Assembly: GCA_016783355.1 (NCBI GenBank)
Contig: JADHWR010000001.1
Location: forward strand, 6,072 to 70,071
DNA: 64,000 nt
Direction of reading: 5' to 3'
Source of the DNA: Candidatus Omnitrophota bacterium
Lineage (GTDB): Bacteria; Omnitrophota; Gorgyraeia; Gygaellales; JAHJCI01
Shown here: positions 1 to 64,000 of the stretch, one piece after another
How the letters are laid out: every line of letters starts with the position of its first letter
Numbering within the stretch: position 1 is the first letter of the stretch
The notes under the pieces: model-generated
What the model was told of the DNA's origin: nothing
Seen by the model: the letters and a program-made list of their open reading frames with translations, nothing else
Database searches by the model: none
Made by a program: the position numbers and the translations under genes

Positions 1-91
1 CGCTAATCTCTACAACAGTCACCGGCAAGAACTTCCCACTCTCAGAATAAATATGCGTCATCCCTAATTTTTTCCCCGATAAGTCTGGCAT
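1..91 (-). CDS. rplC: 50S ribosomal protein L3, N-terminal fragment (runs off window)
   Basis: The minus-strand ATG at 91 translates to MPDLSGKKLGMTHIYSESGKFLPVTVVEIS, a typical L3 N-terminus. It starts 2 nt after the rpsJ stop, as in the S10 operon. It is not in the ORF track because it is truncated. Confidence 0.85.
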   Translation of the reverse strand, partial: MPDLSGKKLGMTHIYSESGKFLPVTVVEIS

Positions 92-92
92 T

Positions 93-392
93 TTATTTAA
101 TCTCTACATCCACCCCTGCCGACAGATTCAATTTTCTTAATGCATCGATTGTTCTGGCTGTCGGTTCTAAAATCTCTAAAAGCCTTTTATGCACGCATAA
201 CTGAAATTGCTCGCGCGATTTTTTATCAATAACCGGCGAGCGTAAAACCGTATAAATCTCTCTCTTTGTCGGAAGAGGAATCGGCCCAACCAAGTTTGCG
301 CCAGAGCTCTGGACAGTAGCGATAATATCCTTTACCGCCTGATCCAAAAGACGATAATCATAGGCCTTTAGCTTAATGCGTATCTTTTGCAT
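93..392 (-). CDS. rpsJ: 30S ribosomal protein S10
   Basis: 99 aa. IRIKLKAYD...LD..V and the [21 protein letters not shown] motifs are typical of S10. Confidence 0.95.
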
Positions 393-435
393 TTACCCTC
401 GTTTCACTCGGGAGAAACCAGACTCTGGTTACTAT

Positions 436-1638
436 TTATAGAGCAACTTCAGAAACTACACCTGCACCGACAGTACGTCCGCCTTCACGAATAGCAAAGC
501 GCGATTCTTTCTCCATAGCAATCGGTATAATCAGCTCTATCTCTAAGCTGACATTATCTCCGGGCATAACCATCTCTACGCCATCAGGTAACTTTGCTAT
601 TCCGGTAACATCGGTGGTGCGGAAATAAAACTGTGGACGATAACCGCTGAAGAACGGCGTATGTCTTCCTCCCTCTTCCTTGGTTAAAATATATACCTCT
701 GCTTTAAATTTAGTATGTGGAGTAATTGAACCAGGATGTGCAATGACCATTCCGCGCTCCAGGGCTTTTTTCTCCACGCCTCTCAGAAGCAGTCCAACAT
801 TATCCCCTGCTTGTGCCTCATCAAGAATCTTTCTAAACATCTCCACGCCTGTAACAACAGACTTAAATGGCTCGGCTCGTAATCCAACAATCTCTATCTC
901 GCTGCCAGTCTTTACCCTGCCACGCTCAACCCTGCCTGTGCCAACAGTTCCCCGGCCCTCAATGGAAAAAACATCCTCCACTGCCATCAGAAATGGTTTG
1001 TCCAATTGACGAACAGGCATAGGAATAAAATCATCTACAGTCTTCATTAACTCTAAAATTGGCGCACATTTGGGACAGTCATCTTTGGCACAACCACAGC
1101 TCATCGCGTTTAAAGCACTCCCCTTTACAATTGGAATTTTATCCCCGGGAAAATTATATTTAGTCAGCAGCTCCCTAACTTCCATCTCTACCAATTCAAT
1201 CAATTCCTTATCCTCAACCGTATCTACCTTATTTAGAAACACAACTATTGCCGGAACATTTACCTGGCGCGCCAGAAGAATATGTTCACGTGTCTGAGGC
1301 ATCGGTCCATCAGCAGCAGAAACCACAAGGATTGCTCCATCCATCTGTGCAGCGCCGGTAATCATATTCTTAATGTAGTCGGCATGTCCCGGACAGTCAA
1401 TGTGAGCGTAATGCCGATTTTCTGTCTGATATTCAACGTGGGCGATATTAATTGTTACTCCTCTTTCTTTTTCCTCAGGTGCATTATCAATCGAATCAAA
1501 TGTCCTTACGGATGCCAATCCCTTTTTATTGAGCACCATCGTCATTGCTGAAGTCAATGTCGTCTTTCCATGATCAACATGACCAATGGTCCCAATATTT
1601 AAATGTGGCTTTGTCCGGATAAACTTTTCTTTTGCCAT
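436..1638 (-). CDS. tuf: elongation factor Tu
   Basis: 400 aa with G-domain motifs [18 protein letters not shown] and NKVD. It carries an unusual CGC-x4-CPKC cluster at aa 181-191. Confidence 0.97.
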
Positions 1639-1650
1639 TATTTACCTCCT

Positions 1651-3729
1651 TTATCCAGAAACCTCTGTTTTTCTTCCAATAATCTTCTCTGCTATATATG
1701 AAGGCACCTGCGCATAATGCGAGGGCTCCATTGTATAAGAACCGCGACCTGTCGTCAAGGATCTTAGTGTGGTTGCGTAGTCAAAGATCTCTGCCAGAGG
1801 AGTAAAAACGTTAATTATTCTCAAATTCTTCCGTTGATGAAGAGCATTGATTCTCGCTCGCCGACTATTCAAATCTCCAATTACCACACCCATAGATTCC
1901 TCAGGAACAACAATCTCCATATCCATAATCGGTTCTAAGAGTATAGGCCCTGCCTTCTTTATTCCGTCACAAAAGGCAAGACTTGCTGCCATTTGAAAAG
2001 CTAAGTCAGAAGAATCCACCTCATGAGAAGAGCCATCCATTAATGTCACGACCACATCTATCACCGGGAAACCTGCAAGTGCTCCGCTTTTCGCTGCAGA
2101 CATTATTCCTTCTTTGACTGAAGAAATAAACTCCCGCGGTATTGCTCCACCCTTCATTTTATTAACAAAACTCAATCCCGCTCCCGGGGTCTCTTGCGGC
2201 TCCATTTCTATCACCACATGGCCATACTGGCCCCGACCGCCGGTTTGCTGAATAAACTTACCAGTAGAGACCACCTTTTTCGTAATTGTCTCCCGATAAG
2301 AAACAAAGGGCCGGCCCATCCTGGTTTCAACATTAAACTCGCGCAATAACCGCTCAGCCATAATCTCTAAGTGAAGTTGACCCATTCCTGAAATTAGTGT
2401 CTGGCCAGTATCTTCATTGTGAGTTAATATGAAGGTTGGGTCTTCGTCTTGTAATTTTCGTAAAACCAAACCTAATTTATCCTGTTCATCCTTTTTTACG
2501 GGCTCTATACTCATCGATATAACCGGTTGAGGAAAACGAATCTTCTCCAAAAGAATCGGTGCCTCTTTTTCACAAAGGCTATTTCCTGTTCGTGTCTCCT
2601 TTAAGCCGACTAATACACCAATGTCTCCCGCCTGCAACTCCTCTACAACCTCCTGGCGATTGGCATGCATACGAACAATCTTGCTTACCCTTTCCTTTGT
2701 TCTTTGCGTAGCATTATAAATATAGGAACCAGTAGATACTCTTCCAGAATAGACGCGCACAAAGTGTAATTTTCCGACATAAGAATCAATCATTACCTTA
2801 AAACACAAAGCGCAAAAAGGTGCATCAGTCGAGGCCACCCTCTCTTCATAATCATCAGTCCGAGGCTGTATTCCTTTTACTGGCGGGACCTCTAATGGAG
2901 AAGGAAGATACTCGCAGATTGCATTTAACAAAGGTGCTATCCCTTTATTTTGTAGAGAGGAACCGCAGAGGACCGGCACAAATTTATTTTTAACTATTGT
3001 ACGCCGCAACGCTTTCTTAATCTCATCCTTTTTTATAGGTTTATTATGAATAAATTTATCCATAATTATATCGTCTGCTTCTGCCAAATGCTCAATAAGA
3101 ATTGTGTGGTACCGATTGGCCTCTTCTCTTATATCTTGAGGAATAGGCTGCTGTTTTTCTTCTTTACTCGATTCATCTCCATAGACAATCAATTTCTCTT
3201 CCAATAAATCAATGATGCCTTTAAATTCATTCTCCTTGCCATAAGGCAACTGAATGGGGGCTATATTCGCTCCTAACCTGCTCTGCATCTGTTTAATCAC
3301 AGCAAAAAAATCTGCCCCGGTTCTGTCCATCTTATTGACAAAGGCAATACGTGCAACTTCATATTTATCTGCCTGGCGCCAGACAGTCTCTGATTGCGGC
3401 TCAACTCCGCCCACGGCACAAAAAACAACCACACATCCATCAAGAATCTTTAAAGACCTTTCCACTTCAGCAGTAAAATCAACATGTCCGGGTGTATCAA
3501 TAATGTTTATCCGATGATTAACCCATTGACAAGTCGTTGCCGCAGCAGTAATCGTAATACCCCGTTCCTGTTCTTGCTCCATCCAATCCATTACTGCTGT
3601 ACCCTCATTAACCTCTCCTAACTTATAAGTCCTTCCTGTAATATACAGAATACGCTCTGTAGTTGTTGTCTTGCCTGCGTCGATGTGGGCAATCAGACCA
3701 ATATTGCGAATATTCTTTAGTTTATGCAT
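1651..3729 (-). CDS. fusA: elongation factor G
   Basis: 692 aa with [23 protein letters not shown] and NKMDR, in the str-operon position. Confidence 0.96.
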
Positions 3730-3733
3730 TTAT

Positions 3734-4204
3734 TTACCATTTAAAATGGGCAAATGCCCGATTTGCCTCAGCCATCTTATGCAAATCGTCTCGCTTTTTA
3801 ATCACTGCCCCTTCTCCCCGGAAACTTGCTACTATTTCATCAGCCAGCTTCTCTTGCATTGACTTTCCCTTTCTTCCCCGCGCAATATTTCTCATCCAAC
3901 GCAAGGCTAAAACAATACCCCTCTCCCTCCTTACCTCTGTGGGTACCTGGTAAGTAGCGCCTCCAATGCGACGAGACTTAACTTCTAATCGTGGACGAGT
4001 ATTATCTAAGACCTTAGAAAAAATCTTTAAAGCATCTGATTCGCCAAGGCGCTCTTTTGCCAACTCAAAGGCACCATAGACAATACGTTGGGCAGTGGAT
4101 TTTTTGCCATCAAGCATAACCATATTGATAAATTTACTTACTACCTTATTCTTGAACCTTGGGTCTAATTGAATTTTCTTCTCTGGTACTCTTCGCCTTC
4201 TCAT
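3734..4204 (-). CDS. rpsG: 30S ribosomal protein S7
   Basis: 156 aa. Has the DGKKS.A..IVY and [16 protein letters not shown] motifs. Confidence 0.95.
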
Positions 4205-4572
4205 TTCGGCCTCTTTGCCCCATACTTGGAGCGTGACCTCATCCTCTTCTCCACCCCTGCTGTATCTGATGTCCCACGAATAATATGATAGCGCACGCCG
4301 GGTAAATCCTTAACCCGGCCGCCTCTAATCAAAACAATAGAATGTTCTTGTAAATTATGACCCTCGCCAGGTATATATGCCGTAATCTCCATGCCTGAAG
4401 TTAACCGCACACGTGCAATTTTGCGCAAAGCAGAATTTGGCTTTTTGGGAGTCATTGTACGTACCTGCACACATACACCCCGCCTTTGCGGACATCGGCC
4501 CAATGCGGGGGATTTGGTTTTTTTCGTCTTTCTCTTCCTTCCCAATCTGATTAGCTGTACAATTGTAGGCAT
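4201..4572 (-). CDS. rpsL: 30S ribosomal protein S12
   Basis: 123 aa. Has [18 protein letters not shown] and [13 protein letters not shown]. Confidence 0.96.
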
Positions 4573-4579
4573 AATTTTA

Positions 4580-7500
4580 CTAAGTTACCTTTTCCATCTG
4601 CGCCTCTCGATGTGCAATAAAGCCGGTTCCTGCAGGAATTAAATGTCCAACAATCACATTTTCCTTCAATCCATATAAAACATCCCGTGCACCACGAGAA
4701 GCAGCATCGGTCAAAACCCGTGTTGTCTCCTGGAAGCTTGCTGCAGAAATAAAGCTATCTGTGCTCAATGATGCCCTGGTAATACCTTGCAACTGTGGTG
4801 TGGCTGAAGCAGGAGTGCCGCCCTTTTTCATCACACGCTCATTCTCGGTTTTAAATCTCAATTTATCCACTAATTCTCCAGGTAAAAATTCTGTATCTCC
4901 AGAGTCTTCTATACGCACTTTCTTCAGAATCTGTCGAATAATCAATTCAACGTGCTTATCACTAATCTGCACCCCTTGTAAACGATAGACTTCCTGAATC
5001 TCATTCAAAAGATACTCTGCAAGTCTTTTGTCTCCACAAATACGCAAGATTTCCTGAAGCACAACTGGTCCATCTGTAAGCTGGTCGCCGGCGCTGACGC
5101 GGTCCCCTTTATAAACGTTGGGGTGCTTACCATGGGGCATAATATACTCACGCTCCATGCCTGTCGGTGAACGGACAATAATTATTCGTTCGCCTTTCTT
5201 GCCTTCTCCAAATTCTACAAATCCATCAATCTCACTAATTATTGCCGGATTCTTTGGTCGGCGTATCTCAAATAATTCGGCAACGCGCGGCAGACCTCCT
5301 GTAATATCATGGGTTTTGGCAATGATGCGTGGGGTCTTCGCTAAACAGGCTCCTGCATTAATCTGCTCGGTATCCTTAACTAAAACATGGGCGCCTACGG
5401 GGAGCGGATAAAGACTGAGCACATCTTCTTTCTCATCTAAAATAACAATCTGAGGATGATATTCTTGTTTATGCTCCATCACTACTCGCTCAGTAACCTT
5501 GGTTACAGGATTAAACTCATCCTCAATACTAACTCCTGGAATTAAATCCTCAAATCTAACCCGGCCAGCTACTTCTGTCAAAATCGGAGAGTTATAAGGA
5601 TCCCAATGGACAAAAGCCATTCCCTTCTCAGTCAAAGTCTTATCAGCAAAAGCAACCAGCCCTCCATAGGGTACGGTATAACGTTCAAGTTCCCGGCCTT
5701 CCTGATCATTAATACTAATTACGCCATTACGATTAAGCACAAGAAATTCTTTGCCCACCCTTACTATTTTTAAGTTATGGTAGGTTAATATGCCTTTGTT
5801 TCTTGATTTTATCGAAGAGCGCTCAATCACACGAGAAGCTGTTCCGCCAATATGAAATGTGCGCATAGTAAGTTGTGTGCCGGGTTCGCCGATACTCTGA
5901 GCAGCAATTATTCCTACTGCCTCGCCTAATTCAACCTGCTTTCCCCGGGCAAGGTCCCGGCCATAACAGGTGGCGCAAATCCCCCTTTCTGCCTCGCAGA
6001 TAAGAACACTGCGTATCCTTATCTTCTCAATACCTAAACGCTCAATAATATCTGCCTTCTCTTCAGTAATCTCTTTGCCTGCCTCAACAATAACCTCATC
6101 AGTAATAATATCAACAATGTTATCGAGGGCAGTCCTTCCCACGATACGCTCGCGAAGAGGTATAACCACCTCATCTCCTTCAATAAGTGCGCTAACTGTA
6201 ATTCCATTAAGTGTACCGCAATCCTTCCTGGTTACAATTATATCCTGAGCAACATCTACCAATCGGCGAGTAAGATATCCTGCATCAGCTGTCTTTAGGG
6301 CTGTATCAGCGAGTCCTTTTCTTGCGCCATGTGTGGAGATAAAATATTCAAGAACGGTTAAACCCTCACGAAAATTTGCTGTAATAGGAGTTTCGATAAT
6401 CTCGCCTGATGGTTTTGCCATCAATCCACGCATTCCGCAAAGCTGCCTCACCTGCAGGCGCGAACCTCTTGCACCAGAATCAGCCATCATAAAGATTGGG
6501 TTAAAGGGTGTCATTTGCGAAAAGAGATAGTCAGTAACCCTATCTGTAGCATGTGTCCAGATATCAACAACACGATTAGATTTTTCTCTCTCTGTAATTA
6601 TGCCGTCTTTATAAAGCGTATCTACTTTGTCAACCTCGTTCTGTGCCTTCTTTATAACCTCTGCTTTTTGTGAGGGAATATGCAAATCCCCAATGGCAAT
6701 CGTGATACCCCCTAAGGTGGCAAATTCAAAGCCTTGTTCTTTTATTTCATCTAACAACTGAATTGTTCGTGCGTGACCAAAGCGTTTGTAGCATTCATCG
6801 ATTATATCGGCAACCAAGAATCTATTTAATTCCCTATTTACAAATCCAAAACCCTCCGGCAGCACTTGATTGAAGATGATTCTTCCCACTGTTGTTGTAA
6901 TTAGCCCTGTTGAGTCTTTAGCCTTTCTCTCATCCAGATCATATACCTTATTGACTTTCGTCTTTATCAATTCATGTAGGTCAATTATCTTATCGTTGTA
7001 CGCAGAGAGTGCCGCCGCAGGCGTGCTAAAGATTAAATCCTTTATCTTGCCGGCAGAGCCTTGCTTGGTAAAATAATTGCAACCCAGAATGATATCCTGT
7101 GTAGGCGATGTAATCGGCCGGCCATTGGCAGGAGAAAACATATTATTAATCGAAAGCATTAAAAGCTTTGCCTCCATCTGTGATTCCAACGACAGGGGGA
7201 CATGCACAGCCATCTGGTCACCATCAAAATCAGCATTAAAAGCGGCACATACCAAGGGATGGATCTTGATTGCCTTGCCCTCAATAAGTCTTGGTTGAAA
7301 TGCCTGCATACTTAAACGATGCAAGGTTGGTGCGCGATTCAAAAGCACGGGATGGTCACTTACAACTTCCTCGAGAATATCCCAAACCTCAACCTTTCCC
7401 CGCTCAACCATTCGGCGTGCCCCCTTAATTGTATGAACAAAGCCTTTCTGGCATAACCTCTTAATAATAAATGGCTCAAATAACTCAACCGCCATCTGCT

Positions 7501-10500
7501 TGGGAAGACCGCACTCTTGCATTTTCAGTTTTGGCTCAACAACAATTACCGAACGACCAGAGTAATCTACACGTTTACCTAAAAGATTCTGCCTGAAACG
7601 ACCCTGCTTTCCTTTAAGCATATCCGCAAGGGATTTTAGGGGTCGATTATTCGCCGTCAAGACTGCGCGGCCATGTCTTCCGTTATCAAAAAGCGCATCC
7701 ACTGCCTCTTGAAGCATTCTTTTTTCATTGCGAATAATAATATCCGGAGAATTTAACTCAATCAGTTTTTTTAGACGGTTGTTGCGATTAATCACCTGAC
7801 GATATAAATCATTCAAATCAGAAGTAGCAAATCTACCGCCATCTAAAGGAACCAGAGGCCTTAGGTCTGGCGGTATAACAGGAAGAACCTCCAAAACCAT
7901 CCATTCAGGCTTGTTGCCTGACTTTTTATAATCCTCGACAAACTTAAGATTTTTTAATAACTTTCGACGAGAAAGATTATCTTTAGACTGAGCGAGGGTT
8001 TTTTTCATTCTGGCAATCAGCTCATCTAAATCTGCTTCCTTCAATAAATCCTGAATTGCCCCTGCTCCAATTTTAGAGACAAAACCTTTATGTTTTTGTC
8101 GTGCTTGTGTATTTTCCTCTTCTGGAAGAAGTTGGCCCCTTTTATACGGCGAATCGCCTGGCTCGCTCACAACGTATGCCTCATAATAAATTATCTTTTC
8201 CAACTCACGCAGCCCCAAACCCAATATGGCCGAAAGCCTGCCGGAGACAACCTTAAAAAACCAGACATGTGTTACGGGTGCGGCTAATTCTATCTGTCCC
8301 ATGCGCTGACGGCGCACCATCGAATGCGCCACGGTTACGCCGCAACGGTCACAGGTAATTCCCTTAAACTTTATACCCTTATATTTGCCGCAGTGACACT
8401 CCCAGTCCTTCGCTGGCCCAAAAATCCTTTCGCAAAAGAGTCCATCTTTTTCCGGCTTAAGCGTACGATAATTAATTGTTTCTGCCTTTCTCACCTCGCC
8501 GCTTGACCAGCTGCGAATAACCTGTGGCGAGGCGATCTTTATACCTAAACTTTCAAATTGATTTGGGTTCTCCTCCCTTAGCTCCTGCTTTTCTATACGA
8601 ATATCAAGACATAAAGCTTGTAATTCTTTCATCAATACATGAAATGACTCGGGAATTCCGGGAAAAATCCTTTGTTCTCCTTTGACAATTGCCTCGTAAA
8701 TTTTTGTCCGGCCGCTAACATCGTCGCTTTTCACGGTAAGCATCTCTTGTAAAATAAAGGCAGCGCCATAGGCCTCTAAAGCCCAAACCTCCATCTCTCC
8801 TAAGCGCTGACCCCCAAACTGTGCCTTTCCTCCTAAAGGCTGCTGAGTAACTAAAGAATAGGGGCCTATAGAGCGGGCATGAATCTTCTCCTCAACAAGA
8901 TGAATCAACTTCATCATATAAATATATCCCACAGAGATATTTTGGGCAAAGGGCTCGCCTGTATAGCCGTCAAAGAGTGTAATTTTACTATCCTCAGGTA
9001 GCCGTGCTTCTTTAAGCATTTGCCTTATTTCTTCCTCGCTTGCTCCATCAAATACAGGAGAGGCAACTTTTATACCCAGACTATGCGCTGCCCAACCAAG
9101 ATGAGTCTCTAAAATCTGGCCGACATTCATGCGCGAAGGAACGCCTAAAGGATTTAAAACAATCTCGACTGGTTCCCCCGATGGCAAAAAGGGCATATCT
9201 TCTTCTGGTAAAATTCTTGCAACTATCCCCTTATTGCCATGACGGCCGGATAACTTATCTCCCTCTTGAAGCCTGTGCTTTGTAGCAATATAGACGATAA
9301 CCTGCTTAAGAACACCGCTCGGTAATTCATCGCCCCGACGCACTGCTTCAATCTCCTGCTTCATCTGAATATCCAATGCCTTGATCTGTTCTACATAAGG
9401 CTGGTTTATCTGGTTTGTTTCAGGATACGTACTTAAATCTAAGTCTGTTAATTCCTCTCTATCTACTTTTAAAACGTCGCACAGCCGCCTCATTCTTTCT
9501 TTATTAAGGAATTCCCTCTCTTCCTTATAATATTGTTTTATCTCCTTAATTCTTTTCTGCTGGCGCAACTTCTCTTCTTTAGACTTCCTCCCTCGCTCTC
9601 GACGACTAAATTCATCAATATGCACGACGATACCTTCGATACCGGGCGGAACAACTAACGAGGTATCGCGCACATCTTCAGCTTTTTTACCAAATATTGC
9701 GCGCAAGAGTCTCTCTTCCGCAGAAAGCTCTGATTCAGTGGTCGGTGTAACCTTGCCAACAAGAATATCCCCTGGCTCAGCCCAGGCGCCAATGCGCACA
9801 ATACCATTTTCGCCAAGACTAAGCAATGCCTCTTCGCTAACATTAGGAATATCCCGCGTAATCTCCTCGTTGCCTAAGCGCGTCTCTGTGGCTTCGATTT
9901 CCAACTTCTCGATATGAATAGAAGTAAAGGCATCTTCCTTGACTATCTTTTCAGAAATCAAGATTGCATCTTCAAAATTGTATCCTCGCCAGGGCATAAA
10001 GGCCACCAATAGGTTTCTGCCCAAAGCAAGTTCTCCATCTTGGGTTGCTATCCCATCGGCAATGATCTGACCTTCTTCTACAAAATCCCCTAACAAAACC
10101 AGCGGTCTTTGATTTATGCAAGTATCGGCATTGGTGCGCAGGAATTTCTTCAATCGATAAGTCTTTTTTCCAATGATGATTGTGGAGGCATCAACAAAGG
10201 TTACCTTGCCGGCCTCTTCGGCAATCACAACTGCACCAGAATCCTCTGCTATCTTCCTTTCCATCATTGTTCCTACAAGAGGTGCCTGCGGATTAAGCAG
10301 TGGCACTGCTTGACGCTGCATATTGGCTCCCATCAATGCGCGATTGGCATCATCGTGCTCTAAAAAAGGAATTAAGGAAGCGGATATCGAAATCAATTGC
10401 TTACAAGACACATCCATAAACTCCACCTTTTTGGCCGCAAGCTTGGGAAAATCAGCTTTAAAACGACAAGATACATCCTTCTCTAAAAGATGACCCCCCT

Positions 10501-11980
10501 TATCCAAGGCAGCATTAGCCTGCGCAATCACCTTTTGCTCATCCAGATCAGCAGTTAGGTATTCAATCTGCTTGGTTGCTTTTGCGTCTTTTACTTTGCG
10601 ATAAGGTGTCTCTAATAAACCGAGGGGGTTAATCCGGGCATATGTAGTCAAGGAAGTAATCAAGCCGATGTTTGGACCCTCGGGGGTTTCTATGGGACAG
10701 AGACGGCCATAATGTGAAGAATGTATATCTCTTACCTCAAAACTGGCGCGCTCGCGCGAGAGGCCACCCGGACCCAAAGCACTCAGCCGGCGTTTATGGG
10801 TTAACTCCGCTAATGGATTTACCTGATCCATAAACTGCGAGAGTTGACCGCGTGTAAAAAAATCATGGATTTGATTGGAAAAAATTTTGAAATTTATGAG
10901 ATGGTAAATGGTTAAGTCTTCTGTCTCGCCCATCAATGTCAATCTTTCTCGAATATTACGTTCAATTCGCGCAAGCCCAATGCGCACCTGATTCTGAGCT
11001 AATTCTGCTACAGTACGTACCCGCCGATTACCCAAATGGTCGATATCATCAATCTTTCCTTTTCCCTCTTTTAAACCGATAAGATAGTTAATAACCTTAA
11101 TTACTGTTTCGTAATCAAGAACTCTTTTATCCAGAGGGGTATCCATTCCTAATTTGCGGTTGAGGATAAATCTGCCGCAGCGACTGAGGTCATACCGGCG
11201 CACATCAAAAAATAAGCGGTAAAATAACTCGGCTGCTGCCTCGGGCGTAACCGGCTCACCCGGCCGCATCTTACGGAAAAAGTCTAATAGAGCTTCTTCT
11301 TTACTCTTTGTGTAATCCCTTTGCAGTGTATTGTTAATTACTGTATTATCTTTTCCAAAAAAACTTTGAATTTCTTCATCAGAGCTTAAACCTAATATAC
11401 GCAGGATCTGTGTGACGGGAAATGTCCGTCGACGATCAATAACTGCCAATATGGCTTCTGAAATATCATATTTAAATTCCAACCATGTTCCCCGATAAGG
11501 AATAATCCTTCCATAAAAAATGCGCTTTCCTGTTATATGCGTTTCCTCTTCAAAAGAAACACCGGGAGAACGATGAAGTTGAAAGATGACAACACGCTCA
11601 TCGCCATTAATAATAAAAGAGGCAGTAGGGGTCATCAAAGGAACCTCACCAAAAAACACATCCTGTTCTAATGTCCTGCTGGCAGAGATAAATCTAAATC
11701 TTACCCATAGTGGTGCAGCATAAGTCATTCCTCTTGTTTTACATTCCTCAATATCATATTTTGGATTACCCAATACATAATTGATAAACTCAAGCCGTAT
11801 GTGCCGGCTCGGTGTTTCAATAGGAAAGAAATTAAGAAACTCTTCCTGTAATCCTGAGCATCGCCTCTCTGAAAAAGGAACATCTTTTTGCAAAAAATCC
11901 TTATAGGCCTTGAGCTGATGCCTCAGAAGATTGGGTACTGAATATACTTCCTTTAGTTTTGCAAAACTCTTTCTCTTCAA
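4580..11980 (-). CDS. rpoBC: fused DNA-directed RNA polymerase beta-beta' subunit (RpoB-RpoC in one 2466-aa ORF)
   Basis: The N-terminal ~1130 aa carry RpoB motifs (GRHGNKG, the [10 protein letters not shown] region, C-terminal [15 protein letters not shown]). The ORF continues without a stop into the RpoC N-terminus ([36 protein letters not shown], zinc motif [21 protein letters not shown]). The junction is near 8545-8600. Confidence 0.9.
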
Positions 11981-11993
11981 CTTATGTCCTCAC

Positions 11994-12383
11994 TTATTTC
12001 AATTCTACGGTTGCTCCTGTTGCTTCTAATTTCTTCTTTAATTCCTCTGCTTCTTCTTTGGATACGTCCTCTTTTATTGGTTTAGGCGCAGAATCCACTA
12101 AATCCTTAGCCTCCTTCAGGCCAAGACTGGTTACCGCACGAACCTCTTTTATGACAGATATCTTATTGCTGCCTACACTGCTCAATACTACTGTAAATGT
12201 TGTCTTCTCTTCCTCTGCCGCAGCGCCTGCAGTAGTTGCTGCACCAGTATCTGCTGCGCCTGCAACAAGAGGGATATTTCCTGATACACCGAATTTCTCC
12301 TCCAGTGCCTTTACCAACTCGGAAAGCTCTAAAACACTCATTCCTCCAATTGATTCCATCAACTCTTCTACTTTTGTGGCCAT
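11994..12383 (-). CDS. rplL: 50S ribosomal protein L7/L12
   Basis: 129 aa. Has an Ala/Gly-rich hinge and C-terminal [16 protein letters not shown]....[24 protein letters not shown]. Confidence 0.95.
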
Positions 12384-12397
12384 TTTTTACCCCCTTT

Positions 12398-12492
12398 AAT
12401 GAGTCCGCCAAAGTTCGTTGGCGGACGAATTAATCCCGCTGAGTGTGCCAAAATTATAAAATAGAATTTTGGCACATATTACGAAGCGGGAT
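12398..12492 (-). promoter_or_regulatory. Two-hairpin leader element, copy 1 (rplJ-rplL spacer, ends just before the rplL SD)
   Basis: The minus-strand RNA reads AUCCCGCUUCGUAAUAUGUGCCAAAAUUCUAUUUUAUAAUUUUGGCACACUCAGCGGGAUUAAUUCGUCCGCCAACGAACUUUGGCGGACUCAUU, followed by AAAGGGGG-N7-AUG. The architecture matches 56938-57031 and 62985-63085. Confidence 0.7.
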
Positions 12493-12496
12493 AAGT

Positions 12497-13042
12497 TTAA
12501 CCCTTTACAGGTCTATGCTTCATTTTGATCTCTTTCAACACATAGACTAATTTACTCAATAATTGTCTTAAGCCGAACGCAAGCCCAAATATGGGCAGAT
12601 TTAGCCCCCCGGCTATACGGGCATAAAGAGAAGCTAAAGATGGGACCAAAGAAAGAGAATTTAAATCCTCTGCTGTGATAATTCTCTTTTTACTAATCAA
12701 CCATCCTCCCTTTATTTCCAAATTGCTGTTAACTTTCCTAAATTGCGAGATTATGTGCGAAACAGCAATAATGTCGAATTCTGTAAAAATCAAACCAATC
12801 GGCCCCTTGATTAAAGAAAGGAATTTATGCTCACAATCTCTCTCTTTTAAAATTCTGCGCAAAACAGAATTCTTACTTACCAGAAAAGAGGCATCCGTTT
12901 TTCTTAATGACTTTCTTAAATCGTTTAAACCTGTGGCCTTCACGCCTGAATAATCAACAACAAAGAAGTTATCTGCTTTATCGAGTCTTTCGTTAATTGC
13001 CTTGGTTATCTCTTCTTTTATCAGTAGGCCTATCTTTTTCAT
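12497..13042 (-). CDS. rplJ: 50S ribosomal protein L10
   Basis: 181 aa, located between rplA and rplL. The N-terminal region (F.V.DY.G....L..LR..L) is L10-like. Confidence 0.88.
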   Translation of the reverse strand: MKKIGLLIKEEITKAINERLDKADNFFVVDYSGVKATGLNDLRKSLRKTDASFLVSKNSVLRRILKERDCEHKFLSLIKGPIGLIFTEFDIIAVSHIISQFRKVNSNLEIKGGWLISKKRIITAEDLNSLSLVPSLASLYARIAGGLNLPIFGLAFGLRQLLSKLVYVLKEIKMKHRPVKG

Positions 13043-13045
13043 CTT

Positions 13046-13726
13046 TTAAATAATAATACTTAAGCCCGGATTCATTGTTGAGCTCAAAATTGCCCTCTTA
13101 ATAAATTTCACCCTTAGCCCCTCTGGTTGAGCAAGCTTCACTGCTTCAATTACAGAAGATATATTAGCCAGAAGTTTCTCTGGAGCAAAAGAAATTCTGC
13201 CAACAGACAAATGAATCCCGCTAAGTTTGTCAACTTTAAACTCAACCTTGCCCTTTTTTAATTCTTCGATGGCGCCAGCCACATTATTGGTAACAGTGCC
13301 TGTTTTTGGACTGGGCATAAGTCCGCGCGGACCGAGTATTTTTCCTAAGCGAGAAACAGTCTTCATCATTTCGGGCGTAGCAATAACACGCTCAAAATCC
13401 AGGAAGCCGGCAGCCACCTTCTGTATTAAATCTTCTGCCCCTACAAAATCTGCACCTTTATCCTTTGCTGCTGCTGCTTCTTCGCCTTTAGCAAAAACAG
13501 CAATTCTCACTTTTTTCCCTGTTCCATGCGGCAACAATACTGTGCCGCGAACCATCTGCTCTGACCTCTTTGGGTCAACGCCTAAATGCAAATGTAAATC
13601 CAGAGAGGTATCAAAATTTGCCTTTGTTACTTCTTTTAAAAGCGCAACAGCTTCCTTTAAAGAATACAATTTCTCTTTATCGATGAGCTTCTCTATTTCT
13701 TTGTATCTTCTACTGCGTCTTCTCAT
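13046..13726 (-). CDS. rplA: 50S ribosomal protein L1
   Basis: 226 aa. Has [22 protein letters not shown] and [15 protein letters not shown]. Confidence 0.95.
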
Positions 13727-14150
13727 CTGAACCTACCTTAATCCCCATGCTTCGCGCTGTTCCTTCGACAATCTTCATTGCTTTATCCAGATTCTCCGTG
13801 TTTAAATCGCCCAATTTCTTTTTGGCAATTTCCTCAACTTGTTTTTTTGAAACCACGCCGATTGAATCTCGGCCTGCTGTCGCTGAGGCCTTGGCTAAAT
13901 TAGCCGCACGCTTTAAAAGGATAGAAGTAGGGGGGCTTTTTATAATAAAAGTAAAAGATCTGTCTTTATAAACACTGATCACAACGGGTAAAATCAGGTT
14001 TTCTTTGTCCTTTGTTTGTTCATTGAACTGCTTACAGAATTGCATGATATTAACACCGTGTTGGCCGAGGGTCGGACCCACAGGAGGCGCAGGATTTGCC
14101 GCACCTGCGGGAACATGCAATTTTATCTGCGCTTTAATTTGTTTTGCCAT
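13710..14150 (-). CDS. rplK: 50S ribosomal protein L11
   Basis: 146 aa. Has [28 protein letters not shown]. Confidence 0.95.
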
Positions 14151-14677
14151 TATATCTTTTCAACCTGCCAATACTCCAGCTCTATGGGCGTTGCTCTTCC
14201 AAATATAGAAACAGTAACTTTGATCTTTCCCCGCTCAGGATTAGCCTCATCAACTGCTCCATTAAAATTCACGAACGGTCCTTCTGTTATGCGTACCTGC
14301 TCTCCTTGCTCAAAAGTAATCTTGGGGCTTGGCTTGACTTGAGTACTGGCCATTCTTTTTAGAATATTATCTACTTCTTCTTGTGAAACCGGTGTAGGCT
14401 TTTTGCCCGTGCCAATAAAACCAGTCACACCCGCTGACTTTCTAATCAAGGAATAAAGAGTATTGTTCAACTCTATCTTTAGCAGGAGGTAACCAGGAAA
14501 AAGCTTTCTCTGAGTTACCCTCTTTTTGCCTCCACGAATCTCAGATACCAGCTCTGTCGGTATAATAATTTCCGACATAAGATCCTCTACGCCCGCCTCT
14601 TTTGTTCTATATTCTAAGGTGCGCTTAACCTTTTCTTCGCTTCCTGCCTGACTATGAATGATATACCATTCTTTCAT
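14150..14677 (-). CDS. nusG: transcription termination/antitermination factor NusG
   Basis: 175 aa. Has the WY..H...G.E.KV start and a C-terminal KOW region (G..V.I..GPF..F.G.V), in secE-nusG-rplK synteny. Confidence 0.93.
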
Positions 14678-14683
14678 TTGAAA

Positions 14684-14875
14684 TTAACGAAACAGCCAGC
14701 TTAAAATCCGTGACAAAAACAAATCAATGCTCCCAATAAAAGTAGCAACAATAAGAATAATGATAATCAAAGCGATTGTTGTGGCAATCAGCTCCTGACG
14801 AGTTGACCAGGAAACCTGTATCAATTCTGCCTTTACCTCTTTGAAAAAAATACCCGTTTTTTTAAATAAATTCAT
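14684..14875 (-). CDS. secE: preprotein translocase subunit SecE
   Basis: 63 aa with a single C-terminal TM helix, the FFKEVKAEL..V.W motif and the correct syntenic position. Confidence 0.85.
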   Translation of the reverse strand: MNLFKKTGIFFKEVKAELIQVSWSTRQELIATTIALIIIILIVATFIGSIDLFLSRILSWLFR

Positions 14876-14885
14876 CTCAGCAAAA

Positions 14886-14956
14886 CAGGAGCGGCAGGAA
14901 TCGAACCCGCAGTCACGGTTTTGGAGACCGTTGGTTTACCGTTAACCGACGCTCCT
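14886..14956 (-). tRNA. tRNA-Trp(CCA)
   Basis: The minus-strand sequence AGGAGCGTCGGTTAACGGTAAACCAACGGTCTCCAAAACCGTGACTGCGGGTTCGATTCCTGCCGCTCCTG folds as a cloverleaf. The anticodon loop is CTCCAAA. Confidence 0.9.
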
Positions 14957-14970
14957 TCAATGGGGCTCAC

Positions 14971-15120
14971 TTATTTTCTCTCCCGATGGACTGTATGCTT
15001 TCTACAAAACCGACAAAACTTTCTTAACTCCAAACGCTCAGTATGCTTCTTCTTATTTTTGGTTGTGGTAAAATTTTTATTACCACACTCTTTACATGCC
15101 AAGGTTATAATCTCACGCAT
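14971..15120 (-). CDS. rpmG: 50S ribosomal protein L33
   Basis: A 49-aa ORF absent from the track (too short): [49 protein letters not shown]. It has the CxxC...CxxC L33 pattern and the classic position between tRNA-Thr and tRNA-Trp/secE. Confidence 0.9.
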
Positions 15121-15134
15121 AATTCTCAAACCTC

Positions 15135-15206
15135 AGCTGCTGATGGGGATTGAACCCATGGCCTCATCATTACCAATGATGTGCTCTACCACTGAGCTAC
15201 AGCAGC
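15135..15206 (-). tRNA. tRNA-Thr(GGT)
   Basis: The minus-strand sequence GCTGCTGTAGCTCAGTGGTAGAGCACATCATTGGTAATGATGAGGCCATGGGTTCAATCCCCATCAGCAGCT folds as a cloverleaf. The anticodon loop is TTGGTAA. Confidence 0.9.
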
Positions 15207-15224
15207 ATATGGACATAAAAAATT

Positions 15225-15252
15225 AGTTTAACATCAAAAGTTATTTTGTCAA
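15225..15252 (-). promoter_or_regulatory. Candidate sigma70-type promoter for the tRNA-Thr/rpmG/secE/nusG/r-protein/rpoBC transcription unit
   Basis: The minus strand reads TTGACA (15252-15247), then 16 nt, then TAAACT (15230-15225) preceded by TGT (extended -10). It lies about 18 nt upstream of the tRNA-Thr 5' end. Confidence 0.45.
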
Positions 15253-15302
15253 ATCTTTTTTGAAGATTTTTAAGGGACCTTTTAAAAATATTTTTAGGGG
15301 GA

Positions 15303-15656
15303 TTAAGCGGAAGTAATACGATTGTTCTCGCAAACAAAGACAGTCTGTGGTTTTATTGTTTTTGCCTCATTTTCATCTACTAAGGCATAAGCAAGAATAA
15401 CTATTTCATCCCCTACATAACCAGAACGTGCAGCAGGGCCATTAAGGCAGACCTTTCCTGAATTCTCGGCTGCAGGGATAGCATATGTTTCAATACGTGA
15501 ACCATTATTAAGATTCAAAACTTCAACCTTTTCACCCTCCATAATATTAGCTGCCCGAAGAAGCGCCTTATCAACAGTAATGCTGCCTGAATAAAAAAGC
15601 GCAACCTCAGTTACCTTTACTCTATGTATTTTTGACTTTAATACTGTAATTAACAT
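15303..15656 (-). CDS. panD: aspartate 1-decarboxylase
   Basis: 117 aa. Has MLITVLKSKIHRVKVTE..L.Y.GSITVD, the self-processing G-S site. Confidence 0.92.
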   Translation of the reverse strand: MLITVLKSKIHRVKVTEVALFYSGSITVDKALLRAANIMEGEKVEVLNLNNGSRIETYAIPAAENSGKVCLNGPAARSGYVGDEIVILAYALVDENEAKTIKPQTVFVCENNRITSA

Positions 15657-15672
15657 TATGTTTAGCCCAACC

Positions 15673-16326
15673 TTATTCTAAGGCCTTTAAAAGCTCCTCA
15701 CCGAACTCTTTAGCTGCAAATGGACCAGCGGCAGTAATAATATTGCCATCTCTTACTACAGCTCCCCCTGTATAGTTAGCTCCTGCTTGTTGTAACTTCC
15801 CTGCTTCACTTGACCAAACAGTGGCAGATTTACCTTTAAGTAAGCCTGCCTTCGCCAGGATTACAGGAGCAATACAAATTGCGCCAACGATTTTATTTGC
15901 GGCAGAGGCATCCAATGCAATCTTATGGGCTTTGGCATTATCCCAATAAACGCTTGCACCACTGCCACCTATAAAAACCACAGCATCAAAATCAAAAGGA
16001 CTTAGCTCTTCAATCGTTAAATCAGGCTTTATTTTTGCTCCTAACATGCCCTGGGCATAATCTTGCGTAAAAGCAGCAACCTTAACTTCACAGCCTGCAT
16101 CCTCTAAAACCTGTTTGGGAATAAGTAGCTCTTCATCTCTGAAATTTTTCTGCGCAATAATCATCACTACTTTTTTCATCTCTTGGCCTCCTGCCTGCCC
16201 CGTTAGAAACTTTGTTTTTAACGGGGCCTGCGCCCAAACAACCTTTAAGAAAAAGGCACAAAAAAATCCAACCATTAAGCAAAAAACTGTTGTCCATTTC
16301 TGAAGTAGAACAAGATTCTTATTCAA
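15673..16326 (-). CDS. DJ-1/PfpI family protein (N-terminal hydrophobic extension; alternative start at MKKVVMII)
   Basis: Has the DJ-1 core VMIIAQKNFRDEEL and the nucleophile-elbow-like AICIAP. The N-terminal 50 aa contain the 29-bp TIR element. Confidence 0.8.
   Translation of the reverse strand: MNKNLVLLQKWTTVFCLMVGFFCAFFLKVVWAQAPLKTKFLTGQAGGQEMKKVVMIIAQKNFRDEELLIPKQVLEDAGCEVKVAAFTQDYAQGMLGAKIKPDLTIEELSPFDFDAVVFIGGSGASVYWDNAKAHKIALDASAANKIVGAICIAPVILAKAGLLKGKSATVWSSEAGKLQQAGANYTGGAVVRDGNIITAAGPFAAKEFGEELLKALE
16198..16226. mobile_element. 29-bp minimal TIR element (CCCCGTTAGAAAC-ttt-GTTTTTAACGGGG) flanked by cctg/cctg
   Basis: The sequence reads cctg|ccccgttagaaactttgtttttaacgggg|cctg. 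It translates as PLKTKFLTG inside the DJ-1 ORF. Confidence 0.7.
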
Positions 16327-17389
16327 CGCGCTTTTTCGTAATTAAATTGTAGGTCTTGCAGGCAATCATTAATTCCTCATTTGTTGCCACAACTAAAATT
16401 TTTGGTATTTCTTTAAAATAAGAAAAGAGGTCTTGGCAGATTTTTTCTCGAAGATTAGCCTCATTTTCACCTATGCCTGCGGTAAATATTACTGCATCGC
16501 AACCACCCATAATCCCTGCGTAGGCACTAATATACTTTCTGATACGATAAACAAAAACATCAATTGCCAAACGTGCGCGTTTGTTGCCATTTTGGGCTTC
16601 CTTTTCTATGATGCGCATATCATTGCTCAGGCCGGAAATTCCCTTTAATCCACTTTTTTTATTGAGAACATTTTCTACCTTTTTGCTATCCCAATGTCTT
16701 TCATGTTGCAAATAAGTAATTATTGCCGGGTCAATATCCCCGCAGCGTGTACCCATAATTAAACCCTCTAATGGCGTAAAACCCATACTTGTATCAATGA
16801 CCTTACCAAACTTTATTGCGGTGATACTACAACCATTGCCTAAATGACAGGTAATCAGCTTTAATTTTGCCAAAGACCGGCCTAATCTCCTCGCTGCCTC
16901 CTGGGCAACATACTCATGACTCGATCCGTGAAAACCATATCTTCTTATTGCATACTGCTGATAAAAGCGATAAGGCAAACCGTAGATATAGGCGTATTCT
17001 GGCAATGTTTGATGATAAGCAGTATCAAAAACAGCGACCTGAGGAACAGCACCCATTAGTTTCTTACAAGCACGGACACCAGCTAAATTTGCTGGATTAT
17101 GCAAAGGTGCAAGCAAACAACAACGCCGGATATCAAGAATAACCTCCTTGTTAATCAAAACCGGCTTTTTAAACTGCTCGCCACCGTGAACAACACGATG
17201 ACCAATACCGTCAACCTTGTGTTTAATCGAAGATAAAACCACCTTAAGCCCGGCGTAATGATTCTTTGTCTTTGCGTCCTTTTCTCCAATATGGTCGATT
17301 AGACCTCTTTCTAATACCTCTTGCTTAGGCATGGAAAAGAGCTCATATTTAATAGAAGAGCTGCCACAATTAATAACCAAAATATTCAT
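16319..17389 (-). CDS. ackA: acetate kinase
   Basis: MNILVINCGSSSIKYELF is the AckA N-terminus. The likely start is the 12th codon (17389), which forms an ATGA overlap with the pta stop. Confidence 0.9.
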   Translation of the reverse strand: MNILVINCGSSSIKYELFSMPKQEVLERGLIDHIGEKDAKTKNHYAGLKVVLSSIKHKVDGIGHRVVHGGEQFKKPVLINKEVILDIRRCCLLAPLHNPANLAGVRACKKLMGAVPQVAVFDTAYHQTLPEYAYIYGLPYRFYQQYAIRRYGFHGSSHEYVAQEAARRLGRSLAKLKLITCHLGNGCSITAIKFGKVIDTSMGFTPLEGLIMGTRCGDIDPAIITYLQHERHWDSKKVENVLNKKSGLKGISGLSNDMRIIEKEAQNGNKRARLAIDVFVYRIRKYISAYAGIMGGCDAVIFTAGIGENEANLREKICQDLFSYFKEIPKILVVATNEELMIACKTYNLITKKRVE

Positions 17390-18321
17390 TTTTGTGCCCG
17401 TATTGCTGTTACTGCCACACAATCAACAATATCTTCAACACTACAACTACGCGAAAGATCAGAACACGGCCTTTTCAGACCCAAAAGCAAGGGTCCTAAT
17501 GCACGAGCTCGAGCTAAACGCTGCACCAATTTATAACTAATGTTTCCTGCTTCTAAATCAGGAAAGATAAGTACGTTTGCCCTTCCGGCTAAAACCTTAT
17601 CTGCCTGTTTTATACGCGCAAACTCAGGGATGATTGCTGCATCAACCTGCAGCTCTCCATCAATTAAAAGTTGTGGTCTTATCGAACAAGCAATATTTAG
17701 TGCCTCTTTTATCCGATCAATCTCCCAGCCACTTGCTGAATTTTTAGTAGAATAACTTAAGAAAGCCACTCGTGGCTCTATAGCCAGAACCTTCTCGGTG
17801 AATTGCGCTGCTTCTATTGCAATATAGGCAAGCTGCTCAGGGCTTGGTTGAGGAATAATGCCGCAGTCCGCAAAAACAAAAACTCCCTCTTCGCCGTAAG
17901 AGCAATTTGGCACAATCATAACAAAGCAACTTGAGGCAATACCCATTTGCTCATCAATTCCTAAACAGTGAATTGCTGCCCGGGCAACCTCTGAAGTTGA
18001 ATGAGAAGCACCCGCAACAAAGCCATCTGCTTGCGCCTCTCTAACCATCATTGCTGCATAATAGAGTAGCGAAGATAGTGCTTTGCGGCTGTCTTCAAGG
18101 CTATCCCCCTTAGCTTTACGCAAAGAAAAAAAATCCTCTGTATATCTTTTTTGCTTTTCTTTATCAATATTCTCTGGTGTTAAAAGACAAATCTTGGCAA
18201 TCCCTTCTTTTTCAATAATCTGCGCTGCCTGCTTTACCCGCTGATCATCATATTCAGGCAGAACAATCCTCTTTCTTGTTGCTTTCGCACGTTCTCTTAT
18301 CTTGCTAATTATATCAGACAT
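17386..18321 (-). CDS. pta: phosphate acetyltransferase (short, PTA-PTB domain only)
   Basis: 311 aa. Has IVLPE..D.RV..AA, the SHST..V.RAA-like motif and LLLG...P..DLSR.CS...I. Confidence 0.88.
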   Translation of the reverse strand: MSDIISKIRERAKATRKRIVLPEYDDQRVKQAAQIIEKEGIAKICLLTPENIDKEKQKRYTEDFFSLRKAKGDSLEDSRKALSSLLYYAAMMVREAQADGFVAGASHSTSEVARAAIHCLGIDEQMGIASSCFVMIVPNCSYGEEGVFVFADCGIIPQPSPEQLAYIAIEAAQFTEKVLAIEPRVAFLSYSTKNSASGWEIDRIKEALNIACSIRPQLLIDGELQVDAAIIPEFARIKQADKVLAGRANVLIFPDLEAGNISYKLVQRLARARALGPLLLGLKRPCSDLSRSCSVEDIVDCVAVTAIRAQK

Positions 18322-18384
18322 AATTACTTAAGATACTATAGATTTTATCTATATGCAAGCAAGAAAATCACTTCGTGATATCTT

Positions 18385-19005
18385 TTATCCTTTTATCTTC
18401 CTCATAAACTGCTTGAGCTTAATCGGGTCTTTCTTGCCCGGATATATCTCAAGCGAGCTTGAGGCATCTATCCACTGAGGATGAACAATCTCTATTGCCC
18501 TTTTTATATTGTCGGGGTTAAGTCCGCCAGAAAGAAACAGGCACTTGCCTGTCACCCTAAAAAAACCTTTGAGGGCCTGCCAATTAAATGTCTTGCCTGT
18601 TCCGCCAAATTGACAAGGAGTGAAACTATCAAATAAGTATGCCCACACATCTTTATATTTAAATATGCTTTTGGGTTTTATTTTATCTTTTATGCGAAAT
18701 GCCTTGATTACTTTATAATCCTTAAAACAAGAGCAGAATTCGGCAGATTCTTTTCCATGGAATTGCAAGACATCTAATTTTAGGTCTTTAGCAATCCTCC
18801 TAATTGTTGACTTTCGTGTATTCACAAATACTCCAATTCTTAATATCCTGCGGGGTAGCTTTTGTAAAATCTGTTTTGCTTTGACAGGATTTATATAGCG
18901 TGGGCTCTTTCTGTAAAAGATAAAACCCAGAGCATCTGCGCCAAACTTAGTGGCGCTTAAGGCATCTTCTAAGTTGGTTATTCCGCAAATCTTAACCTTT
19001 GTCAT
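18385..19005 (-). CDS. trpF: phosphoribosylanthranilate isomerase
   Basis: MTKVKICGIT...A...GADALGFIF motif. The start is taken at the internal Met; the ORF-track N-terminal extension overlaps trpC. Confidence 0.88.
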   Translation of the reverse strand: MTKVKICGITNLEDALSATKFGADALGFIFYRKSPRYINPVKAKQILQKLPRRILRIGVFVNTRKSTIRRIAKDLKLDVLQFHGKESAEFCSCFKDYKVIKAFRIKDKIKPKSIFKYKDVWAYLFDSFTPCQFGGTGKTFNWQALKGFFRVTGKCLFLSGGLNPDNIKRAIEIVHPQWIDASSSLEIYPGKKDPIKLKQFMRKIKG

Positions 19006-19018
19006 GGATGGAAGGTGG

Positions 19019-19804
19019 TCAGACTCTAAAGATTTCCTGAATCTTTGACTTGATATCTTCGGCAGCCATAAATGTCTCACCAATTAAAACAGCTTTTACC
19101 CCTAAGACTTTTAGGAATAATATATCCTGATGGCTCTTAATTCCGCTCTCAATAACGACAATCTTTCCGCTGGGAACAAGAGGAAATAACCTTTCCACAG
19201 TCCGCGGGTCCATCTCCAGGGTATGTAAATTGCGGTTATTTATCCCAATCAAGTCTGCGCCTGCCTTCAGTGCCTTTTTTAAATCCTTTTCTGAACTTAC
19301 CTCAACAAGGCAGTCTAAATTGAGGTCCTTTGCTAATCCGAGAAACTCTCCCAATAAAGCCTGCGGTAATAAATCGGCAATTAAGAGTATTGCATCAGCG
19401 CCAAATGCCCTTGATTCATAAATCTGATAAGGGTCAAAGATGAAGTCTTTTCTTAAGAGAGGTAAATCTACGGTATCGCGTATCTGACTGAGATAATTTA
19501 TATCACCTTGAAAATAATCCTCCTCTGTTAAAACAGATATACAAGAGACGCCAGCCTCTTCATAGATCAAGGCAATCTCTTTTGCATCAAAATCTTTACG
19601 GATAAGCCCTGCACTGGGAGAGGCCTTTTTGATTTCAGCAATAAGGGATAATTTGTGGGGTTTATTTATCGCCTTAATAAATGGTCGCCGCGGCCCAGAA
19701 TTCCTGGCTCTTGCTAATAACTCATTTTCCTTAATCGCAAGTTTAGCCTGAGTAAGTCTTTCCCTTTTCTTGGCAACAATTTCATAGAGAATATCTTTTT
19801 TCAT
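19019..19804 (-). CDS. trpC: indole-3-glycerol phosphate synthase
   Basis: 261 aa. Has IAEIKKASPS.G.I and SVLTEE..F.G....L...R. The KDFI-type motif is present. Confidence 0.92.
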   Translation of the reverse strand: MKKDILYEIVAKKRERLTQAKLAIKENELLARARNSGPRRPFIKAINKPHKLSLIAEIKKASPSAGLIRKDFDAKEIALIYEEAGVSCISVLTEEDYFQGDINYLSQIRDTVDLPLLRKDFIFDPYQIYESRAFGADAILLIADLLPQALLGEFLGLAKDLNLDCLVEVSSEKDLKKALKAGADLIGINNRNLHTLEMDPRTVERLFPLVPSGKIVVIESGIKSHQDILFLKVLGVKAVLIGETFMAAEDIKSKIQEIFRV

Positions 19805-19807
19805 CTT

Positions 19808-20896
19808 CTATCGCGAATATTGACGTAACAACTCCAATTTTTCCAACGCCTTGCCAGAATCAATTGTCTCTTTAGCTAAATTTAGTGCCTCTTTCAGGTC
19901 TCCTGCCTTTCCTCCTAAATAAAGACCAGCAGCAGCATTAAAAACAACAATATCCCTTTTTGCCCCTTTCTCTTTACCTGTTAGTATATCGGTTAGAATC
20001 TTACTGTTTCCCTTGATTGTCTTACCAGATAACTCCTCAGGATGGACTAATCTAAGGCCGAAATCCCGGGGATCTATGAAGTAGTTCTTAATCCTGCCCT
20101 CAAGGGTTAACTCAGAGACCTTGGTTTTGCCTAAAGTTGAAATCTCATCCATTCCACGTTTCGCTTCTCTATCATACCCATAGACAACCATTGCTCTACT
20201 TGCACCTAAAAGCTTAAGGGCTTGGGCAAGCATTGGTGTCAACTGCGGTTGATTTACCCCTAATAACTGAATTACCTGCGGCTGTCTCAGTTTCTTGCCT
20301 TGCTTTCTTAAGGAAGAAAAAACAGGATTAACCAGCGGCCCAAGAATATTAAACACAGTAGGAATACCTAATTCCCGACGAACCTTTTGCACATTCTTAA
20401 AGGCCTGATGATATAAAGGTGCAAAGATAAAGGAAATACCTATCTCCTTTAAAGCCACAACTGCCTTTATCGGCTCCATATAGATATTAATCCCTAAGTT
20501 TTCTAATATATCCGCACTTCCGCATCTGGAGGTGATGGCACGATTTCCGTGTTTGGCAACCGTTATCCCATTAGCAGCTAAAATAAACATGACTGTTGTC
20601 GAAATGTTGAAAGTATTAATTGTTCCTCCTCCTGTGCCACAGGTGTCCCCTAATATTGATACCTCTTTTATCTGTCGCGTGGGGATCTGACGGGCCATGC
20701 TTCTTAATCTAAAAGCAAAACTGGCAAGCTCCCTTGCATTTACTTGCTTTATTTGCAGGGCAGTCAAAAAGGCAGCCTGCTCGGCCTCTTTGACCTTGCC
20801 GGACATAAGTGTTGTCATTGCCAAAGACGCATCCCTGGGCGATAAATCCCTTCCCTCCATAAGTTGCTCAATATAAATTGTTAATGATTGCTTCAT
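19808..20896 (-). CDS. trpD: anthranilate phosphoribosyltransferase
   Basis: 362 aa. Has the DTCGTGG...NTFNISTT and KHGNRA.TS..GSAD motifs. Confidence 0.93.
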   Translation of the reverse strand: MKQSLTIYIEQLMEGRDLSPRDASLAMTTLMSGKVKEAEQAAFLTALQIKQVNARELASFAFRLRSMARQIPTRQIKEVSILGDTCGTGGGTINTFNISTTVMFILAANGITVAKHGNRAITSRCGSADILENLGINIYMEPIKAVVALKEIGISFIFAPLYHQAFKNVQKVRRELGIPTVFNILGPLVNPVFSSLRKQGKKLRQPQVIQLLGVNQPQLTPMLAQALKLLGASRAMVVYGYDREAKRGMDEISTLGKTKVSELTLEGRIKNYFIDPRDFGLRLVHPEELSGKTIKGNSKILTDILTGKEKGAKRDIVVFNAAAGLYLGGKAGDLKEALNLAKETIDSGKALEKLELLRQYSR

Positions 20897-21456
20897 AGCT
20901 TTAAAAAGTTTCCTAGGATATCCTTACCAACCTTTGTCAATATTGACTCAGGATGAAATTGCACACCCCATAGAGGAAATTTGCGGTGTTTTAGAGCCAT
21001 AATCTCTTTATCTTTTGTCCGGGCAATCACCTTCAAGACACGAGGTAAGTTCTTATTACTTACGCTCAAAGAATGATACCGCGTCGCCTCAAAAGGAGAG
21101 GGAATATTCTTAAAGATATCCTTGCCATTATGGAAAATTTGTGAGGTTTTTCCGTGCATCAGTCTCCTTGCCTGCACAATCTTTGCTCCAAAAACATATC
21201 CTAAGCATTGATGGCCAAGACAGACTCCTAAAACAGGAATTTTACCGGCAAATTCTTTAATTAGATGAGTCGATATCCCCGCATTTTCTGGTCTTCCTGG
21301 ACCAGGAGAGATAACAATCTGCTGAGGTTTCAGTTGTCTAATCTGTGTTATGCTAATTTTGTCATTTCTAAATACCCTTAATCTTGCGCCCAGCTCGCCC
21401 AGGTATTGAACAAGATTATAGGTAAAGGAGTCGTAGTTGTCAATTACTAATATCAA
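20893..21456 (-). CDS. trpG: anthranilate/aminodeoxychorismate synthase glutamine amidotransferase component
   Basis: 187 aa. Has MILVIDNYDSFTYNLVQYL, the catalytic GVCLGHQ and the FHPES triad. Confidence 0.93.
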   Translation of the reverse strand: MILVIDNYDSFTYNLVQYLGELGARLRVFRNDKISITQIRQLKPQQIVISPGPGRPENAGISTHLIKEFAGKIPVLGVCLGHQCLGYVFGAKIVQARRLMHGKTSQIFHNGKDIFKNIPSPFEATRYHSLSVSNKNLPRVLKVIARTKDKEIMALKHRKFPLWGVQFHPESILTKVGKDILGNFLKL

Positions 21457-22715
21457 ACTTTGTGCCTCCGGATTTTTGCTCCAACGCTTCTTAATTTTCC
21501 CTCCAGATTATCATAGCCCCGCTCAAGATGATAAATACGCAAAATTTGCGTCTTTGCGCGTGCTGCCAATCCAGCTAAGATAAGGCTTGCCGAAGCCCTC
21601 AGGTCTGAAGCCATAACCTTTGCGCCTGAGAGCCTCTTTACCCCTTCGACAATCGCATAGGGTCCTTCGCGTTTAATTCGTGTCCCCATTCGATTAAGTT
21701 CAGCGATATGCATAAATCGATCAGGATAAACCTTCTCTGTAATTATGCTTACTCCCGGTGTCACAGCCATCAGAGCCATCATCTGTGCCTGCATATCAGT
21801 GGGAAATCCAGGATAAGGGAGGGTGGTAATATTTACTGGTTTTAACTGAGCGCGGGCTTTAATTACAAGGCAATGCTCAGACTTCTTAATCCACGCTCCT
21901 GCCTGTTCCAATTTATCAATTACTGCACCAAAATGACGCCAATTAACGTTCTTAAGTTTCAGTTCGCCCTTCGTAATCAAACTGGCAATCATAAATGTCC
22001 CTGCCTCGATACGGTCAGGGATAATCTTATGTGTTGCGCCATAGAGTAACTTTTTTCCTCTGATCTCTATAATTGGCGTGCCTGCTCCCTTAATTTCTGC
22101 CCCCATCTTAATCAGAAACTCTGCCAAATCAACAACCTCTGGTTCACAGGCAGCGCCTTCAATAGTAGTCGTGCCAGAAGCTAATGTCCCTGCCATCATC
22201 ACATTTGCTGTTGCCAGAACAGAAGAGCCAAATTCGCCCTCTAAAAATATGTGATTACCGCAAAGTCCCTTTGTCTTTCCCAAAACATAGCCGCTATTAA
22301 TATCAATATCTGCACCCAGAGAAGATAATCCCTTAAGATGTAAGTCAACTGGCCGCACACCAATAACACAACCACCAGGCAAAGAGACCTTTGCCTTTTT
22401 TAACTTTGCTAAAAGAGGCCCGAGCACGCAAAAGGAGGCGCGCATTGTCGAAACCAACCGATAATCGGCAATCCACCGGGTCTTCTTTGTGTGTCTTACG
22501 CAGATTCTGCCATCTTGAAAATCTACGGATTTGCCCAGACTGCGCAATATCTTGATCATTGTCTGGGTATCGCGAAGCCTGGGTGCACCCTCTATATTAC
22601 AGGGCTCCTCAGTCAGAAGTGTTGCTGCTAAAATTGGCAGGAGGGCATTCTTTGCGCCAGAAATTGTAACTTCGCCTTTTAATCTGTGGTCGCCTTCAAT
22701 AATCAACTTATCCAT
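21453..22715 (-). CDS. murA: UDP-N-acetylglucosamine 1-carboxyvinyltransferase
   Basis: 420 aa. Has G.V.ISGAKNA.LPILAA.LL, the catalytic-loop region LPGGCVIG.RPVDLH and FPTD.QAQ. Confidence 0.95.
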   Translation of the reverse strand: MDKLIIEGDHRLKGEVTISGAKNALLPILAATLLTEEPCNIEGAPRLRDTQTMIKILRSLGKSVDFQDGRICVRHTKKTRWIADYRLVSTMRASFCVLGPLLAKLKKAKVSLPGGCVIGVRPVDLHLKGLSSLGADIDINSGYVLGKTKGLCGNHIFLEGEFGSSVLATANVMMAGTLASGTTTIEGAACEPEVVDLAEFLIKMGAEIKGAGTPIIEIRGKKLLYGATHKIIPDRIEAGTFMIASLITKGELKLKNVNWRHFGAVIDKLEQAGAWIKKSEHCLVIKARAQLKPVNITTLPYPGFPTDMQAQMMALMAVTPGVSIITEKVYPDRFMHIAELNRMGTRIKREGPYAIVEGVKRLSGAKVMASDLRASASLILAGLAARAKTQILRIYHLERGYDNLEGKLRSVGAKIRRHKV

Positions 22716-23529
22716 TTTGTGCCACGATTACCCTGTCTATCCCCTGATAATCCTTAACCACATCTATTATCTTAAACTTCTTTGACTTCTTTATCAATTC
22801 TTTTATCGGCTCGCATTGGCCAAATCCCATTTCCATTATTAAAAAACCATGCTTTTTTAAATAACAACCTGCCTGCGCAATTATGCGAGGATAGAATTCT
22901 AATCCATCTCTGCCACCGTCTAAGGCAACCCTTGGCTCGCAGCACACCTCTGACGATAATGCTTCTATCTCAGCAGTAGGAACATAGGGAGGATTGCTTA
23001 CAATCAAAGTGAAAGGTGAAAAGTGAAAGGTGAAAAGTGAAAATAAATCCCCTTGAATAAATTTAACATTATCGAGGTTATTTAGTCTTGCATTATCCTC
23101 TGCTATTTCTAATGCTTCACCTGAGATATCTATACCGATTACTGCACAATGAGGTAAGAATTTTGCCAAAGATATGGCAATATTTCCGCTGCCTGTTCCC
23201 AAATCTAATACCCTTAACCTTTTACCTTTTACCTTTTCCCGCCTCTTCCCGCCTCTGGCGGGAAACCCTTTACCTATATTTAACGCTGTTTCTACCAAAA
23301 TCTCTGTTTCGGGCCGCGGTATAAAAACATCAGGGGTCAATCGTAATTTTGAATCCATAAATTCTATTTGACCTAAGATATAGTGAATCGGTCTTCCCTT
23401 GCATCTTTGCCTCAAAACACTGGCAATAAACCGACCTTGCTCCCGGCTAATCTTTTTTTGACGATTAAGATAAACCTCGGTTCGGTTATAATTCAAAAGG
23501 TCTGTAAATAATAGCTCTGCTTCATTCAT
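22708..23529 (-). CDS. prmC: release-factor glutamine methyltransferase PrmC/HemK, with repeat-derived inserts
   Basis: Has VLDLGTGSG, the NPPY motif (IVSNPPYV) and the FIPRPETE motif. It contains in-frame heptamer arrays and a GC-rich insert. Confidence 0.9.
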
Positions 23530-24575
23530 CCTTCGATTCCTTTCAGTAAGGCATCGGAAATCCTATCCAAATCTCCATCCAGGATTGCTTCTAATTTATG
23601 GAGGGTTAAACCAATGCGATGGTCTGTCACGCGCTGACCAGGAAAATTATATGTGCGAATCTTCTCACTGCGTTCACCACTGCCCACCTGAGTTTTTCTT
23701 TCGGAAGAACGCAAACGTGCAGTCTTCTCTTTCTCTTTCTGGAGGAGCCTCGCTCTTAATACCCTTAAGGCCTTATTTTTGTTTTTTAACTGCGAGCGTT
23801 CATCCTGGCAAGTAACAACAATGCCTGAAAACAGGTGAGTAATCCTTACTGCTGAGTCGGTAGTATTTACGCTCTGACCGCCATGACCCCTGGAGCGGAA
23901 AACATCAATCTTTAAATCATCAGGTTTAATCTCTAATTCTATCTCCTTGGGCTCTTCCAAAACAACAACTGTTGCCGTAGAGGTGTGAATACGGCCGCCT
24001 GTTTCTGTCTGAGGGATGCGCTGAACACGATGAACACCACTTTCCCATTTAAGCCGATCATAGACTCCCCTCCCACGCACAGAAAATATAATCTCTTTAA
24101 ACCCTCCTAATTCTGTAGGATGAGATGAAAGTATCTCCACCGCCCAGCTTTTCTTGAGTGCATATTTCGTATACATTCGGTATAGATCTGCGCTAAACAG
24201 CCCTGCTTCATCGCCTCCTGTTCCTGCACGTATCTCTATAATAATATTTTTCTCTATCTTCTCTTTCTCTTTCTCCTGCAGCGAATCATTGAGTTTAGAT
24301 AAGCAATGCTGGTTTTTTTTCTCTAAATCTTCGATCTCGGAATTTATCAAAGAAAGAAACTCAGGTTCATGTTTCTCCCGAAGAAGATTAATAAGCTTTG
24401 AAATCTCTTTTTTTCTTTTTTTATATTCCCGAAAAAGATACACTATGGGAGAAAGAAGACTTAACTCTTTTGCATAAAGATTGTAGCTTTGGCGATCCGC
24501 AATCACCTCATGGCTACTCATTAATTGCTCTAATTCTTCGTAGCGCTTTTCTATCTCCTCAAATTTTTTATTCAT
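23526..24575 (-). CDS. prfA: peptide chain release factor 1
   Basis: 349 aa. Has the GGQ motif ([21 protein letters not shown]) and a PxT-type tripeptide region (RIPQTE). Confidence 0.94.
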
Positions 24576-24777
24576 TTACTTTCTTTTTATATTTCTTCAT
24601 AAATTTCTCGACCCTCCCTGCAGAATCAAGAAATTTCTGCTTACCTGTAAAAAACGGATGACAGGCAGAACAAACCTCCACATGAATACTTGGTTTTGTC
24701 GAACGGGTATGTATGGTATTACCGCAAGAACAAACAATTGTACAATCTTGATATTTTGGATGAATCTTGTCTTTCAT
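24568..24777 (-). CDS. rpmE: 50S ribosomal protein L31
   Basis: 69 aa. Has MK..IHP.Y...I.CSCG and [14 protein letters not shown]. Confidence 0.93.
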
Positions 24778-24819
24778 AATTCCCCCTTTCGTATAATCTG
24801 TCTATTAGCCTTGCTAAAT

Positions 24820-24945
24820 TCCAATATACAAACCACAAATTACAAACAATATACAATTCCGAATACCAAAATTACAAACAGAACCTGAAGTCTTGGTCAT
24901 TGTGATTTTGGATTTGTGATTTGTTTGTGATTTGGAATTTGTAAT
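24820..24945. repeat. Long imperfect low-complexity inverted repeat (CA-rich arm / GT-rich arm) in the rho-rpmE spacer
   Basis: ccaaaattacaaacagaacc...ggtcattgtgattttgg forms the apex. The flanking arms are acaaaccacaaattacaaaca / tgtttgtgatttggaatttgt. Confidence 0.6.
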
Positions 24946-24965
24946 TTCATCTTTCACCTTTCACC

Positions 24966-26267
24966 TTATTGGTTCATTGTATTTAAAAACTCCTTATTGT
25001 TCTTTGTCTTGGATAACTTCTCAATCAGTAACCCCATTGCCTCTACATTGTTTAACTCATTAAGGACCTTTCTTAAAATCCAAATCTTTTGTAACTGTTC
25101 GCCAGGAACAAGAAGCTCTTCATGGCGCGTATTGGACCTTTTAATATCGATTGCTGGATATATCCTTCTTTGAAATAAGCTTCTGTCTAATTGTAGCTCC
25201 ATATTGCCTGTTCCTTTAAACTCTTCGAATATTACCTCATCCATACGGCTGCCTGTATCTACTAAAGCAGTAGCAATTATTGTCAGACTCCCTCCTTCTT
25301 CCACTGTGCGTGCAGCTCCAAAAAAATGCTTGGGTTTCTGAAGAGCATTGGAATCTATACCGCCGGAAAGAACCCTGCCGCTGTGTGGAACAACTGCATT
25401 ATAAGCACGCGCAAGACGCGTGATACTGTCCAATAATATTACTACATCCTTTTTATGTTCGACCAATCTTTTGGCCTTTTCCAAAACCATCTCCGCTACC
25501 TGAACATGCCTCTCTGGCGGTTCATCAAAGGTAGATGAGATTACTTCACCTTTAATATTGCGCTCCATATCTGTAACCTCCTCGGGTCTTTCGTCGATTA
25601 AAAGAACGATTAAAATTGTCTCCGGATAATTACAAACGATTGCATTGCCAATCTTCTGCAATATAACTGTCTTGCCGCTGTAGGGAGGAGCAACAATCAA
25701 AGCCCGCTGTCCCCTACCAATAGGCGTAAGTAAATCCATAATACGAGTAGAAGCATCCTGGGGAGAATTTTCTAAAACAAAACGTTCATAGGGATATACC
25801 GGAGTAAGATTATCAAACAACACCCTATCTCTTGCTTCTTCAGGATGTCCGAAGTTAACAACTTCAATTTTAAGAAGGGCAAAGTATTTCTCTCCTTCTT
25901 TTGGTGGCCGGATTTGCCCGCTTACTGTATCGCCGGTTTTTAAATCGAATTTTCTGATTTGTGAAGGAGAGATATAAACATCATCCGGGCAAGGTAGATA
26001 ATTATAATTTGGAGAACGTAAAAAACCAAAGCCTTCTGGTAAAATCTCTAAAACCCCCTCCCCAAACATTAAGCCTTCCTTTTCTGCCTGTGCCTGGAGA
26101 ATTTTAAAAATAAGGTCTTGTTTTTTCAAGCCGCTTAATCCATTAACCTTAAGCTCCTTAGCAAGCTTGAGAAGCTGAGTAATCTTTAACTCCTGTAAAT
26201 GCTTGATATCTAATTTTTCTATCCTTTTATTTATGGCTTGTGTCTTTTCCATTTCTCCCCTCCTCAT
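24966..26267 (-). CDS. rho: transcription termination factor Rho
   Basis: 433 aa. Has an RNA-binding N-domain (GFGFLR), Walker A (APPYSGKT) and the [10 protein letters not shown] motif. Confidence 0.95.
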
Positions 26268-26913
26268 TTAAAACATCCCAAATCATCTTAACCTGTTTTT
26301 TTGTCTCAGATTTCGTCCCACTATTATCAATAACAAAATCAGCTAAATTTAGCTTCTTTTTTAATGGCATCTGCAAATTTATGCGCTTTTTAATTTCCGA
26401 AAGGCAAAATCCCTTTTTTTTAAGGCGCAATTTTTGAATGTCTGACCTTGCCCTTACGGCAATTATCTTATCCACGATTCTCGCCAGTCCTGCTTCGATT
26501 AATAAGGGTGCATCAATTATAATAAACTTAAAATTTCGGGCCTGCTGAATCTGTATTTTAATTTCCTTAATTATTCCTGGATGCAGAATTTCGTTGAGCT
26601 TCTTTAGGGAATGCTTATTTCTGAAAGCACTCTTAGCTAACCTTTTTCGATTAATCTGTTGATTCCTGGAAAGTATCCTTTCCCCAAATGCCGCAAGAAC
26701 CCGCCTGTAAGCCCCGTTCGAAGTAAGGCGCCCAAGGCGACTGCCCCGCCAAATTCCGTGGCGGGGACTTCTAACGGGGTAAGCCTTTTTCTTGGGCTCG
26801 ATTAACTGATGCGCAATCCTATCTGCATCAATAATCTGAGCGCCTAATTGTTTAAAATAGTGCGCGCACGTCGTCTTCCCTGTGCCAAAACTGCCGGTAA
26901 TACCAACAATCAT
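26227..26913 (-). CDS. coaE: dephospho-CoA kinase, carrying a 24-codon element insertion
   Basis: [15 protein letters not shown] has the P-loop at the likely start (26913, an ATGA overlap with the glgA stop). The [11 protein letters not shown] and LHP-type motifs are present. Confidence 0.88.
26712..26779. mobile_element. 68-bp TIR element in frame inside coaE, flanked by taag/taag
   Basis: The sequence reads taag|ccccgttcgaagt aaggcgcccaaggcgactg ccccgccaaattccgtggcgggg acttctaacgggg|taag. It encodes [23 protein letters not shown]. Confidence 0.85.
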
Positions 26914-28295
26914 TTTAAAAGGTGGTGGTAAAGCCCAATATAATTCCGGGCGGCAGTGGTCCAAGAAAAATTACAACCCATACCTCGCTTCATTAAAGAA
27001 AGCCGCCTGTTTTTATCTTTAAAAACTAAAAGCATCTCTTTGATCTTTGCCACGAGGGCCGATGGCGAATACTGATCAAAAATAAAACCATTCTTTTTAT
27101 CAATTGTATCAGTAAGGCCGCCTGTCTTAAAAACCAATGGAATTGTACCATATTTCAGGCTAATCATCTGCCCCAAGCCGCAGGGTTCGTATTTGGAAGG
27201 CATCAGGAATATGTCGCAGCCAGCATATATCTTATGAGCTAATACGTTGTCGAACTTAAGAAAGGTGCGTAACTTTTTAGGAAACTTTCTGGCTAATCTT
27301 TCTAAAATTCGGTGATAATTCAGCTCTCCTGTTCCCAGAATAACCAATTGAAGCGGAAGTGAACATATCTCCTCCATTGCCTCACTTAAGATATCAAAGC
27401 CCTTCTGCTGAGTGAGTCGAGAGACAATACCCAAAAGAGGAATATCGGACCTTGAAGGCAGCTTTGATAATTTGCATAGGGCCTCCTTATTTTTAACTTT
27501 GCCTTCAATATTGTCTTTGTCATAATTCTTGAGAATAAATTTATCGGTCTTTGGATTCCAAAGCTGATAATCTAAACCATTCAATATACCAAATAGATTA
27601 TCTCGCCGCCTGATCAAGACCCCTTCCAAGCCACAACCAAACTCCTTCGTTTGTATTTCTTTGGCATAAGTAGGACTTACTGTATTTATAGCGTCAGAAA
27701 AAACAATCCCGGCCTTTAATAGATTGACCTTACCGTAAAACTCCAATGCCTCCATATTAAAAAGCGACCAATCTAAGCCTAATTTAGGAAATTCCTCTTT
27801 ATTAAATAGTCCCTGATAGGCAAGATTATGAATTGTCAATAGTGTCTTTATTCCTTTATAAAATTCATCACCTTGAGCGGTTGTTTTTAAATATACGGGA
27901 ACAAGCGAACTCTGCCAGTCATGACAATGAAGTATCTGAGGCCTGAATTCTATTTCTTTTAAAAGTTTTAATGCCTCTCGGCAAAAATAAGAGAATCGGT
28001 TGAGATTATCGGGAAAGTCACCTTCTTTTTCTCCGTAGAGTCCTGGGCGATTAAAAAACTCTTCTTTCTTAATAAAATAAACCTTAATCTTTTTTCCTAT
28101 GGTTGTTGTAGAAATTTTCGAATTTAAGTCCTCAATTTTAAATCCTGCTGCCTTTGTCTTTTTGTAAAAGGGCATAATCACGATAATCTCATGTTTTAAT
28201 CTCTCCAAAGGCAAAGGCAGAGCCCCGACTACATCAGCAAGACCGCCGGTCTTGGCAAAAGGCACAACCTCTGATGCAAACATTGCGATTCTCAC
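26910..28295 (-). CDS. glgA: glycogen/starch synthase (ADP-glucose type)
   Basis: 461 aa. MRIAMFASEVVPFAKTGGLADVVGALP is the canonical GlgA N-terminus (KTGGL). Confidence 0.93.
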   Translation of the reverse strand: MRIAMFASEVVPFAKTGGLADVVGALPLPLERLKHEIIVIMPFYKKTKAAGFKIEDLNSKISTTTIGKKIKVYFIKKEEFFNRPGLYGEKEGDFPDNLNRFSYFCREALKLLKEIEFRPQILHCHDWQSSLVPVYLKTTAQGDEFYKGIKTLLTIHNLAYQGLFNKEEFPKLGLDWSLFNMEALEFYGKVNLLKAGIVFSDAINTVSPTYAKEIQTKEFGCGLEGVLIRRRDNLFGILNGLDYQLWNPKTDKFILKNYDKDNIEGKVKNKEALCKLSKLPSRSDIPLLGIVSRLTQQKGFDILSEAMEEICSLPLQLVILGTGELNYHRILERLARKFPKKLRTFLKFDNVLAHKIYAGCDIFLMPSKYEPCGLGQMISLKYGTIPLVFKTGGLTDTIDKKNGFIFDQYSPSALVAKIKEMLLVFKDKNRRLSLMKRGMGCNFSWTTAARNYIGLYHHLLK

Positions 28296-30964
28296 TTAAT
28301 CTCCTCCATCTCTAACCAATTCTTACCCTTCTTTATTACTACCTTTATGGGAACAGAAAGGGCTAAGGCATTCTCCATCTCATAAGATATCATCTCAATT
28401 GCCCTCTGCAATTGCCCGTTCGGTATCTCAAAAATAAGTTCATCGTGAATTTGCAGGAGGAGCTTCGCCGAAAGCGTTCTTTCCTCAATCTTCTGATATA
28501 TCTTAATCATCGCCATCTTAATTAAATCTGCTGCCGAGCCTTGGATGGATGAATTTACTGCCTGCCTTTCGGCAAATGCACGAACTGCGGCATTCTGATG
28601 ATTAATGTCAGGGAGATAGCGATGGCGACCTAAAATAGTTGTTACAAAATTGTCTTTTTTTGCCTTTTCAATCTGCCTGGCGATATAATCTTTTACTCTG
28701 GGATACCTTAAAAAATAGGCATCAATAAAGCGAGTTGCCTCCTCCCTTGAAATTCCTAATTCCCTTGCTAAACCAAAGGAAGATAGACCATAAATAATTC
28801 CAAAATTTATGCGCTTTGCTACTTCTCGCATCTGATCATTGACAATAGAATCCTCTGTGCCATAAACTAAAGAGGCAGTGGCACGATGTATGTCTTTGCC
28901 TTGCGAAAAAGCATCAATCAGCACCTTCTCGCCTGATAAATGTGCCAGAACCCTTAATTCTACCTGAGAATAATCAAAAGAGACCAAAAAATTATCCTCG
29001 CAACTCGTGATGAAAGCCTTTCGTATCTTGCGCCCTAACTCTGTCTTAATCGGTAGATTTTGCAAATTAGGATTAGAGGAGCTCAGTCTTCCCGTCTGTG
29101 TTCCTGTTTGATTGAAGAATGTATGAATGCGCAGGGTTTTTTTATCTGCCAGTTCCATTAAGGCATCGATATAAGTAGATTTTATTTTACAAAGCATACG
29201 ATATTCCAATAAAATTTTTGGTAAGGGATGCTGGCTTGCTAAGACAGCAAGAACCTCCTCATCGGTAGAGGCGCCTGTCTTTTTCTTTTTTATCACCGGC
29301 AGTTTTAATTTCTCAAAAAGAACCTGACGTAGCTGTAAGGGTGAGTTGATATTAAACGGCCCACCAGCAAGATGATAAATTTTACTGACCAGGCCTTTGC
29401 GCTTTTCTTCAATTTCAATGCCCAAGGCTTTAAGAAACTCTAAATCAAGCTTTATACCCTCTAATTCCATCTGCGCTAAAACAGGAATCAAGCGAATCTC
29501 TAAGTCGCAAAAGATGCGAAAGCTATCTTTAAGCTTTAGTTCTTTCTCTAAAACCGACTTAAGTGTTCCAATAACAACACAAACCTCAAGTGGACTTATC
29601 TTTCCTGCCCCGTTCGAAGTCCCCGCCGTAGGCGGGGCAGTCGCCCCGGGCGTCTTACTTCGAACGGGGCCTGCATCCAAAATTCTCTTCAGATAATCCC
29701 AGCACAGGCTCTCAAGACTATAATCAGACCGGGACGGATTCAAAAGATAAGCAGCAATCATCGTATCAAAACCTAACCCTTCTAGGGCGATATTATGCCG
29801 GGCTAATCGCAAAAAGATATCTTTTAGATTGTGGCCGATTTTCTTAATCTTTGGGTCTCTAAGGACAGGTTCAATGCTCTTTAAGGAGCCTTTCTCTAAT
29901 TCTAAAAAAGAATCACTCTCTGGAAGATAAACTGTCAACCCCTCCTCATTCATATAGAGAATCAACTCACCTGCCTGCCTAAACTGATCAATCCCGGCAA
30001 CCTGCCTGTTGGCACTTCGACGGAGTTTATCCCGAGCGAAGTCGAGGGACTCAGTGCTAGCACTCCGACTTCGCTCAGTGCCAACCCTGAGCTTGTCGAA
30101 GGGTTGCTCAGGTAAATCTTTAAGAAATTTTTTAAATTCTAACTCACGAAAGATTTCATAAAGATTTCTATAGTCAGGCTTCTTTATCTTTAAACTTTGC
30201 GCATCAAATTCTATATCTAAATCTGTCCTTAATTGTGCAAGATAATGACATAGTTTTATTTGCTCAATCTTTTCTTTCAAGCGAGAACGAAGCTTTTGTT
30301 CTTTTATCTGATCCAAATTCAATAAGAGATTTTCCAGAGACTTAAATTTATCCAGGAGCTTGGTGGCGGTCTTTTCTCCTATGCCAGGAACACCCGGGAT
30401 ATTATCAGCTGTATCTCCGGCAAGAGCAATAAAGTCAGCAATTCTGCCGGGTAAAAATCCGTATTGGCGCTTAACCCCTGCCACATCATAAATTATCTTT
30501 TTGTCTTTATGAGGATGCAGAACAATAACTCCCTCATCCACTAATTGCAAGATATCCTTATCAGCGCTGACAATCATTATTGTAAAATCCTTCTCTTTTG
30601 CCTTCCTGGTTAATGTCGCAATAACATCGTCTGCTTCAAAGCCCTCCTTCTCAAATATATTAATTCCAAAGGCCTTGATTATCTTTTTAATGTAAGGCAG
30701 TTGAGTCACTAAATCCGCAGGCATAGGAGGACGTTGTATCTTGTAACGCGCAAATTCTTTTTGGCGAAATGTGTGCCTTGAGACATCAAAACATACACCC
30801 ATATACTGCGGATTTATCTCTTTTAAAACCTTATTCAGAAAATTCACAAAGCCATAAATAGCATTGGTACAAAGACCGTAAGAGGTCGCAAGCCCCCTTA
30901 TGGCATAATAGGCGCGGTAACAGATGCCGTTGGCATCAATAAGTACTACTTGGGCTTTATCCAT
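28292..30964 (-). CDS. polA: DNA polymerase I, carrying two different in-frame repeat insertions
   Basis: 890 aa. Has a 5' nuclease domain (GIPGVPGIGEKTA), pol motif A (SFDYSQVELRVLAH), motif B (RR.AK..NFGIIYG) and motif C (QIHDELIFE). Confidence 0.95.
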   Translation of the reverse strand: MDKAQVVLIDANGICYRAYYAIRGLATSYGLCTNAIYGFVNFLNKVLKEINPQYMGVCFDVSRHTFRQKEFARYKIQRPPMPADLVTQLPYIKKIIKAFGINIFEKEGFEADDVIATLTRKAKEKDFTIMIVSADKDILQLVDEGVIVLHPHKDKKIIYDVAGVKRQYGFLPGRIADFIALAGDTADNIPGVPGIGEKTATKLLDKFKSLENLLLNLDQIKEQKLRSRLKEKIEQIKLCHYLAQLRTDLDIEFDAQSLKIKKPDYRNLYEIFRELEFKKFLKDLPEQPFDKLRVGTERSRSASTESLDFARDKLRRSANRQVAGIDQFRQAGELILYMNEEGLTVYLPESDSFLELEKGSLKSIEPVLRDPKIKKIGHNLKDIFLRLARHNIALEGLGFDTMIAAYLLNPSRSDYSLESLCWDYLKRILDAGPVRSKTPGATAPPTAGTSNGAGKISPLEVCVVIGTLKSVLEKELKLKDSFRIFCDLEIRLIPVLAQMELEGIKLDLEFLKALGIEIEEKRKGLVSKIYHLAGGPFNINSPLQLRQVLFEKLKLPVIKKKKTGASTDEEVLAVLASQHPLPKILLEYRMLCKIKSTYIDALMELADKKTLRIHTFFNQTGTQTGRLSSSNPNLQNLPIKTELGRKIRKAFITSCEDNFLVSFDYSQVELRVLAHLSGEKVLIDAFSQGKDIHRATASLVYGTEDSIVNDQMREVAKRINFGIIYGLSSFGLARELGISREEATRFIDAYFLRYPRVKDYIARQIEKAKKDNFVTTILGRHRYLPDINHQNAAVRAFAERQAVNSSIQGSAADLIKMAMIKIYQKIEERTLSAKLLLQIHDELIFEIPNGQLQRAIEMISYEMENALALSVPIKVVIKKGKNWLEMEEIK
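29608..29669. mobile_element. 62-bp TIR element in frame inside polA, flanked by cctg/cctg
   Basis: The sequence reads cctg|ccccgttcgaagt ccccgccgtaggcgggg cagtcgccccgggcgtctt acttcgaacgggg|cctg. It encodes PVRSKTPGATAPPTAGTSNGA. Confidence 0.85.
30011..30108. repeat. Palindromic 'FDKLRV'-type repeat inserted in frame in polA
   Basis: It contains gagcgaagtcg...agtgctagcact...cgacttcgctc and accctgagcttgtcgaaggg. The same words occur in the tandem arrays at 31007-31200. It encodes PFDKLRVGTERSRSASTESLDFARDKLRRS. Confidence 0.75.
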
Positions 30965-31006
30965 TTAGAAAATCAAGCATAAAATAAAAATAGGAATGGG
31001 TTGACA

Positions 31007-31071
31007 CCTCGACTTCGTCCCTCGACTTCGTCCCTCGACTTCGTCCCTCGACTTCGTCCCTCGACTTCGCT
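31007..31071. repeat. 13-bp tandem repeat x5 (cctcgacttcgtc)
   Basis: Four perfect copies plus one variant, read directly from the sequence. Confidence 0.9.
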
Positions 31072-31200
31072 CGGGACGACCCTGAGCTTGTCGAAGGGTC
31101 GCTCGGGACGACCCTGAGCTTGTCGAAGGGTCGCTCGGGACGACCCTGAGCTTGTTGTCGAAGGGTCGCTCAGTGTCAATCCTGAGCTTGTCGAACGGAT
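31072..31200. repeat. 32-bp tandem repeat x3 plus a partial copy (cgggacgaccctgagcttgtcgaagggtcgct); each unit has a GACCCT...AGGGTC hairpin
   Basis: Units lie at 31072, 31104 and 31136 (the third has a 3-bp tgt insertion). A partial copy follows as cctgagcttgtcgaacgg. Confidence 0.9.
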
Positions 31201-31207
31201 TGAATTA

Positions 31208-32152
31208 TTAGTTTTTAGGGGTTAATTCCGTGGCTATCTTTTCTAAAGTCTGCTTTGCAGTTACAATATCATCCTGCTCATAGAATCTGATCGCATCTTG
31301 AAACTTGGCCTGCATAATAGCGATGTGTTCTTGTTTTTGTTTTTCTTTAATCTCTTTATTTATTTTATCTATTAAGGTCAAAAATGAGTCTCTGTCTGAC
31401 GGGTCCAAAGAAATGGCTAACACCAGTGCATTTTTTGCTTCCTCTATTTTGTGCTCTTCATATAAATCATCAGCCAGTTCCTTAAGTTTTTGAATCTCTT
31501 TTAACTCTGTTAATCTGACTGCCTTTTTATGAATGGCGAGCTCACGCACTAAACTAAGCGTCTCTTCCTCTATCAACTCCTGCTGAAGAGAAGGCTGAGT
31601 CTCTGCGATGGCCTGGCGTCTGCGTTTCGCCCACTCCACCCAAGACTCACCGGGAATTCCCAATTCTATACGTTTTTTCCAATAATCAAAAGCCTTCTTT
31701 AGTTCTCTTTTTTGCTCATAAAGCATAGCTAAATTTGAATATAAATTATGATACTGGGGATTTAATTTTAGTCCAACTAAATAAATCTTCTCTGCCCTAT
31801 CAAGTAAACCCTTGGCCTCAAACATAATTCCTAAATCATTGTAAGCAATAACATAAGCAGGGTCTAACTCAATTGCCTTCTGATAACAGACTGTGGCACT
31901 ATCTAAATCACCGCGCTGCTGAAACTGCAAACCTTGACTTCGAAGAAGACGTGCCTCTTTTTGAAAAGTAGTTTGTTTCTGCGCAAAAAGTGAGGTTGGG
32001 AAACAGAATAAGTTAATTGTTATAAATAAATTAATTGCTACAAAAGAGATAATTCCCTTTGTAAACCCCGTTCGAAATTCCTCCAATCTTTGCTTAAGGC
32101 TTAATGATACATAAGTAGCCGAGGCTTTTGAATCTATCTTAAATCTATGCAT
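31208..32152 (-). CDS. TPR-repeat protein with signal-peptide-like N-terminus; current start codon lies inside a TIR element
   Basis: TPR-like repeats (A...Y.KAIELDP..., NLG..FE..G....A...Y...L.L.P). The hydrophobic segment IISFVAINLFITINLFCFPTSLFA follows. Confidence 0.75.
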   Translation of the reverse strand: MHRFKIDSKASATYVSLSLKQRLEEFRTGFTKGIISFVAINLFITINLFCFPTSLFAQKQTTFQKEARLLRSQGLQFQQRGDLDSATVCYQKAIELDPAYVIAYNDLGIMFEAKGLLDRAEKIYLVGLKLNPQYHNLYSNLAMLYEQKRELKKAFDYWKKRIELGIPGESWVEWAKRRRQAIAETQPSLQQELIEEETLSLVRELAIHKKAVRLTELKEIQKLKELADDLYEEHKIEEAKNALVLAISLDPSDRDSFLTLIDKINKEIKEKQKQEHIAIMQAKFQDAIRFYEQDDIVTAKQTLEKIATELTPKN

Positions 32153-32171
32153 ATCTAAATTTCGAACGGGG
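32066..32171. mobile_element. 106-bp TIR element (no ORF of its own) inserted in the 5' end of the TPR gene, flanked by taaa/taaa
   Basis: The sequence reads taaa|ccccgttcgaaat...80 bp...atttcgaacgggg|taaa. It supplies the ATG (32152) and the first 29 codons of the present TPR ORF. Confidence 0.85.
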
Positions 32172-32433
32172 TAAACCCCGTTCGAAATAGGAAACGCTTT
32201 AATCTATCGTTCAAATAGCGTTTACCCTTTCCAGACTTCAGGTGTTTTTCTCTACTCATTGCATCATATTTATTTAGACAGGCTTCATAATAAATAAGCT
32301 TAAAGGGGCCTCTATTCTTAGTAGAAGACACCTTTCCTGAATTATGCTCACTAAAGCGTTTCCGTAAATCATTCGTTAAGCCTGTATACCATTTTTTATC
32401 TTTCTGGCTTTGAATTACATAAACATAATGCAT
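32155..32433 (-). CDS. small GIY-YIG nuclease family protein (YhbQ/UPF0213-like)
   Basis: 92 aa. MHYVYVIQS....WYTGLTNDL.KR..EHN.GK matches the GIY...YIG-type motifs (YVY / WYTG), a conserved Arg and E..HN. The C-terminal FRTGFTPFEI is encoded by the TIR junction. Confidence 0.85.
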   Translation of the reverse strand: MHYVYVIQSQKDKKWYTGLTNDLRKRFSEHNSGKVSSTKNRGPFKLIYYEACLNKYDAMSREKHLKSGKGKRYLNDRLKRFLFRTGFTPFEI

Positions 32434-32454
32434 TGCTTGTTATTTCGAACGGGG
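32176..32454. mobile_element. 279-bp TIR element whose cargo is the complete GIY-YIG gene, flanked by taaa/taaa
   Basis: The sequence reads taaa|ccccgttcgaaat...253 bp...atttcgaacgggg|taaa. The 13-bp TIR is perfect. The GIY-YIG ATG sits 8 nt inside the right TIR. Confidence 0.85.
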
Positions 32455-32511
32455 TAAATTGAGGCATCTTGATTTTAAGATACATTAAAAAAGCAAAAAG
32501 TCAAGAAAATA

Positions 32512-33384
32512 TTAAACGAGCTCTGCCCGGCGTATTAACTCTGGCACCAAATTGCTCAAGCCCAAAGGCATAATGTGGACTCCCGCGCACATTGGCTTCA
32601 ATTCTTTAATCAATCCAACAGCAATCTTCATTGACATCTGCCGCCGATCCGAGGCCTTCTCCATTTCCTTTATTAGATTATCAGGAACCTTTATACCGGA
32701 AATATTCTTATTCATATAACGTGCCATTTGAGCAGATTTTAATGGAATTATACCGGTTAATATAGTTGTTTTTAAATGTTTTATCTTTGATAAAAAGACA
32801 ACGAATTTTTCTATATCGAAAATTGCCTGGGTCTGGAAAAACTGGGCACCGTGCTCAATCTTTTTCTCCATCTTCATAATTTCAGGTTCAAAAGGCTCGG
32901 CGCCCGGATTTACTACGGCGCCAGCACAGAACTGGGGACTCCTTCCTTCCAGGGGGGCGCCACTCATATCAAAGCCCTCCTCTAATTTCTTTATTACACT
33001 TAAAAGCTCTATTGAATTTAAGTCAAATACTGCTTTTGCTTGCGGATGATCTCCTTTATCCGGAGAATCTCCTGTTAAAATCAAGATATTCTTAATACCA
33101 AAGGCTGCGGCGGCTAAAATATCTGATTGGAGGGCAAGCCGATTCCGGTCACGACAGGTAACTTGAAAAATAGGCTCAAAACCATTTTGTTTTAAGATGA
33201 TTGAACCGGCAAGAGAACTCAAGCGCATTACGGCACTCTGTAGGTCTGTAACATTTATGGCATCGATGCTTGCACCTAAAATCTTTGCCTCCTCTAAAAT
33301 TAGAGCCGAATCTGCGCCTTTTGGTGGCCCAATTTCTGAAGTGATTAAAAATTTTCCTGAGTGAATTTTTTCTTGAAAAGTCAT
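32512..33384 (-). CDS. metF: methylenetetrahydrofolate reductase
   Basis: 290 aa. Has SSEIGPPKG, INVTD and the MetF-type motifs TCRDRNR.ALQSD.L and ILILTGD. Confidence 0.88.
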   Translation of the reverse strand: MTFQEKIHSGKFLITSEIGPPKGADSALILEEAKILGASIDAINVTDLQSAVMRLSSLAGSIILKQNGFEPIFQVTCRDRNRLALQSDILAAAAFGIKNILILTGDSPDKGDHPQAKAVFDLNSIELLSVIKKLEEGFDMSGAPLEGRSPQFCAGAVVNPGAEPFEPEIMKMEKKIEHGAQFFQTQAIFDIEKFVVFLSKIKHLKTTILTGIIPLKSAQMARYMNKNISGIKVPDNLIKEMEKASDRRQMSMKIAVGLIKELKPMCAGVHIMPLGLSNLVPELIRRAELV

Positions 33385-34226
33385 TTTTTCCTTTGTATCT
33401 TTGCTGCCTCAACAAGATTGCGCAAAAGCATCATTACAGTAAGGGGGCCTACGCCTCCAGGAACTGGTGTAATCCAGGAGGCCCTCTTTGCTGCTTCTTC
33501 AAACTCAACATCTCCCACAATTTTACCATTAGCCCTGTTTATCCCGACGTCAATCACAACGGCACCTTCTTTAATCCATTTACCCTTAATTAATCCTGCT
33601 CTACCCACAGCAGAAATAAGAACCTGCGCTCTCTCTACATGCTTGGCTAAATTACCCTTTTCGCTGGTTGCAATATGGCAGACCGCAACTGTAGCAAACT
33701 TCTCAAGAAGCATCAATGCCAGGGGCTTACCGACAATCCTGCTGTGTCCAACAATAACCACCTCTTTACCATATAAGTCAATACCAGTTACCTCCAGTAA
33801 CTGCATTACTGCTGCTGTAGTAGTAGGTAAAATCAAGGCATCCCCAACAATAAGACTCCCCAAATTACTCAGAGACACCCCTTCTATATCCTTTTGGGGC
33901 GAAAGTATACTGCTTATCTTTTTATGATCAATATGGACAGGTAAAGGGAACATTACAACTATCCCGTTTACGTGTTTATCCTGATTTAATCTCTGAATCA
34001 GACCGCTGAGGTCTTTTTCTGTTATAACTTGAGACAATTTATGCAATTGACACTCAATTCCTAAAGCAGAGGATTCTTTTTTCTGTGCTTTAATGTAGGA
34101 ATCACAACCGGGATTATCTCCTACCTGAATAGTTGCCAAAACCGGCCTGATCTTAAAATCAGAGATTTCTTTTGCTAAAGAATTCTTAATCCTGCGCGCA
34201 ATTGGTCCTGCCTCTAATAATCTCAT
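33381..34226 (-). CDS. folD: bifunctional methylene-THF dehydrogenase / methenyl-THF cyclohydrolase
   Basis: 281 aa. Has LATIQVGDNPGCDSYIKAQKK, VVIVGHSRIVGKPLA.ML and TPVPGGVGPLTV.MLL.N. Confidence 0.94.
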   Translation of the reverse strand: MRLLEAGPIARRIKNSLAKEISDFKIRPVLATIQVGDNPGCDSYIKAQKKESSALGIECQLHKLSQVITEKDLSGLIQRLNQDKHVNGIVVMFPLPVHIDHKKISSILSPQKDIEGVSLSNLGSLIVGDALILPTTTAAVMQLLEVTGIDLYGKEVVIVGHSRIVGKPLALMLLEKFATVAVCHIATSEKGNLAKHVERAQVLISAVGRAGLIKGKWIKEGAVVIDVGINRANGKIVGDVEFEEAAKRASWITPVPGGVGPLTVMMLLRNLVEAAKIQRKK

Positions 34227-34334
34227 TGTTTCATTTCAGAAGTCCTGACTTGCGAACTATTCAAGCGGGTCCTGGCAGCCCACCGCCTCGCCACCCGCTT
34301 GGTATGCAACCTTACGAAACCTTCTCTGTGTCCA

Positions 34335-34868
34335 TTATTTGGTAGACAATACATCGTTACATTTTTCCTCAATAAAAGCTCTTCTGTTTCTAACATAGCG
34401 ATAACTTAGCTGAAGTTCTTTAATAATCTTTGCGCTTCTTTTTTTCTCTAAATTCCTTAGATTTATCTTAACATTAAAATAAGCACTCCCAAATCCTGCC
34501 TCAAGCAAAACCGCGGCTACAGCGACATCACTAATTAAGTTTTTATTTGCCTTCGGGAAAAGCAGGGCACATAGTTTTATTCCTTGCTTAGAAAGCCGGG
34601 CTACCTTCAAGGGTACATTTAATACTAAGTTTTTCTTTCCGCTTTTAAAAGCAAAAATGTCCAGATCCACCAGTTTTAAAAATTCCTTTCTTAGGCTTTC
34701 GGATTTGCGAAGTCCCCCCCTCATCTCTCCTTTACTAAAATTAATGACCATGCTGATTAAAGCCATACCCATCGCCGAGGTTAATGCCGCAGCTGCTCCA
34801 CCGCCTGGAGTGGACTTCCTTGCCGATAAATCATCCAGATAACTTTTGAGTGATTTATTATAATACAT
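34335..34868 (-). CDS. fchA: cyclodeaminase/cyclohydrolase family protein (FtcD C-domain / FchA-like)
   Basis: 177 aa. YLDDLSARKSTPGGGAAAALTSAMGMAL is the hallmark of this family. It sits between fhs and folD. Confidence 0.8.
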   Translation of the reverse strand: MYYNKSLKSYLDDLSARKSTPGGGAAAALTSAMGMALISMVINFSKGEMRGGLRKSESLRKEFLKLVDLDIFAFKSGKKNLVLNVPLKVARLSKQGIKLCALLFPKANKNLISDVAVAAVLLEAGFGSAYFNVKINLRNLEKKRSAKIIKELQLSYRYVRNRRAFIEEKCNDVLSTK

Positions 34869-36402
34869 TTTTTAGCCGGGGCTTCTTTGGCAAGCCGGGC
34901 ATAGTCTGAATATTGCCACAGTAAACCAGGATAAATCCTGCGCCCGCAGCAATCCTTAAATCACGCACAGATAAAGTAAATTTTGAAGGCGCGCCTTTCA
35001 ATTTCGGATTATGAGATAAAGAAAGATGTGTTTTTACCATGCAAACAGGTAAATTGTTAAGGCGCTTTAACCTCTTTAATTTCTCTCTAGCCATCGAACT
35101 AAATTTTACTCTCCCTGCTCCATAGATGAGTTTTGCAATCGTCTCAATCTTTTTTTCTAAAGGCATCGCCAATGGATATAAAAATCTAAAATTATTCCTC
35201 TTTTGTTGCGCTGCCTCAATTACTGCCTCTGCTAAAGAAAGGCCTCCACGGGAGCCTAACTGATGAACCTGGCAAATTTCAGCCTTTAGGGCACCAAACT
35301 CGATCGCCTTTTGTTTAATTAAAGCCAACTGGCTTTGTGAGTCTCCCTGGAAGCGATTGATTGCCACAATCACAGGAATTCCAAAAATACGGACATTCTC
35401 AATCTGTTTTTTCAGGTTCTCTAAACCATGCACTCTTAATGCCCGCATAGAACAAACCAACACAGCTACATCGGGCTTGAGATGTCCTTGTCGGCATTTA
35501 ATGTTAAAAAACTTCTCTGCGCCGCAATCTGCACCAAAACCTGCTTCGGTGATAACAAAATCAGAAAGCGAAAGTGCAATCTTATCGGCAATAATGGAAT
35601 TTGCCCCGTGGGCAATATTGCCGAAGGGGCTTGTATGGACAAAACAGGGCGTCCCTTGCGCTGTCTGCACTAAATTTGGCTTTATTGCATCTTTCAGTAA
35701 ATCGGCTATTAATGAGTCGAGCTTTAAATCTTTTAAGGTGATACCGTTGCCGCTAAGATCATTACCAATCTCTATTCTTTTTACGCGCCGCTTTAACTCA
35801 TTAAAATCATTACACAAAGAAAGCACAGCCATAATCTCAGAAGCAGCTGTAATATCAAAGCCTGTAATATAGGAAAGCGATTTGTTATTCACTGCTTTTA
35901 TTTTTCTTAAAAAACGGTCGCTTATCTCTAATGTCCTGTGCCAATAAATTCTCTTTGCATCTATATTTAAAGGATTGCCGCGATAGACTAAATTGTCAAT
36001 GAATGCAGCAATGAAATTATTGGCCGTCTCAATAGCGAAACTGTCACCTGTAAAATATAGATTGATGTCTCTGTAGGGAAAAACCTGTGAATAGCCGCTA
36101 CCTGTGCCTGGGCCCTTGCGTCCGAAAAGAAGCGCAACGGAAGGCTGACGAATACAAACAAAGCTTTTTTTCTTCAGGCTATTTAAGGCCATTGATAAAC
36201 CAATAGCAATGGTAGTTTTTCCCTCACCAAGAACCGTAGGGGTCATTGCTGTAACCAAAATATACTTACCCTGCTTCCTTTTTTTTATTTCATCAAGAAT
36301 ACCTAAGTCTACCTTAGCAATATATGGCCCGAAATGAGTAAGGTAAATTTTGCCAATATTTGCCTTGGCTGCTATTTTTTCGATTGGCTGTAATTTTAAC
36401 AT
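34858..36402 (-). CDS. fhs: formate--tetrahydrofolate ligase
   Basis: 514 aa. Has TPT.LGEGKTT..IGL and the FTHFS signatures SPFGNIAHGANS and VTEAGFGAD.GAEKF. Confidence 0.92.
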   Translation of the reverse strand: MLKLQPIEKIAAKANIGKIYLTHFGPYIAKVDLGILDEIKKRKQGKYILVTAMTPTVLGEGKTTIAIGLSMALNSLKKKSFVCIRQPSVALLFGRKGPGTGSGYSQVFPYRDINLYFTGDSFAIETANNFIAAFIDNLVYRGNPLNIDAKRIYWHRTLEISDRFLRKIKAVNNKSLSYITGFDITAASEIMAVLSLCNDFNELKRRVKRIEIGNDLSGNGITLKDLKLDSLIADLLKDAIKPNLVQTAQGTPCFVHTSPFGNIAHGANSIIADKIALSLSDFVITEAGFGADCGAEKFFNIKCRQGHLKPDVAVLVCSMRALRVHGLENLKKQIENVRIFGIPVIVAINRFQGDSQSQLALIKQKAIEFGALKAEICQVHQLGSRGGLSLAEAVIEAAQQKRNNFRFLYPLAMPLEKKIETIAKLIYGAGRVKFSSMAREKLKRLKRLNNLPVCMVKTHLSLSHNPKLKGAPSKFTLSVRDLRIAAGAGFILVYCGNIQTMPGLPKKPRLKNVL

Positions 36403-36403
36403 C

Positions 36404-36787
36404 TTAATAAATGTAACCTGTGTCGAGACTAAAGGCGTTCTTAAACAAATCTATTTGCGGATTTTCTTCGAGTAAAATCGAGATAACATCGAAACGCGCC
36501 GGCTTAGTTAACAGTGCATTTCTCTTGAGAAAACCTAAAGCAGTCTTTGCTATCTTTCTCTGTTTGTTCCTGCCCACGGCCTCATAGGGCAGGCCAAAGT
36601 GAACGCTGCGCCTAAGTTTAACTTCAATAAAACAAACTATGCCTTTATCCCTGGCAATAATATCAATCTGGCCAAGTTTTGTATGGTAATCCGTAGTAAT
36701 AATCTTATAACCCCTCTTTTTCAAAAAAGCCACTGCCATTCCTTCTCCTGTCTTTCCTAATTCTAAATTGTTCCGCCTAGTTATCAT
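36404..36787 (-). CDS. yraN: YraN-family endonuclease (UPF0102)
   Basis: 127 aa. Has G..GE..A..FL...GY.I......T..G.IDIIA.D......FIEVK.R. Confidence 0.85.
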   Translation of the reverse strand: MITRRNNLELGKTGEGMAVAFLKKRGYKIITTDYHTKLGQIDIIARDKGIVCFIEVKLRRSVHFGLPYEAVGRNKQRKIAKTALGFLKRNALLTKPARFDVISILLEENPQIDLFKNAFSLDTGYIY

Positions 36788-37412
36788 TCCAGGAAAACGT
36801 TAGGCGATGTATTACCGATGAGCCAAAATTACAAAGAGCCTGACGGTGCCCCACTGTACCATAGCCCTTATGGCGGCTGAAGCCATATTCTGGCCAGCGT
36901 AAATCATATAGACTCATCAGGTGGTCACGAACGACTTTGGCTAAAATAGAAGCGCAAGCAATACTCTTTGATTTTGCATCACCCTTAATAATATTAACTA
37001 CAGGATAATCCACGGATAACCTTAGATTACCATCAAGGAGAATGCCGATGCGTCTTCTTCTCTTATCTAATTTCTCGATTAAATTCTTTAGTGCCTCCTC
37101 CATTGCCCTTTTTGTCGCCACAAGAATGTTCACTCTGTCAATCGTCCTCGCTTTAATCATCCCCAGGCCAAAGATAGACTTTTGCATAATTTCCGGAAAG
37201 GCATCAGTTCTCCTTTTTGAACTTAACCTTTTGGAGTCATCAATTTTGTTTTTAAAAGTCCAACTGGTCAAACACACAGCAGCAGCAACCACTGCCCCTG
37301 CCAAACAACCCCTGCCTACCTCATCTATTCCGATAATTGTATCAAATCCTTGCCTCTTTAGTTTTTTCTCATAATAAAGCATCCTATCTATAAACCTCTC
37401 TTCTGTGGGCAA
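36777..37412 (-). CDS. rnhB: ribonuclease HII (true start possibly Met12 at 37379)
   Basis: Has IIGIDEVGRGCLAGAVVAAAV (the DEVGRG active site) and DSK.LS..RR. Confidence 0.92.
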   Translation of the reverse strand: MPTEERFIDRMLYYEKKLKRQGFDTIIGIDEVGRGCLAGAVVAAAVCLTSWTFKNKIDDSKRLSSKRRTDAFPEIMQKSIFGLGMIKARTIDRVNILVATKRAMEEALKNLIEKLDKRRRRIGILLDGNLRLSVDYPVVNIIKGDAKSKSIACASILAKVVRDHLMSLYDLRWPEYGFSRHKGYGTVGHRQALCNFGSSVIHRLTFSWNDN

Positions 37413-37644
37413 TGTCTAAAATATAGACAGTTATTTCTTGCTTTTCAATAGAATAAATAATTCTGTATACGCCAACCCTGAAAGAATATTTGCCTTTCAA
37501 TCTATCCTTCAGGGTTTTACCTAAAAAGGGATTGGTTTTAAGGAGCTCTAAGGCATTATCAATGCGTTGAAATAATTCTTTATTGCTAATAAATAACTTA
37601 CGATAGAATTTCTCCGCGTCTCTAAGTAAGATTATTTTATACAA
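37384..37644 (-). CDS. relE: type II toxin, RelE/ParE family
   Basis: 86 aa. Has L.....PF.G..LK..L.G.YS.RVG.YRIIY.I......V.IL.I.HR..VY, the typical RelE/ParE fold signature. It overlaps the upstream antitoxin by 8 nt. Confidence 0.85.
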   Translation of the reverse strand: MYKIILLRDAEKFYRKLFISNKELFQRIDNALELLKTNPFLGKTLKDRLKGKYSFRVGVYRIIYSIEKQEITVYILDIAHRREVYR

Positions 37645-37912
37645 GGCCGAGCTCTTTTTTTATGTCATCTAAAGAGTGTCCGCGGCTGGATTTTTTTTCT
37701 TTCTCAGCCTTCGAGAGACGACGCATAAGAACCTTATCAGATTGAATATCCATAGTCTCCAAAATGCTCTCATAATCATCGATGCTCATAATTACTGCCT
37801 CAGGATTACCTCTCTTGGTTATTATATATCTGGCAAACCTCTCACTGACGCTCTTTAGAACTTTAGCTAATTTAGGCCTTAACTCTCTTACTGATATTGT
37901 TGCTATACTCAT
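37637..37912 (-). CDS. type II antitoxin, Phd/YefM family
   Basis: 91 aa. Has the N-terminal ...ISVRELR..LAKVL..V......I.TKRG.P.AV.MS.DDYES..ET. Confidence 0.82.
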   Translation of the reverse strand: MSIATISVRELRPKLAKVLKSVSERFARYIITKRGNPEAVIMSIDDYESILETMDIQSDKVLMRRLSKAEKEKKSSRGHSLDDIKKELGLV

Positions 37913-37977
37913 CTCTTTTTCCTCCCTGTTAAAAGTGTACCATAATGTGTAAACTTTGTCAAGGATATCCTGTAGCC

Positions 37978-38313
37978 TCAGGCTCTCATTGCTCGTCTTC
38001 CTACTCTTTTTCTTAAATAATAAAGTTTTGCCCTTTTTTTCTTTGTTGCCCGGCGTAAAATATCAATGTGTTTAATCTGAGGTGAATATAATGGGAAAAC
38101 ATACTCCACCCCTTCGCCGTATGAAATCTTGCGCACCGTAAAAGCGCTCGCCATACCTTTTCCCTTTTTTGCAATAACAATACCCTCAAAGGGATGCAAG
38201 CGAGCTCTCTCACCCTCAGCAATCTTTGTCAAAACCTTAACAGTATCACCCACAGCAAAGTCTGGCATTTTATTTTTGGTATAATCTTGTTCGATCAGCT
38301 TAATCTTATCCAT
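37978..38313 (-). CDS. rplS: 50S ribosomal protein L19
   Basis: 111 aa. Has P.F.VGDTVKV......EG.R.R...FEG.VIA.KG.G....FTVRKIS.G.GVE..FPL.SP.I. Confidence 0.94.
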   Translation of the reverse strand: MDKIKLIEQDYTKNKMPDFAVGDTVKVLTKIAEGERARLHPFEGIVIAKKGKGMASAFTVRKISYGEGVEYVFPLYSPQIKHIDILRRATKKKRAKLYYLRKRVGRRAMRA

Positions 38314-38377
38314 TTTCTTCGCTCCTTCCTCACTCGGAGTGTAAAGTATTTAAGTTTTAACTTACACACTTATAAAC

Positions 38378-39148
38378 TTACACACTAAAAAGATCTGGTC
38401 TTTTCTTCTTTGTTACTTTAATTGCTTGTTTTCTTCTCCATTCTTCTATTTTCTTATGATTGCCGGATAAAAGAACAGAGGGTACCTTCATTCCCCTGTA
38501 ATCCGCTGGACGCGTATATTGTTCGTATTCTAACAAGTTATCTTTAAATGACTCGATTTGCAAGGATTTTTTTTCTCCGAGAACCCCAGGAATAAGTCTA
38601 ATTACACAATCGATAACAACCATAGCCGGAAGCTCTCCACCAGTAAGAACGTAATCTCCAATAGAAATTTCAAAATCCACTAAATATCTTCTTACACGCT
38701 CATCAATTCCCTCATAATGCCCGCAGATTAAAATCAGATGTTTGTATTTTGCCAATCTCTGGGCAATCTTTTGGTTTAATCTCATACCCTGTGGGCTTAA
38801 TAAAATAATCTTTCCCCGGCTTCGGCGGGATCCCACTTTAGCAAGAGACCTTTGACCTTTGCTTGCCCCGTAGGCCCTGCCTTTTTCAGAAAAAGCGCGG
38901 GGTCCTTCGGGGAGCTTTGAGATTATGTCTCTAATTGCATTGAAAATGGGCTCCGGTCCTAAAATCATCCCTGGACCGCCGCCAAAAGGCCGATCATCGA
39001 CCTTGCGATGTTTATCAGGAGAATAATCTCTAAGATTATGTACATTTATCATAATCTTTCTTTTCTCTCTGGCGCGCTTAATAATTGACTCATTTAAAAC
39101 AGCATCAAACATCTCGGGAAATATTGTCAGGATATCAATACGCATCAT
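38378..39148 (-). CDS. trmD: tRNA (guanine37-N1)-methyltransferase TrmD, with a ~25-30-aa GC-rich insert
   Basis: Has MRIDILTIFPEMF, DDRPFGGGPGM, CGHYEGIDERV and IGDYVLTGGELPAMV. The extra segment PEGPRAFSEKGRAYGASKGQRSLAKVGSRRSRG precedes KIILLSPQG. Confidence 0.93.
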   Translation of the reverse strand: MMRIDILTIFPEMFDAVLNESIIKRAREKRKIMINVHNLRDYSPDKHRKVDDRPFGGGPGMILGPEPIFNAIRDIISKLPEGPRAFSEKGRAYGASKGQRSLAKVGSRRSRGKIILLSPQGMRLNQKIAQRLAKYKHLILICGHYEGIDERVRRYLVDFEISIGDYVLTGGELPAMVVIDCVIRLIPGVLGEKKSLQIESFKDNLLEYEQYTRPADYRGMKVPSVLLSGNHKKIEEWRRKQAIKVTKKKRPDLFSV

Positions 39149-39168
39149 AGTAATCTAAAAATCAGAAA

Positions 39169-39282
39169 AGTGTAAGGTGTAAAGCGAAAGGCGTAAAACT
39201 AATGTCTAAAGTTCAAAGTTTTTTTAAGAAAGTTTTGAGTTTTTAGTTTCAGTTTTGCGCTTTACGCCTTGCGCTTTGCACT
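39169..39282. repeat. Inverted pair of heptamer-periodic arrays (GTGTAAG GTGTAAA GCGAAAG GCGTAAA ... inverted partner) in the tgt-trmD spacer
   Basis: The left arm is 39169-39199 and the right arm 39252-39282. They are about 23/31 complementary, and most mismatches allow G-U pairing in RNA. Confidence 0.7.
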
Positions 39283-40440
<1,158 letters not shown>

Positions 40441-40531
40441 TCAGCGGAGGGAAAATAGCCAAAATATAAATGAAAGAATAATGCTTAATAATATGCAGGA
40501 AGCGACAGGAAAATAAAAACTAAAATTTTTC

Positions 40532-41623
40532 TTAAAGAAACTCCTCTTGTTTTTCTCTGTGATAAGGCAAACCTAGTCGCTTATATGCCATCTCTGTTGC
40601 CATCCGACCCCGTGCTGTTCGCTTTAAATATCCTGCCTTTAAAAGATAGGGTTCGATCGTATCCATAATTGTCTGCCTATCCTCATTGAGACTTGCTGCT
40701 AATGCCTCTATGCCCACCGGCCCACCGGAATAAGTATCAATAATGATCCGTAAAAGGCGGCGGTCAATCTGATTAAGACCATTAGAATCAATACCCAATG
40801 CTTCTCTGGTCAACGTGACGAGATCTGCATCAATGACTTCTTTATTTTTTACTTGGGCGTAATCACGGACACGTCGCAGCATCCGATTGGCAATTCGTGG
40901 TGTTCCGCGACAACAGCGAGCAATCTCCATACTTGCTTCTTTCTCAATATTGATATCAAGCCTGTTTGCAGAATGGTGAATTATTAAAGATAAATCCTCT
41001 GGATTATAAAAATCAAGGTGGTAAAAAATTCCAAATCTACTGTGCAACGGTCCAGATAAAAGGCCTGCACGCGTCGTTGCACCGATTAAGGTAAAAGGCT
41101 TAAGATTGAATTTGATTGTCTTTGCATAGGGGCCTTTATCGATCAGAAAATCGATCTGAAAATTCTCCATTGCAGGATACAAAAATTCCTCCACTACTTT
41201 CGAGAGCCGGTGAATCTCATCAATAAACAAAATATCCCCTATTTCTAAATTGGTAAGAATCCCGATTAAATCTCCGGCACGTTCAATTGCCGGGCCTGCG
41301 GTAGCTGTAATCTTAGCCTGCATTGTCATCGTAATAACATGAGCGAGGCTGGTCTTGCCCAAACCAGGAGGACCGTTTAAAAGTATATGCTCTAATGGCT
41401 CTTTTCTCTGTTTTGCGGCTGCGATCACAACTTTAAGATTCTCAATAGTCTCCCCCTGCCCAACAAACTCAGCTAAACTACGTGGTCGAAGGCTAAGATT
41501 GAGGACATTATCTTCCTCTGTCTCCTTAAGATTAATGACTGACTTGTGTTGAGTCGGTTTGCCTTTCATCTTTCTCGTAAGGTAAAATATTGTTTGTATT
41601 GCGGGAAATCTTAATCTCCTCAA
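40532..41623 (-). CDS. ruvB: Holliday junction branch-migration helicase RuvB (start probably at MKGK, 41569)
   Basis: Has LRP..L.EFVGQ, Walker A GPPGLGKTSLA, Walker B LFIDEIHRL and TRAGLLS.PL.SRFG. Confidence 0.94.
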   Translation of the reverse strand: MRRLRFPAIQTIFYLTRKMKGKPTQHKSVINLKETEEDNVLNLSLRPRSLAEFVGQGETIENLKVVIAAAKQRKEPLEHILLNGPPGLGKTSLAHVITMTMQAKITATAGPAIERAGDLIGILTNLEIGDILFIDEIHRLSKVVEEFLYPAMENFQIDFLIDKGPYAKTIKFNLKPFTLIGATTRAGLLSGPLHSRFGIFYHLDFYNPEDLSLIIHHSANRLDINIEKEASMEIARCCRGTPRIANRMLRRVRDYAQVKNKEVIDADLVTLTREALGIDSNGLNQIDRRLLRIIIDTYSGGPVGIEALAASLNEDRQTIMDTIEPYLLKAGYLKRTARGRMATEMAYKRLGLPYHREKQEEFL

Positions 41624-42296
41624 ATAGCCGGTTTTGATAAATCACTATCTCTTTAAGGCGGATCAATTCAAGAACAGCTAAAAATATAGAAATTATCTCT
41701 AATTTATTCTTTGCTGATTGGAAAAGTTGATTTAAAACAATGAGATCTTGCTTAAGTAAAAAATGAAGAATCTCATGTATCTTTGCCTCCACGCTAAATT
41801 CATCTCTGACAACCTCATAAAATAAATCCTTAGGCACTTCACGCAAAGCTTCTGTGAATGCACAAATTAAATCAAATACCGATGCTTCAAAATATGGTTC
41901 TTTCCCTTCCTCTTTATGGGGTATTTGATGTGCCCGTCTTGTAAACTGAAGATCTCTTGCTTTTTCTCTCTCCCCTAAATGCTGGGCAACTTCTTTAAAC
42001 TTCTCATATTCCAATAACTTCTCTACTAATTCCTGGCGCGGGTCCATTTCATCCTTAATTTCCTCTTTCTTTGCCTGTGGAAGCAGCATCCGTGATTTAA
42101 TCTGTGTAAGCGTTGCTGCCATAACGAGAAACTCGCCCGCAATATTTAAATCCAAAAGGCGCATTAAATCTAAATATTCTAAATACTGCTGGGTTATTCT
42201 TGCGATGGGAATATCGTAGATGTTGATATGGTCTTTTTTTACTAAATAAAAAAGTAAATCCAAAGGACCTTCGAATATCTCAAGCTTAATTCTCAT
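41532..42296 (-). CDS. scpA: segregation and condensation protein A
   Basis: 254 aa. Has FEGPLDLLFYLVKK..I.IYDIPIA.IT.QYL.YL. Confidence 0.88.
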   Translation of the reverse strand: MRIKLEIFEGPLDLLFYLVKKDHINIYDIPIARITQQYLEYLDLMRLLDLNIAGEFLVMAATLTQIKSRMLLPQAKKEEIKDEMDPRQELVEKLLEYEKFKEVAQHLGEREKARDLQFTRRAHQIPHKEEGKEPYFEASVFDLICAFTEALREVPKDLFYEVVRDEFSVEAKIHEILHFLLKQDLIVLNQLFQSAKNKLEIISIFLAVLELIRLKEIVIYQNRLFEEIKISRNTNNILPYEKDERQTDSTQVSH

Positions 42297-42297
42297 C

Positions 42298-43281
42298 TCA
42301 CCACAGCCCTACCTTCTCTTTAACAGCGGCTAAAGTTTTCTCCGTAATAGGACGGACTGCCACTGCTCCCTTTTGAAGGATAGAATCAATCTGGCCTGAG
42401 TCCTCCATTAATTTCTGATAACGGGATTGTAAAGGCCGCAAATGCTCAATGATTACCTCTATCAACTCTTTTTTCAAAGCAACATAGCCTTTACCTTCGA
42501 ATCGGCGTTCTATATCTGGCCTGGGGTATTTGGTGAAGAGTTCATAAATAACCAAAAGGTTATAAATTCCTGGCCGGCTCTGATCAAAATGAATATCACG
42601 GCCTGAATCTGTAACGGCAGCCATAATCTTTGCCCGAATCTGATCAGGTGAATCAAGTAAATAAATTGCATGACCGAAACGCTCTTTGCTCTTACTCATC
42701 TTCTTTGTGGGCTCATCCAATCCCATAATACGTGCCCCTACTTCGGGAATAAGCACTTCCGGAATTTTAAAGGTTGGGCCATATATTGAGTTAAACCGCT
42801 TGGCAATATCCCGGGCAAACTCTACATGCTGCTTCTGGTCTTCTCCGACAGGAACTAAGTCTGTTTCGTAAAGCAGAATATCGGCAGCCATAAGAACAGG
42901 GTAATCAAAAAGACCAGTACTAACTTCATTTTTACACTCCTTTGATTTCTCTTTAAACTGTGTCATGCGATTCAACCACCCCATCGGAGTAAAACAGTTC
43001 AGGATCCAAGCAAGCTGTGCGTGTGCACTAACCTGAGATTGGACGAACACGAAGGATTTTTGGGGATCGATGCCGGAAGCTATAAGAAGAGCAGCTAATT
43101 GCCGTATCTGTCTTTTTAAAATCCTGGGATCCTGGTAAATAGTAATTGCGTGCAGGTCAACAATGCAAAAGATATTCTCAAATTCATCCTGCCGCAGCAC
43201 CCAATTTTGAACTGCTGCCAGGTAATTGCCAATGTGAATGTTACCTGTTGGTTGTATTCCAGAAAGTACTCGTTTTCTCAT
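42298..43281 (-). CDS. trpS: tryptophan--tRNA ligase
   Basis: 327 aa. Has SGIQPTG..HIGNY (HIGH) and KMSKS (KKMSKS). Confidence 0.94.
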   Translation of the reverse strand: MRKRVLSGIQPTGNIHIGNYLAAVQNWVLRQDEFENIFCIVDLHAITIYQDPRILKRQIRQLAALLIASGIDPQKSFVFVQSQVSAHAQLAWILNCFTPMGWLNRMTQFKEKSKECKNEVSTGLFDYPVLMAADILLYETDLVPVGEDQKQHVEFARDIAKRFNSIYGPTFKIPEVLIPEVGARIMGLDEPTKKMSKSKERFGHAIYLLDSPDQIRAKIMAAVTDSGRDIHFDQSRPGIYNLLVIYELFTKYPRPDIERRFEGKGYVALKKELIEVIIEHLRPLQSRYQKLMEDSGQIDSILQKGAVAVRPITEKTLAAVKEKVGLW

Positions 43282-43287
43282 TATTTT

Positions 43288-45378
43288 CTATAGTTTTCTT
43301 GCTATCTTCTCAATTTTATAGCCTTCCATTATATCGCCTATTTTATAATCAGAAAAATTACCTATGGATATGCCGCACTCATAACCTTCAGATACCTGAG
43401 AAACCTCATCTTTAAAACGCCGAAGATTGCTAATCTTTCCGCTAAAGATAGTAGTGTTGTCTCTGATTATATCTATATTGAGCGTGCGCAAGATCTTACC
43501 CTTAGTTATAGTACACCCCGCCACAACACCACTTCGCGAGAGATTAAAAACCTGCTTCACGCGTGCCTGTCCAAAAGATACCTTTTTTATCTTTGGGCTT
43601 AACAACCCTTCTAAAGCCGCCTTTATCTCCTCGACTAATTCATAAATTATATTGTATGTCCTTACCTCCACCTGCTCTTTTTTAATTAATTCCTTTGCTC
43701 GCTCTTCTATATTTATATGAAAACCCAAGATTAGCGCATCAGAGACAGACGCCAGCATTACATCTGAAGTGTTAATTAAGCCCACTCCTTTATGGGTTAT
43801 CTTAAATTTTACCTCTTTTGTCTCTAATTTTATTAGAGAATCCCGCACCGCCTCTAATGAGCCGAATGTGTCTGCTTTAATAATAATCTTCAGCTCTTTA
43901 AGAACACCGTTTTTTATTTCCTGATGTAAATCCTCCAGCGAAAACCGATGTGGTGAAATATTCCTTTTTTCCTTTGTCTCGCGCAGCGAGATAAGTGCTC
44001 TTGCCCCTTTCTCGTCCTTGACAACAAAAAATCTCTCTCCTGCCTCAGGCACGGATTCAAAACCTAAAATTCCCACAGGCTGACTGGCAGTAGCTTCCTC
44101 AACTCTCTGGCCACAGTCATTAAATATTGCCTTTACCTTTGCTAAGTTCTTCCCCGCAACAAGTAGATCATTAAGATGTAATTTTCCATTCTGCACCAAT
44201 AAAGTTGCCAGAGGACCCCTGTTTGGGTCCTGTCTTGCCTCAATAACAACACCCCTTGCTATCTGATTATAATCTGCTTTCAATTCTAACATTTCTGCCT
44301 CTAAAAGAATCATCTCTAATAATTCATCTATGCCCTGACCGGTTTTGGCAGAAACCTCTACCGTTACGGTCTTGCCTTGCCACTCCTCAGGAACTAAACC
44401 AATATCAGCAAGTTGCTTCTTTACCCTATCTACGTTAGCCTGAACTCGATCAACTTTATTTATGGCGACAATTATAGGAACCTCAGCATCTCGGGCATGG
44501 TTAATTGCCTCAATTGTCTGAGGCATAACACCATCATCAGCAGCAACCACTAAAACAACAATATCTGTAATCTGTGCGCCCCGTGCACGCATTGCCGTAA
44601 ATGCCTCATGACCGGGTGTATCCAAAAATGCAATCTTACCCTTATCTAAATTAACCTCATATGCACCGATGTGCTGGGTTATGCCTCCATGTTCAAAATC
44701 AACGACCTTTGTCTTTCTAATCATATCCAAAAGGGAGGTCTTACCATGGTCAACATGACCCATAAATGTTACTACGGGTGGACGAACATTTAAATCCTGA
44801 GGCTGGCTTGATACCTCATGTAAGGAAAGCAGGCGTTCTTCTAAAGAGGGAGCCTGCTTGACTTTAAAGCCAAAATTCTCACAAACCTGCTCTACTTCAT
44901 CTTTTCCTAAAGATTGGTTAATGTTGGCTAGGATTTTTAACTTTAAAAGTTCCTGCATTAGCTGCGAGAGTTTAATTTGAAGCTTAACCGCTAAATTCTT
45001 AACAGAAATAGGGAAATCTAATTCTAATACCTTAGCTTGTGGCGCCTCTTCAACCAAAATTGCTTGTAGCTGCTGGGGTTGAGGCTCTAAGGTCTTTGCT
45101 TGAATTTTAGACTTGCGGGAGACTCTTCTCTTTGGTTTAGGGGCTATTTCTTTCCTCTTGATTTGCTTTTTGCCTGGCTCTTTTCGTAGGACCGCAGGCT
45201 TTTTTGCTTTCCTTGCCCCGTTTGAAATCCCTCGCCTAACGGCGGGGGCAGCTACCTTTGGTGTCTTACTTCGAACGGGGTTTGGCTTTGTAGAGGAAGC
45301 CCTTAAGCGAGTCTTTGAAGCCTTTCTCACTTTAGTTTTTAATGCTTTTGGTTTCTTAGGTTTTTTTATCTTTTTCAT
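43288..45378 (-). CDS. infB: translation initiation factor IF-2, carrying a 23-codon element insertion in the basic N-terminal region
   Basis: 696 aa. Has the G domain [21 protein letters not shown] and NKVD. Confidence 0.94.
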   Translation of the reverse strand: MKKIKKPKKPKALKTKVRKASKTRLRASSTKPNPVRSKTPKVAAPAVRRGISNGARKAKKPAVLRKEPGKKQIKRKEIAPKPKRRVSRKSKIQAKTLEPQPQQLQAILVEEAPQAKVLELDFPISVKNLAVKLQIKLSQLMQELLKLKILANINQSLGKDEVEQVCENFGFKVKQAPSLEERLLSLHEVSSQPQDLNVRPPVVTFMGHVDHGKTSLLDMIRKTKVVDFEHGGITQHIGAYEVNLDKGKIAFLDTPGHEAFTAMRARGAQITDIVVLVVAADDGVMPQTIEAINHARDAEVPIIVAINKVDRVQANVDRVKKQLADIGLVPEEWQGKTVTVEVSAKTGQGIDELLEMILLEAEMLELKADYNQIARGVVIEARQDPNRGPLATLLVQNGKLHLNDLLVAGKNLAKVKAIFNDCGQRVEEATASQPVGILGFESVPEAGERFFVVKDEKGARALISLRETKEKRNISPHRFSLEDLHQEIKNGVLKELKIIIKADTFGSLEAVRDSLIKLETKEVKFKITHKGVGLINTSDVMLASVSDALILGFHINIEERAKELIKKEQVEVRTYNIIYELVEEIKAALEGLLSPKIKKVSFGQARVKQVFNLSRSGVVAGCTITKGKILRTLNIDIIRDNTTIFSGKISNLRRFKDEVSQVSEGYECGISIGNFSDYKIGDIMEGYKIEKIARKL
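45216..45280. mobile_element. 65-bp TIR element in frame inside infB (flanks cttg / tttg)
   Basis: The sequence reads cttg|ccccgtttgaaat ccctcgcctaacggcggggg cagctacctttggtgtctt acttcgaacgggg|tttg. It encodes PVRSKTPKVAAPAVRRGISNGA. Confidence 0.8.
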
Positions 45379-46549
45379 TTAATGGAATTGTCTTTTTTGC
45401 CTCACTAATTAATTTCTTTGCTTTCTTCTGCCCCATTCCTTTGACCTTGCATAAATCATCTATAGCCGCCCCTGCCAGATCAATAACACTCTTAAAACCT
45501 GCAGCATTTAAATTTTCTAAGAGTTTTTCTCCAACGCCGGAAAGATTTATTAAATCATCCTTGGGAGGTGCCTCCTTTAATCTCTGCTTTTCCACGTCTT
45601 CTGGGCTGCGAATATCTAACTCCCAGCCAACAAGACGACTGGCTAAACGAACATTTTGACCGTTTCTGCCAATTGCTAAAGATAACTGATCTCTATTAAC
45701 AATAACCTCCGCTCTCTGATTTGCTTTATCTAAGCATACCTCTATAATCTGGGCAGGAGAAAGGGCAGCAATAATATAATCTTTCATATTTTCACTATAG
45801 CGAACAATATCAATCTTTTCCCCTCTTAATTCATTAACAACGTTTTTCACGCGGCTACCCCGCATTCCTACGCAGGCACCGACAGAATCGACCCTCTCAT
45901 CCTTTGAATAAACAGTTATCTTCGTGCGTTCGCCTGGCTGGCGAGCAATTGCTCTGATTTCAACAATGCCCTCATAAATCTCAGGAACCTCCAATTCAAA
46001 GATTTTCTTTACAAAATTAGAGTGACTACGGGAAAGAATAATTTGTGCACCCCTGACTTGCTTACTCACCTCTAAAACATAAGTCCGGATACGTTCGCCT
46101 TGACGAAATGTCTCGTTTGGACACTGATGGCGACGTGGCAAAATGCCCTCACCTTTACCTAAGAGATCGATAATGATGCTATTTCTTTCAAAGCGGTACA
46201 CTGTTCCACTAACAATCTCACCTACCCTGTCTTGGAATTCAATAAATATGTTCTCTTTTTCTGCCTCACGAATCTTCTGAATAATAACCTGTTTTGCTGT
46301 CTGAGCAGCAATGCGCCCAAAATCGAGGTCCGTGATTTTCTTACCTTCATATGTTGCCTGAATCTCTCCATTGTTTGGGTTAATGACAACTTGAATGTCA
46401 TGACTCGATTCAAGATTCAATGTTTTCCTAATCGCACTGACCATTGCCGTCTCCACCGCATTAATTAAAACCTCTTTCTTTATTCCTTTTTCTCGTTCAA
46501 TCTGTTCTAATATTGCCAATAATTCCTTAGACATCTCTCTATTCTCCAT
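45356..46549 (-). CDS. nusA: transcription termination/antitermination factor NusA
   Basis: 397 aa. Has the N-terminal L..L..IE.EKGI, S1 and KH domains (ACVG.RGSRV..V..EL.GEKIDIV) and IG..GQNVRLAS.L.GW..DI. Confidence 0.94.
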   Translation of the reverse strand: MENREMSKELLAILEQIEREKGIKKEVLINAVETAMVSAIRKTLNLESSHDIQVVINPNNGEIQATYEGKKITDLDFGRIAAQTAKQVIIQKIREAEKENIFIEFQDRVGEIVSGTVYRFERNSIIIDLLGKGEGILPRRHQCPNETFRQGERIRTYVLEVSKQVRGAQIILSRSHSNFVKKIFELEVPEIYEGIVEIRAIARQPGERTKITVYSKDERVDSVGACVGMRGSRVKNVVNELRGEKIDIVRYSENMKDYIIAALSPAQIIEVCLDKANQRAEVIVNRDQLSLAIGRNGQNVRLASRLVGWELDIRSPEDVEKQRLKEAPPKDDLINLSGVGEKLLENLNAAGFKSVIDLAGAAIDDLCKVKGMGQKKAKKLISEAKKTIPLNEKDKKT

Positions 46550-46637
46550 GTTCTTTGTCTAAATATGGGTAAATATGGGGACGGTTCTCGCTATCTTATT
46601 GTAATACAACAAGATAAAAATAAATTTTCGCCACAAA

Positions 46638-46797
46638 GTCGCCACAAAAACGTTGACGACCCGCCAAAGTATTGTGGCGGGATTTGCACCAGAAAGTCGC
46701 CACAAAGCGTTGGCGACCCGCCAAAGTATTATGGCGGGATTTGCACCAGAAAGTCGCCACAAAGCGTTGGCGACCCGCCAAAGTATTATGGCGGGAT
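46638..46797. repeat. 57/58-bp tandem repeat x3, each unit made of two hairpins (GTCGCCA-N8-TGGCGAC and CCGCCA-N8-TGGCGG), in the rimP-nusA spacer
   Basis: Units start at 46638, 46696 and 46753. Further CCGCCAA...TTGGCGG hairpins follow to about 46850. One inverted copy lies at 63563-63607. Confidence 0.9.
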
Positions 46798-46853
46798 TGG
46801 CGCATCCGCCGGTTCTTATTGGAGGCGAATCCGCCAATTATTTTGGCGGAAGC

Positions 46854-47312
46854 TCAAAATTCCAACTTCGCCTTACTAATATTATCCCAGGGTGTCTCTA
46901 GGACCCCCTTTTCGGTTTCCATAATCAATAAATTCTGCTCCACACAAGAAATCACACCTCTAGCCTCCCACTTTCCTTGCTCAGGCTGTTTGAAAAAGAC
47001 CTTTATCTTCTTTTTGATACATCGTCTAAAATCATCTAAATTTAGCAAAGGCCGATCCAAACCAGGAGAGGCAACTTCTAATGTATAAGCATCCTCAATA
47101 ATATTCTCTTCATCTAAAATCTGAGCTATTTCATTATTTAAAGATGCGCACTTATTTAAAGTTACCCCACCCTCTGCCTTATCTACTAAAATACGAAGGG
47201 TTGAGTCTTTTCTTCTGTATTGATAACTCAGATCCACAAGAAAGAGATTTTGCCCTGCCAAATAATTGCTAACTATCTCTCGTAATCTGGACTCTATCTC
47301 GTGTTTGTCCAT
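46854..47312 (-). CDS. rimP: ribosome maturation factor RimP
   Basis: 152 aa. It sits upstream of nusA and has the DUF150-like pattern L.V.VD...G.V.L..C...N..I...LD......Y.LEVASPGLDRPL. Confidence 0.88.
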   Translation of the reverse strand: MDKHEIESRLREIVSNYLAGQNLFLVDLSYQYRRKDSTLRILVDKAEGGVTLNKCASLNNEIAQILDEENIIEDAYTLEVASPGLDRPLLNLDDFRRCIKKKIKVFFKQPEQGKWEARGVISCVEQNLLIMETEKGVLETPWDNISKAKLEF

Positions 47313-48565
47313 TAAATCGGCCCTATATCCTTCATTGTAGTTGTGATGACCTCATCTATCTTGTCTGATTTTAAAATGCGTCTTTCGCCTGTGCGACGAA
47401 TCTTTAGCTCTATTTTATTTTCTCTTAAGAGCCTGCTGCTAATGATAATCTGCAAAGGTATGCCAATTAAATCTGCATCTTTAAATTTAATCCCGGCATA
47501 TTCATCGCGCTCATCCATTAAGAGCTCGAAATCTTCTTTTAGGCTATTGTAAATACCCAAAGCCACTTCATAAACCCTGCCATTTCTCTCTAATGGCAAA
47601 ATAATAATTTTGTAGGGGCTGACCTCTGTTGGCCAGATAATTCCATCTTCATCATTATTTTGTTCAATTATTGCTGAGATTATTCGTGAAACCCCCATAC
47701 CGTAACATCCCATAATCAGCGGCTTTTCTTTTCCCTCTGCATTAAGAAAATGTGCTTCCTGAATACCGCTATACTTCGTACCTAACTGAAAAATATGTCC
47801 GATCTCAATTGCATTTATCTTCTCTAAAGACCTACTGCAGTTTGGACAACGAGAAGTCGCAACGCTTGAGCTTACGCTATATTTACAACTCTTACAATAT
47901 TTAACAATATCCTCACCCGCCGCGGCTACTGCCATAAATTCATGAGAGATGCCTCCACCCATCAGCCCAGGGTCAGCCTCAACCTCAACAAAGGTCAAAC
48001 CCAGCCTTTTAAATATACGCGCGTAAGTCTGACGCATCTTCTTGTAGCTCATCTTTAATCCCTCTTCATTACAATCAAAGCTATAAGCATCCTTCATAAT
48101 AAACTCGCAGGAGCGCAGAAGACCAAACCGCGGACGGATTTCATCACGAAATTTAACCTGAATCTGGTAAAGAATAAGGGGTAGTTGCCGGTAAGAAAAA
48201 ATATTCTTTTTTGCCAAATCAGTAATAATCTCTTCGTGTGTTGGCCCAAGACAAAGGTTGCGGCCACGGCGGTCAGCAAAGCGAAACATAACCTGGCCTA
48301 TTTCTTTGTTGCGCCCCGAATTTATCCATAACTCTTGCGGCTGTAAGGCAGAAAGTAACAACTCTTGCGCCCCGGAAGCATCCATTTCCTGGCGAATAAT
48401 CTTCTCGATATTATTTAAAACCTTCCAGCCTAAAGGCAGATAAGTATAGACTCCTGCAATGAGCATACGGATAAAGCCCCCGCGCACAAGCAAGCTATGA
48501 CTCGCTGTCTGTGCTCCTTCAGGTATTTCTTTTAAGGTTGGAATAAATGCCTTCGTCCAGAACAT
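47312..48565 (-). CDS. proS: proline--tRNA ligase, bacterial type but lacking the INS editing domain
   Basis: 417 aa. Has SH.LLVRGGFIR, class II motifs (FRDE.RPRFGL.R..EF.MKDAYSF; GIEVGH-like AIEIGHIFQLGTKYS) and a CKSC-x12-CPNC segment where INS normally sits. Confidence 0.9.
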   Translation of the reverse strand: MFWTKAFIPTLKEIPEGAQTASHSLLVRGGFIRMLIAGVYTYLPLGWKVLNNIEKIIRQEMDASGAQELLLSALQPQELWINSGRNKEIGQVMFRFADRRGRNLCLGPTHEEIITDLAKKNIFSYRQLPLILYQIQVKFRDEIRPRFGLLRSCEFIMKDAYSFDCNEEGLKMSYKKMRQTYARIFKRLGLTFVEVEADPGLMGGGISHEFMAVAAAGEDIVKYCKSCKYSVSSSVATSRCPNCSRSLEKINAIEIGHIFQLGTKYSGIQEAHFLNAEGKEKPLIMGCYGMGVSRIISAIIEQNNDEDGIIWPTEVSPYKIIILPLERNGRVYEVALGIYNSLKEDFELLMDERDEYAGIKFKDADLIGIPLQIIISSRLLRENKIELKIRRTGERRILKSDKIDEVITTTMKDIGPI

Positions 48566-48575
48566 CCGTTGAATA

Positions 48576-49643
48576 TTATCTAATTTTACTTAACTCTTCT
48601 AGCAATACATCCACGCATTTTTCAACTGGAACTTTTTTTACGGGTTTACCTTTCTTGAATAATAAGCCCTCACTTTTTCCAAAGGCTATTCCTATATTTG
48701 CTTCTTTTGCCTCTCCAGGCCCATTAACCTCACAGCCCATCAGAGCTAATTTCATTGGCCGGGTTGACGCTTGAAAGTTAAGAGTTGAGAGTTTTTCTTG
48801 TAACTCTTTAACAATTTTAATTAAATCTACCCGGCACCTGCCGCAAGTCGGACAACTGATAATCTCTGGGCTAAATTTCCTTAATCCCAATACATTAAGG
48901 ATATCCTTTGCTACCCTTATTTCTTGCGCTGCCGTGTCAGTCAGAGACACTCTTATTGTATCACCGATACCCTCACAAAGCAAACTCCCCAGGCTAATCG
49001 CTGACTTTATTGTCCCTATTCTGGAAGGACCTGCAGCAGTCAGGCCTAAATGAAAAGGATAATCGCAAAGCTTGGCCATCTTTTGATATGCCTTGATTGT
49101 CTCAAAGATATCGGATGATTTTAACGAGACAACAATATCACAAAAACCAAAATCTTCTAATATCCTGATATAACCCAAAGCGCTCTTTACTAAAAGCGCG
49201 CTCTGCCTAAGGCGCGATGCCTGAGATCCAAAAGATTTTATGGAACCTGAATTTACCCCAACTCTAATGGGAATATGCCTGCGCTTCGCCTGACAGATAA
49301 TCTCATAAATATCATTCTTTTTATAGATATTACCCGGATTAAGTCTGATTTTGTCAGCCCCTGCCTCTATTGCTCCAAGCGCCAAGTTTTTATCAAAATG
49401 TATATCTGCCACCAGGGGCATCCGGGTCTGGGTTCTGATAACTTTTAAGGCCAAAATATCCTTATTGTCCTTAATTGCTAAACGTAAGATTTCACATCCT
49501 GCCTTATCTAATGCCTCTATTTCCTTTAAGGCAGCAGATACAAATTCAGTCTTTGTCTTGAGCATTGACTGAATGGCAACAGGGGTATTTCCACCGATAA
49601 TCAGACGACCTACTTTAATTCTTTTGGTCTTGCGCCGCATCAT
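48576..49643 (-). CDS. ispG: 4-hydroxy-3-methylbut-2-enyl diphosphate synthase
   Basis: Has RRKT..I.VG...IGG..PV.IQSM, RI.V...A, RINPGN-like RLNPGN and CPTCGR. The start is taken at Met12 to avoid overlap with rseP. Confidence 0.92.
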   Translation of the reverse strand: MMRRKTKRIKVGRLIIGGNTPVAIQSMLKTKTEFVSAALKEIEALDKAGCEILRLAIKDNKDILALKVIRTQTRMPLVADIHFDKNLALGAIEAGADKIRLNPGNIYKKNDIYEIICQAKRRHIPIRVGVNSGSIKSFGSQASRLRQSALLVKSALGYIRILEDFGFCDIVVSLKSSDIFETIKAYQKMAKLCDYPFHLGLTAAGPSRIGTIKSAISLGSLLCEGIGDTIRVSLTDTAAQEIRVAKDILNVLGLRKFSPEIISCPTCGRCRVDLIKIVKELQEKLSTLNFQASTRPMKLALMGCEVNGPGEAKEANIGIAFGKSEGLLFKKGKPVKKVPVEKCVDVLLEELSKIR

Positions 49644-49644
49644 T

Positions 49645-50727
49645 CTATCCTGACCACCATGCCGATATCTTTTCAAACACGCCGTATCTTAACAAATCAT
49701 TATAAAAAACAAAGGTTATCAACAGCAGAATAAAACTGAGCCCAATCTGAGTAATTATCTTCTCTGTGCGCACGCTAAGCCGTTTCTTTCGTATCTTTTC
49801 CAAAAACAGAAATAAAAGATGCCCCCCATCTAATACCGGCAGAGGCAGAAGATTAAAAATAGCCAAACTCATACTCAATAGGGCAACTACATTCAAAAGT
49901 GGCACAATGCCCAAATCAGCAGCTTCTTTGGTAATAAAAAATATCCCTAAGGGACCGGTTACTGATTCTTTAATCGATGTCCTGCCTATAATCATCCATC
50001 CGAGAGACCTAAGTATCAATCCAGTAAGAGATAATAACCTTGCGCCTCCCTGCCAAAATGACTGTATTGGCCCATACTTTGTGATAATAAAGTCCTCTTT
50101 GGGTTTTATGCCGATTAAGCCCACACTTTTTCTCTCTCCGAAAATGGTCTCTAACTCCTTCTGTTTGATTCTCACAGGCATATTCAACTGAGTGCTTCCT
50201 CGCATAACAGTTAAATGAACTGTCTCGGTCTCCTTTCTGCAATGAATTAATCTTTGCAGATCAGTCCAAAATTCTACCCTTTGATTATCCACAGCAACAA
50301 TCTTATCTTTCGGCATCAGTCCTGCATCTTTCGCCCCAAAACCATCAATAACCTCACCAATAGAAGAACCAAGCCTCGGAAAGCCTATAAAAAAGATTAA
50401 ACAGAAGCAAAAATAGGCCAAAACATAGTTCAATAATGGCCCATAGAAAATTATCCTTGCACGCGTCCGAATAGATTTTGAAAGATATTCATCCGGTTGA
50501 TTTTTAAATTCAGAGGGTGAATCACCAGCTAACTTTACATAACCGCCTAAGGGAATAGCGCATATTAAATATTCTGTTGTTCCTCTTCTCCAGCTAAATA
50601 TTTTTGGGCCAAACCCCAAAGAGAACTCATCAACACGCACTCCCATTCTCTTGGCAACAATAAAATGGCCAAATTCATGAACGATGATTAAAATGCTAAG
50701 AACGATGATAAAGATTATAATAGACAT
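49645..50727 (-). CDS. rseP: RIP metalloprotease RseP (site-2 protease)
   Basis: 360 aa. Has the HEFGHF zinc motif, a PDZ segment and NLLPLPVLDGGH. Confidence 0.92.
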   Translation of the reverse strand: MSIIIFIIVLSILIIVHEFGHFIVAKRMGVRVDEFSLGFGPKIFSWRRGTTEYLICAIPLGGYVKLAGDSPSEFKNQPDEYLSKSIRTRARIIFYGPLLNYVLAYFCFCLIFFIGFPRLGSSIGEVIDGFGAKDAGLMPKDKIVAVDNQRVEFWTDLQRLIHCRKETETVHLTVMRGSTQLNMPVRIKQKELETIFGERKSVGLIGIKPKEDFIITKYGPIQSFWQGGARLLSLTGLILRSLGWMIIGRTSIKESVTGPLGIFFITKEAADLGIVPLLNVVALLSMSLAIFNLLPLPVLDGGHLLFLFLEKIRKKRLSVRTEKIITQIGLSFILLLITFVFYNDLLRYGVFEKISAWWSG

Positions 50728-51863
50728 CTTTCTGCCTCCGCGCGCGCCCAGGCATTACAAGCAAGAACATCCTCTAAAGAGGGCTTCCCAATCTTTTTGT
50801 GTCTGCCTAACACCCTTTGAATAATCTTAGGTATTTTTAAGAAATCTATTCTTTGTCTTAAAAAGGCATCCACAGCTACCTCATTAGCGGCATTCAATAC
50901 ACAAGGCAAACTTCCCCTTTCCTTTGCTACATTAATTGCCAACCTCAGACAAGGAAATCTTCCCAAATCAGGCTTTTCAAAAGTAAGCTTTTTTAATTTA
51001 AAAAAATCCACCCCTCCTGCATAAGTCTTTCTTCGCTGGGGCCAGGTAAGGGCATACTGTATAGGAATACGCATATCAGCCCGGGAAAGCAAAGCAATCA
51101 CTACTCCATCAATAAATTCAACCATAGAATGAATAATAGCTTCGGGATGGATAATAACCTCTATTTGAGAAAAAGATAAGCCGAATAAACTCATTGTTTC
51201 CATAATCTCAAATCCCTTGTTCATTAATGTGGCTGAGTCCACTGTAATCTTTCTGCCCATATTCCAACGAGGGTGACAGAGAACCTGTTTGCGAGTTACC
51301 TGTTTTAACTCTTCAAAGGGCAGGTGATGAAACGGGCCGCCGGAACAGGTCAAATAAATTTGCTTAAGATTAAGTTTATCTTGACCCTCAAGACACTGCC
51401 AGATTGCTGACTGCTCACTATCTACCGGTAAAATTTTGGCTTTCGTTCTTTTTGCCTCCTCGATAATTAAATCCCCGGCCATAACAAGGGCTTCTTTATT
51501 GGCTAAAATAATTATCTTTTTTTTCTTAATTGCAGCTAAAAGAGGTAGTAGTCCAGCTGAGCCTGTGATTGCCAAAACCACAAGATCAACATCTTTATCT
51601 TCTACTATAGACAAGAGTCCTTCCTCTTCGACGCAGATTCTACAAGAAAAGGGGCCTTTCTCCTTCTTTAATTTCCGGAAAGCAGCTTCGTTAACAACGC
51701 AGGCTCTTTTCGGCCTGAATTGCCTAATCTGTCTTGCCAATGAATTTACATCTGAATATGTGCTTAAAGCAAAAACTTCAAAACCATCCCCCAGTGATTC
51801 GATCACCCCTAAGGTGTTTTTGCCTACAGAACCTGTTGAACCAAGAATAGCAACCCGTCTCAT
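50715..51863 (-). CDS. dxr: 1-deoxy-D-xylulose 5-phosphate reductoisomerase
   Basis: MRRVAILGSTGSVGKNTL is at the internal Met. NKE-type ANKEALV and HPEAIIHSMVEF are present. The track's N-terminal extension overlaps cdsA. Confidence 0.93.
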   Translation of the reverse strand: MRRVAILGSTGSVGKNTLGVIESLGDGFEVFALSTYSDVNSLARQIRQFRPKRACVVNEAAFRKLKKEKGPFSCRICVEEEGLLSIVEDKDVDLVVLAITGSAGLLPLLAAIKKKKIIILANKEALVMAGDLIIEEAKRTKAKILPVDSEQSAIWQCLEGQDKLNLKQIYLTCSGGPFHHLPFEELKQVTRKQVLCHPRWNMGRKITVDSATLMNKGFEIMETMSLFGLSFSQIEVIIHPEAIIHSMVEFIDGVVIALLSRADMRIPIQYALTWPQRRKTYAGGVDFFKLKKLTFEKPDLGRFPCLRLAINVAKERGSLPCVLNAANEVAVDAFLRQRIDFLKIPKIIQRVLGRHKKIGKPSLEDVLACNAWARAEAERCLL

Positions 51864-51864
51864 T

Positions 51865-52668
51865 TTATACCCCAAAATGCAACACCCAAAAATAAAACGC
51901 CGGTGCAGTAAAGAGAACGCTATCAATACAATCCAAAAATCCACCCAGGCCCGGAAAGATAGTTCCTGAATCCTTAACTTGGCAGTCTCGCTTCATTAAA
52001 GATTCGGATAAATCTCCGAGTTCCCCCATGATGCCCAAAAAAATTCCCAGTATAAAAAGATGTAAATAAGAAAAATTGAGGCCTCCCATAAGGGATTTGC
52101 AACTTAAACTTGTCAGGACAGCAAATAAAATTCCTCCTAATAGACCCTCAAGAGATTTTGTTGGACTTATCCGGGAGAAAGGTCGCCTTTTGCCAAATCG
52201 ATGACCTAACAAATATGCGCCAATATCGCCCGCTTTAGTAATTAATAAAACACTGGCTAATAATCCTGCTCCACCTGGTAAATACCTCAGTTTAATCAAA
52301 AAGGTCGTAAACCAGATAACATAAAAAATCCCAAACATCGTCACAGAAATACCGACAATTACACCTGAATTTTCTCCGCGCTTAAAGTGGATCAAGATTA
52401 GAACTACTAAAACAAAACTTATGAGCAGCAATTCCCAGCCTTTTGTCAATTCAAAATGTAAAGATGTAGAAACTAAAACAACTGCACCAACTGCCATGCC
52501 GAAATATTTAAAGATTTCAATCCCTTTTTTCTCAATCATCGTAAAAAATTCATATAAAGCACCGAGGGCAAAAATACCAATCACTAATGCAGAAAGCCAG
52601 TTGATACTTACAGCAAAGCCAATAATTGAAATTAAGATTAAAGAGCTAATTATGCGTCGAATAAGCAT
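51865..52668 (-). CDS. cdsA: phosphatidate cytidylyltransferase
   Basis: 267 aa and multi-TM. The C-terminal signature is SLMKRDCQVKDSGTIFPGLGGFLDCIDS. Note Leu and Cys where I recall His and Arg/Lys in the family signature. Confidence 0.85.
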   Translation of the reverse strand: MLIRRIISSLILISIIGFAVSINWLSALVIGIFALGALYEFFTMIEKKGIEIFKYFGMAVGAVVLVSTSLHFELTKGWELLLISFVLVVLILIHFKRGENSGVIVGISVTMFGIFYVIWFTTFLIKLRYLPGGAGLLASVLLITKAGDIGAYLLGHRFGKRRPFSRISPTKSLEGLLGGILFAVLTSLSCKSLMGGLNFSYLHLFILGIFLGIMGELGDLSESLMKRDCQVKDSGTIFPGLGGFLDCIDSVLFTAPAFYFWVLHFGV

Positions 52669-52669
52669 T

Positions 52670-53422
52670 TTATTCCTTAATCCTTCGTCTTCGTCCTTCG
52701 CTTCGCTCAGGACTAATCTCTCCGAAGCGGCGATGCCTTTCTTGGTAATCCTTGATTGCCTCGCTCAAATCCTCTTTTTTAAAATCAGGCCAGTAAATTT
52801 TAGTAAAATAAAGCTCGGCGTAAGATGCCTGCCAGAGTAAAAAATTGCTCAACCGTAGCTCTGCGCCTGTGCGGATTAAAAGGTCAAGCTCAGGCAAGTT
52901 ACGAGTATAAAGGAATTGAGAAAAGACCCTCTCATTTAAGGTCTTTATCCAATCAGGGGATTTAGTTGCTAATTCAATAATCTGACGACAGGCATCAACA
53001 ATCTCTTGCCGGGCTCCATAATTTAATGCCAGAACCAGAGTCATCCCCGTGTTTTTTGCAGTGAGCTCTTGCGCTTTCTTAATCTTAAATAAAAGCCGCT
53101 CTGAGAGAGACACGCTTCGGCCAATAACGCGAAAACGCAGGTTATCTTTATTTAATTCCTTAATGTCATTATCTAAAAAATGAGAAAAAGCCCTCATTAA
53201 CATATCTACTTCTTTTTTTGGTCTTTGCCAATTCTCGCAGGAAAAGGCAAACAATGTCAGAGTCTCAATCCCTAACTGATTTGCTGCCCTGGTAATCTCC
53301 TTTATTCGCTTCATGCCTTTTCTGTGACCTGCACTGCGCATAAGCCTTCTCATCTTCGCCCAACGGCCATTACCATCCATTATTATAGCAACGTGTTTAG
53401 GAATGTTGTTTTTATCTAACAT
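52670..53422 (-). CDS. uppS: undecaprenyl diphosphate synthase
   Basis: Has HVAIIMDGNGRWA, LTLFAFS.ENW.RP and the DLLIRTG-like motif. The start is taken at the ATG (MLDKNN); the track start is a GTG five codons upstream. Confidence 0.93.
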   Translation of the reverse strand: MLDKNNIPKHVAIIMDGNGRWAKMRRLMRSAGHRKGMKRIKEITRAANQLGIETLTLFAFSCENWQRPKKEVDMLMRAFSHFLDNDIKELNKDNLRFRVIGRSVSLSERLLFKIKKAQELTAKNTGMTLVLALNYGARQEIVDACRQIIELATKSPDWIKTLNERVFSQFLYTRNLPELDLLIRTGAELRLSNFLLWQASYAELYFTKIYWPDFKKEDLSEAIKDYQERHRRFGEISPERSEGRRRRIKE

Positions 53423-53452
53423 TGAAACGCCTTGCACTTTACGCCTTGCGCT

Positions 53453-55030
53453 TTATTGATGGACTCGATAATCTATATTGGCAAATATATTATCCCTATA
53501 TTCGATCTCAGAAAGCCAATGTTCATCAATAGAGTTTCCCTTTATCTCCTCAAAAAGCCGATTAAATCTTAAAAGATGCTGCTTTGTGCGAAGCACAGCA
53601 TAATCAACATGCGTACCTGTTGCCATAATAAAAGCCCAATCAGAGCTCTGCGAAAGCAATAATTCTCGCAGCGCCTGATTTAAGGCTCTTTTTAATAATC
53701 CAGATGCTTGAGGGTGGAACTTTACCAATTCAGTCATACGCTCTGAGGCTTCGTCTAAATGCCGGTAAATCCAGTCGTTTGTGCCTTGTAACCAAACCTC
53801 AGAATAACCCTTCCAGCCCCAACTGGAAAAAGAAGGGCTAACTTTCTGATGGCGGGGATTCTCTCTAAGATATTCGGATGGGGTAACCATTTTAATAATG
53901 TCCTGATCAAAATAGAGTTTGCGAATAAGAAAATCAAGCCATTGTGGGCCTTCAAACCACCAATGTCCAAATAATTCTGCATCATAGGGAGAAACAATAA
54001 TCGGCTTCTTTTGCAAAAAATCATAAAGATACTCTATTTGCTTCTGGCGATTAAAGATGAAATTGCCTGCATGCTCTGCTGCTTTATCTGTGGCCCTGCT
54101 TGGAATATAAACCTGCTTATCATTTGTTGCTGCAGTTATGCGATAATATTTTATTCCTGTAGCTATACGCGCGCCATCAAGATGAATATAATCTTTTATA
54201 TACTCAAGATCTAAATCAAAACCAATGTCCCGGTAGAAATCACGGTAGAAATAATCGCCAGGATACCCCTCGATTGAAGACCAAACCTGCTTCGAAGATT
54301 CAAGGTCCCGGCCAAAACAGGCAACGCCGGATTTACAATAAACAGGAGCAAATGCCCCATATTTAGGCCGTGGCTGGCCATGTAAAAGGCCATGAGCATC
54401 GACAAAGAAGTAATTTATGCCTTCGTCTTTTAGGAGTTGGTCATCGCCGGGCTGATAGCCACATTCAGGAAGCCAGATACCTTTAGGATCCCTGCCAAAG
54501 CTCTCTTTATAATGCTGACAGGCAACCTTAAGCTGGGCACGCACAGAAGGTTTTGTTGCCTCCATCAAGGGAAAGTAACCATGGGTTGCAGCAGAGGTGA
54601 TAATTTCAAGGTTACCGATGTCCTGAAAATATTTAAAGGCATTGATCAGGTTCTTTTGATAACGCAAAAATGTCTCTTTTGCTCGTTTAAAAATCTCTAG
54701 GTACATATGAGCCAGTTGATTAAACTCCGGTTGCCAACGAGTGCGCTCTGTCTCCTTAGAAGCCAACTCAATCAGGTTATTTATATGTTTTAGATACCGC
54801 TCTTGAAGCAAGGAATCAGAAAACATACTTAGAAGTGTAGGGCTCAAAGACAAAGTCATGCGAAAATCTACGTTGTCTCTTAATAAACCTTCGAATACCC
54901 GGATTAAAGGAATATAGGTTTCAGTTATTGCCTCATAAAGCCACCTCTCCTCTAAAAATTTTTCATGCTCAGGGTGCCGCACATAAGGAAGGTGACTGTG
55001 TAAAATTAAACATAAATAACCTTTATTCAT
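53453..55030 (-). CDS. glycoside hydrolase family 57 protein (GH57 alpha-glucan branching-enzyme type)
   Basis: 525 aa. Has LILHSHLPYVRHPE, YDAELFGHWWFEG and a C-terminal DUF1957-like region. Confidence 0.82.
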   Translation of the reverse strand: MNKGYLCLILHSHLPYVRHPEHEKFLEERWLYEAITETYIPLIRVFEGLLRDNVDFRMTLSLSPTLLSMFSDSLLQERYLKHINNLIELASKETERTRWQPEFNQLAHMYLEIFKRAKETFLRYQKNLINAFKYFQDIGNLEIITSAATHGYFPLMEATKPSVRAQLKVACQHYKESFGRDPKGIWLPECGYQPGDDQLLKDEGINYFFVDAHGLLHGQPRPKYGAFAPVYCKSGVACFGRDLESSKQVWSSIEGYPGDYFYRDFYRDIGFDLDLEYIKDYIHLDGARIATGIKYYRITAATNDKQVYIPSRATDKAAEHAGNFIFNRQKQIEYLYDFLQKKPIIVSPYDAELFGHWWFEGPQWLDFLIRKLYFDQDIIKMVTPSEYLRENPRHQKVSPSFSSWGWKGYSEVWLQGTNDWIYRHLDEASERMTELVKFHPQASGLLKRALNQALRELLLSQSSDWAFIMATGTHVDYAVLRTKQHLLRFNRLFEEIKGNSIDEHWLSEIEYRDNIFANIDYRVHQ

Positions 55031-55044
55031 ATTTAGTTAATTTG

Positions 55045-55731
55045 TTAATCGGGTATGACTTGTTTGCTGTCAGGCAGGAAAATCGGCTTTCCCCTTTTTA
55101 CCGGACTAGCGCCGACACCTACTCCATAAAGCCGGGCAAACATATCCTCCGTAACCATCCACTCTTGATCATTAATGCAAGAGGGGCCGGCAATTGGAGT
55201 AGAGACTATATTTGAACGCACAATCGTAAGAAATCTATTATCAGGCAAAAGTAATCCTAAATCAACACACCAGCTGCGCGCTGGTGTCTTTGTCTCAATA
55301 TGCCAATTATTGGCAAAAGAGTTAACTACAATATCAAAGAAAGAATGAGCGTTACTGCCATCAAAGATAGTATCCGTGGTATCATAAACACGTAAGATTA
55401 TCTTTGTCTTCTCATCCAAAGATGGCGTTTCCCTCCTCAACTTTTCCCACGTGGATTCGGTAATTTCCCAATAGGCATAAATCCAGTAGGGGTCACGCAC
55501 CCGTAAAACAATCTTATCCTTGCCATAACCTGTGGGTAGCTGTTGGGGCTTATCAATCTTTTGCACTTCCCGCTTCGGCTCTCTATAAAACCTGGGTTGA
55601 GTAACCTTCTCTTGCACTGCAATCTTGCTTCTAACGGCCTGCTTTTTCCCTCTTGTCCATTTTGCTATTGAGCCCGCCTTTCTGATTACTTCTTTAAAAG
55701 CATCTTTAACGCGTTGTGCTAACCGTCTCAT
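55045..55731 (-). CDS. DUF4912 domain protein (frequent GH57 neighbour)
   Basis: Has DKIVLRVRDPYWIYAYWEI...W. The start is taken at MRRLAQ (55731). The upstream part of the track ORF is the translated hairpin repeat. Confidence 0.7.
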   Translation of the reverse strand: MRRLAQRVKDAFKEVIRKAGSIAKWTRGKKQAVRSKIAVQEKVTQPRFYREPKREVQKIDKPQQLPTGYGKDKIVLRVRDPYWIYAYWEITESTWEKLRRETPSLDEKTKIILRVYDTTDTIFDGSNAHSFFDIVVNSFANNWHIETKTPARSWCVDLGLLLPDNRFLTIVRSNIVSTPIAGPSCINDQEWMVTEDMFARLYGVGVGASPVKRGKPIFLPDSKQVIPD

Positions 55732-55746
55732 ATCTCTGCCCTCCCG

Positions 55747-55800
55747 CCCTGTACCATACGGTACAGGGCCCGCTCCGTACCATACGGTACAGGGCCCGCT
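55747..55800. repeat. Tandem (27+26 bp) GC-rich hairpin repeat just upstream of the DUF4912 SD
   Basis: Reads ccctgtaccatacggtacagggcccgct / ccgtaccatacggtacagggcccgct. The first unit has a perfect 9-bp stem (CCCTGTACC/GGTACAGGG). Confidence 0.85.
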
Positions 55801-55826
55801 TGTTGTCAAATGTGGAGACCTGACCC

Positions 55827-56225
55827 CTATTTTTCTTGGGCAACTTCAGCGGTTTCTTTAAGCAATGACTCTTTTAAATCTTCCTCTAATTTTTCTTTTA
55901 ATCTTTTTGTCTTTTCTAAATCTTCTTTTAATGTCTTGTTTTCTGAAATTAACTGATTTAATTTATCAACTGTCAGTTGATGTTGTATTTTTTCCTGATT
56001 AAATTCTTCTCGAATTTTTGCTAAAGCCTGTTTTAATTCTGGAATTTCTTTTGTGAAGCTCAATTTCTCTTCCTCTAAAGTCATACGACTTGCTCTTTCT
56101 TGATTGACTAAGTGTCTCTGTCTTTTTGCCCCCAAACAAGAATGAATGGTAGAAAGAAAAAAGATTATAGCTAATATCCCGAGAATTAAAATTAATCTAT
56201 TTTTTAGATCTTCATTCATAACCAT
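55827..56225 (-). CDS. membrane-anchored coiled-coil protein, function unknown
   Basis: 132 aa. An N-terminal TM helix (LILILGILAIIFFL) is followed by a heptad-rich K/E/L sequence. Confidence 0.6.
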   Translation of the reverse strand: MVMNEDLKNRLILILGILAIIFFLSTIHSCLGAKRQRHLVNQERASRMTLEEEKLSFTKEIPELKQALAKIREEFNQEKIQHQLTVDKLNQLISENKTLKEDLEKTKRLKEKLEEDLKESLLKETAEVAQEK

Positions 56226-56232
56226 ACCTCCC

Positions 56233-56922
56233 CTATTTTATATTCTCCACCGGCTCTTCAAGTTCGATAATTTCAATTTCCTCCTCCCCTTCTAAAACTG
56301 TTGCTGGTTCTTCTAAATCTTTTGTCTCTTTGACCTTAATCATCTTCGGCAGAATTACTACTTCCACACGACGATTTAGCTGCTTACCTTCTTTTGTGTC
56401 ATTAGAGGCTACAGGCTGATACTCACCGTAGCCAACTGCCGAAGCACGCTGGGGCGAAATTCCCTTTTTATCAACAAGATAATGCAATGTACTTAAAGCT
56501 CGCGCTGTGGATAATTCCCAATTCGACTTCCAACCAGAATATCTAATTGGTTCGTTATCAGTATGTCCTTCAATACCAATAAGATATTGCGACACATTTT
56601 CTTTTAAAACACGGGCGACCTTATCTAAAATTGGAAAGGATTCTGAGCGTAGCTTCGCTTTGCCCGAATCATACAAGATATCTGCCAAAAAGGTAATCAC
56701 CAAACCTCTTTCAGCCATCTCCAACCGTACTTCTTTACGAGCAATCTCCTCTTTGAGACGCTGCTGAAGCAACTGGTGGACGTTTCTTAAATATCCTATT
56801 TCTTGCGAAAGTTCATCGATCTTCTCAATATCTGAACGTCTACCCGCTTGAAATTTAAACATGCAGCCCGCTAAACTTACTGTCATAAAAAATACAGCCA
56901 ATACTAATGCTTTTTTCTTCAT
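56233..56922 (-). CDS. OmpA/MotB-domain lipoprotein
   Basis: 229 aa. Has a lipobox-like LAGC and an OmpA C-like domain (F..G.A.L......L..VA..L.......I.IEGHTDN.P........NWELS.ARA......L......NRRVEVVI). Confidence 0.85.
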   Translation of the reverse strand: MKKKALVLAVFFMTVSLAGCMFKFQAGRRSDIEKIDELSQEIGYLRNVHQLLQQRLKEEIARKEVRLEMAERGLVITFLADILYDSGKAKLRSESFPILDKVARVLKENVSQYLIGIEGHTDNEPIRYSGWKSNWELSTARALSTLHYLVDKKGISPQRASAVGYGEYQPVASNDTKEGKQLNRRVEVVILPKMIKVKETKDLEEPATVLEGEEEIEIIELEEPVENIK

Positions 56923-56937
56923 CGCTCCTACCTCCTC

Positions 56938-57031
56938 AATGAGTCCGCCAAAGTTCGTTGGCGGACGAATTGATCCCGCCGAATGCTCTAAAATTATCAG
57001 GGAGAATTTTAGAGCAGTTTATGAGGCGGGG
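56938..57031 (-). promoter_or_regulatory. Two-hairpin leader element, copy 2 (immediately upstream of the OmpA-like gene SD)
   Basis: The plus strand reads aatgagtccgccaaagttcgttggcggacgaattgatcccgccgaatgctctaaaattatcagggagaattttagagcagtttatgaggcgggg. On the minus strand it is followed by CUCAUUGAGGAGG-N8-AUG. Confidence 0.7.
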
Positions 57032-57116
57032 TATGTACATTATTTGGGTCATTCCATAAGTCTCGTCCTTACTTATTTTAAATTATATCTATACCTTCGT
57101 CAATATCTATAAATTT

Positions 57117-58388
57117 CTATATTCTGACTGTCTGGTTACGCTGCGAACCCAAAGAAATCATGAATATCTTTATCCGAAGTAAATCTTGAATGGCTTTAAT
57201 ATAAACCTTCGTATTTTTTGGTAATTTGCGATATTCTGTAATAGTAGAAATATCTTCTTGCCAACTGGGATATTCCTGCCAGATAAGCCTTCCTTTCTCT
57301 AATACGTCTAAATCATCATAAGGGTAATTTCTAAACATCTTGCCCTTATATTTATAAGCAATACAGATCTTAATCTTTTTTAACCCTCCCAAAACATCAA
57401 GCTTTGTAATGGCAAGTTCAGAAACCCTATTAACTGAAGCGGCTGTGGATACCATTACTGCATCAAACCAACCACAACGCCGTGGTCTGCCTGTGGTTGC
57501 GCCAAATTCATTTCCTTTTTTACGCATAAATTCACTAAATTTTTTGGATAATTCTGTAGGAAAAGGACCTTCACCTACTCGCGTCGTATAACTCTTTGCT
57601 ACGCCAATTATTTTATCTATAGAAGTTGGCGCAATGCCGCAACCACTGGCAGCCCCGCCAGCAGTAGTAGTTGAGGATGTTACATAAGGATAAGTTCCAA
57701 AGTCAATATCAAGAAATGTTCCTTGGGCGCCTTCAAAAAGCAAAGACTTTTTTTTCTTTATCGCCTCGTTTAAAAAACGACTGACATCAATAATATATGG
57801 CTTTATTGCTTTGCCGTAGTCTAAATATGTTTTATATATTGAATTAAAAGAAAAACCGCCAAAGCCATAGACCTTACGAAAAATTTCATTCTTCTCTTTA
57901 AGATTATCCTTGAGCTTGCGAGAAAAAACATCGGGGTTTATGAGGTCAATTACCCTTATGCCACAACGATTAATCTTATCAGCATAGCAGGGGCCAATGC
58001 CTCTGCCTGTTGTACCAATCCGGCGAATTCTTCTTTTTTCCCGAAGAACATCCATTATCTTATGATACGGAAATATTATGTGCGAAAGAGAAGATATCTT
58101 TAATCTGCTATTAATATTGTAGCCCTTATCCTTAAAGGCCTCAATCTCTTTAAATAAAATCTCTGGGTCAACAACTACCCCATTGCCAATAACACAAATT
58201 TTGCCTTTATGCAGAATTCCGGAAGGAAGAAGATGAAAGATATGCGCCTGCGTATCAACGACAACTGTATGACCGGCGTTACTGCCTCCTTGAAAACGAA
58301 TGATACAATCAGAATCCTCAGCTAAGAAATCAATTATTTTCCCCTTGCCTTCGTCTCCCCATTGTGTGCCGATAATAACGGTATTCAT
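57117..58388 (-). CDS. purA: adenylosuccinate synthetase
   Basis: 423 aa. Has GTQWGDEGKGKIID, GTTGRGIGP.Y and the GATTGRPRRCGW motifs. Confidence 0.95.
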   Translation of the reverse strand: MNTVIIGTQWGDEGKGKIIDFLAEDSDCIIRFQGGSNAGHTVVVDTQAHIFHLLPSGILHKGKICVIGNGVVVDPEILFKEIEAFKDKGYNINSRLKISSLSHIIFPYHKIMDVLREKRRIRRIGTTGRGIGPCYADKINRCGIRVIDLINPDVFSRKLKDNLKEKNEIFRKVYGFGGFSFNSIYKTYLDYGKAIKPYIIDVSRFLNEAIKKKKSLLFEGAQGTFLDIDFGTYPYVTSSTTTAGGAASGCGIAPTSIDKIIGVAKSYTTRVGEGPFPTELSKKFSEFMRKKGNEFGATTGRPRRCGWFDAVMVSTAASVNRVSELAITKLDVLGGLKKIKICIAYKYKGKMFRNYPYDDLDVLEKGRLIWQEYPSWQEDISTITEYRKLPKNTKVYIKAIQDLLRIKIFMISLGSQRNQTVRI

Positions 58389-58390
58389 TG

Positions 58391-59632
58391 TTAAGGATTC
58401 ATTGTAAATATCTTTTCTGCAATCTCTGGATATTTGGCAACAAATTTTAATTCCTCGTCAATAAGGGGTTTCTGATTATGAACATTGGCATAACGCACAA
58501 GTTCCAGGACACGTATTGCTTGCGCATCATCTTTAAATTTAACCTCTAATTTCTCATAAACATTCCTAAATCCCTTAATTCCTGAATACTCGCCTGCTGT
58601 AATCTTACGGCCTGTTTCAACAACCTCTGGTTCACCCCTACCCAATTCCTCAAAATCATAAAGTTCGTAATTGCGCCTATCCTTCAATGCCCCATCCGCA
58701 TGAATTCCTGACTCGTGGGCAAAGGCATTGCTGCCCACGCCTGGTTGATTAATTGGTATCGGCACACCAAAGGCATAAGAGGCATATTTGCATAATTTCC
58801 AGGTATATTTCAAACTAATGCGCTCATCCAATTTATATTTGTCCTTTAATCTACTCCCATACTTTATTGCTAATATAACCGGAATCAAATCAGCATTTCC
58901 CGCACGCTCGCCCATTCCATTAATACACGTGTTAATATAAGCATCGAACCCTGCATCATTAACTGCCATTGCACCTACCACTGAATTGGCCACAGCCAAA
59001 CCCAGATCATTATGACAGTGTAGTTCAATAGGCATCTGCGCTGCTTGCGTTAATTGCTTAACTCGCTCATAAATACTAAAGGGGGAATCATATCCTAATG
59101 TATCGCAATATCTAATCCTGTCTGCCCCTGCTCCTTTTGCCACAAGAGCAAACTCAATTAAATATTCCATACGCGTCCGCGAAGCATCCTCAGCATTCAC
59201 GCCTATTGATTTTATGCCTTTTTTCTTTGCTTCTTTTACTGCCTTGGCCATCTCAGTAATTACCTTTCTGTGGTCAAGTCTGCCCTTAAATTTATGAATA
59301 ATCATCTGGTCGGATGTAGAAATAGAAAGGTTAAGATGTTCTATCTTTGGCGTTAGCTGAAAGGTAGCCTTCACATCCTGCGCTGTTGCCCGAATCCAGC
59401 CGCTTAAGCGAATTGGCGACAAAACACCCATCCGGGCTAACTCTAAATTGGCATTAATGTAGTTTGTTTCATGATGGGTAAAAGGAAAACCAAACTCAGA
59501 TTGAAATATACCCATCTTATTAAGATAGACATTAATCATTGTTTTTTGTAGTTTGGAAAGGCATATTCGCGAAGTCTGTACTCCATCACGGTTGGTAACA
59601 TCAATTATGTAAATTTTGGGGTTGTTTTCCAT
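58391..59632 (-). CDS. homocitrate/isopropylmalate/citramalate synthase family protein (HMGL-like, no LeuA regulatory domain)
   Basis: 413 aa. Has D.T.RDG.Q, CDT.G and the HCHND.G.A.AN motifs. The exact substrate cannot be called from sequence alone. Confidence 0.75.
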   Translation of the reverse strand: MENNPKIYIIDVTNRDGVQTSRICLSKLQKTMINVYLNKMGIFQSEFGFPFTHHETNYINANLELARMGVLSPIRLSGWIRATAQDVKATFQLTPKIEHLNLSISTSDQMIIHKFKGRLDHRKVITEMAKAVKEAKKKGIKSIGVNAEDASRTRMEYLIEFALVAKGAGADRIRYCDTLGYDSPFSIYERVKQLTQAAQMPIELHCHNDLGLAVANSVVGAMAVNDAGFDAYINTCINGMGERAGNADLIPVILAIKYGSRLKDKYKLDERISLKYTWKLCKYASYAFGVPIPINQPGVGSNAFAHESGIHADGALKDRRNYELYDFEELGRGEPEVVETGRKITAGEYSGIKGFRNVYEKLEVKFKDDAQAIRVLELVRYANVHNQKPLIDEELKFVAKYPEIAEKIFTMNP

Positions 59633-59641
59633 TGCTTCACC

Positions 59642-61225
59642 TCAAAGCTTTATCAATTTTGCTGCCAAAACAAATTCTATCTTCCGTATCTCGTTCATTA
59701 AATCCGGACTTACGGGACTATCCACATTTAAAATGCTGATTGCCTCGCCGCCCCGAATCTTGCGGCCGAAAGTCATGGCAGCAATATTTATATCGTGCTT
59801 GCCTAAGAGTGTGCCAATCCTGCCAATAATCCCGGGTAAGTCCTGGTTCTTCATCACAACAAGATAGCCAAAAGGCGAAACCTCCACATAGAAATCATCA
59901 ATCTTGACAATTCGAGGTTCTCGCTTTGGTGATAAAGTAGCAGCAACAACTTTACTTCCTTTATCTGTATCTATCTTAATAGAAATAAGATTTGTAAATT
60001 CTTCTTCGATTGACGCTTTTGTCTCTTTAATTTTGATCCCTCGTTCTCGTGCGAGAGCAACGGCATTAATAAAGTTAATTGCCTCTTTTAAAATCGGGGT
60101 AAGTAATCCCTTAATTACAGCAGCAGATAAACAAGATACGTCGCGCTTGGTAATCTCACCGCTATATTGAATCTCAATCTTGCTAATCCGGCCCTCTACG
60201 AATTGAGCGCTGAAATTGCCTAACCTCTCTGCCATAATTATATAAGGTTTGAGGAATTTATATTCTTGAGGTTCAATCTTGGGAAAGTTAACAGCATTGC
60301 GAATGCCCAATCCCTTTAAATAATCACGGACACATTCGGCAATCTCAACAGCGACATTAATCTGAGCCTCTTCTGTAGATGCGCCCAAGTGAGGTGTTGT
60401 AATAATATTGTCTAATTTTAGAAGTTCAGATTCTTTCTCCGGAGGCTCCTTCTCAAAAACATCTAAGCTTGCGCCGCTAATCTTGCCCTCTTTAATTGCC
60501 GCGACTAATGCCTTCTCGTCAATAATTCCTCCCCGGGCACAATTGATGACGCAGGCCCCCTTCTTCATTAAAGCGAACTCGCGATCAGAAATGAGATGCC
60601 TTGTCGCATCTGTCAACGGGGTATGCACTGTAATAAAATCTGATATTTTAAGTAAGTCGTCTAACTCTACTAATTCTATCCCGATCGCCTGGGCTGCTTC
60701 ATGAGAAAGATAGGGGTCATAAGCTGTAATCTTTATCCCAAAGGATAGTGCTCGCTTTGCTATCTCTTTTCCAATTCTTCCCAATCCAATAATCCCTAAA
60801 ACCTTACCATAAAGTTCCACCCCCATAAATTTAGAACGCTTCCACTCGCCGCTCTTTACGGAGTTATTTGCCTGAGGGATGTTGCGTGCCAGACTTAAGA
60901 TTAAACTCATTGTATGCTCGCAGGTAGATATGGTATTACCCGCTGGTGCATTCATTACCACAATGCCCTTTTCTGTTGCCGCCGCTAAGTCTATGTTATC
61001 TAACCCCACACCGGCACGGCCAATGACCCGCAAATTCCTGGCTTCGTCAATAACTTCTTTTGTAACTTTGGTTGCACTGCGCACAAACAAAGCAACATAT
61101 TCGCAAATGATTGCCTTTAGCTCCTCTGGTTTTAGTCCTGTTTTCAGATCAACCTTAAATTCGGGCGTATCTTTTAAAATCTTCAGCCCTTCTTCTGATA
61201 ATGGGTCACTAACCAAAATTCTCAT
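59642..61225 (-). CDS. serA: D-3-phosphoglycerate dehydrogenase (long form with ASB/ACT domains)
   Basis: 527 aa. Has the NAD motif GIIGLGRIG, NCARGG..DE.AL, HLGAST and a C-terminal ACT-like region. Confidence 0.92.
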   Translation of the reverse strand: MRILVSDPLSEEGLKILKDTPEFKVDLKTGLKPEELKAIICEYVALFVRSATKVTKEVIDEARNLRVIGRAGVGLDNIDLAAATEKGIVVMNAPAGNTISTCEHTMSLILSLARNIPQANNSVKSGEWKRSKFMGVELYGKVLGIIGLGRIGKEIAKRALSFGIKITAYDPYLSHEAAQAIGIELVELDDLLKISDFITVHTPLTDATRHLISDREFALMKKGACVINCARGGIIDEKALVAAIKEGKISGASLDVFEKEPPEKESELLKLDNIITTPHLGASTEEAQINVAVEIAECVRDYLKGLGIRNAVNFPKIEPQEYKFLKPYIIMAERLGNFSAQFVEGRISKIEIQYSGEITKRDVSCLSAAVIKGLLTPILKEAINFINAVALARERGIKIKETKASIEEEFTNLISIKIDTDKGSKVVAATLSPKREPRIVKIDDFYVEVSPFGYLVVMKNQDLPGIIGRIGTLLGKHDINIAAMTFGRKIRGGEAISILNVDSPVSPDLMNEIRKIEFVLAAKLIKL

Positions 61226-62358
61226 TTCAAGAATACCTCCTGACTAGCCTTTAAGCCAACACCTAATTCAAATTTATAACCCATCTGATTCAATACTTTC
61301 TCAAGACAAGCAATACAGACAATTAGATCGAATTCATCAATATAGCCCATATGGGCAATGCGAATAATCTTACCTTTCAATTGCGCCTGACCTCCGGCAA
61401 TGACCACGCCATAGGCATCGCGCATCGTCTTTACCAGTTTCTGCCCGTCAATACCCACAGGAACACAGATTGCTGTAACTGCATCAGAGGGAGCAGTTGA
61501 TGCAAAGAGCTCCAATCCCAATGCCCTCGCTGCAGCTCGGCTCGCCTGCGCCATTCTCTTATGACGCTGAAAGATATTTTCCAAGCCCTCTTCCTTGAGC
61601 ATCTTTAGTGCTTCATTCAAGGCAACAATCAAAGATATCGCCGAAGTAAATGGTGTATCAGTCTTATCGAGGGCTTTTTTTGCCTGCTTTAAGTCAAAAT
61701 AATACTTGGGAGATTTTGCTTGCTCAATCAATTTCCAGGCTTTAGCACTTACAGAGAGAAAAGCAAGTCCTGGGGCAACCATCAAGCCCTTCTGTGAACC
61801 GGCAACTACTACATCTACACCCCACCTATCAGTCTGCAAATCAACTGCACCTAAACCACTGATTGCATCAACTACTAATACAGCGCCGCTTTCCCTGACA
61901 ATTTTGCCAATTGTTTCGATATCATTAACCACCCCTGTAGAAGTTTCGCAAAGCGTTGTAAATACTGCTTTGATTCTCGATTCTCGATCAATTCTCGATT
62001 TTATTTCCTTCGGCTCCACTGCCTTACCCCACTCAACCTTGATCACCTCACAGTTTACTCCGAAACTTCGACAGATTTCTGTCCAGCGCTGGCCAAATTT
62101 TCCACCCTCAATTGTGACCACCGTATCTCCTGACGAAAGTAAATTACAGACTGCCGCCTCCATTGCACCTGTCCCGGAAGAAGCAAAGATAAATACATCA
62201 TTTTTTGTCTGAAAAATATATCTTAAATCCTCCTCTACTTCTTTCAAAACTGCCTGAAATTGTGGCGTGCGATGGTGAATTATTGGACGCGCTGCAGCTG
62301 CCATTACCTGTGGCGGTAAAGGCGTTGGCCCTGGTGTCAATAAATAACTTTTCTTCAT
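61222..62358 (-). CDS. class V aminotransferase (serine-pyruvate / phosphoserine aminotransferase type)
   Basis: 378 aa. Has LL.PGPT..P..V, GTGAMEA and the SQKGL (PLP-Lys) motif. It is translationally coupled to serA, suggesting a SerC-like role. Confidence 0.8.
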
Positions 62359-62972
62359 GGATTATCTCCTTGTTCCTTAGTGATAATCACCTGATCAACC
62401 AATCCATATTCTTTTGCCTCTTGCGCAGACATAAAATAATCGCGGTCTAAATCCTTTTGAATCTTCTCTATTGGCTGTTTGGTATGTATTGAAAATATCT
62501 TATTTATGCGGTCACGCAACTTCAAAATCTCCTTTGCATGTCGTGAAATATCCTCTGCCGCGCCCTGAATTCCTCCCCACGGTTGATGAATCATCACCCT
62601 CGAATTGGGTAAAACAAGGCGCTTGCCCTTTGTTCCCGCACATAAAAGCAAAGCCGCCATACTTGCTGCCTGGCCAACACAATAAGTAGCGACATCAGGT
62701 TTGACAAACTGCATTGTATCATATATAGCTAAGCCTGCTGTAACAGAACCACCTGGACAATTTATATAGATACTTATCTCTTTATTTACATTTTCCATTT
62801 GCAAGAAAAGCATCTGAGCAATAACAAGGTTAGCAATATTATCATCAATTGGTGAGCCAATAAAAATGATGCGGTCCTTAAGAAGCCGTGAGTAGATATC
62901 ATAAGCGCGTTCATAACCACGGGCTGTCTGTTCAATCACCATGGGAACCAAGGTTTGATTTTTTATCTGCAT
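62355..62972 (-). CDS. clpP: ATP-dependent Clp protease proteolytic subunit
   Basis: 205 aa. Has [28 protein letters not shown], catalytic GQAASMAA and MIHQP. Confidence 0.95.
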
Positions 62973-62984
62973 TGTGACCTCCTC

Positions 62985-63085
62985 AATGAGTCCGCCAAAG
63001 TTCGTTGGCGGACGAATTGATCCCGCCGAATGCTCTAAAATTATCCCCTGCGGGGAGAATTTTAGAGCAGCTTATGAGGCGGGAT
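62985..63085 (-). promoter_or_regulatory. Two-hairpin leader element, copy 3 (between tRNA-Gly and the clpP SD)
   Basis: The minus-strand RNA reads AUCCCGCCUCAUAAGCUGCUCUAAAAUUCUCCCCGCAGGGGAUAAUUUUAGAGCAUUCGGCGGGAUCAAUUCGUCCGCCAACGAACUUUGGCGGACUCAUU, followed by GAGGAGG-N5-AUG. Confidence 0.7.
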
Positions 63086-63116
63086 ATACATTATTATAGT
63101 AATCTCTTAAAACTAA

Positions 63117-63189
63117 AGCGGGAGACGGGCTTCGAACCCGCGACATTCACGTTGGCAACGTGATGCTCTACCAACTGAGCTACTCCCGC
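63117..63189 (-). tRNA. tRNA-Gly(GCC)
   Basis: The minus-strand sequence GCGGGAGTAGCTCAGTTGGTAGAGCATCACGTTGCCAACGTGAATGTCGCGGGTTCGAAGCCCGTCTCCCGCT folds as a cloverleaf. The anticodon loop is TTGCCAA. Confidence 0.9.
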
Positions 63190-63216
63190 ATTCCTTTTCG
63201 CAACCTCTCCTTCTAT

Positions 63217-63302
63217 TGCCGCGGGAGAGACTCGAACTCTCAAGTCTTTGTCAGACATTAGGTCCTAAGCCTAACGCGTATACCAAATTCCGCCACCGCG
63301 GC
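63217..63302 (-). tRNA. tRNA-Leu(TAG), long variable arm
   Basis: The minus-strand sequence is GCCGCGGTGGCGGAATTTGGTATACGCGTTAGGCTTAGGACCTAATGTCTGACAAAGACTTGAGAGTTCGAGTCTCTCCCGCGGCA. The anticodon loop is CTTAGGA. Confidence 0.88.
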
Positions 63303-63371
63303 CAAAACCCCATCAGCAAAAACAAGTTCACTGAGCCACCCGCGACTCGAACGCGGCACACCCGCCTTAAA

Positions 63372-63697
63372 CATTTTTGTTAACTGTATGTCGCCATACA
63401 GATCAGACTATCCCATCCCCCTCACGCTTATCCTTAAAAAAGAAAGCGATGGGGGTCTCGATTATAGTCGTTGAACCTTCCCAGTACTTATTTGCTAAGA
63501 TAATTTCTGATTCAAATAAATGCCGGGCTTGGCTGCAGATTGTCTGCATTTAAGAATTTTTACCCCCGCCACAATACTTTGGCGGGTCGCCAATGCTTTG
63601 TGGCGACAGACATAAAGGGTATCTTAAAATACTCAGACTTTCCCGCAATTTACGAGATTCTCACTATTGATTTCTCAATAATGGCCCCTTTTTCGCG
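63372..63697 (-). ncRNA. Group I-like intron (no ORF), with a repeat module inserted at the P5 tip
   Basis: It starts after an exon U and ends in G. Hand-folded pairings are listed here:
- P1: GCCCU/GGGGC.
- P2: CAUUAUUGA-GAAA-UCAAUAGUG.
- P3: UCUCG/CGAGA, followed by J3/4 UAAAUU.
- P4: GCGGG/UCUGC, followed by J4/5 AAA.
- P5: GUCUG/CAGAC.
- The conserved AGCCAAGCC word.
- P6: CCCGG.../...CUGGG.
- P7: GACUAU/AUAGUC.
- P8: CCCCC.../...GGGGG.
- P9: UGUAUG-GCGA-CAUACA. Confidence 0.72.
63563..63607. repeat. Single inverted copy of the 46.6-kb double-hairpin repeat unit, embedded in the intron
   Basis: The plus strand reads ccccgccacaatactttggcgggtcgccaatgctttgtggcgac. This is the reverse complement of the gtcgccacaaagcgttggcgacccgccaaagtattatggcggg unit at 46696-46738. 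Confidence 0.85.
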
Positions 63698-64000
63698 AGG
63701 GCGGTGCTCTACCAGATGAGCTAGTGGCCCATTTCTATCTTAAATTTGTAATTATTGCCAAAGAACAAAATCTATATCTATTTCTGATAAGATTTTAATA
63801 ATAAATCTAAGATTTTTCTCTTTGAAATTTTTCTTTTCCAAATTCCATTCTTTCTGCTCGCATTTATATAAATTCTAGGCGAAAAATTTATCTCTTTAGC
63901 AAATCTTAATAAGTTTTCCCTTTTGGAGATTTCTATCTCAGTGCCCCTTTTATTAATTCTGCTCTTTATACCAAAACCATTTAATAAATCTTTTATCTGT

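Follow-up and report, generated by a model that had tools for sequence, protein, structure and literature searches.

Introduction

Palindromic inserts carried in frame by genes have been known in Rickettsia for over two decades, and we know of no enzyme that mobilises them. These Rickettsia palindromic elements (RPEs) are roughly 100–150 bp long and are confined to Rickettsia and relatives. To our knowledge, no signature of defined termini plus target duplication has been described for them. Known bacterial MITEs are usually restricted to a lineage and go back to insertion sequences that have DDE-type transposases, and a 4-bp target duplication together with inverted termini is typical of DDE transposons. 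REP repeats are extragenic and lack a target duplication, and their RAYT partners are HUH tyrosine enzymes. Among GIY-YIG proteins, Slx1 cuts branched DNA, and we know of no tie of either Slx1 or the UPF0213 proteins to terminal repeats or mobility.

Ssn is a single-domain GIY-YIG nuclease of about 90 residues, and its gene is bracketed by repeats that are multicopy elsewhere in the genome (Chenal et al. 2025, PMC11893778). Its authors note that this layout resembles an insertion sequence (PMC11893778). The NTS repeats are the recognition sites of SsnA in Neisseria, and the SRM is a self-contained hairpin of 20–50 nt, of which 2% lie in genes in N. meningitidis and for which no target duplication is reported (PMC11893778). 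The mobility of such small GIY-YIG nucleases with flanking hairpins was left open in that work (PMC11893778). In this report, a short palindromic element within infB is compared with these systems. The locus lies in the window, the whole 64-kb stretch of Omnitrophota DNA that was analysed.

A 65-bp element within infB

An element of 65 bp occupies positions 45216–45280 of the window, inside infB, where it is in frame and accounts for codons 33–55. This segment is probably a non-autonomous copy of a transposon-like element that is translated within IF-2, and it is best read as a derivative of a minimal GIY-YIG element. The locus has the following features.

43288..45378, minus strand: infB, encoding IF-2 (696 aa; Pfam), host gene of the element
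45212..45215: 4-bp flank, copy 1, cttg on the plus strand, YNNR-compatible
45216..45280, minus strand: probable non-autonomous 65-bp element in infB (from termini, alignment and folding)
45216..45228, plus strand: terminal inverted repeat arm CCCCGTTTGAAAT, unlike the other arm at 2 positions
45229..45248, plus strand: inner hairpin B, CCCTCGCC-TAAC-GGCGGGGG
45249..45267, plus strand: inner hairpin A with junction bases
45268..45280, plus strand: terminal inverted repeat arm ACTTCGAACGGGG, identical to the window consensus
45281..45284: 4-bp flank, copy 2, tttg, 1 mismatch to copy 1, YNNR-compatible

On the plus strand, positions 45212–45284 read cttg, CCCCGTTTGAAAT, CCCTCGCCTAACGGCGGGGG, CAGCTACCTTTGGTGTCTT, ACTTCGAACGGGG and tttg, letter for letter as given in the first-pass annotation of this DNA, which was also right that the flanks (cttg and tttg) differ at one base. 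It had counted one substitution between the two 13-bp terminal inverted repeats; CCCCGTTTGAAAT and the reverse complement CCCCGTTCGAAGT actually disagree at two positions, and the second of these is R (A or G) throughout the family. On the minus (sense) strand, the order is left terminus, A, hairpin A, G, hairpin B and right terminus. The structure of hairpin B is conserved across the subfamily while its sequence varies. Hairpin A has the subfamily consensus AAG-N-CGCC-NNN-GGCG-N-CTG in the sense direction, and the infB copy of it is degenerate. The predicted fold of the element is stable, at about −30 kcal/mol, with z-scores of −4.1 (sense strand) and −4.5 (plus strand).

Insertion of the element and of one flank copy adds 65 + 4 = 69 bases, which bears out the earlier claim of 23 codons added to the N-terminus of IF-2. 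The encoded peptide, NPVRSKTPKVAAPAVRRGISNGA, makes up residues 33–55 and carries a net charge of +5. It precedes IF2_N (residues 124–172), which is followed on the 696-aa ORF by GTP_EFTU (203–358) and IF-2 (475–586), and it lies in a basic, poorly conserved N-terminal region which, as annotated, is of low complexity and variable among IF-2 proteins. Because in-frame start codons in this region occur only at residues 1, 17 and 108, the element is within the coding part of the gene. If translation of IF-2 began not at the ATG at 45378 but at the TTG of residue 108 (45057), the element would lie in an untranslated leader. The ATG is preceded by no clear Shine-Dalgarno sequence and overlaps the end of nusA by 23 nt. 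However, all 107 codons upstream of the TTG are open, which has a chance probability of about 5e-4. Their lysine/arginine-rich composition and their length are as in all relatives, which have basic N-termini of equal length starting MK.K..., and the public annotation has the same start. A leader position is very unlikely on these grounds.

An independent assembly, from another sample (L251), is 99.85–100% identical to the window over two aligned blocks, the sole apparent difference being a scaffold gap of Ns, and its 696-aa IF-2 contains the same element peptide. The infB element is not an assembly artefact. The first-pass annotation had asked for a comparison with infB of related genomes and had named the same peptide in relatives without the family as grounds for refutation; a PVR..SNG peptide is present in 0 of the 119 other homologues listed, so that no such refutation arises. 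Because the closest distinct IF-2 is just 63–67% identical, there is no DNA-level empty site for infB. The element would have landed in the codon run ...CCA AAG AAA..., and the pre-insertion allele would read ...ACAAAGCCAAAGAAAGCAAAA.... The gene stayed intact because 69 bases were added without a stop codon in the PVR..SNG frame. IF-2 is best read as including 23 element-derived residues in a dispensable basic N-terminus, and the consequence for infB is probably small, with 23 residues placed where relatives vary freely. An older insertion, as first suggested, is plausible in view of the two arm differences, the flank mismatch and the imperfect inner hairpins, and the infB copy is probably old and inactive.

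Other copies in the window

A scan of the window for terminus pairs gives exactly seven copies, infB included, and matches to the 13-mer terminus number 12, where 0.85 would be expected from shuffles. The other short copies are hosted by coaE, polA, tgt and the 5' part of a DJ-1 ORF, and two copies are longer.

16198..16226: minimal copy of 29 bp, flanking repeat cctg, in a possibly coding stretch (N-terminal or upstream) of the DJ-1/PfpI ORF
26712..26779, plus strand: 68-bp copy in coaE, in the orientation opposite to the gene, with a taag flanking repeat
29608..29669, minus strand: 62-bp copy in polA; both the termini and the cctg flanking repeat are perfect
32066..32171: 106-bp copy adjoining the full-length copy, with a common taaa flank
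32155..32433, minus strand: GIY-YIG nuclease ORF as read in the window, 92 aa; the canonical 86 aa finish at 32176
32176..32454, minus strand: 279-bp full-length copy with a taaa flanking repeat
39867..39895: 29-bp minimal copy in tgt, consisting of termini and a 3-nt loop, flanks cttg/tttg

The infB copy shares 71% identity with the polA copy and 68% with the coaE copy, and these two are 81% identical to each other. In the ordering of the 62–68-bp copies by divergence that had been suggested, the infB copy is the most decayed. The polA copy encodes GPVRSKTPGATAPPTAGTSNGA. The CoaE alignment is split by 24 residues exactly at the element, and the best solved Tgt match (PDB 10fb) shows a 9-residue gap that coincides with the tgt copy. 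The structural alignment of PolA was not used as empty-site evidence; the native loop of E. coli Klenow at this site leaves it without a clean gap. Copies in both orientations are seen within genes. The nuclease ORF runs for six extra codons into the adjoining copy because the flank contains no stop codon. That 106-bp copy has no ORF of its own and overlaps the start of an annotated TPR ORF. Its derivation from the 279-bp copy by deletion was dropped, the alignment score being 69.7 against 59.6 ± 5.5 (maximum 73.8) for shuffled interiors.

Features and distribution of the family

The family has the termini CCCCGTTNGAART...AYTTCNAACGGGG, and its signature is a pair of 13-bp terminal inverted repeats (CCCCGTT-N-GAA-R-T) that stay invariant around a variable interior, together with a YNNR target duplication of 4 bp. 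Matching loci in species-representative genomes number at least 120, against about 0.26 expected by chance; both collection scans demanded near-perfect termini, so that the counts are lower bounds skewed to young copies. By their deposited labels, these loci belong to Planctomycetota, Patescibacteria, Omnitrophota, Elusimicrobia and other phyla. The two arms match perfectly in at least 120 copies elsewhere, as they do in the polA copy. Short copies are 29–75 bp long, non-coding and present several times per genome; Omnitrophica UBA1562 has six loci among the matches listed, and an Elusimicrobia MAG contains two identical 71-bp copies at different sites, a pair that, judged from its sequence, reflects recent movement. 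The viral collection gave one match only, and phages were set aside as carriers. The literature searched describes neither these termini nor any GIY-YIG element that shows a target duplication, and the family is apparently undescribed so far.

The surroundings of the infB copy are of low complexity and vary among IF-2 proteins, as would suit an inverted repeat that is a chance feature of the region or an artefact of assembly. The probability of this reading is practically nil. It is refuted by the terminus counts in the window, by the homology of the infB copy to two other copies, by the distribution over at least 120 loci elsewhere and by the identical sequence in the second assembly.

Among the matches listed, the flanks carry a perfect 4-bp repeat in 76 of 120 copies, against 9.3 by shuffled pairing. 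All such perfect repeats conform to YNNR, repeats of 3 or 5 bp are almost absent, and there is an excess of G at −5 and of C at +5. The terminus matches, the paired scan and these flank statistics support the dispersed repeat family with inverted termini and 4-bp flanking duplication that was first claimed. The short copies show three features of MITEs, namely terminal inverted repeats, a fixed-length target duplication, and small, non-coding, multicopy units, the flank of the infB copy agreeing at three of four positions. Two nested insertions belong to the same picture. One of them, in L252, is a 47-bp copy, bounded by a perfect CTTG repeat, within a GIY-YIG ORF; the residues that it splits, YYEAC and LNEYD, are contiguous in over 100 homologues, providing a clean empty-site comparison. 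The second nested insertion is in L070.

Additions of whole codons dominate. Among the matches listed, 39 of the 42 copies within long ORFs add whole codons (P about 1e-15), mostly read as PVR[NS]...[IT]SNG, as do 85 of all 121 copies overall (P about 1e-16), and 35 readings are in the PVR..SNG frame. The consensus is Y-shaped, with compensatory changes in 10 of 25 pairs. A three-way junction kept with covariation, together with the very stable fold of the infB copy, could also belong to an element that is removed from RNA in an intron-like or self-processing manner, leaving IF-2 without the 23 residues. However, a spliced element needs neither a length in multiples of three nor a stop-free frame, and the 39 ORF copies have both. 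Copies lie inside genes in both orientations, and an Rfam scan of the whole window and of 45150–45350 matches no family, the best hit in the latter having E = 0.02 and 19 bits against a cut-off of 70. Removal from RNA is extremely unlikely in the face of these results.

The full-length form and its nuclease

A form of about 279 bp has the same termini as the short copies and encodes a GIY-YIG nuclease alone, for which a role as transposase is putative. The 279-bp copy in the window consists of a terminus, 8 nt, an ATG and a GIY-YIG ORF of 86 codons, the last four of which (F-R-T-G) coincide with the other terminus. The same layout recurs in more than 600 homologues at about 70–79% identity. 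Most of the 120 homologues listed finish with ...FL[SF]LTG, which is the translated terminus, and over-called N-termini of homologues start with MNPVR.., which is the other terminus translated. In an alignment of 27 homologues of 86 aa, T85 never varies and G86 hardly does; of the catalytic residues, Tyr, Arg and Glu are invariant and His is nearly so. Pfam PF01541 covers residues 1–71, and NCBIfam gives a sub-threshold intron-endonuclease match only. The predicted fold is that of GIY-YIG nucleases, with UPF0213 and Slx1 as the nearest; the best solved relatives are UPF0213 proteins (1zg2 at 41% identity), and Slx1 superimposes with an rmsd of 1.7 Å over 71 columns.

Among the matches listed from metagenomes, 93 of 121 terminus pairs spaced 264–294 bp apart (77%) contain a GIY-YIG ORF, with a modal length of 279 bp. 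A perfect flanking repeat accompanies 25 of 94 full-length copies listed, against 3.6 by shuffles, and 11 of 120 contigs listed with a full-length copy also hold short copies. The flanks of the full-length copies are biased unequally, to TTTA/TTCA on the left and TGAA/TAAA on the right, which simple cut-and-paste would not predict. The parentage of the short copies is read from the termini, as no significant similarity links their interiors to the full-length copy.

No longer coding element is bounded by the termini among the loci searched; between 90 and 4000 bp, the 120 loci and the window give two pairs only, with mismatched flanks. No HUH tyrosine transposase lies between the termini, the GIY-YIG nuclease being the sole ORF. 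These results bear on the reading that the short copies are MITEs of a conventional transposase, for example of the DDE type, with the GIY-YIG gene as a passenger, or as a selfish gene of its own, between the same termini. The 4-bp duplication and the inverted termini are as in DDE transposons, no joining activity is known to us for GIY-YIG nucleases, perfect flanking repeats are rarer in full-length than in short copies, and the unrelated interiors point the same way. However, the 120 loci and the window hold no terminus-bounded element of 0.7–4 kb with matching flanks, whereas the GIY-YIG ORF is found in most of the listed terminus pairs about 280 bp apart. Furthermore, the C-terminus of the nuclease coincides with the terminus in hundreds of homologues across phyla, and a passenger gene is unlikely because a chance passenger would not show a terminus-encoded C-terminus. 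A conventional transposase is an unlikely source of the short copies.

The published SRM pattern HGTCWY..RNCYNB has no match in the window, around 121 full-length copies or in 121 short copies, whereas the NTS consensus, used as a positive control, matches it. The identity of the element with an SRM was rejected on these zero matches. A broader reading is that the hairpins are recognition sites of a domesticated, Ssn-like nuclease of single-stranded DNA with a host role, such as control of incoming DNA, and no longer move. The single-domain gene of about 90 codons bracketed by multicopy repeats is as in Ssn, and the inner hairpins are kept across phyla with compensatory changes, so that something reads the structure. 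Against this stand the lack of the SRM motif, the target duplications and nested insertions, and the many copies in genes compared with 2% of NTS (PMC11893778). Moreover, no other copy of the subfamily is as decayed as that in infB, which speaks against selection on the infB copy. We regard such a domesticated role as quite improbable. It would be compatible with a mobile origin, the infB copy then being a retained site and not a neutral relic.

A possible route of insertion

We lean slightly towards the view that the 279-bp form, through its 86-aa GIY-YIG nuclease, mobilises the short copies in trans. In such a scheme, the nuclease would recognise the hairpin or cruciform that the paired termini form, 4-nt-staggered cuts would open the target at a roughly symmetric G-YNNR-C site, and insertion would be completed by host repair or ligation. 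Copies that break the frame would be purged by selection, so that mainly whole-codon, stop-free copies would remain in gene-dense genomes. We know of no GIY-YIG enzyme that performs strand transfer, and characterised members leave 1–2-nt 3' overhangs or cut single-stranded DNA, and do not make 4-nt staggers. The cutting of branched DNA by Slx1 fits recognition of a hairpin or cruciform by the nuclease.

A bolder and tentative proposal is that the unit of terminus, nuclease and terminus might be an autonomous DNA transposon of a new class, inserting at YNNR with a 4-bp duplication, whose 29–75-bp derivatives colonise genes and survive there as they are built for in-frame read-through. If so, it would be the smallest known transposon and would use a GIY-YIG enzyme instead of a DDE, HUH, serine or tyrosine enzyme, with derivatives in essential genes such as infB across Patescibacteria, Planctomycetota, Omnitrophota and Elusimicrobia. 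The family offers exact termini, a defined YNNR duplication and nested insertions as empty-site controls, as well as a one-gene candidate autonomous form that is small enough to synthesise. For annotation, PVR..SNG inserts in proteins from bins of candidate phyla and the PVC group are to be taken as mobile DNA and not as lineage-specific features. The span over many phyla, the whole-codon length bias and the nuclease gene as full-length form go beyond the first-pass annotation.

Comparison with known systems

The RPEs resemble the family in being short dispersed palindromic repeats, many of which lie in frame in genes, including essential ones, and are apparently tolerated as extra peptide. 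In-frame palindromic insertion into genes is found here in the 39 ORF copies, in the Tgt and CoaE gaps and in infB. However, the family is set apart from the descriptions of RPEs by its length of 29–75 bp, its invariant 13-bp termini, the YNNR duplication, its occurrence in many phyla and a full-length form that encodes a nuclease.

Bacterial MITEs such as the Correia elements of Neisseria are likewise small, non-coding and multicopy, with terminal inverted repeats and a target duplication, and are occasionally found in ORFs. In contrast to known bacterial MITEs, the family has a GIY-YIG gene of 279 bp as its sole coding relative, keeps identical termini from phylum to phylum and consists mainly of copies with whole-codon lengths. 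The REP/BIME repeats with their RAYT partners (IS200/IS605-like) share the pairing of hairpin repeats with a small nuclease gene that is flanked by them, and a route through single-stranded DNA is plausible for both. The family differs from them in its GIY-YIG enzyme, its genic copies and its 4-bp duplication.

UPF0213 (YhbQ/BH0048) and Slx1 provide the nearest solved matches of the nuclease in sequence and fold. Like Ssn, the nuclease is a single-domain GIY-YIG protein, of 86 aa. In contrast to Ssn and the SRM, the ends of the element pair with each other, a terminus encodes the C-terminus of the nuclease, insertion is marked by a 4-bp duplication, and many copies lie in frame within genes.

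The infB copy and its host gene

The 65-bp element at 45216-45280 falls on the coding strand of an ORF (43288-45378, minus strand, 696 aa) that Pfam and 8000 homologues identify as the translation initiation factor IF-2, and an identical protein from a Candidatus Omnitrophica/Omnitrophota genome bin has already been deposited as IF-2. The plus-strand sequence of 45212-45284 is identical to that written in the first-pass annotation, and the 23 added codons that it proposed correspond to the 69 bp made up by the element and one flanking tetranucleotide, which encode residues 33-55, NPVRSKTPKVAAPAVRRGISNGA. As it also stated, the flanks differ at one base (cttg and tttg), but the terminal arms differ at two positions rather than one.

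The only in-frame starts are at residues 1 (ATG, 45378), 17 (GTG) and 108 (TTG), and the 107 codons upstream of the TTG are all open (chance about 5e-4). These codons are rich in Lys and Arg, the N-termini of relatives are similar in composition and equal in length, and removal of the element together with one flank restores ...STKP-K-KAKKP.... Because of these features, we conclude from the sequence that the element forms part of the infB coding sequence, in the variable stretch that precedes the IF2_N domain. An assembly artefact was rejected because an independent assembly from another sample, which is 99.85-100% identical to the window over 13 kb, also carries the element. Of the infB, polA and coaE copies, the one in infB has diverged and decayed furthest, which fits the older insertion suggested before. 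The original observation is confirmed and its interpretation supported; the copy itself is probably old and inert, and the notable result is the family behind it.

Copies and other repeats in the window

Matches to the 13-mer terminus number 12 in the window, compared with 0.85 expected, and a scan for paired termini finds seven copies.

Copies of the element family in the window
16198-16226, 29-bp copy in the 5' part of a DJ-1 ORF
26712-26779, 68-bp copy in coaE
29608-29669, 62-bp copy in polA
32066-32171, 106-bp copy
32176-32454, 279-bp full-length copy
39867-39895, 29-bp copy in tgt
45216-45280, 65-bp copy in infB (minus-strand gene)

A 4-bp direct repeat flanks all seven, perfect in five and cttg/tttg in two. 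Length plus 4 is divisible by 3 in all five short copies, four of which read xPVR[SN]...[IT]SNGA in the host gene. When Tgt and CoaE are aligned with solved structures, a 9-residue gap and a 24-residue split, respectively, fall exactly at the copy; the corresponding alignment for the polA copy is ambiguous.

The infB, polA and coaE copies share an architecture of termini and two inner hairpins, A and B. The consensus of this Y-shaped subfamily (16 copies from several phyla) forms a three-way junction with compensatory changes in 10 of 25 pairs. Hairpin A retains the sequence AAG-N-CGCC-NNN-GGCG-N-CTG, and hairpin B retains pairing alone. Rfam contains no family matching the element.

The window holds other repeats as well. 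A 57-bp unit, of a family distinct from the infB element, is present in three tandem copies between nusA and rimP (46647-46817). A 43-nt inverted copy of this unit, 95% complementary, is found at 63565-63607 in the region of a group I intron (63384-63707, minus strand; Rfam, 88 bits against a gathering score of 50), which lies just upstream of two tRNA genes (63117-63189 and 63217-63302). A third dispersed family, with 69-106-nt copies carrying the hairpin GTCCGCCAAAGTTCGTTGGCGGAC, occurs at 12390-12496, 56930-57036 and 62977-63087, two copies being identical across 69 nt. Tandem repeats of 13 and 32 nt are located between the polA start and a TPR ORF, with related sequence in the 5' part of polA (31007-31198, 30030-30103).

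The family in other genomes

Paired termini with a 20-50-nt interior were found at at least 120 loci in species-representative genomes, compared with about 0.26 by chance. By deposited host labels, these comprise about 43 Planctomycetota, 38 Patescibacteria, 11 Omnitrophota and 5 Elusimicrobia, the rest belonging to other phyla. Among the loci listed, the termini are identical and the interiors mostly unrelated. A perfect 4-bp flanking repeat is seen in 76 of 120 listed copies compared with 9.3 under shuffled pairing, and 3- or 5-bp repeats are almost absent. Every perfect repeat in this set fits YNNR, most commonly TAAA/TTTA and TCAA/TTGA, and there is an excess of G at -5 and of C at +5. Whole codons are added by 85 of 121 listed copies (P ~1e-16) and by 39 of the 42 within long ORFs (P ~1e-15), with 35 readings in the PVR..SNG frame.

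At locus L252 (556-903), a GIY-YIG gene of the element family is split by a 47-bp copy, flanked by a perfect CTTG repeat, at a site that is contiguous in more than 100 homologues. At locus L070 (6100-6290), a 46-bp copy is nested in a GIY-YIG nuclease gene of the same family. The Elusimicrobia MAG JACQWV01 carries two identical 71-bp copies (L053, 5381-5451; L106, 5384-5454) that differ in site and in flanks, suggestive of recent movement. Viral contigs gave a single match to the family.

The nuclease and the full-length form

The 279-bp copy at 32176-32454 contains a single ORF, which encodes a GIY-YIG nuclease (Pfam E = 3e-19). Its homologues number more than 600; among the 120 listed, identity is 67-79%, and the labels are Omnitrophota, Patescibacteria, Scalinduaceae and Dehalococcoidia. 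The listed homologues are usually 86 aa long and mostly end in ...RFL[SF]LTG, the translated terminus TTCTAACGGGG, and N-terminally over-long calls start with MNPVR[DE]N, encoded by the opposite terminus. This terminus-ORF-terminus layout was confirmed in the DNA of three homologues. A metagenome scan for termini 264-294 bp apart gave at least 120 stretches; 93 of the 121 listed pairs enclose the nuclease ORF, the modal length being 279 bp. The nuclease looks functional: its catalytic Tyr, Arg and Glu show no variation across the alignment and its His almost none, and the structure predicted for it (pLDDT 88.5) has UPF0213 BH0048 as nearest match, followed by Slx1 and I-TevI.

Short copies also occur on 11 of the 120 listed contigs with a full-length copy, and a nuclease homologue is present at 3 of the 120 listed genome loci, one of the three being split by a short copy. 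The interiors of short copies are unrelated to the nuclease gene, and no longer coding element with the same termini and matching flanks was seen among the loci searched. A perfect flanking repeat accompanies 25 of 94 full-length copies (L131-L250, metagenome stretches), compared with 76 of 120 short ones. Full-length flanks are asymmetric, with TTTA/TTCA on the left and often TGAA/TAAA on the right, which places a stop codon right after the ORF. The window ORF lacks this usual stop because its flank is ttta in the ORF orientation, and reads on for six more codons (32155-32175) into the neighbouring terminus, that of the 106-bp copy.

Proposed mechanism

The element is dispersed, has conserved termini, duplicates YNNR and survives within genes as stop-free, whole-codon inserts; its minimal full-length form consists of a single nuclease gene integrated with the termini. 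The nuclease may recognise the two termini when they pair into a hairpin or cruciform, and would open its target, a G-YNNR-C site of approximate symmetry, with a stagger of 4 nt. The insertion would be completed by host functions, and selection would presumably remove frame-breaking copies. This mechanism leaves unexplained the 25/94 perfect repeats, the asymmetric full-length flanks and the unrelated short interiors.

Comparison with known systems

Literature searches, including those by terminus sequence, found no description of the family, within an incomplete coverage of the literature. In-frame behaviour is common to this family and the Rickettsia palindromic elements, which are longer and have no known enzyme. 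The degenerate Ssn repeat motif has no match in the window or among the listed full-length and short copies. The Ssn nucleases, single-domain GIY-YIG proteins of 94 aa, act specifically on single-stranded DNA, and the hairpin repeats on either side of their genes number in the hundreds (PMC11893778). These repeats are self-contained hairpins that rarely lie within genes (2% in N. meningitidis), target duplication is not reported for them, and the authors liken the Ssn layout to an insertion sequence (PMC11893778).

Follow-up and report, generated by a model that had tools for sequence, protein, structure and literature searches.

The window considered here, that is, the whole 64-kb stretch of DNA that was analysed, holds a small structured module at two loci only, one in the spacer between rimP and nusA and the other in a group I intron of a tRNA gene. 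The features of the two loci are as follows.

45356-46534, - strand: nusA, with the start MSKELL and its own GGAG Shine-Dalgarno sequence (database protein of 392 aa)
46628-46637, + strand: 5' strand TCGCCA and 5' loop half CAAA of a host ('outer') hairpin that brackets the array
46638-46681, + strand: core copy 1, 44 nt, degenerate, with an extra A and a first-stem G>A change (nhmmer E = 2.9e-14)
46682-46695, + strand: linker between units, ATTTGCACCAGAAA
46696-46738, + strand: core copy 2, a 43-nt double hairpin and inverted doublet (exact match; two-hairpin fold)
46739-46752, + strand: second linker of 14 nt, identical in sequence to the first
46753-46795, + strand: core copy 3 (exact match)
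46796-46803, + strand: closing side of the host hairpin, made up of a 3' loop half (AT) and a 3' strand (TGGCG)
46805-46829, + strand: imperfect family hairpin, TCCGCC-13 nt-GGCGAA
46830-46850, + strand: terminal family hairpin, TCCGCCAattatttTGGCGGA, 3 nt past the rimP stop codon
46854-47312, - strand: rimP, lying upstream at the interrupted junction (Pfam RimP_N and RimP_C)
63332-63730, - strand: tRNA-Lys(UUU) gene, the intron separating positions 33 and 34
63372-63697, - strand: group I intron of 326 nt, with P1 CCCU/GGGG and omega-G at 63372 (RF00028, 88-93 bits)
63550-63627, - strand: P5 extension holding the core (minimum-free-energy fold and Rfam insertion)
63565-63607, - strand: intron copy of the core, matching the array core at 41/43 positions and lying in sense orientation in the intron RNA

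Within the 319-nt rimP-nusA spacer, Tandem Repeats Finder, run on the window, reports a repeat of period 57 at 46624-46798 (3.1 copies, 94 % matches), in agreement with the first-pass annotation, which had described a 57-bp module triplicated between these genes, the count being that of the assembly. The 43-nt core, GTCGCCAcaaagcgtTGGCGAC-CCGCCAaagtattaTGGCGGG, occurs exactly at 46696-46738 and 46753-46795 on the + strand, as compared with 0 matches expected by chance in the window (100 shuffles), and the linker that joins the units, ATTTGCACCAGAAA, reads as a 3' loop half fused to a 5' loop half through a collapsed outer stem. Further hairpins of the form CCGCCAA...TTGGCGG had also been noted in the spacer, and they are present both at 46805-46829, where the hairpin is imperfect and its mismatch is a G.U pair on the transcribed (-) strand, and at 46830-46850, where the terminal hairpin is near-identical to the second hairpin of an element found at two loci elsewhere, L051 and L010. 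A likeness to the hairpin of a 'leader family' in the same window, proposed earlier, is real, in that a CCGCCA/TGGCGG stem and an AAGT are held in common, but it is generic (nhmmer E about 0.1 only). Short direct repeats lie at the edges of elements, for example TCGCCACAAAG x1.9. In all, there are 13 CGCCA-N6-10-TGGCG hairpins in the window vs 0.21 expected, and the spacer RNA folds far better than its shuffled versions (z = -5.9). All local genes run on the - strand, so that the rimP-nusA mRNA contains the array in antisense. Other assemblies of the same organism (L008, L009, L035 and L036) are identical to the window up to the array and break inside it.

The second locus is the intron, whose ends are given here according to our own reading of the splice sites; when the exons are conceptually spliced, ARAGORN recognizes tRNA-Lys(ttt). 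Aligned to the group I intron model of Rfam (92.6 bits), the intron has an 82-nt insertion in L5 relative to the consensus, and the module lies inside it; in the minimum-free-energy fold, UUAAGA/UCUUAA and UACCC/GGGUA close the P5 extension, whose 5' linker, UUUAUGUCU, is 9 nt long. Alignment and fold therefore agree in placing a copy at the tip of the P5 arm, as had been suggested. The intron copy is supported at 100 % identity over 1028 nt by one independent assembly, in a 24.8-kb contig. The array and intron copies are 16.8 kb apart, have near-identical cores in unrelated flanks, and are opposite in their orientation to transcription, the array being antisense and the intron copy sense. What the two sites share is the 43-nt core; the earlier view that they carry the same module stands to that extent, but not for the 57-nt unit. 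No second group I intron was found in 148 kb of related loci, and relatives have tig-clpP upstream of clpP at the place occupied in the window by the tRNA cluster.

The basic brick of the family is a hairpin of about 21 nt, NNCGCCA-N7-8-TGGCGNN, with a 7-bp stem and an 8-nt loop, and the portable unit is the 42/43-nt core, which combines two bricks as an inverted doublet, such that the second hairpin (h2) is approximately the reverse complement of the first (h1) and, in L026, exactly so. As an inverted doublet, the core can be folded into a pair of hairpins or into a single long one, and the two structures are predicted to compete. For the array core, the minimum-free-energy fold is the pair of hairpins (-22.1 kcal/mol), whereas the long hairpin is the minimum-free-energy structure of the intron core (-24.3 kcal/mol) and of L026 (-34.5 kcal/mol), fold energies of cores ranging from -22 to -34 kcal/mol. 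Usually, a further family hairpin holds the core in its loop. The bracket CCGCCA-CAAA...GAT-TGGCGG also surrounds cores in L002, L007, L010, L026 and L030, and it is seen in its empty form in L051.

It had been stated that rimP and nusA are normally adjacent, and this is the case in four of four syntenic Omnitrophota relatives, where the gap is -4, -4, 4 and 81 nt; about 60 kb of sequence from these relatives contains no family hairpin. Elsewhere, a strict core pattern finds seven loci in GTDB genomes, four of them in one Omnitrophica MAG and the remainder in other Omnitrophota or PVC-group MAGs, and a looser pattern finds 25 metagenome loci; in IMG/VR, the pattern has no match, and a viral origin was set aside on that account. 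Two loci (L017 and L018) were dropped, as they lie on contigs of 67-74 % G+C with all frames open and are probably chance matches to coding sequence, and the divergent hairpin cluster of L011/L033 was left out. The description of the module as portable is borne out by the occurrence of the same core, with unrelated flanks, in four or more GTDB genomes and some 20 metagenome loci, as well as by one copy that precisely splits a transposase ORF and by a discrete 42-nt block that is present or absent at one orthologous site. Most copies share the outer bracket and a further family hairpin that falls outside the search pattern. The inner stems were fixed by that pattern, so their conservation across genomes is uninformative; at the 16 loop positions, same-subfamily copies within one genome have 0-2 differences, as against a between-genome mean of 5.8, and the array and intron copies show this same closeness. 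In one MAG, the cores of L003 and L005, on different contigs, are identical at 43/43 positions.

Most copies are in spacers, and the sites of the family include operon spacers, a 16S-23S rRNA spacer, tRNA leaders, an FMN riboswitch linker and the trailers of 6S RNA. Relative to local transcription, roughly 10 copies are sense and 7 antisense, and the 5-6 copies that lie inside stable-RNA transcripts are all sense. All four helices reuse CGCCA/TGGCG, without covariation, while the sequences of the outer stem vary (CCGCCA, CCACCA, TCCGC and UACCC). One core is common to genomes that range from 35 % to 64 % G+C. Where stems are imperfect, the mismatch is a G.U pair on the transcribed strand in 4/4 cases, a pattern equally explicable by a C>T bias on the non-template strand.

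Several loci reveal the state of the site with and without the element. In L013, a transposase gene is interrupted, and cutting out exactly 73 nt restores a 290-aa ORF that gives one contiguous rve domain match and has no family sequence around the insert. In L002, an 87-90-nt element lies within a partial copy of tRNA-Pro. At a site in a PAC2 gene, three states are found, namely empty, +42 nt (two hairpins) and a further +42 nt, the last having a core nested between the CAAA and GAT of the first hairpin's loop; the orthologues, which are about 97 % identical outside the insertion site, have 321 aa without the insert vs 335 and 349 aa with inserts. The inserts at this PAC2 site mostly have lengths divisible by 7 aa (21 nt), and there are several different fillings. 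Local duplication of 21-nt bricks could account for part of the variation there. Both in the PAC2 gene (L010) and in a GvpL/GvpF gene (L026), where it adds 33 residues within the domain, the element is in frame, and the two inserts are read in the same frame, encoding ...TKSPQxxGDPPKxxGG.... No target-site duplication was seen at the insertions that have a defined empty allele, and no consistent one across the family. There is none at L013, where the boundaries are unambiguous, and none, or 1 nt of ambiguity, at the PAC2 site; L002b has 3 nt of ambiguity, and a 13-nt direct repeat is present at L004/L028 only. Insertion and deletion are not separable in every case.

Other identities for the array were considered and set aside. 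No known RNA family from Rfam 15 matches the module: in the window, nothing there reaches the gathering threshold, 46400-47000 gives only noise at E >= 1, and no match overlaps the module in about 17-20 related loci. The hammerhead-like core CUGANGA...GAAA of a self-cleaving ribozyme is absent by eye from both strands of the unit, and Rfam agrees. Five of the six frames of the array are open, but three tested ORFs have no Pfam match and the sequence is non-coding elsewhere. Matches to intrinsic terminators or promoters are no commoner than in shuffled sequence; the terminator scan yields a single site, in the degenerate unit (46667-46653, - strand), and the intact units have no T run. A CRISPR array was rejected because the 14-nt linkers are identical, leaving no spacer diversity.

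Across the family, copies are dispersed, restricted in lineage, precisely inserted, nested, found in both orientations and resident in frame in protein genes. The module is probably a small, non-autonomous, selfish palindromic DNA repeat, akin to REP/BIME/REPIN sequences and to the palindromic elements of Rickettsia (RPE). On this reading, the core would be a discrete copy-and-paste unit that enters unpaired DNA without target-site duplication, its typical target being the loop of a pre-existing hairpin, whether of the same family (the 'outer stem') or unrelated (L5 of the intron). It would act at the DNA level and in either orientation, and copies would persist where an extra stem-loop is tolerated, as in operon spacers and in the leaders, trailers and spacers of stable RNAs, and likewise in a riboswitch linker, a peripheral intron loop and the surface loops of proteins. 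Survival in surface loops would be possible because blocks of 21, 42 or 84 nt have no stops in the frame that is read through. At rimP-nusA, a composite of about 223 nt (46628-46850) may have inserted 3 nt past the rimP stop codon, after which the core plus linker would have been triplicated locally through slippage or unequal recombination. The ATGA translational coupling seen in relatives has probably been lost at this junction, and the structured block ahead of nusA (-117 kcal/mol) could serve as a barrier to exonucleases, as a point of entry for RNase III or as a weak attenuator.

As to what might mobilize the module, the favoured candidate is a trans-acting, hairpin-recognizing single-strand-DNA enzyme of the HUH/Y1 type (RAYT or IS200-like), since no duplication appears to be made and hairpin loops appear to be targeted. 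Searches by tblastn with IS608 TnpA, IS200 TnpA and Escherichia coli RAYT gave no match (all E >= 1) with approximate query sequences in about 350 kb, a minor part of each genome, and this negative carries little weight. By Pfam, there was no Y1_Tnp domain in 31 neighbouring ORFs, whose matches, apart from the rve-type IS of L013, were to housekeeping or defence genes only. Nor did the sequence examined contain a parental IS with matching terminal inverted repeats, the sole IS met, that of L013, being the victim of an insertion and not a parent. A bolder idea, which we regard as doubtful, is that the 42-nt double hairpin ranks among the smallest discrete mobile units known in bacteria and has a dedicated, hitherto undescribed hairpin-loop-targeting mechanism, which might use single-stranded DNA or, conceivably, RNA followed by reverse transcription. 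If that were true, hairpin-loop targeting would allow both self-nesting and entry into a group I intron, a riboswitch linker and an rRNA spacer, the module would add peptide loops to proteins in 7-residue steps, and insertions in the RNAs and proteins of Omnitrophota would have in it a general source.

One alternative holds that the module is a structured RNA with a function for the host, perhaps an RNase III/exonuclease-barrier site or a protein-binding three-way junction, that was repeatedly recruited beside stable RNAs and within operons and spread by selection for that function, not by selfish movement. Many copies do lie in or beside structured RNAs (the L5 of the intron, the 16S-23S spacer, tRNA leaders, the FMN riboswitch and 6S), and the uniformly sense copies in stable-RNA transcripts, the placing of G.U on the transcribed strand in all four imperfect stems, the retention of an outer stem by differing sequences and the stability of the spacer fold relative to shuffled RNA all point the same way. 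Yet the two copies in the window are opposite in orientation and the overall ratio is about 10:7, the helices reuse CGCCA/TGGCG instead of covarying, one copy breaks a transposase gene and two are within protein-coding sequence, the element is absent from close syntenic relatives, and Rfam yields nothing even at E <= 10; a host-functional RNA is judged improbable. Somewhat less probable again is a non-mobile origin, in which slippage or hairpin-primed duplication of 21-nt bricks would build the clusters on the spot and gene conversion would homogenize them, the copies in intron and spacer being due to convergence or conversion. The inserts of the PAC2 hot spot, mostly multiples of 21 nt with varied fillings at the same site, the local tandem expansion that makes up the array and the direct repeats at the edges would suit such a process, but it accommodates poorly the near-identical cores that lie in unrelated flanks 16.8 kb apart or, in L003 and L005, on separate contigs, the clean 73-nt insert in a transposase ORF devoid of surrounding family sequence, and the recurrence of one two-hairpin chassis in other genes and other genomes.

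Control of nusA by a regulator or nucleoid protein, with the array serving as its cluster of double-stranded DNA binding sites, is very improbable; the regular half-sites, CGCCA-N8-TGGCG-N3-CGCCA-N8-TGGCG, stand three times just upstream of nusA, but the same sequence recurs in an intron and, in other genomes, in coding regions, an rRNA spacer and a disrupted transposase gene, and relatives with the same operon have no array. Scarcely credible is an assembly artefact, be it collapse or expansion. All short-read assemblies of the same organism break at the array, and its internal structure is therefore hard to assemble; against this, L035 independently runs through 1.6 units plus the degenerate one into nusA without a difference from the window, the independent 24.8-kb contig carries an identical intron copy, and the family is present in many other assemblies, leaving doubt only over the exact copy number.

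A mobile palindromic repeat also has precedents. As in the REP/BIME and REPIN-RAYT systems of E. coli and Pseudomonas (PMC3116915, PMC3337134), the palindromes here are short and imperfect, an inverted doublet able to form one long hairpin is the functional unit, copies lie in transcribed non-coding spacers in either orientation, presence is lineage-restricted with within-genome copies most alike, and target-site duplication is lacking where an empty allele can be defined. The array, with its three units and identical 14-nt linker, resembles the ordered tandem doublet arrays with fixed linkers of REP/BIME, and tandem repetition of REPIN doublets is the form that clusters most often take in Pseudomonas fluorescens SBW25 (PMC3337134). 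There are also differences. The GTAG head of REP is absent, no GTAG or CTAC flanking any copy, and the GTCG at the start of h1 is part of a stem; the bricks are only about 21 nt, and the core nests in the loops of other family hairpins; copies occur in protein genes (L010, L026), the transposase ORF, an intron and a riboswitch linker, unlike the strictly extragenic REP/BIME; and no RAYT was found in the roughly 350 kb searched with the approximate queries. REP sequences number hundreds per genome; for the present family, the counts are 13 hairpins in 64 kb of this genome and at least four strict cores in one MAG, the other genomes being covered by 8-kb pieces.

Elements of the RPE kind are reported in RNA genes also. 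Their hallmark is in-frame palindromic insertion (PMC10969869), and the family here is alike in inserting palindromes in frame into unrelated protein genes whose orthologues lack the insert, in having copies in non-coding DNA too and in occurring in small-genome bacteria. RPEs are about 100-150 bp, whereas the units here, of 21, 42 or 84 nt, nest and grow stepwise at one hot spot; at 42-84 nt, the family is by size not a member of the RPEs. Mitochondrial double-hairpin elements and GC clusters occupy intergenic spacers, introns and the variable regions of RNA and protein genes. In Allomyces and yeasts, these are likewise tiny G+C-rich modules in an A+T-richer genome (a comparison that draws in part on PMC4478555), but they belong to organelles, stand far off in phylogeny and have no sequence relation to the family here. 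MITEs such as Correia, ERIC and Nezha are similar as small non-autonomous inverted-repeat elements that can sit in operon spacers and alter mRNA structure; the present family differs in having no consistent target-site duplication (one locus has the 13-nt repeat) and no parental IS found in the sequence examined, and in being far shorter. In the group I intron of Nostoc tRNA-Leu, heptanucleotide repeats in P6b arise by local slippage. There too, a peripheral stem-loop tolerates repeats while the catalytic core is untouched, but the module described here is dispersed in the genome and lies in L5.

No REPIN/RPE-like repeat system was found described for Omnitrophota in the literature searched, and such repeats would thereby be documented for this uncultivated phylum of small cells. 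The occurrence at one site of empty, two-hairpin and nested-core states provides unusually clear intermediates, and because insertions are nucleotide-precise and without target duplication, their mechanism is testable. The family accounts for the breaks of short-read assemblies at such sites, for odd gaps in tightly coupled operons such as rimP-nusA, and for length polymorphism of PAC2, GvpF and a catalytic intron; for annotation, the ORFs of the array are not to be taken as genes. Finally, the copies amount to a natural experiment in how much added structure is tolerated by the tip of a group I intron P5 arm, a riboswitch linker and an operon junction.

The rimP-nusA spacer holds a tandem array (46624-46798; Tandem Repeats Finder gives 3.1 copies of a 57-nt period with 94 % matches) built around a 43-nt double-hairpin core, GTCGCCAcaaagcgtTGGCGAC-CCGCCAaagtattaTGGCGGG, for which no match is expected in the window by chance (100 dinucleotide-preserving shuffles); CGCCA-N6-10-TGGCG hairpins number 13 in the window, with 0.21 expected. 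All long ORFs of the window lie on the - strand, here in the order proS, rimP (47312-46854), spacer, nusA and infB. Since the database NusA start is MSKELL (46534), preceded by a GGAG Shine-Dalgarno sequence, the spacer measures 319 nt.

Core copies and related hairpins in the window
46638-46681, degenerate first core copy of the array
46696-46738, + strand, exact core
46753-46795, + strand, exact core
46805-46829, imperfect hairpin of the core's kind, between array and rimP
46830-46850, second extra hairpin of the core's kind, between array and rimP
63565-63607, - strand, core with two mismatches, in the tRNA-Lys(UUU) intron

NusA homologues place the organism among the Omnitrophota, its nearest available relatives having 66-69 % NusA identity. 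Four relatives keep the order proS-rimP-nusA-infB with rimP-nusA distances of 4, 81, -4 and -4 nt, which bears out the view in the first-pass annotation that these genes are normally adjacent; no family hairpin occurs in ~60 kb of these four. By analogy with the PAC2-site states described below, the window element would span 46628 to 46850, starting 3 nt past the rimP stop codon and leaving a native spacer of ~93 nt, similar to the 81 nt of locus L039. This native part carries an A+T-rich near-perfect palindrome, ATCTTATTGTAATACAACAAGAT (46592-46616, preceding the start of nusA by ~60 nt), that could be an operator or belong to a promoter. In other assemblies, contigs encoding exactly this RimP (L008, L009) end just short of the array, and those encoding this NusA (L035, L036) begin within or right after it. 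L035 has the same sequence as the window over 1.6 units and the degenerate unit. The array is real; it exceeds the span of short reads, and three is its apparent number of units.

As had been proposed, the module is portable and not confined to two window sites. When one genome per GTDB species was scanned with a strict pattern, the core turned up at seven loci, four on separate contigs of Omnitrophica RIFCSPLOWO2_12_FULL_50_11 and the others in two more Omnitrophota MAGs and one MAG labelled Planctomycetales; a looser pattern gave 25 loci in metagenome contigs, and a scan of IMG/VR no match. The inner stems were fixed by the search pattern, so their conservation across genomes is imposed by the search, and the larger common design is visible in the parts left free. 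The window's subfamily has CCGCCA-CAAA before the core and GAT-TGGCGG after it, then a further hairpin TCCGCCA-N7-8-TGGCGGA. In other subfamilies the core is enclosed by TCCGC/GCGGA, a stem of 5 bp, and has a 5' linker of 9-12 nt, a geometry that the intron copy shares with UACCC/GGGUA. Loops of same-subfamily copies within one genome differ at 0-2 of 16 positions, as against a mean of 5.8 between genomes. In MAG MHFT01 (L001:6560-6760, L006:2710-2900), the same core is nested in a different chassis, a palindromic element of ~170-200 nt whose ends carry the inverted repeats GTACGTCATTCTGAGRCGGC.

Insertion is modular and nested, on unusually clean direct evidence. At locus L013, an IS-type transposase gene is interrupted by a 73-nt element; removing exactly 73 nt yields a 290-aa ORF in which a single contiguous rve domain match spans the junction, the boundaries being unambiguous and no target duplication being present at this insertion. 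Elements also lie in frame within a PAC2-family gene (L010) and a GvpL/GvpF gene (L026), both read in one shared frame, ...TKSPQxxGDPPKHxGG.... Most PAC2 orthologues are 321 aa long with nothing at the insertion site, and others have 14-42 extra residues there, mostly multiples of seven, which are hairpin-encoded peptides. In this Omnitrophota gene there is a single hypervariable site, between FYYWKN and K..NDLII, with 0-42 extra residues of several peptide kinds that always begin PATK (L010:869-977, L051:1198-1340, L052:1690-1790, proteins P0241-P0321). The DNA of three orthologues, ~97 % identical in protein outside the site, gives three states.

States of the PAC2 site
State 1, empty, GAAGAAC/AAAGCC
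State 2, 42 nt longer than state 1, with the hairpins CCCGCCAcaaagatTGGCGGG and TCCGCCAataatttTGGCGGA
State 3, state 2 plus a further 42 nt, double-hairpin core between CAAA and GAT in the first hairpin's loop

What brackets the core in the window's subfamily, the 'outer stem', is therefore itself a family hairpin acting as host, in whose loop the core nests as a discrete unit. In the intron, only the core is present, and the hairpin whose loop it occupies is unrelated.

The group I intron (~63384-63728, - strand, 88-93 bits with Rfam) carries the core within an 82-nt insertion in the P5 loop by alignment to the Rfam consensus, in agreement with the earlier placement on the P5 arm. The minimum-free-energy fold closes this arm by UUAAGA/UCUUAA and UACCC/GGGUA, the latter as first drawn, and contains a single long hairpin in which the two core halves pair. 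On our reading of the splice sites (P1 CCCU/GGGG, P10 UUU/AAA, omega-G 63372), the intron is 326 nt long and interrupts tRNA-Lys(UUU) between positions 33 and 34; ARAGORN recognizes tRNA-Lys(ttt) once the exons are joined and misses the unspliced gene (63332-63730, - strand). In bacteria, group I introns of tRNA genes usually reside in those for Leu, fMet, Ile or Arg; Lys is not known as a usual host. An independent 24.8-kb ENA contig shows identity with the window over 1028 nt spanning intron and module. On the simplest reading, the core is a passenger that P5 tolerates. A free-standing 281-aa LAGLIDADG_3 ORF (Pfam E = 1.4e-9; 63778-64000, - strand, continuing into L043:850-1695) adjoins frr, with 47 nt between its end and the intron-bearing tRNA downstream. 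Because relatives have tig-clpP at this place, the tRNA/endonuclease block as a whole seems to have been inserted.

Elsewhere, copies lie most commonly in short spacers between co-directional genes, and several adjoin stable RNAs.

Copies at RNA genes and leaders outside the window
L023, 16S-tRNA-Ile-tRNA-Ala-[module]-23S spacer
L002, upstream of tRNA-Pro
L002, second copy, within a partial tRNA-Pro copy adjoining a small GIY-YIG gene
L004, L028, L031, upstream of tRNA-Phe
L021:1765-2080, upstream of ribBA, ~90-nt element that follows the aptamer of an FMN riboswitch by 17 nt and precedes the intrinsic terminator of the switch
L007, L030, directly 3' of 6S RNA genes

At L002:302-880, an intact tRNA-Pro and a partial upstream copy of its 5' half, each accompanied by a module copy, flank an 80-aa GIY-YIG ORF (Pfam E = 1.4e-16); the region resembles a small mobile islet associated with tRNA. 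Relative to local transcription, ~10 copies are sense and 7 antisense. Selection at the RNA level could explain why the copies embedded in stable-RNA transcripts are sense in all 5-6 cases and why imperfect stems have G.U on the transcribed strand in 4/4; a bias towards C>T on the non-template strand would account equally well for the G.U pattern.

The window has other repeats. A ~110-nt 'leader' repeat (12390-12496, 56930-57036, 62977-63087) lies directly upstream, on the - strand, of ORF 11994-12383 (at a guess rplL, from gene order and size), an OmpA-family ORF (56233-56922) and clpP. It combines a family-type hairpin, GTCCGCCA-N8-TGGCGGAC, a long hairpin with compensatory changes among copies (GCCAAAATT/AATTTTGGC versus CTCTAAAATT/AATTTTAGAG) and a GGAGG ribosome-binding site; it could be a mobile 5'-UTR cassette, and other assemblies (L044, L045) are broken at it. 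At 31007-31198, a 13-mer array (CCTCGACTTCGTC, x4.8) adjoins a 32-mer array (x3.9); the tRNA-Pro(cgg) that ARAGORN places within the latter (31068-31153, +), on the strand opposite to every gene, is probably a false call since the Rfam tRNA model gives it no support. A second palindromic family, GCCCCGTTCGAAGTAAG... / GCCCCGTTAGAAA... (26706-26750, 29631-29675, 45245-45283, 16193-16232, 39862-39901), has one copy within the infB N-terminal variable region and so may include another in-frame palindromic insertion.

The finding is real and its first interpretation supported, and the anatomy and behaviour of the element match those of short selfish palindromic repeats. Its fold architecture is that of an inverted REP doublet, and like REPINs and BIMEs it forms inverted doublets and ordered tandem arrays (PMC3337134); like the Rickettsia palindromic elements, it resides in frame in protein genes (PMC10969869). 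Since a necessarily partial search, by tblastn and Pfam scans, found no RAYT gene, it does not qualify as a REPIN. Another analogue is found in the double-hairpin elements and GC clusters of mitochondria. Nor does it qualify as a MITE, since a consistent target-site duplication is lacking and the sequence analysed showed no parental IS. Because duplication is missing and hairpin loops are preferred, we favour as mover a trans-acting enzyme that would recognize hairpins in single-stranded DNA.

Both window sites are transcribed from the - strand, and the array matches the core on the + strand and the intron copy on the - strand; the array is therefore antisense and the intron copy sense to transcription, and the two RNAs hold the module in complementary form. 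As an imperfect palindrome centred on ACC, the core can fold in two ways.

Predicted core folds (kcal/mol)
Array core, two-hairpin -22.1 (the minimum)
Intron core, two-hairpin -22.1, long hairpin -24.3
L026 core (perfect palindrome), two-hairpin -22.1, long hairpin -34.5

For the spacer RNA, the predicted folding energy is -117.5 kcal/mol (z = -5.9); the intact array units have no U run, and only the degenerate unit produces a weak terminator-like site. As rimP and nusA overlap by ATGA in two of the four relatives, the organism of the window would have lost translational coupling here. The element probably uncouples translation of the two genes, and may act between them as a nuclease barrier or cleavage site.

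Follow-up and report, generated by a model that had tools for sequence, protein, structure and literature searches.

A modular two-hairpin repeat adjoins the Shine-Dalgarno sequence of unrelated genes in Omnitrophota

The window analyzed here is a 64,000-nt stretch of a Candidatus Omnitrophota contig (JADHWR010000001.1). Its minus strand carries three copies of a two-hairpin element, located upstream of rplL, a gene encoding an OmpA/Pal-like lipoprotein, and clpP (Table 1). Pfam analysis of the neighboring genes confirmed L10, L7/L12, OmpA, and ClpP. All three copies are sense-oriented to the downstream gene, adjoin its Shine-Dalgarno sequence (SD), and would belong to the downstream mRNA. Copy 1 follows rplJ, while copy 3 follows a tRNA gene.

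Table 1. Features of the three element copies and of the related hairpin repeats in the window (HP1, long hairpin; HP2, short hairpin).
Feature	Coordinates	Strand	Details
Copy 1	12396..12492	-	between rplJ and rplL
Copy 1 HP1	12492-12433	-	base AUCCCGCU/AGCGGGAU; begins 4 nt past rplJ stop codon (12499-12497)
Copy 1 lower stem	12433-12429 with 12400-12396	-	UUAAU with AUUAA
Copy 1 HP2	12426-12403	-	
rplL SD and start codon	12395-12390; 12383	-	AGGGGG; ATG; downstream of copy 1
Related hairpin repeats (other element)	46647..46851	-	between rimP and nusA
Three tandem 57-nt units	within 46647..46851	-	each CCCGCCA-N7-UGGCGGG + GUCGCCAA-N6-GUGGCGAC
Hairpin	46830-46851	-	UCCGCCAA-N5-UUGGCGGA
Copy 2	56936..57032	-	upstream of OmpA/Pal-like lipoprotein gene
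Copy 2 HP1	57032-56973	-	
Copy 2 lower stem	56973-56969 with 56940-56936	-	
Copy 2 HP2	56966-56943	-	
OmpA-like gene, native SD and start codon	56935-56931; 56922	-	GGAGG; ATG; downstream of copy 2
Sigma-70-like promoter, OmpA-like gene	57075..57103	-	TTGACG-17-TAAAAT; ~30 nt upstream of copy 2, outside the repeat
clpP native SD and start codon (region 62970..62982)	62982-62978; 62972-62970	-	GGAGG; adjoins copy 3
Copy 3	62983..63085	-	upstream of clpP; R1 covariance-model score 66.7 bits
Copy 3 HP1	63085-63020	-	base AUCCCGCC/GGCGGGAU; CCCC-GCA-GGGG tip
Copy 3 lower stem, 5' strand; internal loop	63020-63016; 63015-63014	-	UCAAU; UC
Copy 3 HP2 upper stem and loop	62990-63013	-	
Copy 3 internal loop; lower stem, 3' strand	62989-62988; 62987-62983	-	UC; AUUGA
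tRNA-Gly(GCC)	63117..63189	-	directly upstream of copy 3

By direct reading, each copy consists of a long hairpin (HP1), U(C/U)AAUUC, a short hairpin (HP2), and CUCAUU, followed by the SD and AUG, and the copies are 97-103 nt long (n = 3, window). We found that the exact 24-nt hairpin GTCCGCCAA-CGAACT-TTGGCGGAC has three matches in a search of the whole window, all on the minus strand at the HP2 positions of Table 1. Zero were expected from 100 shuffles of the window, and no further match with three or fewer mismatches was found in the window. Copies 2 and 3 share 69 nt at 100% identity. Between copy 1 and copies 2 and 3, the outer stem of HP1 changes from CCCGCU/AGCGGG to CCCGCC/GGCGGG, and the inner stem changes from GUGCCAAAAUU/AAUUUUGGCAC to GCUCUAAAAUU/AAUUUUAGAGC, with three positions differing and both arms changed. 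Copy 3 contains an extra apical hairpin, CCCC-GCA-GGGG. An earlier sequence-only reading had reported the shared minus-strand layout, the compensated changes in both stems, the mini-hairpin of copy 3, the positions of copies 1 and 3 after rplJ and a tRNA, and the identities of the three downstream genes, and our data agree with it on each of these.

That reading had left the linkers around HP2 outside the pairing. Instead, UnAAU and AUUnA base-pair with each other, and HP2 consists of an upper stem of 9 bp with a 6-nt loop, a 2x2 UC/UC internal loop beneath it, and a 5-bp lower stem at the foot. Its length is 24 nt, or 38 nt when the lower stem and the UC/UC mismatch are counted. The element can be described as a conserved junction, GGGAU-nAAU-UC ... 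UC-AUUn-A, whose halves pair as the lower stem around the UC/UC loop, combined with two exchangeable hairpins. HP1, near the 5' end, is conserved at its base (AUCCCGCC...GGCGGGAU), and its interior can be exchanged freely, while HP2, located 7 nt from the 3' end of the element, is usually GUCCGCCAA-N6-UUGGCGGAC and is replaceable too. The predicted folds of the window copies are much more stable than those of shuffled sequences (z of -4.7 to -6.9), and two hairpins are predicted in all copies folded. The element sequence recurs in independent ENA assemblies and is thus no assembly artefact; the organism is represented in ENA by ERZ24794672, ERZ24794676, and ERZ24794679.

We next consider how widely the element is distributed. 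Approximately 82 kb of the host genome was examined and contains three copies. A covariance model of the element core (R1), run with filters off, recovered no more copies in the window; it gave only weak matches, to the related hairpins at 46.6-46.85 kb and in an intron, and found no copy in 163 kb of other Omnitrophota DNA. A scan of a genome collection returned six loci and a metagenome scan two, while a viral scan and a plasmid blastn search returned zero matches each. The element occurs in five gene contexts, namely rplL, the ompA-like gene, clpP, a membrane protein gene (L001), and a DUF5679 gene, all in sense orientation and all with 12-16 nt between UCAUU and AUG. Docking at the SD was found at five of six loci, the exception being L008, where the copy is antisense and the next gene lies approximately 200 nt away. 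No clear motif is apparent in the left flanks (CUU, CAU, UAU, GCU, UUA, and AGU). This docking is far more precise than ordinary MITE or REP insertions. Neutral insertion into 5' UTRs would predict a far looser placement, which calls for either SD-directed targeting or selection for a function of the RNA.

The invariant second hairpin is also found in a second family, referred to here as type-B repeats, in Omnitrophota and Planctomycetia-labelled MAGs (L002-L006). Type-B copies show no link to gene starts and lie dispersed among unrelated genes; the one in L002 runs antisense to the genes on either side, and the type-B strand is antisense wherever it is readable. Across these MAGs of approximately 40-65% GC, the arms of the second hairpin are invariant and the spacer is variable. 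We found no transposase Pfam domain in the ORFs next to type-B copies. The expectation that further copies would be tied to gene starts held for the L001 and DUF5679 contexts, where the pairings are also kept, and failed for the antisense orphan L008 and the unlinked type-B family.

Other hairpin families are present in the host genome or in related ones. The 57-nt unit repeated in tandem between rimP and nusA is also inserted in a group I intron, and palindromic elements lie in-frame in coaE, polA, infB, and tgt, although these belong to a sequence family that differs from the SD-docked element. The 5' UTR of DUF5679 shows insertion polymorphism for yet another two-hairpin element, 104 nt in length and different from the one described here. 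No transposase was found among the called genes of the approximately 82 kb of host genome, and no RAYT or TnpA gene in the sequences examined.

We asked whether the element is a conserved leader of its downstream genes, as the sequence-only reading had described it. Among related Omnitrophota, the purA-ompA and tig-clpP spacers of L012, L013, and L016 lack the element; relatives with 65-72% OmpA-protein identity are without it at both ompA and clpP, and the description does not hold. The orthologous clpP genes of L013 and L016 have SDs without the element, and in both genomes a strong promoter lies at the place equivalent to that of the OmpA-like gene promoter. At the DUF5679 locus, L007 carries a filled allele and L020 an empty one; the two share promoter and SD, and their proteins are 94% identical. 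Filled alleles are also found in L042 and L043 and empty ones in L040 and L041, with an identical protein in all four. Empty alleles and orthologues have the same SD and ATG, which are thus the gene's own and not part of the repeat, contrary to the original proposal that the element is fused to the SD. The short hairpin had likewise been called perfectly conserved. It is identical in the three window copies, while an unrelated hairpin takes its place in L042 and L043. These two keep the CCCGCC/GGCGGG base, GGGAUAAAUUC, and UCAUUUAAA, and differ in the second hairpin and in the interior of HP1. A decayed remnant of the element lies at the same DUF5679 site in L019, and P0132 probably carries the element or a remnant at this site as well, judged from an N-terminal extension.

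Alignment of filled and empty alleles indicated that they differ by a replacement of approximately 15-20 nt and not by a simple insertion, and neither a clean insertion boundary nor a target duplication was found in the L007/L020 and L042/L040 comparisons. Since no transposase, duplication, or clean boundary was found, we infer mobility from presence and absence alone. Closely related genomes differ by gain, loss, or exchange of the element.

On balance, we consider it probable, by a modest measure, that these leaders are a lineage-restricted, modular non-coding repeat of Omnitrophota, a new family similar to REP2, MITE, and REP elements, that settles or is retained just 5' of the SD and is co-transcribed. 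What stands of the earlier description is a real, folded, repeated element that adjoins the SD; what does not is its status as an ancestral leader. We hypothesize that the element spreads as hairpin-forming DNA, either through single-strand, hairpin-directed transposition of the HUH/Y1 type or through recombination at the conserved junction, mechanisms to which the lack of terminal inverted repeats and target duplications points. It would persist mainly where expression is unharmed or mildly helped. Once co-transcribed as a 5' UTR or an intercistronic spacer, its two stacked hairpins would leave the SD free. The most probable effect on the RNA would be that of a structural barrier or insulator before the ribosome-binding site (RBS). 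Such a barrier may guard the cistron behind it once a tRNA has been processed out or the mRNA has been cut between cistrons, and it may shield the RBS from whatever lies upstream. It is plausible that the element influences mRNA stability or insulates the RBS.

The same observations may be read as a selected cis-acting RNA leader, that is, a 5' stabilizer, translation enhancer, RBS insulator, or binding site of an RNA-binding protein that raises or standardizes the expression of abundant proteins (L7/L12, the Pal-like lipoprotein, ClpP, and DUF5679), with mobility being only the route of distribution. We regard this as possible but somewhat unlikely. The constant AUG spacing and uniformly sense orientation of the gene-linked copies agree with it, as does docking much tighter than random insertion. 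Covariation agrees with it as well. Within the element family, the lower stem has three Watson-Crick pairs at one position (C-G, U-A, and A-U); six different helices are found when type-B repeats are included, and in the joint alignment 0 of 500 shuffles reached the observed covariation score of the lower stem. The UC/UC loop is invariant in 13 of 13 copies of both families, and this strand-asymmetric loop, like the covariation of the lower stem, would be compatible with an RNA motif bound by a protein. However, the hairpin sequences are replaceable, and where HP2 is kept its upper stem is invariant and its loop variable; a purely structural RNA would show the opposite, and the pattern is typical of sequence-specific recognition at the protein or DNA level. 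Furthermore, the compensated changes that had been taken as the signature of a selected RNA are also seen in mobile hairpin DNA, which has compensated palindromic arms too, and so are no proof that selection acts on the RNA.

The two hairpins are highly stable, and folding predicts a mostly unpaired SD, yet in partition-function folding of filled and empty alleles SD accessibility was 0.35-0.94 with the element and 0.39-0.95 without it; being equal, these values computationally support neither an SD that is kept open nor one that is sequestered. No promoter-like site was found inside the element. None was found between tRNA-Gly and copy 3 either, which makes joint transcription of clpP and the tRNA cluster probable, and none on the coding strand of the rplJ-rplL spacer that holds copy 1. 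The new 5' ends of copy 3, after processed tRNAs, and copy 1, after rplJ, would need protection, in keeping with a stabilizing leader. Where promoters were predicted (copy 2 and L007), they put the transcription start approximately 25-30 nt upstream of the element, so that it would become a 5'-terminal hairpin only through RNA processing. The DUF5679 site is filled in several lineages, and its occupation in L007, L042/L043, L019, and probably P0132 could reflect long-term retention, which would fit a function. Against an RNA leader, the element is missing at orthologues and in strains with an identical DUF5679 protein, with promoter and SD unchanged, and both a decayed copy (L019) and an antisense orphan (L008) exist.

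A reading that joins the two is a mobile adaptor cassette for the RBS, in which the junction directs the element to the 5' edge of the SD, where it would then serve abundant mRNAs as an insulator and 5' stabilizer, either bound by a protein or through its own structure. We consider this unlikely. If true, it would mean a new targeting mechanism that recognizes the RBS, e.g., hairpin-guided HUH insertion beside the SD on single-stranded DNA, and some factor that reads the invariant GUCCGCCAA/UUGGCGGAC hairpin common to Omnitrophota and Planctomycetia-labelled genomes.

The 9-bp inverted repeat with its variable 6-bp spacer might also be a protein site at the DNA level, either an operator of a dimeric regulator, as in a CIRCE- or HAIR-like stress regulon that includes clpP, or a core site of a tyrosine recombinase. 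The invariance of the arms and variability of the spacer across MAGs of such different GC content suggest recognition of this kind, the repeat sits downstream of the promoter and upstream of the SD of the OmpA-like and DUF5679 genes, and clpP is a classic member of heat-shock regulons. However, copy 1 sits in a spacer with no coding-strand promoter-like site found, an unrelated palindrome replaces the repeat in L042 and L043 with the flanking junction kept, and type-B copies are scattered between unrelated genes. A conserved UC/UC mismatch that is not palindromic, together with covariation in the flanking stem, points toward recognition of a folded single strand and not of a duplex. By direct reading the repeat fits neither the CIRCE nor the attC consensus, and we judge a DNA-level site to be improbable.

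An undescribed riboswitch, RNA thermometer, or self-cleaving ribozyme, i.e., a natural RiboJ-like device with a conserved junction and variable peripheral stems directly 5' of the SD, is very improbable: both stems are indeed replaceable around the junction, and in L001 and one truncated form of copy 1 the 5' end pairs with the SD in the minimum-energy fold, but the junction is only approximately 20 nt and mostly paired A-U with little room for a catalytic or ligand pocket, the downstream genes share no common pathway, presence varies between near-identical strains, and there is no Rfam likeness at E<=10. We also rejected the 5' arm of HP1, CCGCCU, which is partly SD-complementary and could pair with AGGAGG, as an anti-SD; the self-pairing of HP1 is much stronger, and the match is for the most part one that any C-rich arm would have to a G-rich SD.

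Several consequences follow for genome analysis. Compensated stems and a position at gene starts can mimic a conserved riboregulator in a genome scan, while comparison of orthologous and near-identical loci reveals a mobile modular repeat. If docking reflects targeting, the element would be a mobile element that recognizes ribosome-binding sites. If it reflects selection, the element would be a natural cassette that insulates or stabilizes the RBS in a phylum for which no genetic system exists, and might be of use as a part in synthetic biology. The host genome contains several hairpin-repeat families, in-frame in essential genes and with one copy in a group I intron, which bears on the evolution of these small genomes.

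Searches for a known counterpart were negative. Rfam gave no match at the element, either at gathering thresholds (window) or at E<=1 or E<=10 (11 loci with copies), other than generic noise from miRNA-precursor hairpins, and a concatenated six-frame peptide query for mis-called ORFs spanning the element had no match at E<=10. Literature searches with element sequence words returned unrelated primers only and no description of the element; no paper surfaced on Omnitrophota repeats or non-coding RNA. L10 leaders lie upstream of rplJ and mimic the L10 site of 23S rRNA; our element lies downstream of rplJ and also before non-ribosomal genes, and there is no match to the Rfam L10_leader. The CIRCE consensus is TTAGCACTC-N9-GAGTGCTAA and that of HAIR is CTTGAGT-N7-ACTCAAG, and by direct reading the element differs in sequence and has a 6-nt spacer. 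Direct reading likewise gave no RYYYAAC ... GTTRRRY (R''/R') cores of an integron attC site and no unique spacers of a CRISPR array. A boxA-like (G)CUCAUUUAAA after a boxB-like hairpin was rejected, with the UUUA core lost in copies 2 and 3 (CUCAUUGAGG) and the stretch base-paired. For the 57-nt repeats, a type III toxin-antitoxin system was rejected, the gene that follows them being nusA.

The closest likeness in design is to the REP2 repeats of Neisseria and IR-A/IR-B of Borrelia, intergenic repeats with no terminal inverted repeat and two internal stem-loops that lie directly upstream of unrelated ORFs (PMC3184786). Primary reports are Parkhill 2000, Morelle 2003, and Dunn 1994, and the repeats were reviewed by Delihas 2011 (PMC3184786). 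Both these and the Omnitrophota element are repeats of approximately 100-150 nt (approximately 120-180 bp in the description of the class) that lack terminal inverted repeats, form two stem-loops, and supply a 5' UTR by the RBS. They differ in that REP2 and the IR repeats bring their own promoter, RBS, and ATG, whereas no promoter was found in the Omnitrophota element and the SD and ATG belong to the gene. Furthermore, the Omnitrophota element consists of exchangeable hairpin modules, one of which is common to a second repeat family, and its host phylum is a different one, Omnitrophota.

MITEs are bounded by terminal inverted repeats and target-site duplications (TA for Correia and ERIC), and their insertions are found at many sites and in either orientation with respect to genes. 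Our element resembles them as a small non-autonomous repeat with insertion polymorphism between related genomes, but it is without terminal inverted repeats or target-site duplications and is docked at the SD. Its ends, ..AUAUCCCGCC and ..CUCAUUGA, are not inverted repeats; the only resemblance, a weak one between CCGCCUCA and UGAGGAGG in reverse complement, includes the SD of the gene itself. Correia (CREE) elements of Neisseria and ERIC of enterobacteria and Yersinia are transcribed together with adjacent genes, form hairpins in mRNA, and can alter mRNA processing and stability (PMC3184786).

Short GC-rich imperfect palindromes, strand-specific asymmetries, and the lack of terminal inverted repeats and target-site duplications are shared with REP/BIME/REPIN sequences (RAYT, Y1/HUH) and with IS200/IS605 hairpin elements. 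HP2 is a GC-rich imperfect palindrome in the 20-40-nt range of REPs, and the element has subterminal hairpins at both ends, as do IS200/IS605 elements. The sequence 5' of the hairpin foot pairs with the sequence 3' of it, similar to the pairing of guide and cleavage sites that is reportedly found at IS608-type ends. REPs within mRNAs function as stabilizers. In contrast to REPs, the element has no GTAG-type tetranucleotide, its flanks being AAUUC/UCAUU (sense) or AAUGA/GAAUU (antisense), and it is docked at SDs while REPs are typically downstream of genes.

As functional analogues only, the E. coli ompA 5' UTR hairpins and RiboJ place stable hairpins before an exposed SD, with the expected effect of protection from 5'-end-dependent decay and independence from upstream context. 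These are single-locus or engineered, compared to the repeated mobile family described here. The ompA hp1 hairpin needs the extreme 5' end of the mRNA, a position that is not predicted for the Omnitrophota element without processing, and RiboJ self-cleaves while our element has no sign of cleavage. Finally, palindromic elements have reportedly invaded Rickettsia genes (Rickettsia palindromic elements, RPE), and the host genome of our element, with its in-frame palindromic elements in housekeeping genes, resembles this RPE-like invasion by selfish hairpin DNA.

Three genes of the window, DNA of an uncultured Omnitrophota (Omnitrophica) bacterium, are preceded by the same two-hairpin layout on the minus strand, as the sequence-only reading had claimed. 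Copy 1 begins 4 nt after the rplJ stop codon, between the genes for L10 and L7/L12, copy 2 precedes the gene of an OmpA-domain lipoprotein, and copy 3 lies before clpP, with tRNA-Gly and tRNA-Leu upstream. Each consists of a long first hairpin, a junction and a 24-nt second hairpin, and the element as a whole abuts the Shine-Dalgarno (SD) sequence. We found that this short hairpin, GTCCGCCAA-CGAACT-TTGGCGGAC, has exactly three exact matches in the window and no further match there with up to 3 mismatches allowed, and that it occurs in none of 100 dinucleotide shuffles. Copies 2 and 3 are 100% identical across 69 nt (repeat families D1 and D6), and most of their differences fall in the long hairpin's tip, where copy 3 has an extra CCCC-GCA-GGGG. 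The compensated differences of copy 1 from the other two had been stated correctly; the outer stem has one such position and the 11-bp inner stem three. All copies fold far more stably than shuffled sequence (z -4.7 to -6.9), and independent ENA assemblies carry the same sequence, so the element is not an artefact. The earlier observation is thus confirmed with one structural correction, while the interpretation attached to it is supported only in part.

The correction concerns UCAAUUC or UUAAUUC and CUCAUU, which had been taken as single-stranded linkers and which pair with each other. In ViennaRNA folds, a 5-bp helix, UnAAU/AUUnA, lies beneath the short hairpin, with a symmetric UC/UC internal loop between them. 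This lower stem varies on both strands among all copies collected; the exceptions are L001, with a 1-nt deletion, and L043, with one U-U mismatch. The covariation score and percentage paired of the joint alignment were matched by 0 of 500 shuffles, a conservative test because part of the alignment is mis-registered. The 9-bp upper stem of the short hairpin is invariant, bar one C-to-U substitution producing a G-U pair, and its 6-nt loop varies freely. Such a pattern is that of a stem recognised by its sequence rather than of an RNA helix with a purely structural role.

Scanning one genome per species yielded one homologous two-hairpin element ahead of an SD and its AUG in L001, a different Omnitrophota MAG, and five loci, with six copies (two in L005), of a second repeat family, type B. 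Type B holds the identical short hairpin and the same UUC...UC flanks within a larger palindrome, GUCAUUGCGAG...GAGAUUGC-UUC-hairpin-UC-GCAAUGAC, whose 5' arm equals the reverse-complemented 3' arm once the hairpin is left out (GATTCTTCGCTTCGCTCAGAATGAC in L003). Its copies lie between unrelated genes, without SD attachment, in Omnitrophota, unclassified and Planctomycetia-labelled MAGs of 40-65% GC, and the repeat has no Rfam match. The copy in L002 is antisense to both neighbours, queA and a GT2 glycosyltransferase gene. Directly beside it, what appears to be a TATAAT box ends 7 nt before the queA ATG with no apparent SD (GCTATAATGTATTATG), and the queA mRNA may be leaderless there. Scanning metagenomes for the 3' flank specific to the element gave two more copies of the window type. 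One (L007) lies within the 5' UTR of a gene for a 50-aa DUF5679 zinc-ribbon protein and follows a TTGACA-17-TAAAAT promoter by ~25 nt. The other (L008) is an orphan that runs antisense to local transcription; on one side of it lie a c-di-GMP-I-like aptamer and its terminator, and on the other a GH1 glycosidase gene starts ~200 nt away. That aptamer resembles the c-di-GMP-I-GGC riboswitch (55.9 bits against a gathering score of 59, E = 1.6e-10), and a terminator-like hairpin follows it upstream of the GH1 gene; also in between are CGCCAATGCTTTGTGGCG hairpins, with an 18-nt core exactly shared with a 57-nt-repeat hairpin of the window (the intron copy).

The element is not an ancestral conserved leader, being absent at orthologous spacers and polymorphic at DUF5679 genes. 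Hundreds of orthologues of the OmpA-like protein (58-72% identity) have conserved gene order, and in three such genomes (L012, L013, L016) the purA-ompA spacer lacks the element but has a strong promoter and an SD of the same kind (AGGAGGTA...); clpP directly follows tig in these three. The DUF5679 evidence is sharper. Contigs L007 and L020 encode DUF5679 proteins with 94% identity and share the promoter and the exact SD-to-ATG stretch (AAAGGAGGAAACAAATG), but L020 is without the element. The DUF5679 protein P0122 is encoded identically by four contigs, two empty (L040, L041) and two filled (L042, L043). A decayed remnant occupies the same DUF5679 position in L019, and in P0132, a mis-called homologue, the extra N-terminal residues (...WRRAHLKEETQM) hint at one more variant.

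The SD, previously regarded as fused to the leader, is native to each gene. Downstream of UCAUUnA stands GGAGGU, GGGGGU, GGAGAU, AAGGAGGAA or AAUAGGAGGAA, and wherever an empty allele or orthologue exists its SD sequence is the same; copies 2 and 3 are identical through GAGGAGGT because both genes have a consensus SD. The gap between the element's end and the SD core is 0-3 nt in every one of the five gene contexts, and UCAUU lies 12-16 nt from the AUG. We estimate that neutral insertion would produce such docking at perhaps 1 in 10 loci, given 5' UTRs of ~30 nt. The docking is tighter than this and therefore real, reflecting either targeting or selection. Filled and empty alleles cannot be told apart by their predicted SD accessibility.

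Both filled P0122 contigs keep the first-hairpin base CCCGCC...GGCGGG, the junction GGGAU(A/U)AAUUC, the closing G...C, UCAUUUAAA and SD docking. In place of the usual second hairpin they have one of unrelated sequence, GCAC-A-UUGACUUAUGU...ACAUAAGUCAA-GUGC, and the first-hairpin interiors differ between them despite the identical encoded protein. Since these parts are replaced, the conserved core is the junction rather than either hairpin, and every module shows conserved arms around a variable centre. Just upstream of the docked element of L043, the same 5' region holds another palindromic element, GGGTTACG-GAGCGAAGC-CCCGCCCTTTG-CTTA-CAAAGGGCGGG-ACGAAGCGA-CGTAACCC.

Other hairpin repeats abound in the genome of the window. 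Three tandem copies of a 57-nt unit, which contains the hairpins CCCGCCA...UGGCGGG and GUCGCCAA...GUGGCGAC, lie between rimP and nusA, genes that overlap without a spacer in the relative L013. The unit occurs once more, inverted, within a group I intron (Rfam RF00028, 88 bits). The intron splits a tRNA gene in the anticodon loop, possibly tRNA-Lys(UUU) from manual reading, and outside the intron, immediately 5' of the split gene, is an ORF for a LAGLIDADG endonuclease. A palindromic element, CCCCGUU(A/C)GAA...UUCGAACGGGG (as DNA, CCCCGTT(A/C)GAA...TTCGAACGGGG), which sometimes encloses a CCCCGCCA...TGGCGGGG hairpin, is inserted in frame in the housekeeping genes coaE, polA, infB and tgt, much as Rickettsia palindromic elements are. 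The peptide inserts, e.g. PVRSKTP...TSNGA, include 26 residues in CoaE, GPVRSKTPGATAPPTAGTSNGAG in PolA, NPVRSKTPKVAAPAVRRGISNGAR in IF2 and 12 residues in Tgt. In other Omnitrophota, an unrelated two-hairpin element of ~104 nt (CCCTCCTTGTAGAAATTCC...GGAATTTCTTAGAAAAGGAGGG plus GAGCCTCGGAC-TTTC-GTCCGAGGGGCTC) is insertion-polymorphic in the DUF5679 5' UTR; filled and empty contigs encode an identical protein and reveal no target-site duplication. This polymorphism and the window repeats demonstrate that hairpin repeats come and go in Omnitrophota 5' UTRs. Elsewhere in the window, rpoB and rpoC are fused as one 2466-aa ORF (Pfam domains Rpb2 and Rpb1), called as a single gene in an independent assembly too. 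An ARAGORN 'tRNA-Pro' inside 13-nt (x4-5) and 32-nt (x3-5) tandem repeats is probably spurious, as the Rfam tRNA model does not support it.

Positions of the element, its relatives and other features (in the window unless a contig is named)
Feature	Location	Strand	Detail
Short hairpin, copy 1	12403-12426	minus	exact match
Short hairpin, copy 2	56943-56966	minus	exact match
Short hairpin, copy 3	62990-63013	minus	exact match
Lower stem	copies 2, 3		UCAAU/AUUGA
Lower stem	copy 1		UUAAU/AUUAA
Lower stem	L007, L008, L042		UAAAU/AUUUA
Lower stem	L002		AUUCU/AGAAU
Lower stem	L003		AUCCU/AGGAU
Lower stem	L004-L006		AUUGC/GCAAU
Type B (DNA)	L002-L006, e.g. L005 430-506, 1290-1369; L004 3565-3657		GTCAT(T/C)GCGAG ... 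GAGATTGC-TTC-GTCCGCCAA-N6-TTGGCGGAC-TC-GCAATGAC
queA TATAAT box	L002 2600-2640		
c-di-GMP-I-GGC-like aptamer	L008 1434-1568	minus	
Palindromic element	L043 118-185		
Three tandem 57-nt units (two hairpins each)	46647-46851		with UCCGCCAA-N5-UUGGCGGA hairpin; fill ~300-nt rimP-nusA spacer
57-nt unit, inverted	63565-63610		two-hairpin unit in intron
Split tRNA gene	63340-63735	minus	
Split tRNA gene	L009 7009-7854		
Group I intron	63384-63707		
In-frame palindromic element	26690-26790		coaE
In-frame palindromic element	29600-29680		polA
In-frame palindromic element	45205-45285		infB
In-frame palindromic element	39860-39902		tgt
CCCCGTT(A/C)GAA element, further sites	16190-16235, 32060-32460		
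104-nt element, filled	L031 1340-1445, L034 2815-2920		empty: L032, L033, L035, L037, L039
rpoB-rpoC fusion	4580-11980	minus	
Tandem repeats	31007-31198		
ARAGORN 'tRNA-Pro'	31068-31153		probable false call

Our data establish that the element is a modular repeat that folds, varies in presence between close relatives, is docked in sense at native SDs, and shares a module with a dispersed repeat family. We lean towards a mobile modular repeat whose function is secondary or modest. Such a repeat would propagate as hairpin DNA: it lacks TIR and TSD, its mismatch is strand-asymmetric (sense UC/UC, tandem GA/GA on the opposite strand), and the sequences 5' and 3' of the hairpin foot pair with each other. 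In these respects it would recall the ends that HUH/Y1 transposases recognise, such as those of the IS608 type, or other sites of single-strand recombination. Once transcribed in a 5' UTR or intercistronic spacer, the element would place two stacked hairpins before a free SD, where it could insulate the RBS and, once tRNA or rplJ-rplL processing has occurred, block decay that depends on the 5' end. A selected RNA leader cassette, with which the compensated stems and the tight docking would agree and the empty alleles and equal SD accessibility would not, is in our judgement rather unlikely. DNA-operator, riboswitch or ribozyme readings jointly take the small remaining probability, and no Rfam match to the element appeared at any threshold tried.

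The element also had no match in viral contigs or plasmids and no transposase in the flanks examined, and direct reading revealed no signature of CIRCE, attC or REP-GTAG. It is an undescribed SD-docked modular repeat of Omnitrophota, and the parts most worth pursuing are the SD docking and the invariant hairpin common to several lineages. Of the described kinds, Neisseria REP2 and Borrelia IR-A/IR-B come closest; these are elements of 120-180 bp that lack a TIR, form two internal stem-loops, lie immediately 5' of unrelated genes and carry promoter, RBS and ATG (PMC3184786). The Omnitrophota element has the same design and position but is modular and lacks its own promoter, RBS and ATG. Like MITEs it is polymorphic and probably co-transcribed, unlike them it has no TIR or TSD, and it is similar to REP and IS200/IS605-derived hairpin elements, but without GTAG or any known transposase. 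Given the design shared with REP2 and IR-A/IR-B, and the partial likenesses to MITEs and REP, the element is not a categorically new system.

Follow-up and report, generated by a model that had tools for sequence, protein, structure and literature searches.

The 64,000-nt stretch of DNA analysed here (the window), from a Candidatus Omnitrophota bacterium, carries close to its end a tRNA-Lys(UUU) gene interrupted after U33 by a group I intron of 326 nt and, upstream of it on the same strand, a free-standing gene for a LAGLIDADG endonuclease (Table 1). Two further tRNA genes, for tRNA-Leu(UAG) and tRNA-Gly(GCC), lie downstream of the split gene. The remainder of the endonuclease gene was read from a metagenome contig (ENA ERZ24794679, locus L001) that is identical to the window's last 2 kb and extends past the window end; the gene starts 1 nt past the stop codon of frr and ends 47 nt upstream of the tRNA. 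A preliminary description of the window had reported the tRNA-Lys(UUU) gene, the split after U33 and the 326-nt group I intron, and its coordinates and sequence prove exact.

Table 1. Features of the split tRNA-Lys(UUU) gene, its intron and the neighbouring endonuclease gene, in window coordinates unless marked otherwise.
Feature	Position	Strand	Remarks
tRNA-Lys(UUU) 5' exon, 33 nt	63730-63698	minus	tRNA positions 1-33; ends with U33, the intron's U-1; GGGCCACUAGCUCAUCUGGUAGAGCACCGCCCU
Group I intron, 326 nt	63697-63372	minus	starts CGCGAAAAAGGGGCC, ends UUAACAAAAAUG; last base G63372 = omega-G
tRNA-Lys(UUU) 3' exon, 40 nt	63371-63332	minus	tRNA positions 34-73, anticodon UUU first; UUUAAGGCGGGUGUGCCGCGUUCGAGUCGCGGGUGGCUCA
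P1	exon GCCCU 63702-63698 / guide GGGGC 63688-63684	minus	U33.G wobble at the 5' splice site
P10	AAA 63691-63689 / exon UUU 63371-63369	minus	
P2 hairpin	63663..63682	minus	AUUAUUGA/UCAAUAGU, GAAA tetraloop; 8/8 pairs change on both sides, 93.9% paired
P3 5' strand UCUCG	63653..63657	minus	pairs with CGAGA 63460-63456; 100% paired, 3/5 pairs compensatory
J3/4 UAAAUU	directly after P3 5' strand	minus	
P4-P5 domain	63535..63646	minus	P4 GCGGG/UCUGC, J4/5 AAA, P5 GUCUG/CAGAC
P5a UUUAAG/CUUAAA	in P4-P5 domain	minus	6/6 pairs compensatory
P5b UACCC/GGGUA	in P4-P5 domain	minus	2/5 pairs compensatory
51-nt expansion	63616-63566	minus	long hairpin at P5b tip; fold z-score -5.9
P6 GCC/GGU, P6a CCCGG/CUGGG, distal P6b hairpin	63475..63533	minus	P6 invariant; P6a 5/5 pairs compensatory
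P7	GACUAU 63469-63464 / AUAGUC 63411-63406	minus	invariant in 37/37
Catalytic core	63406..63469	minus	J7/3 AAU; P3' CGAGA 63460-63456; J8/7 AUGGG; from Rfam alignment
P8 hairpin	63455-63417	minus	5/5 pairs compensatory
P9 hairpin CUGUAUG-GCGA-CAUACAG	63401-63384	minus	5/7 pairs compensatory; 99.6% paired
12-nt tail after P9	to 63372	minus	UUAACAAAAAUG, ends with omega-G; ...UAACA...UG conserved
Free-standing LAGLIDADG gene, 281 aa	L001 7009-7854 = window 63778-64623	minus	runs off the window end
Endonuclease part inside window	63778..64000	minus	C-terminal 73 codons and stop

The split tRNA gene and its intron

Joined, the two exons form a canonical 73-nt tRNA, as the preliminary description had proposed, and ARAGORN calls the product tRNA-Lys(ttt); the same call was obtained for 41 of 42 homologs ligated in silico. 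On the unspliced sequence, ARAGORN with default settings reports no tRNA at the site, a result that we set aside for the manually placed junction, later borne out by intron-less orthologs. The intron mode of the same program proposes a 95-nt "tRNA-Val(gac)" with a 306-nt intron, which is wrong, and the manual junction was kept. Standard annotation thus misses this class of intron (the default is blank here and the intron mode gives Val), and a genome annotated without recognition of the intron would seem to lack tRNA-Lys(UUU) at this locus.

A search of one genome per species, anchored on frr to avoid bias, had as its best ~30 matches Candidatus Omnitrophota metagenome-assembled genomes, at 53-75% identity. 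An uninterrupted tRNA-Lys(UUU) lies 3-30 nt past frr in 23 Omnitrophota species representatives, and the query exons match contiguous coordinates in such intron-less orthologs (e.g., 5565-5597 and 5598-5637 in L018). The genes of L018, L014 and L016 each differ from the predicted ligated tRNA by 2 nt. The exon boundary, between CCCU and UUUAAGG, is therefore exact and rests on intron-less orthologs, beyond tRNA logic alone; the splice position after U33, first read from a single sequence, is confirmed by these contiguous exons. Moreover, the split gene occupies the syntenic site of the intron-less relatives' tRNA-Lys(UUU), just downstream of frr. This position, followed by tRNA-Leu(UAG) and tRNA-Gly(GCC), makes it very likely that the split tRNA-Lys(UUU) is a working gene dependent on splicing.

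The intervening sequence is a member of the group I family. Rfam model RF00028 (Intron_gpI) aligns along its full length (positions 1-253) to minus-strand nucleotides 63707-63384, with 88.1 bits (gathering score 50; E = 3.9e-21), so that the covariance-model scan suggested in the preliminary description returned a strong match. Among the scanned relatives found through the homing endonuclease gene (HEG-anchored loci), scores range from 57.7 to 92.6 bits, the highest on L001 and the lowest on L252, which carries a different intron type (Lys.3Ug). The Rfam match stops at 63384, 12 nt before the 3' splice site, because omega-G is not modelled (Williams 2020). An ORF check across the 326 nt found no meaningful ORF. 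The predicted fold of the complete intron is much more stable than that of shuffled sequences (z = -6.3). Helices P1 to P9, J3/4, J4/5, the GAAA and GCGA loops and the AGCCAAGCC word, all named earlier from a fold made by hand, were each recovered at the sequence then proposed.

We put at roughly 0.9 the probability that the element is a true Lys.2Ug-type group I intron, located between U33 and U34 and spliced out of tRNA-Lys(UUU). Self-splicing in vivo, and the catalysis it implies, would follow established group I chemistry. In the folded precursor the exon end GCCCU would pair with the internal guide GGGGC (P1), placing the U33.G wobble in that helix, and an external guanosine bound in P7 would attack 3' of U33. 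The terminal G63372 would next occupy the guanosine site, with P10 (AAA/UUU) aligning the 3' exon, and ligation of the exons would release the 73-nt tRNA-Lys(UUU).

Conservation of the intron and standing of the split gene

Homologs were drawn from metagenome contigs containing the conserved J6/7-P7-J7/3 20-mer and from loci reached via the neighbouring endonuclease. In this way 39 split tRNA-Lys genes were mapped, with introns of 231-412 nt, and all 39 read CU before the intron, G as its last base and UUUAA after it; the alignment column of the terminal G is invariant. As an intron-specific probe the 20-mer itself (AAGGTTCARMGACTATAATC) was rejected as too general: it occurs in at least 120 metagenome and 32 viral stretches, mostly other group I introns with an identical J6/7-P7-J7/3, and only ~45 of the matches are tRNA-Lys loci. 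The 32 matching viral stretches contain no tRNA-Lys exons.

For the analysis of covariation, 37 non-redundant introns were aligned with MAFFT and the hand-derived structure was overlaid on the aligned sequences, P7 and P10 being treated as pseudoknots. The RNA structure is under selection: 93.6% of paired cells hold a pair, vs. 37-45% after a shift of the 3' partners by 1-3 columns, and 35 pairs change on both sides, values reached by 0 of 500 shuffles. Compensatory changes were observed in P2, P3, P5a, P5b, P6a, P8 and P9, while P4 (nearly invariant), P6 and P7 are uninformative because they do not vary. The 73% pairing of P1 in the MAFFT alignment is an artefact, since its loop varies in length and the helix is mis-registered; P1 was therefore scored sequence by sequence. 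Scored in this way, P1 has 4-6 bp and P10 1-6 bp, and changes in the guide follow those at tRNA position 30 (CCCU/GGGG vs. GCCU/GGGC). The U-G pair in P1 and the terminal G, which the preliminary description had pointed out in the window, are common to all homologs (U33.G wobble in 37/37; 39 loci ending in G). Together with its exact splice sites and the intron-less orthologs, the 37-sequence alignment provides a comparative dataset for the lineage.

The one large departure from the relatives is the 51-nt expansion, which is restricted to the window's lineage (alignment columns 108-158) and makes the intron longer than most; the nearest relative found, L185, has an intron of 412 nt. This insert, and the fact that the genome was in view at this locus only, would fit a decaying pseudogene whose intron no longer splices, with tRNA-Lys(UUU) supplied elsewhere in the genome. 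We regard such decay as very unlikely, given that the exons are only 2 nt away from functional orthologs, that the core elements all match relatives under compensatory evolution, that the gene stands at the syntenic site of the intron-less tRNA-Lys(UUU) genes, and that the insert itself forms a stable peripheral hairpin outside the core. The reading that the halves are unrelated, degenerate tRNA remnants, chance neighbours of a group I-like sequence, for which nothing was found beyond the blank default run of ARAGORN, is refuted by orthologs in which both form one gene, intact in 23 related genomes, by the recurrence of the same split under identical junction rules in at least 39 loci, and by the ARAGORN call on the ligated product.

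A LAGLIDADG endonuclease family beside tRNA-Lys(UUU)

The protein encoded upstream of the split gene matches Pfam PF14528 (E = 1.4e-9) and carries two LAGLIDADG motifs in a single chain, AHFMFDG and FFDDEG; both are kept without change in 17 homologs of 35-78% identity. Its gene has a GC content of 26-29%, vs. ~42% in the flanks. A sequence search against solved structures returned no relative, and the homologs found are mostly from Omnitrophota. In the searchable literature we found no description of a link between LAGLIDADG proteins and tRNA-Lys.

The endonuclease family is tied to tRNA-Lys(UUU) across phyla: in the loci examined, its members always flank tRNA-Lys(UUU) genes, which are usually intron-split. 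Every Omnitrophota homolog for which the gene context was retrieved shows the order rpsB-tsf-(pyrH)-frr-endonuclease-tRNA-Lys::intron, and every HEG-anchored Omnitrophota locus has the intron within ~100 nt. Many further loci of this arrangement came from the sample anchored on the intron. In none of the loci examined is the endonuclease gene inside the tRNA gene: most Omnitrophota have it upstream, and L127, L251 and L252 have it downstream. Two of these loci lie outside the frr context: in L251 the intron is of the same type and the endonuclease starts 12 nt past the tRNA, and in L252 a family member lies downstream of a tRNA with a different intron, inserted after U34 (Lys.3Ug). Outside the CPR we counted ~18 distinct upstream, 5 partial and 3 downstream endonuclease loci, all with an intron in the adjacent tRNA-Lys.

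Of the homologs checked, the most divergent belong to the CPR (Paceibacterota, Zambryskibacteria); in L253, L254 and L256 a family member follows an uninterrupted tRNA-Lys(UUU) at a distance of 1-50 nt. These loci led us to drop the statement that the endonuclease never occurs without the intron, and they indicate that the intron is not needed for the endonuclease to coexist with the tRNA gene. Conversely, at least 10 intron-bearing loci have no endonuclease gene, the tRNA there lying close behind frr.

On a tree of frr, empty, intron-only and endonuclease-plus-intron loci are interspersed, and the window's lineage stands among empty ones (loci labelled "other" in this tree include genes with a UUUUUAA loop, which are intron-less). 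In one close pair (L008 and L152), the cassette is a clean ~900-nt indel that fills the spacer between frr and the tRNA. Furthermore, an intron-less tRNA-Lys remnant lies between frr and the endonuclease start codon in several lineages. It spans positions 1-42 in L105, where the loop is intact, and positions 1-33 in L246, with a scarred loop in addition; L004 retains positions 1-29 and L011 positions 1-26. None was found between frr and the endonuclease in the window's lineage. It follows from the remnants that the endonuclease gene and a tRNA copy bearing the intron came in at, or within, a resident gene that had no intron. The ancestral cassette of the endonuclease sits ~10 nt 3' of the point where the intron is inserted, within a truncated tRNA-Lys copy that is intron-less.

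Our hypothesis is that the endonuclease has probably helped, or still helps, the endonuclease-plus-intron locus to spread through Omnitrophota by way of double-strand-break repair (collaborative or trans homing). The points in favour are the presence of the intron at all HEG-anchored Omnitrophota loci, the endonuclease that likewise accompanies the Lys.3Ug intron of L252, the invariant catalytic motifs, the interspersed states on the frr tree and the clean indel; against it stand the intron loci without an endonuclease gene and the CPR members beside intron-less tRNA-Lys(UUU). In its most specific form, a tRNA-Lys(UUU)-specific LAGLIDADG family would have teamed with ORF-less anticodon-loop introns in Omnitrophota and at least two other lineages. 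In such collaborative homing, the endonuclease would cleave tRNA-Lys genes that lack the intron, a carrier's own gene would be immune by virtue of its intron, and the pair would spread together. We advance this form tentatively, at odds well short of even. The pairing of a free-standing endonuclease with an ORF-less intron is present here and recurs in relatives, and the hints on the cleavage site oppose each other, the cassette lying ~10 nt 3' of the intron site and the CPR homologs lying beside intron-less tRNA-Lys.

A serious rival, to which we give odds only somewhat below even, is that the intron and the LAGLIDADG gene independently favour the highly conserved tRNA-Lys(UUU), with the endonuclease homing by itself (intron-less homing) and playing no part in the mobility or protection of the intron. 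The CPR members of L253, L254 and L256 downstream of uninterrupted genes count in its favour, as do the intron-only loci and the position of the endonuclease gene on either side of the tRNA. It fits poorly with the ~18 upstream, 5 partial and 3 downstream loci outside the CPR, where the endonuclease is never without an adjacent tRNA-Lys intron, with the absence of both elements from most Omnitrophota species, and with the presence of family members beside two intron types that are unrelated (Lys.2Ug and Lys.3Ug).

In fungal mitochondria, some LAGLIDADG proteins act as maturases of group I introns. By that precedent the protein could be a trans-acting maturase needed for folding and splicing of the intron, and both the tight linkage of the gene to the tRNA and a start codon that abuts or overlaps the frr stop codon in L001 and L008, which suggests translational coupling, would agree with such a role. 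We nevertheless consider it unlikely, because the gene is missing beside some close relatives of intron-bearing loci that have it (L152 vs. L008), whose introns persist, and both LAGLIDADG motifs, acidic residues included, are invariant, as expected for a nuclease; the CPR homologs beside intron-less tRNAs also argue against it.

The interest of the region rests mainly on this endonuclease-intron locus and its allelic series, which offers, in uncultured bacteria, a natural set of empty, intron-only, endonuclease-plus-intron and endonuclease-only alleles. If spread by collaborative homing were true, it would be a case on a bacterial chromosome, in a tRNA gene, with stages still visible that include remnants of the resident gene.

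Relation to known introns and homing systems

The preliminary description had considered it unusual for the host to be tRNA-Lys and for splicing to occur after U33, and this does not stand. According to a preprint (Williams 2020, bioRxiv 10.1101/2020.01.27.920355), a scan of ~80,000 genomes yielded 5,292 split tRNA genes and raised the number of intron-split tRNA types in bacteria from the four classical ones (Leu.3Ug, Arg.5Ug, fMet.2Ug and Ile2.5Ug) to 21, Lys.2Ug among them. The same study lists Dba165.Lys.2Ug, Mle24.Lys.3Ug and Mpe6.Lys.4Ug in its seed alignment, and position-2 introns also in fMet, Met, Leu, Thr, Ile2 and Phe. Splicing after U33 is therefore classical, as fMet.2Ug is one of the four classical types, and the host and site have already been described as Lys.2Ug. 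The claim of rarity is outdated, and the window intron is, from its host and site, a further case of a published type. For introns of Omnitrophota (Omnitrophica), the searchable literature held nothing relevant.

Dba165.Lys.2Ug shares with the window intron the tRNA-Lys(UUU) host, the site after U33 (loop position 2), the wobble of U-1 in P1 and the terminal G. Dba165 has extra helices between P7 and P3' (an insertion of the P7.1/P7.2 type), which the window intron lacks. The window intron is 66% identical to Dba165 and 65-74% identical to seeds from other tRNAs, by a gap-tolerant global identity that is non-discriminating. Given the extra helices of Dba165 and a similarity no higher than to the other-tRNA seeds, the window intron may represent a separate lineage at the Lys.2Ug site.

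The introns of Azoarcus tRNA-Ile (Ile2.5Ug), cyanobacterial tRNA-Leu(UAA) (Leu.3Ug) and tRNA-fMet (fMet.2Ug) are likewise small, ORF-less ribozymes in the anticodon loop, with the same P1-P9 architecture, a GAAA-capped P2, the GCC-AAG motif of P6 and a P1 that uses a strand of the anticodon stem; fMet.2Ug is also inserted after U33. These classical introns differ in their host tRNA and in J6/7-P7, which reads GUAGAGACUA in them and UCAACGACUAU in the window intron. The window intron is also longer (326 nt vs. ~200-250 nt), and its P5 bears an added P5a/P5b arm plus, in its lineage, the 51-nt hairpin.

As in the case of the intron-encoded endonuclease of a bacterial tRNA intron, a homing endonuclease is here associated with a group I intron of the anticodon loop; that enzyme is encoded inside its intron, whereas the gene described here lies outside the tRNA gene. 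The arrangement resembles the collaborative homing of phages, for which the two known systems are F-CphI, paired with the psbA intron of cyanophage S-PM2, and a case in T-even-like phages. Review literature records collaborative homing from two phage systems and has it proposed as a route by which mobile introns first arise; T4 mobE with I-TevIII has been described (PMC2790892). Unlike the phage systems, the family studied here includes endonuclease-only loci beside intron-less tRNA-Lys in the CPR. The phage systems involve a phage protein-coding gene, whereas the present locus combines a bacterial chromosome, a tRNA gene and a LAGLIDADG enzyme. Common to both is the coexistence of endonuclease-plus-intron, intron-only and empty alleles among relatives.

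The endonuclease gene and tRNA-Lys remnants

The tRNA-Lys(UUU) gene split by the group I intron sits 47 nt downstream of a LAGLIDADG homing-endonuclease gene of low GC content (26-29%), whose start codon abuts the stop codon of frr. Homologs of this endonuclease flank tRNA-Lys(UUU) genes in every case for which the genomic context was examined; the neighbouring tRNA gene is mostly intron-split in Omnitrophota and intron-less in CPR bacteria.

At four related loci, truncated remnants of an intron-less tRNA-Lys separate frr from the start codon of the endonuclease gene. These remnants imply that the endonuclease cassette and an intron-bearing tRNA copy inserted into, or beside, a resident tRNA-Lys gene. 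The frr-endonuclease interval in the lineage of the window retains no tRNA-Lys remnant.

A conserved motif, TTGTTCTTTG(G/A/T), lies 20-40 nt 5′ of the tRNA in endonuclease-bearing loci, and is also present in the short frr-tRNA spacer of an intron-only locus (L152). It may act as a promoter element for the tRNA or, alternatively, mark where an endonuclease gene was lost, as a scar.

Features at the split tRNA-Lys gene and related loci (L001, source contig of the window; other L numbers, related loci)
Feature	Position	Strand
LAGLIDADG homing-endonuclease gene, free-standing, 281 aa	window 63778-64000 (in-window part); full gene L001 7009-7854	minus
Motif TTGTTCTTTG(G/A/T)	L001 7863-7873 = window 63759-63769	minus
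tRNA-Lys remnant, 42 nt	L105 21-62	
tRNA-Lys remnant, about 33-44 nt	L246 2952-2996	
tRNA-Lys remnant, 29 nt	L004 3940-3968	
tRNA-Lys remnant, 26 nt	L011 3915-3940	

Other insertions and neighbours of tRNA-Lys

In L008 (5219-5340), the 3′-terminal 16 nt of tRNA-Lys plus one further base (GTCGCGGGTGGCTCAT) recur ~100 nt past the gene, in what looks like an att-type duplication around a small insertion. The tRNA-Lys and tRNA-Leu genes, adjacent in other loci, are separated in L012 (5220-7530) by ~2.3 kb of additional DNA containing a small ORF with a GIY-YIG domain (7085-7378); this ORF may represent a second mobile nuclease associated with the tRNA cluster. Archease and the RNA ligase RtcB are encoded after the split tRNA-Lys in two marine lineages (L246 4459-6855; L248 4667-6604), and the L246 RtcB (990 aa) contains an intein.

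A tRNA-Pro call elsewhere in the window

ARAGORN also called an 86-nt tRNA-Pro(cgg) on the plus strand (window 31068-31153), in an intergenic gap flanked by two minus-strand ORFs. An Rfam search of the interval returned no tRNA match even at E ≤ 1; its only match was a sub-threshold Guanidine-II hit (21 bits vs. 32). The tRNA-Pro call is probably a false positive.

Wider occurrence of the intron core

Besides tRNA-Lys loci, exact matches to a 20-mer from the intron core, AAGGTTCA(A/G)(A/C)GACTATAATC, were present in more than 100 metagenome stretches and 32 viral contigs that are not tRNA-Lys loci (matches among L094-L245); L125 carries two copies 374 nt apart (8992-9385). This distribution indicates that the J6/7-P7-J7/3 core of the tRNA-Lys intron is common to a broader set of group I introns.
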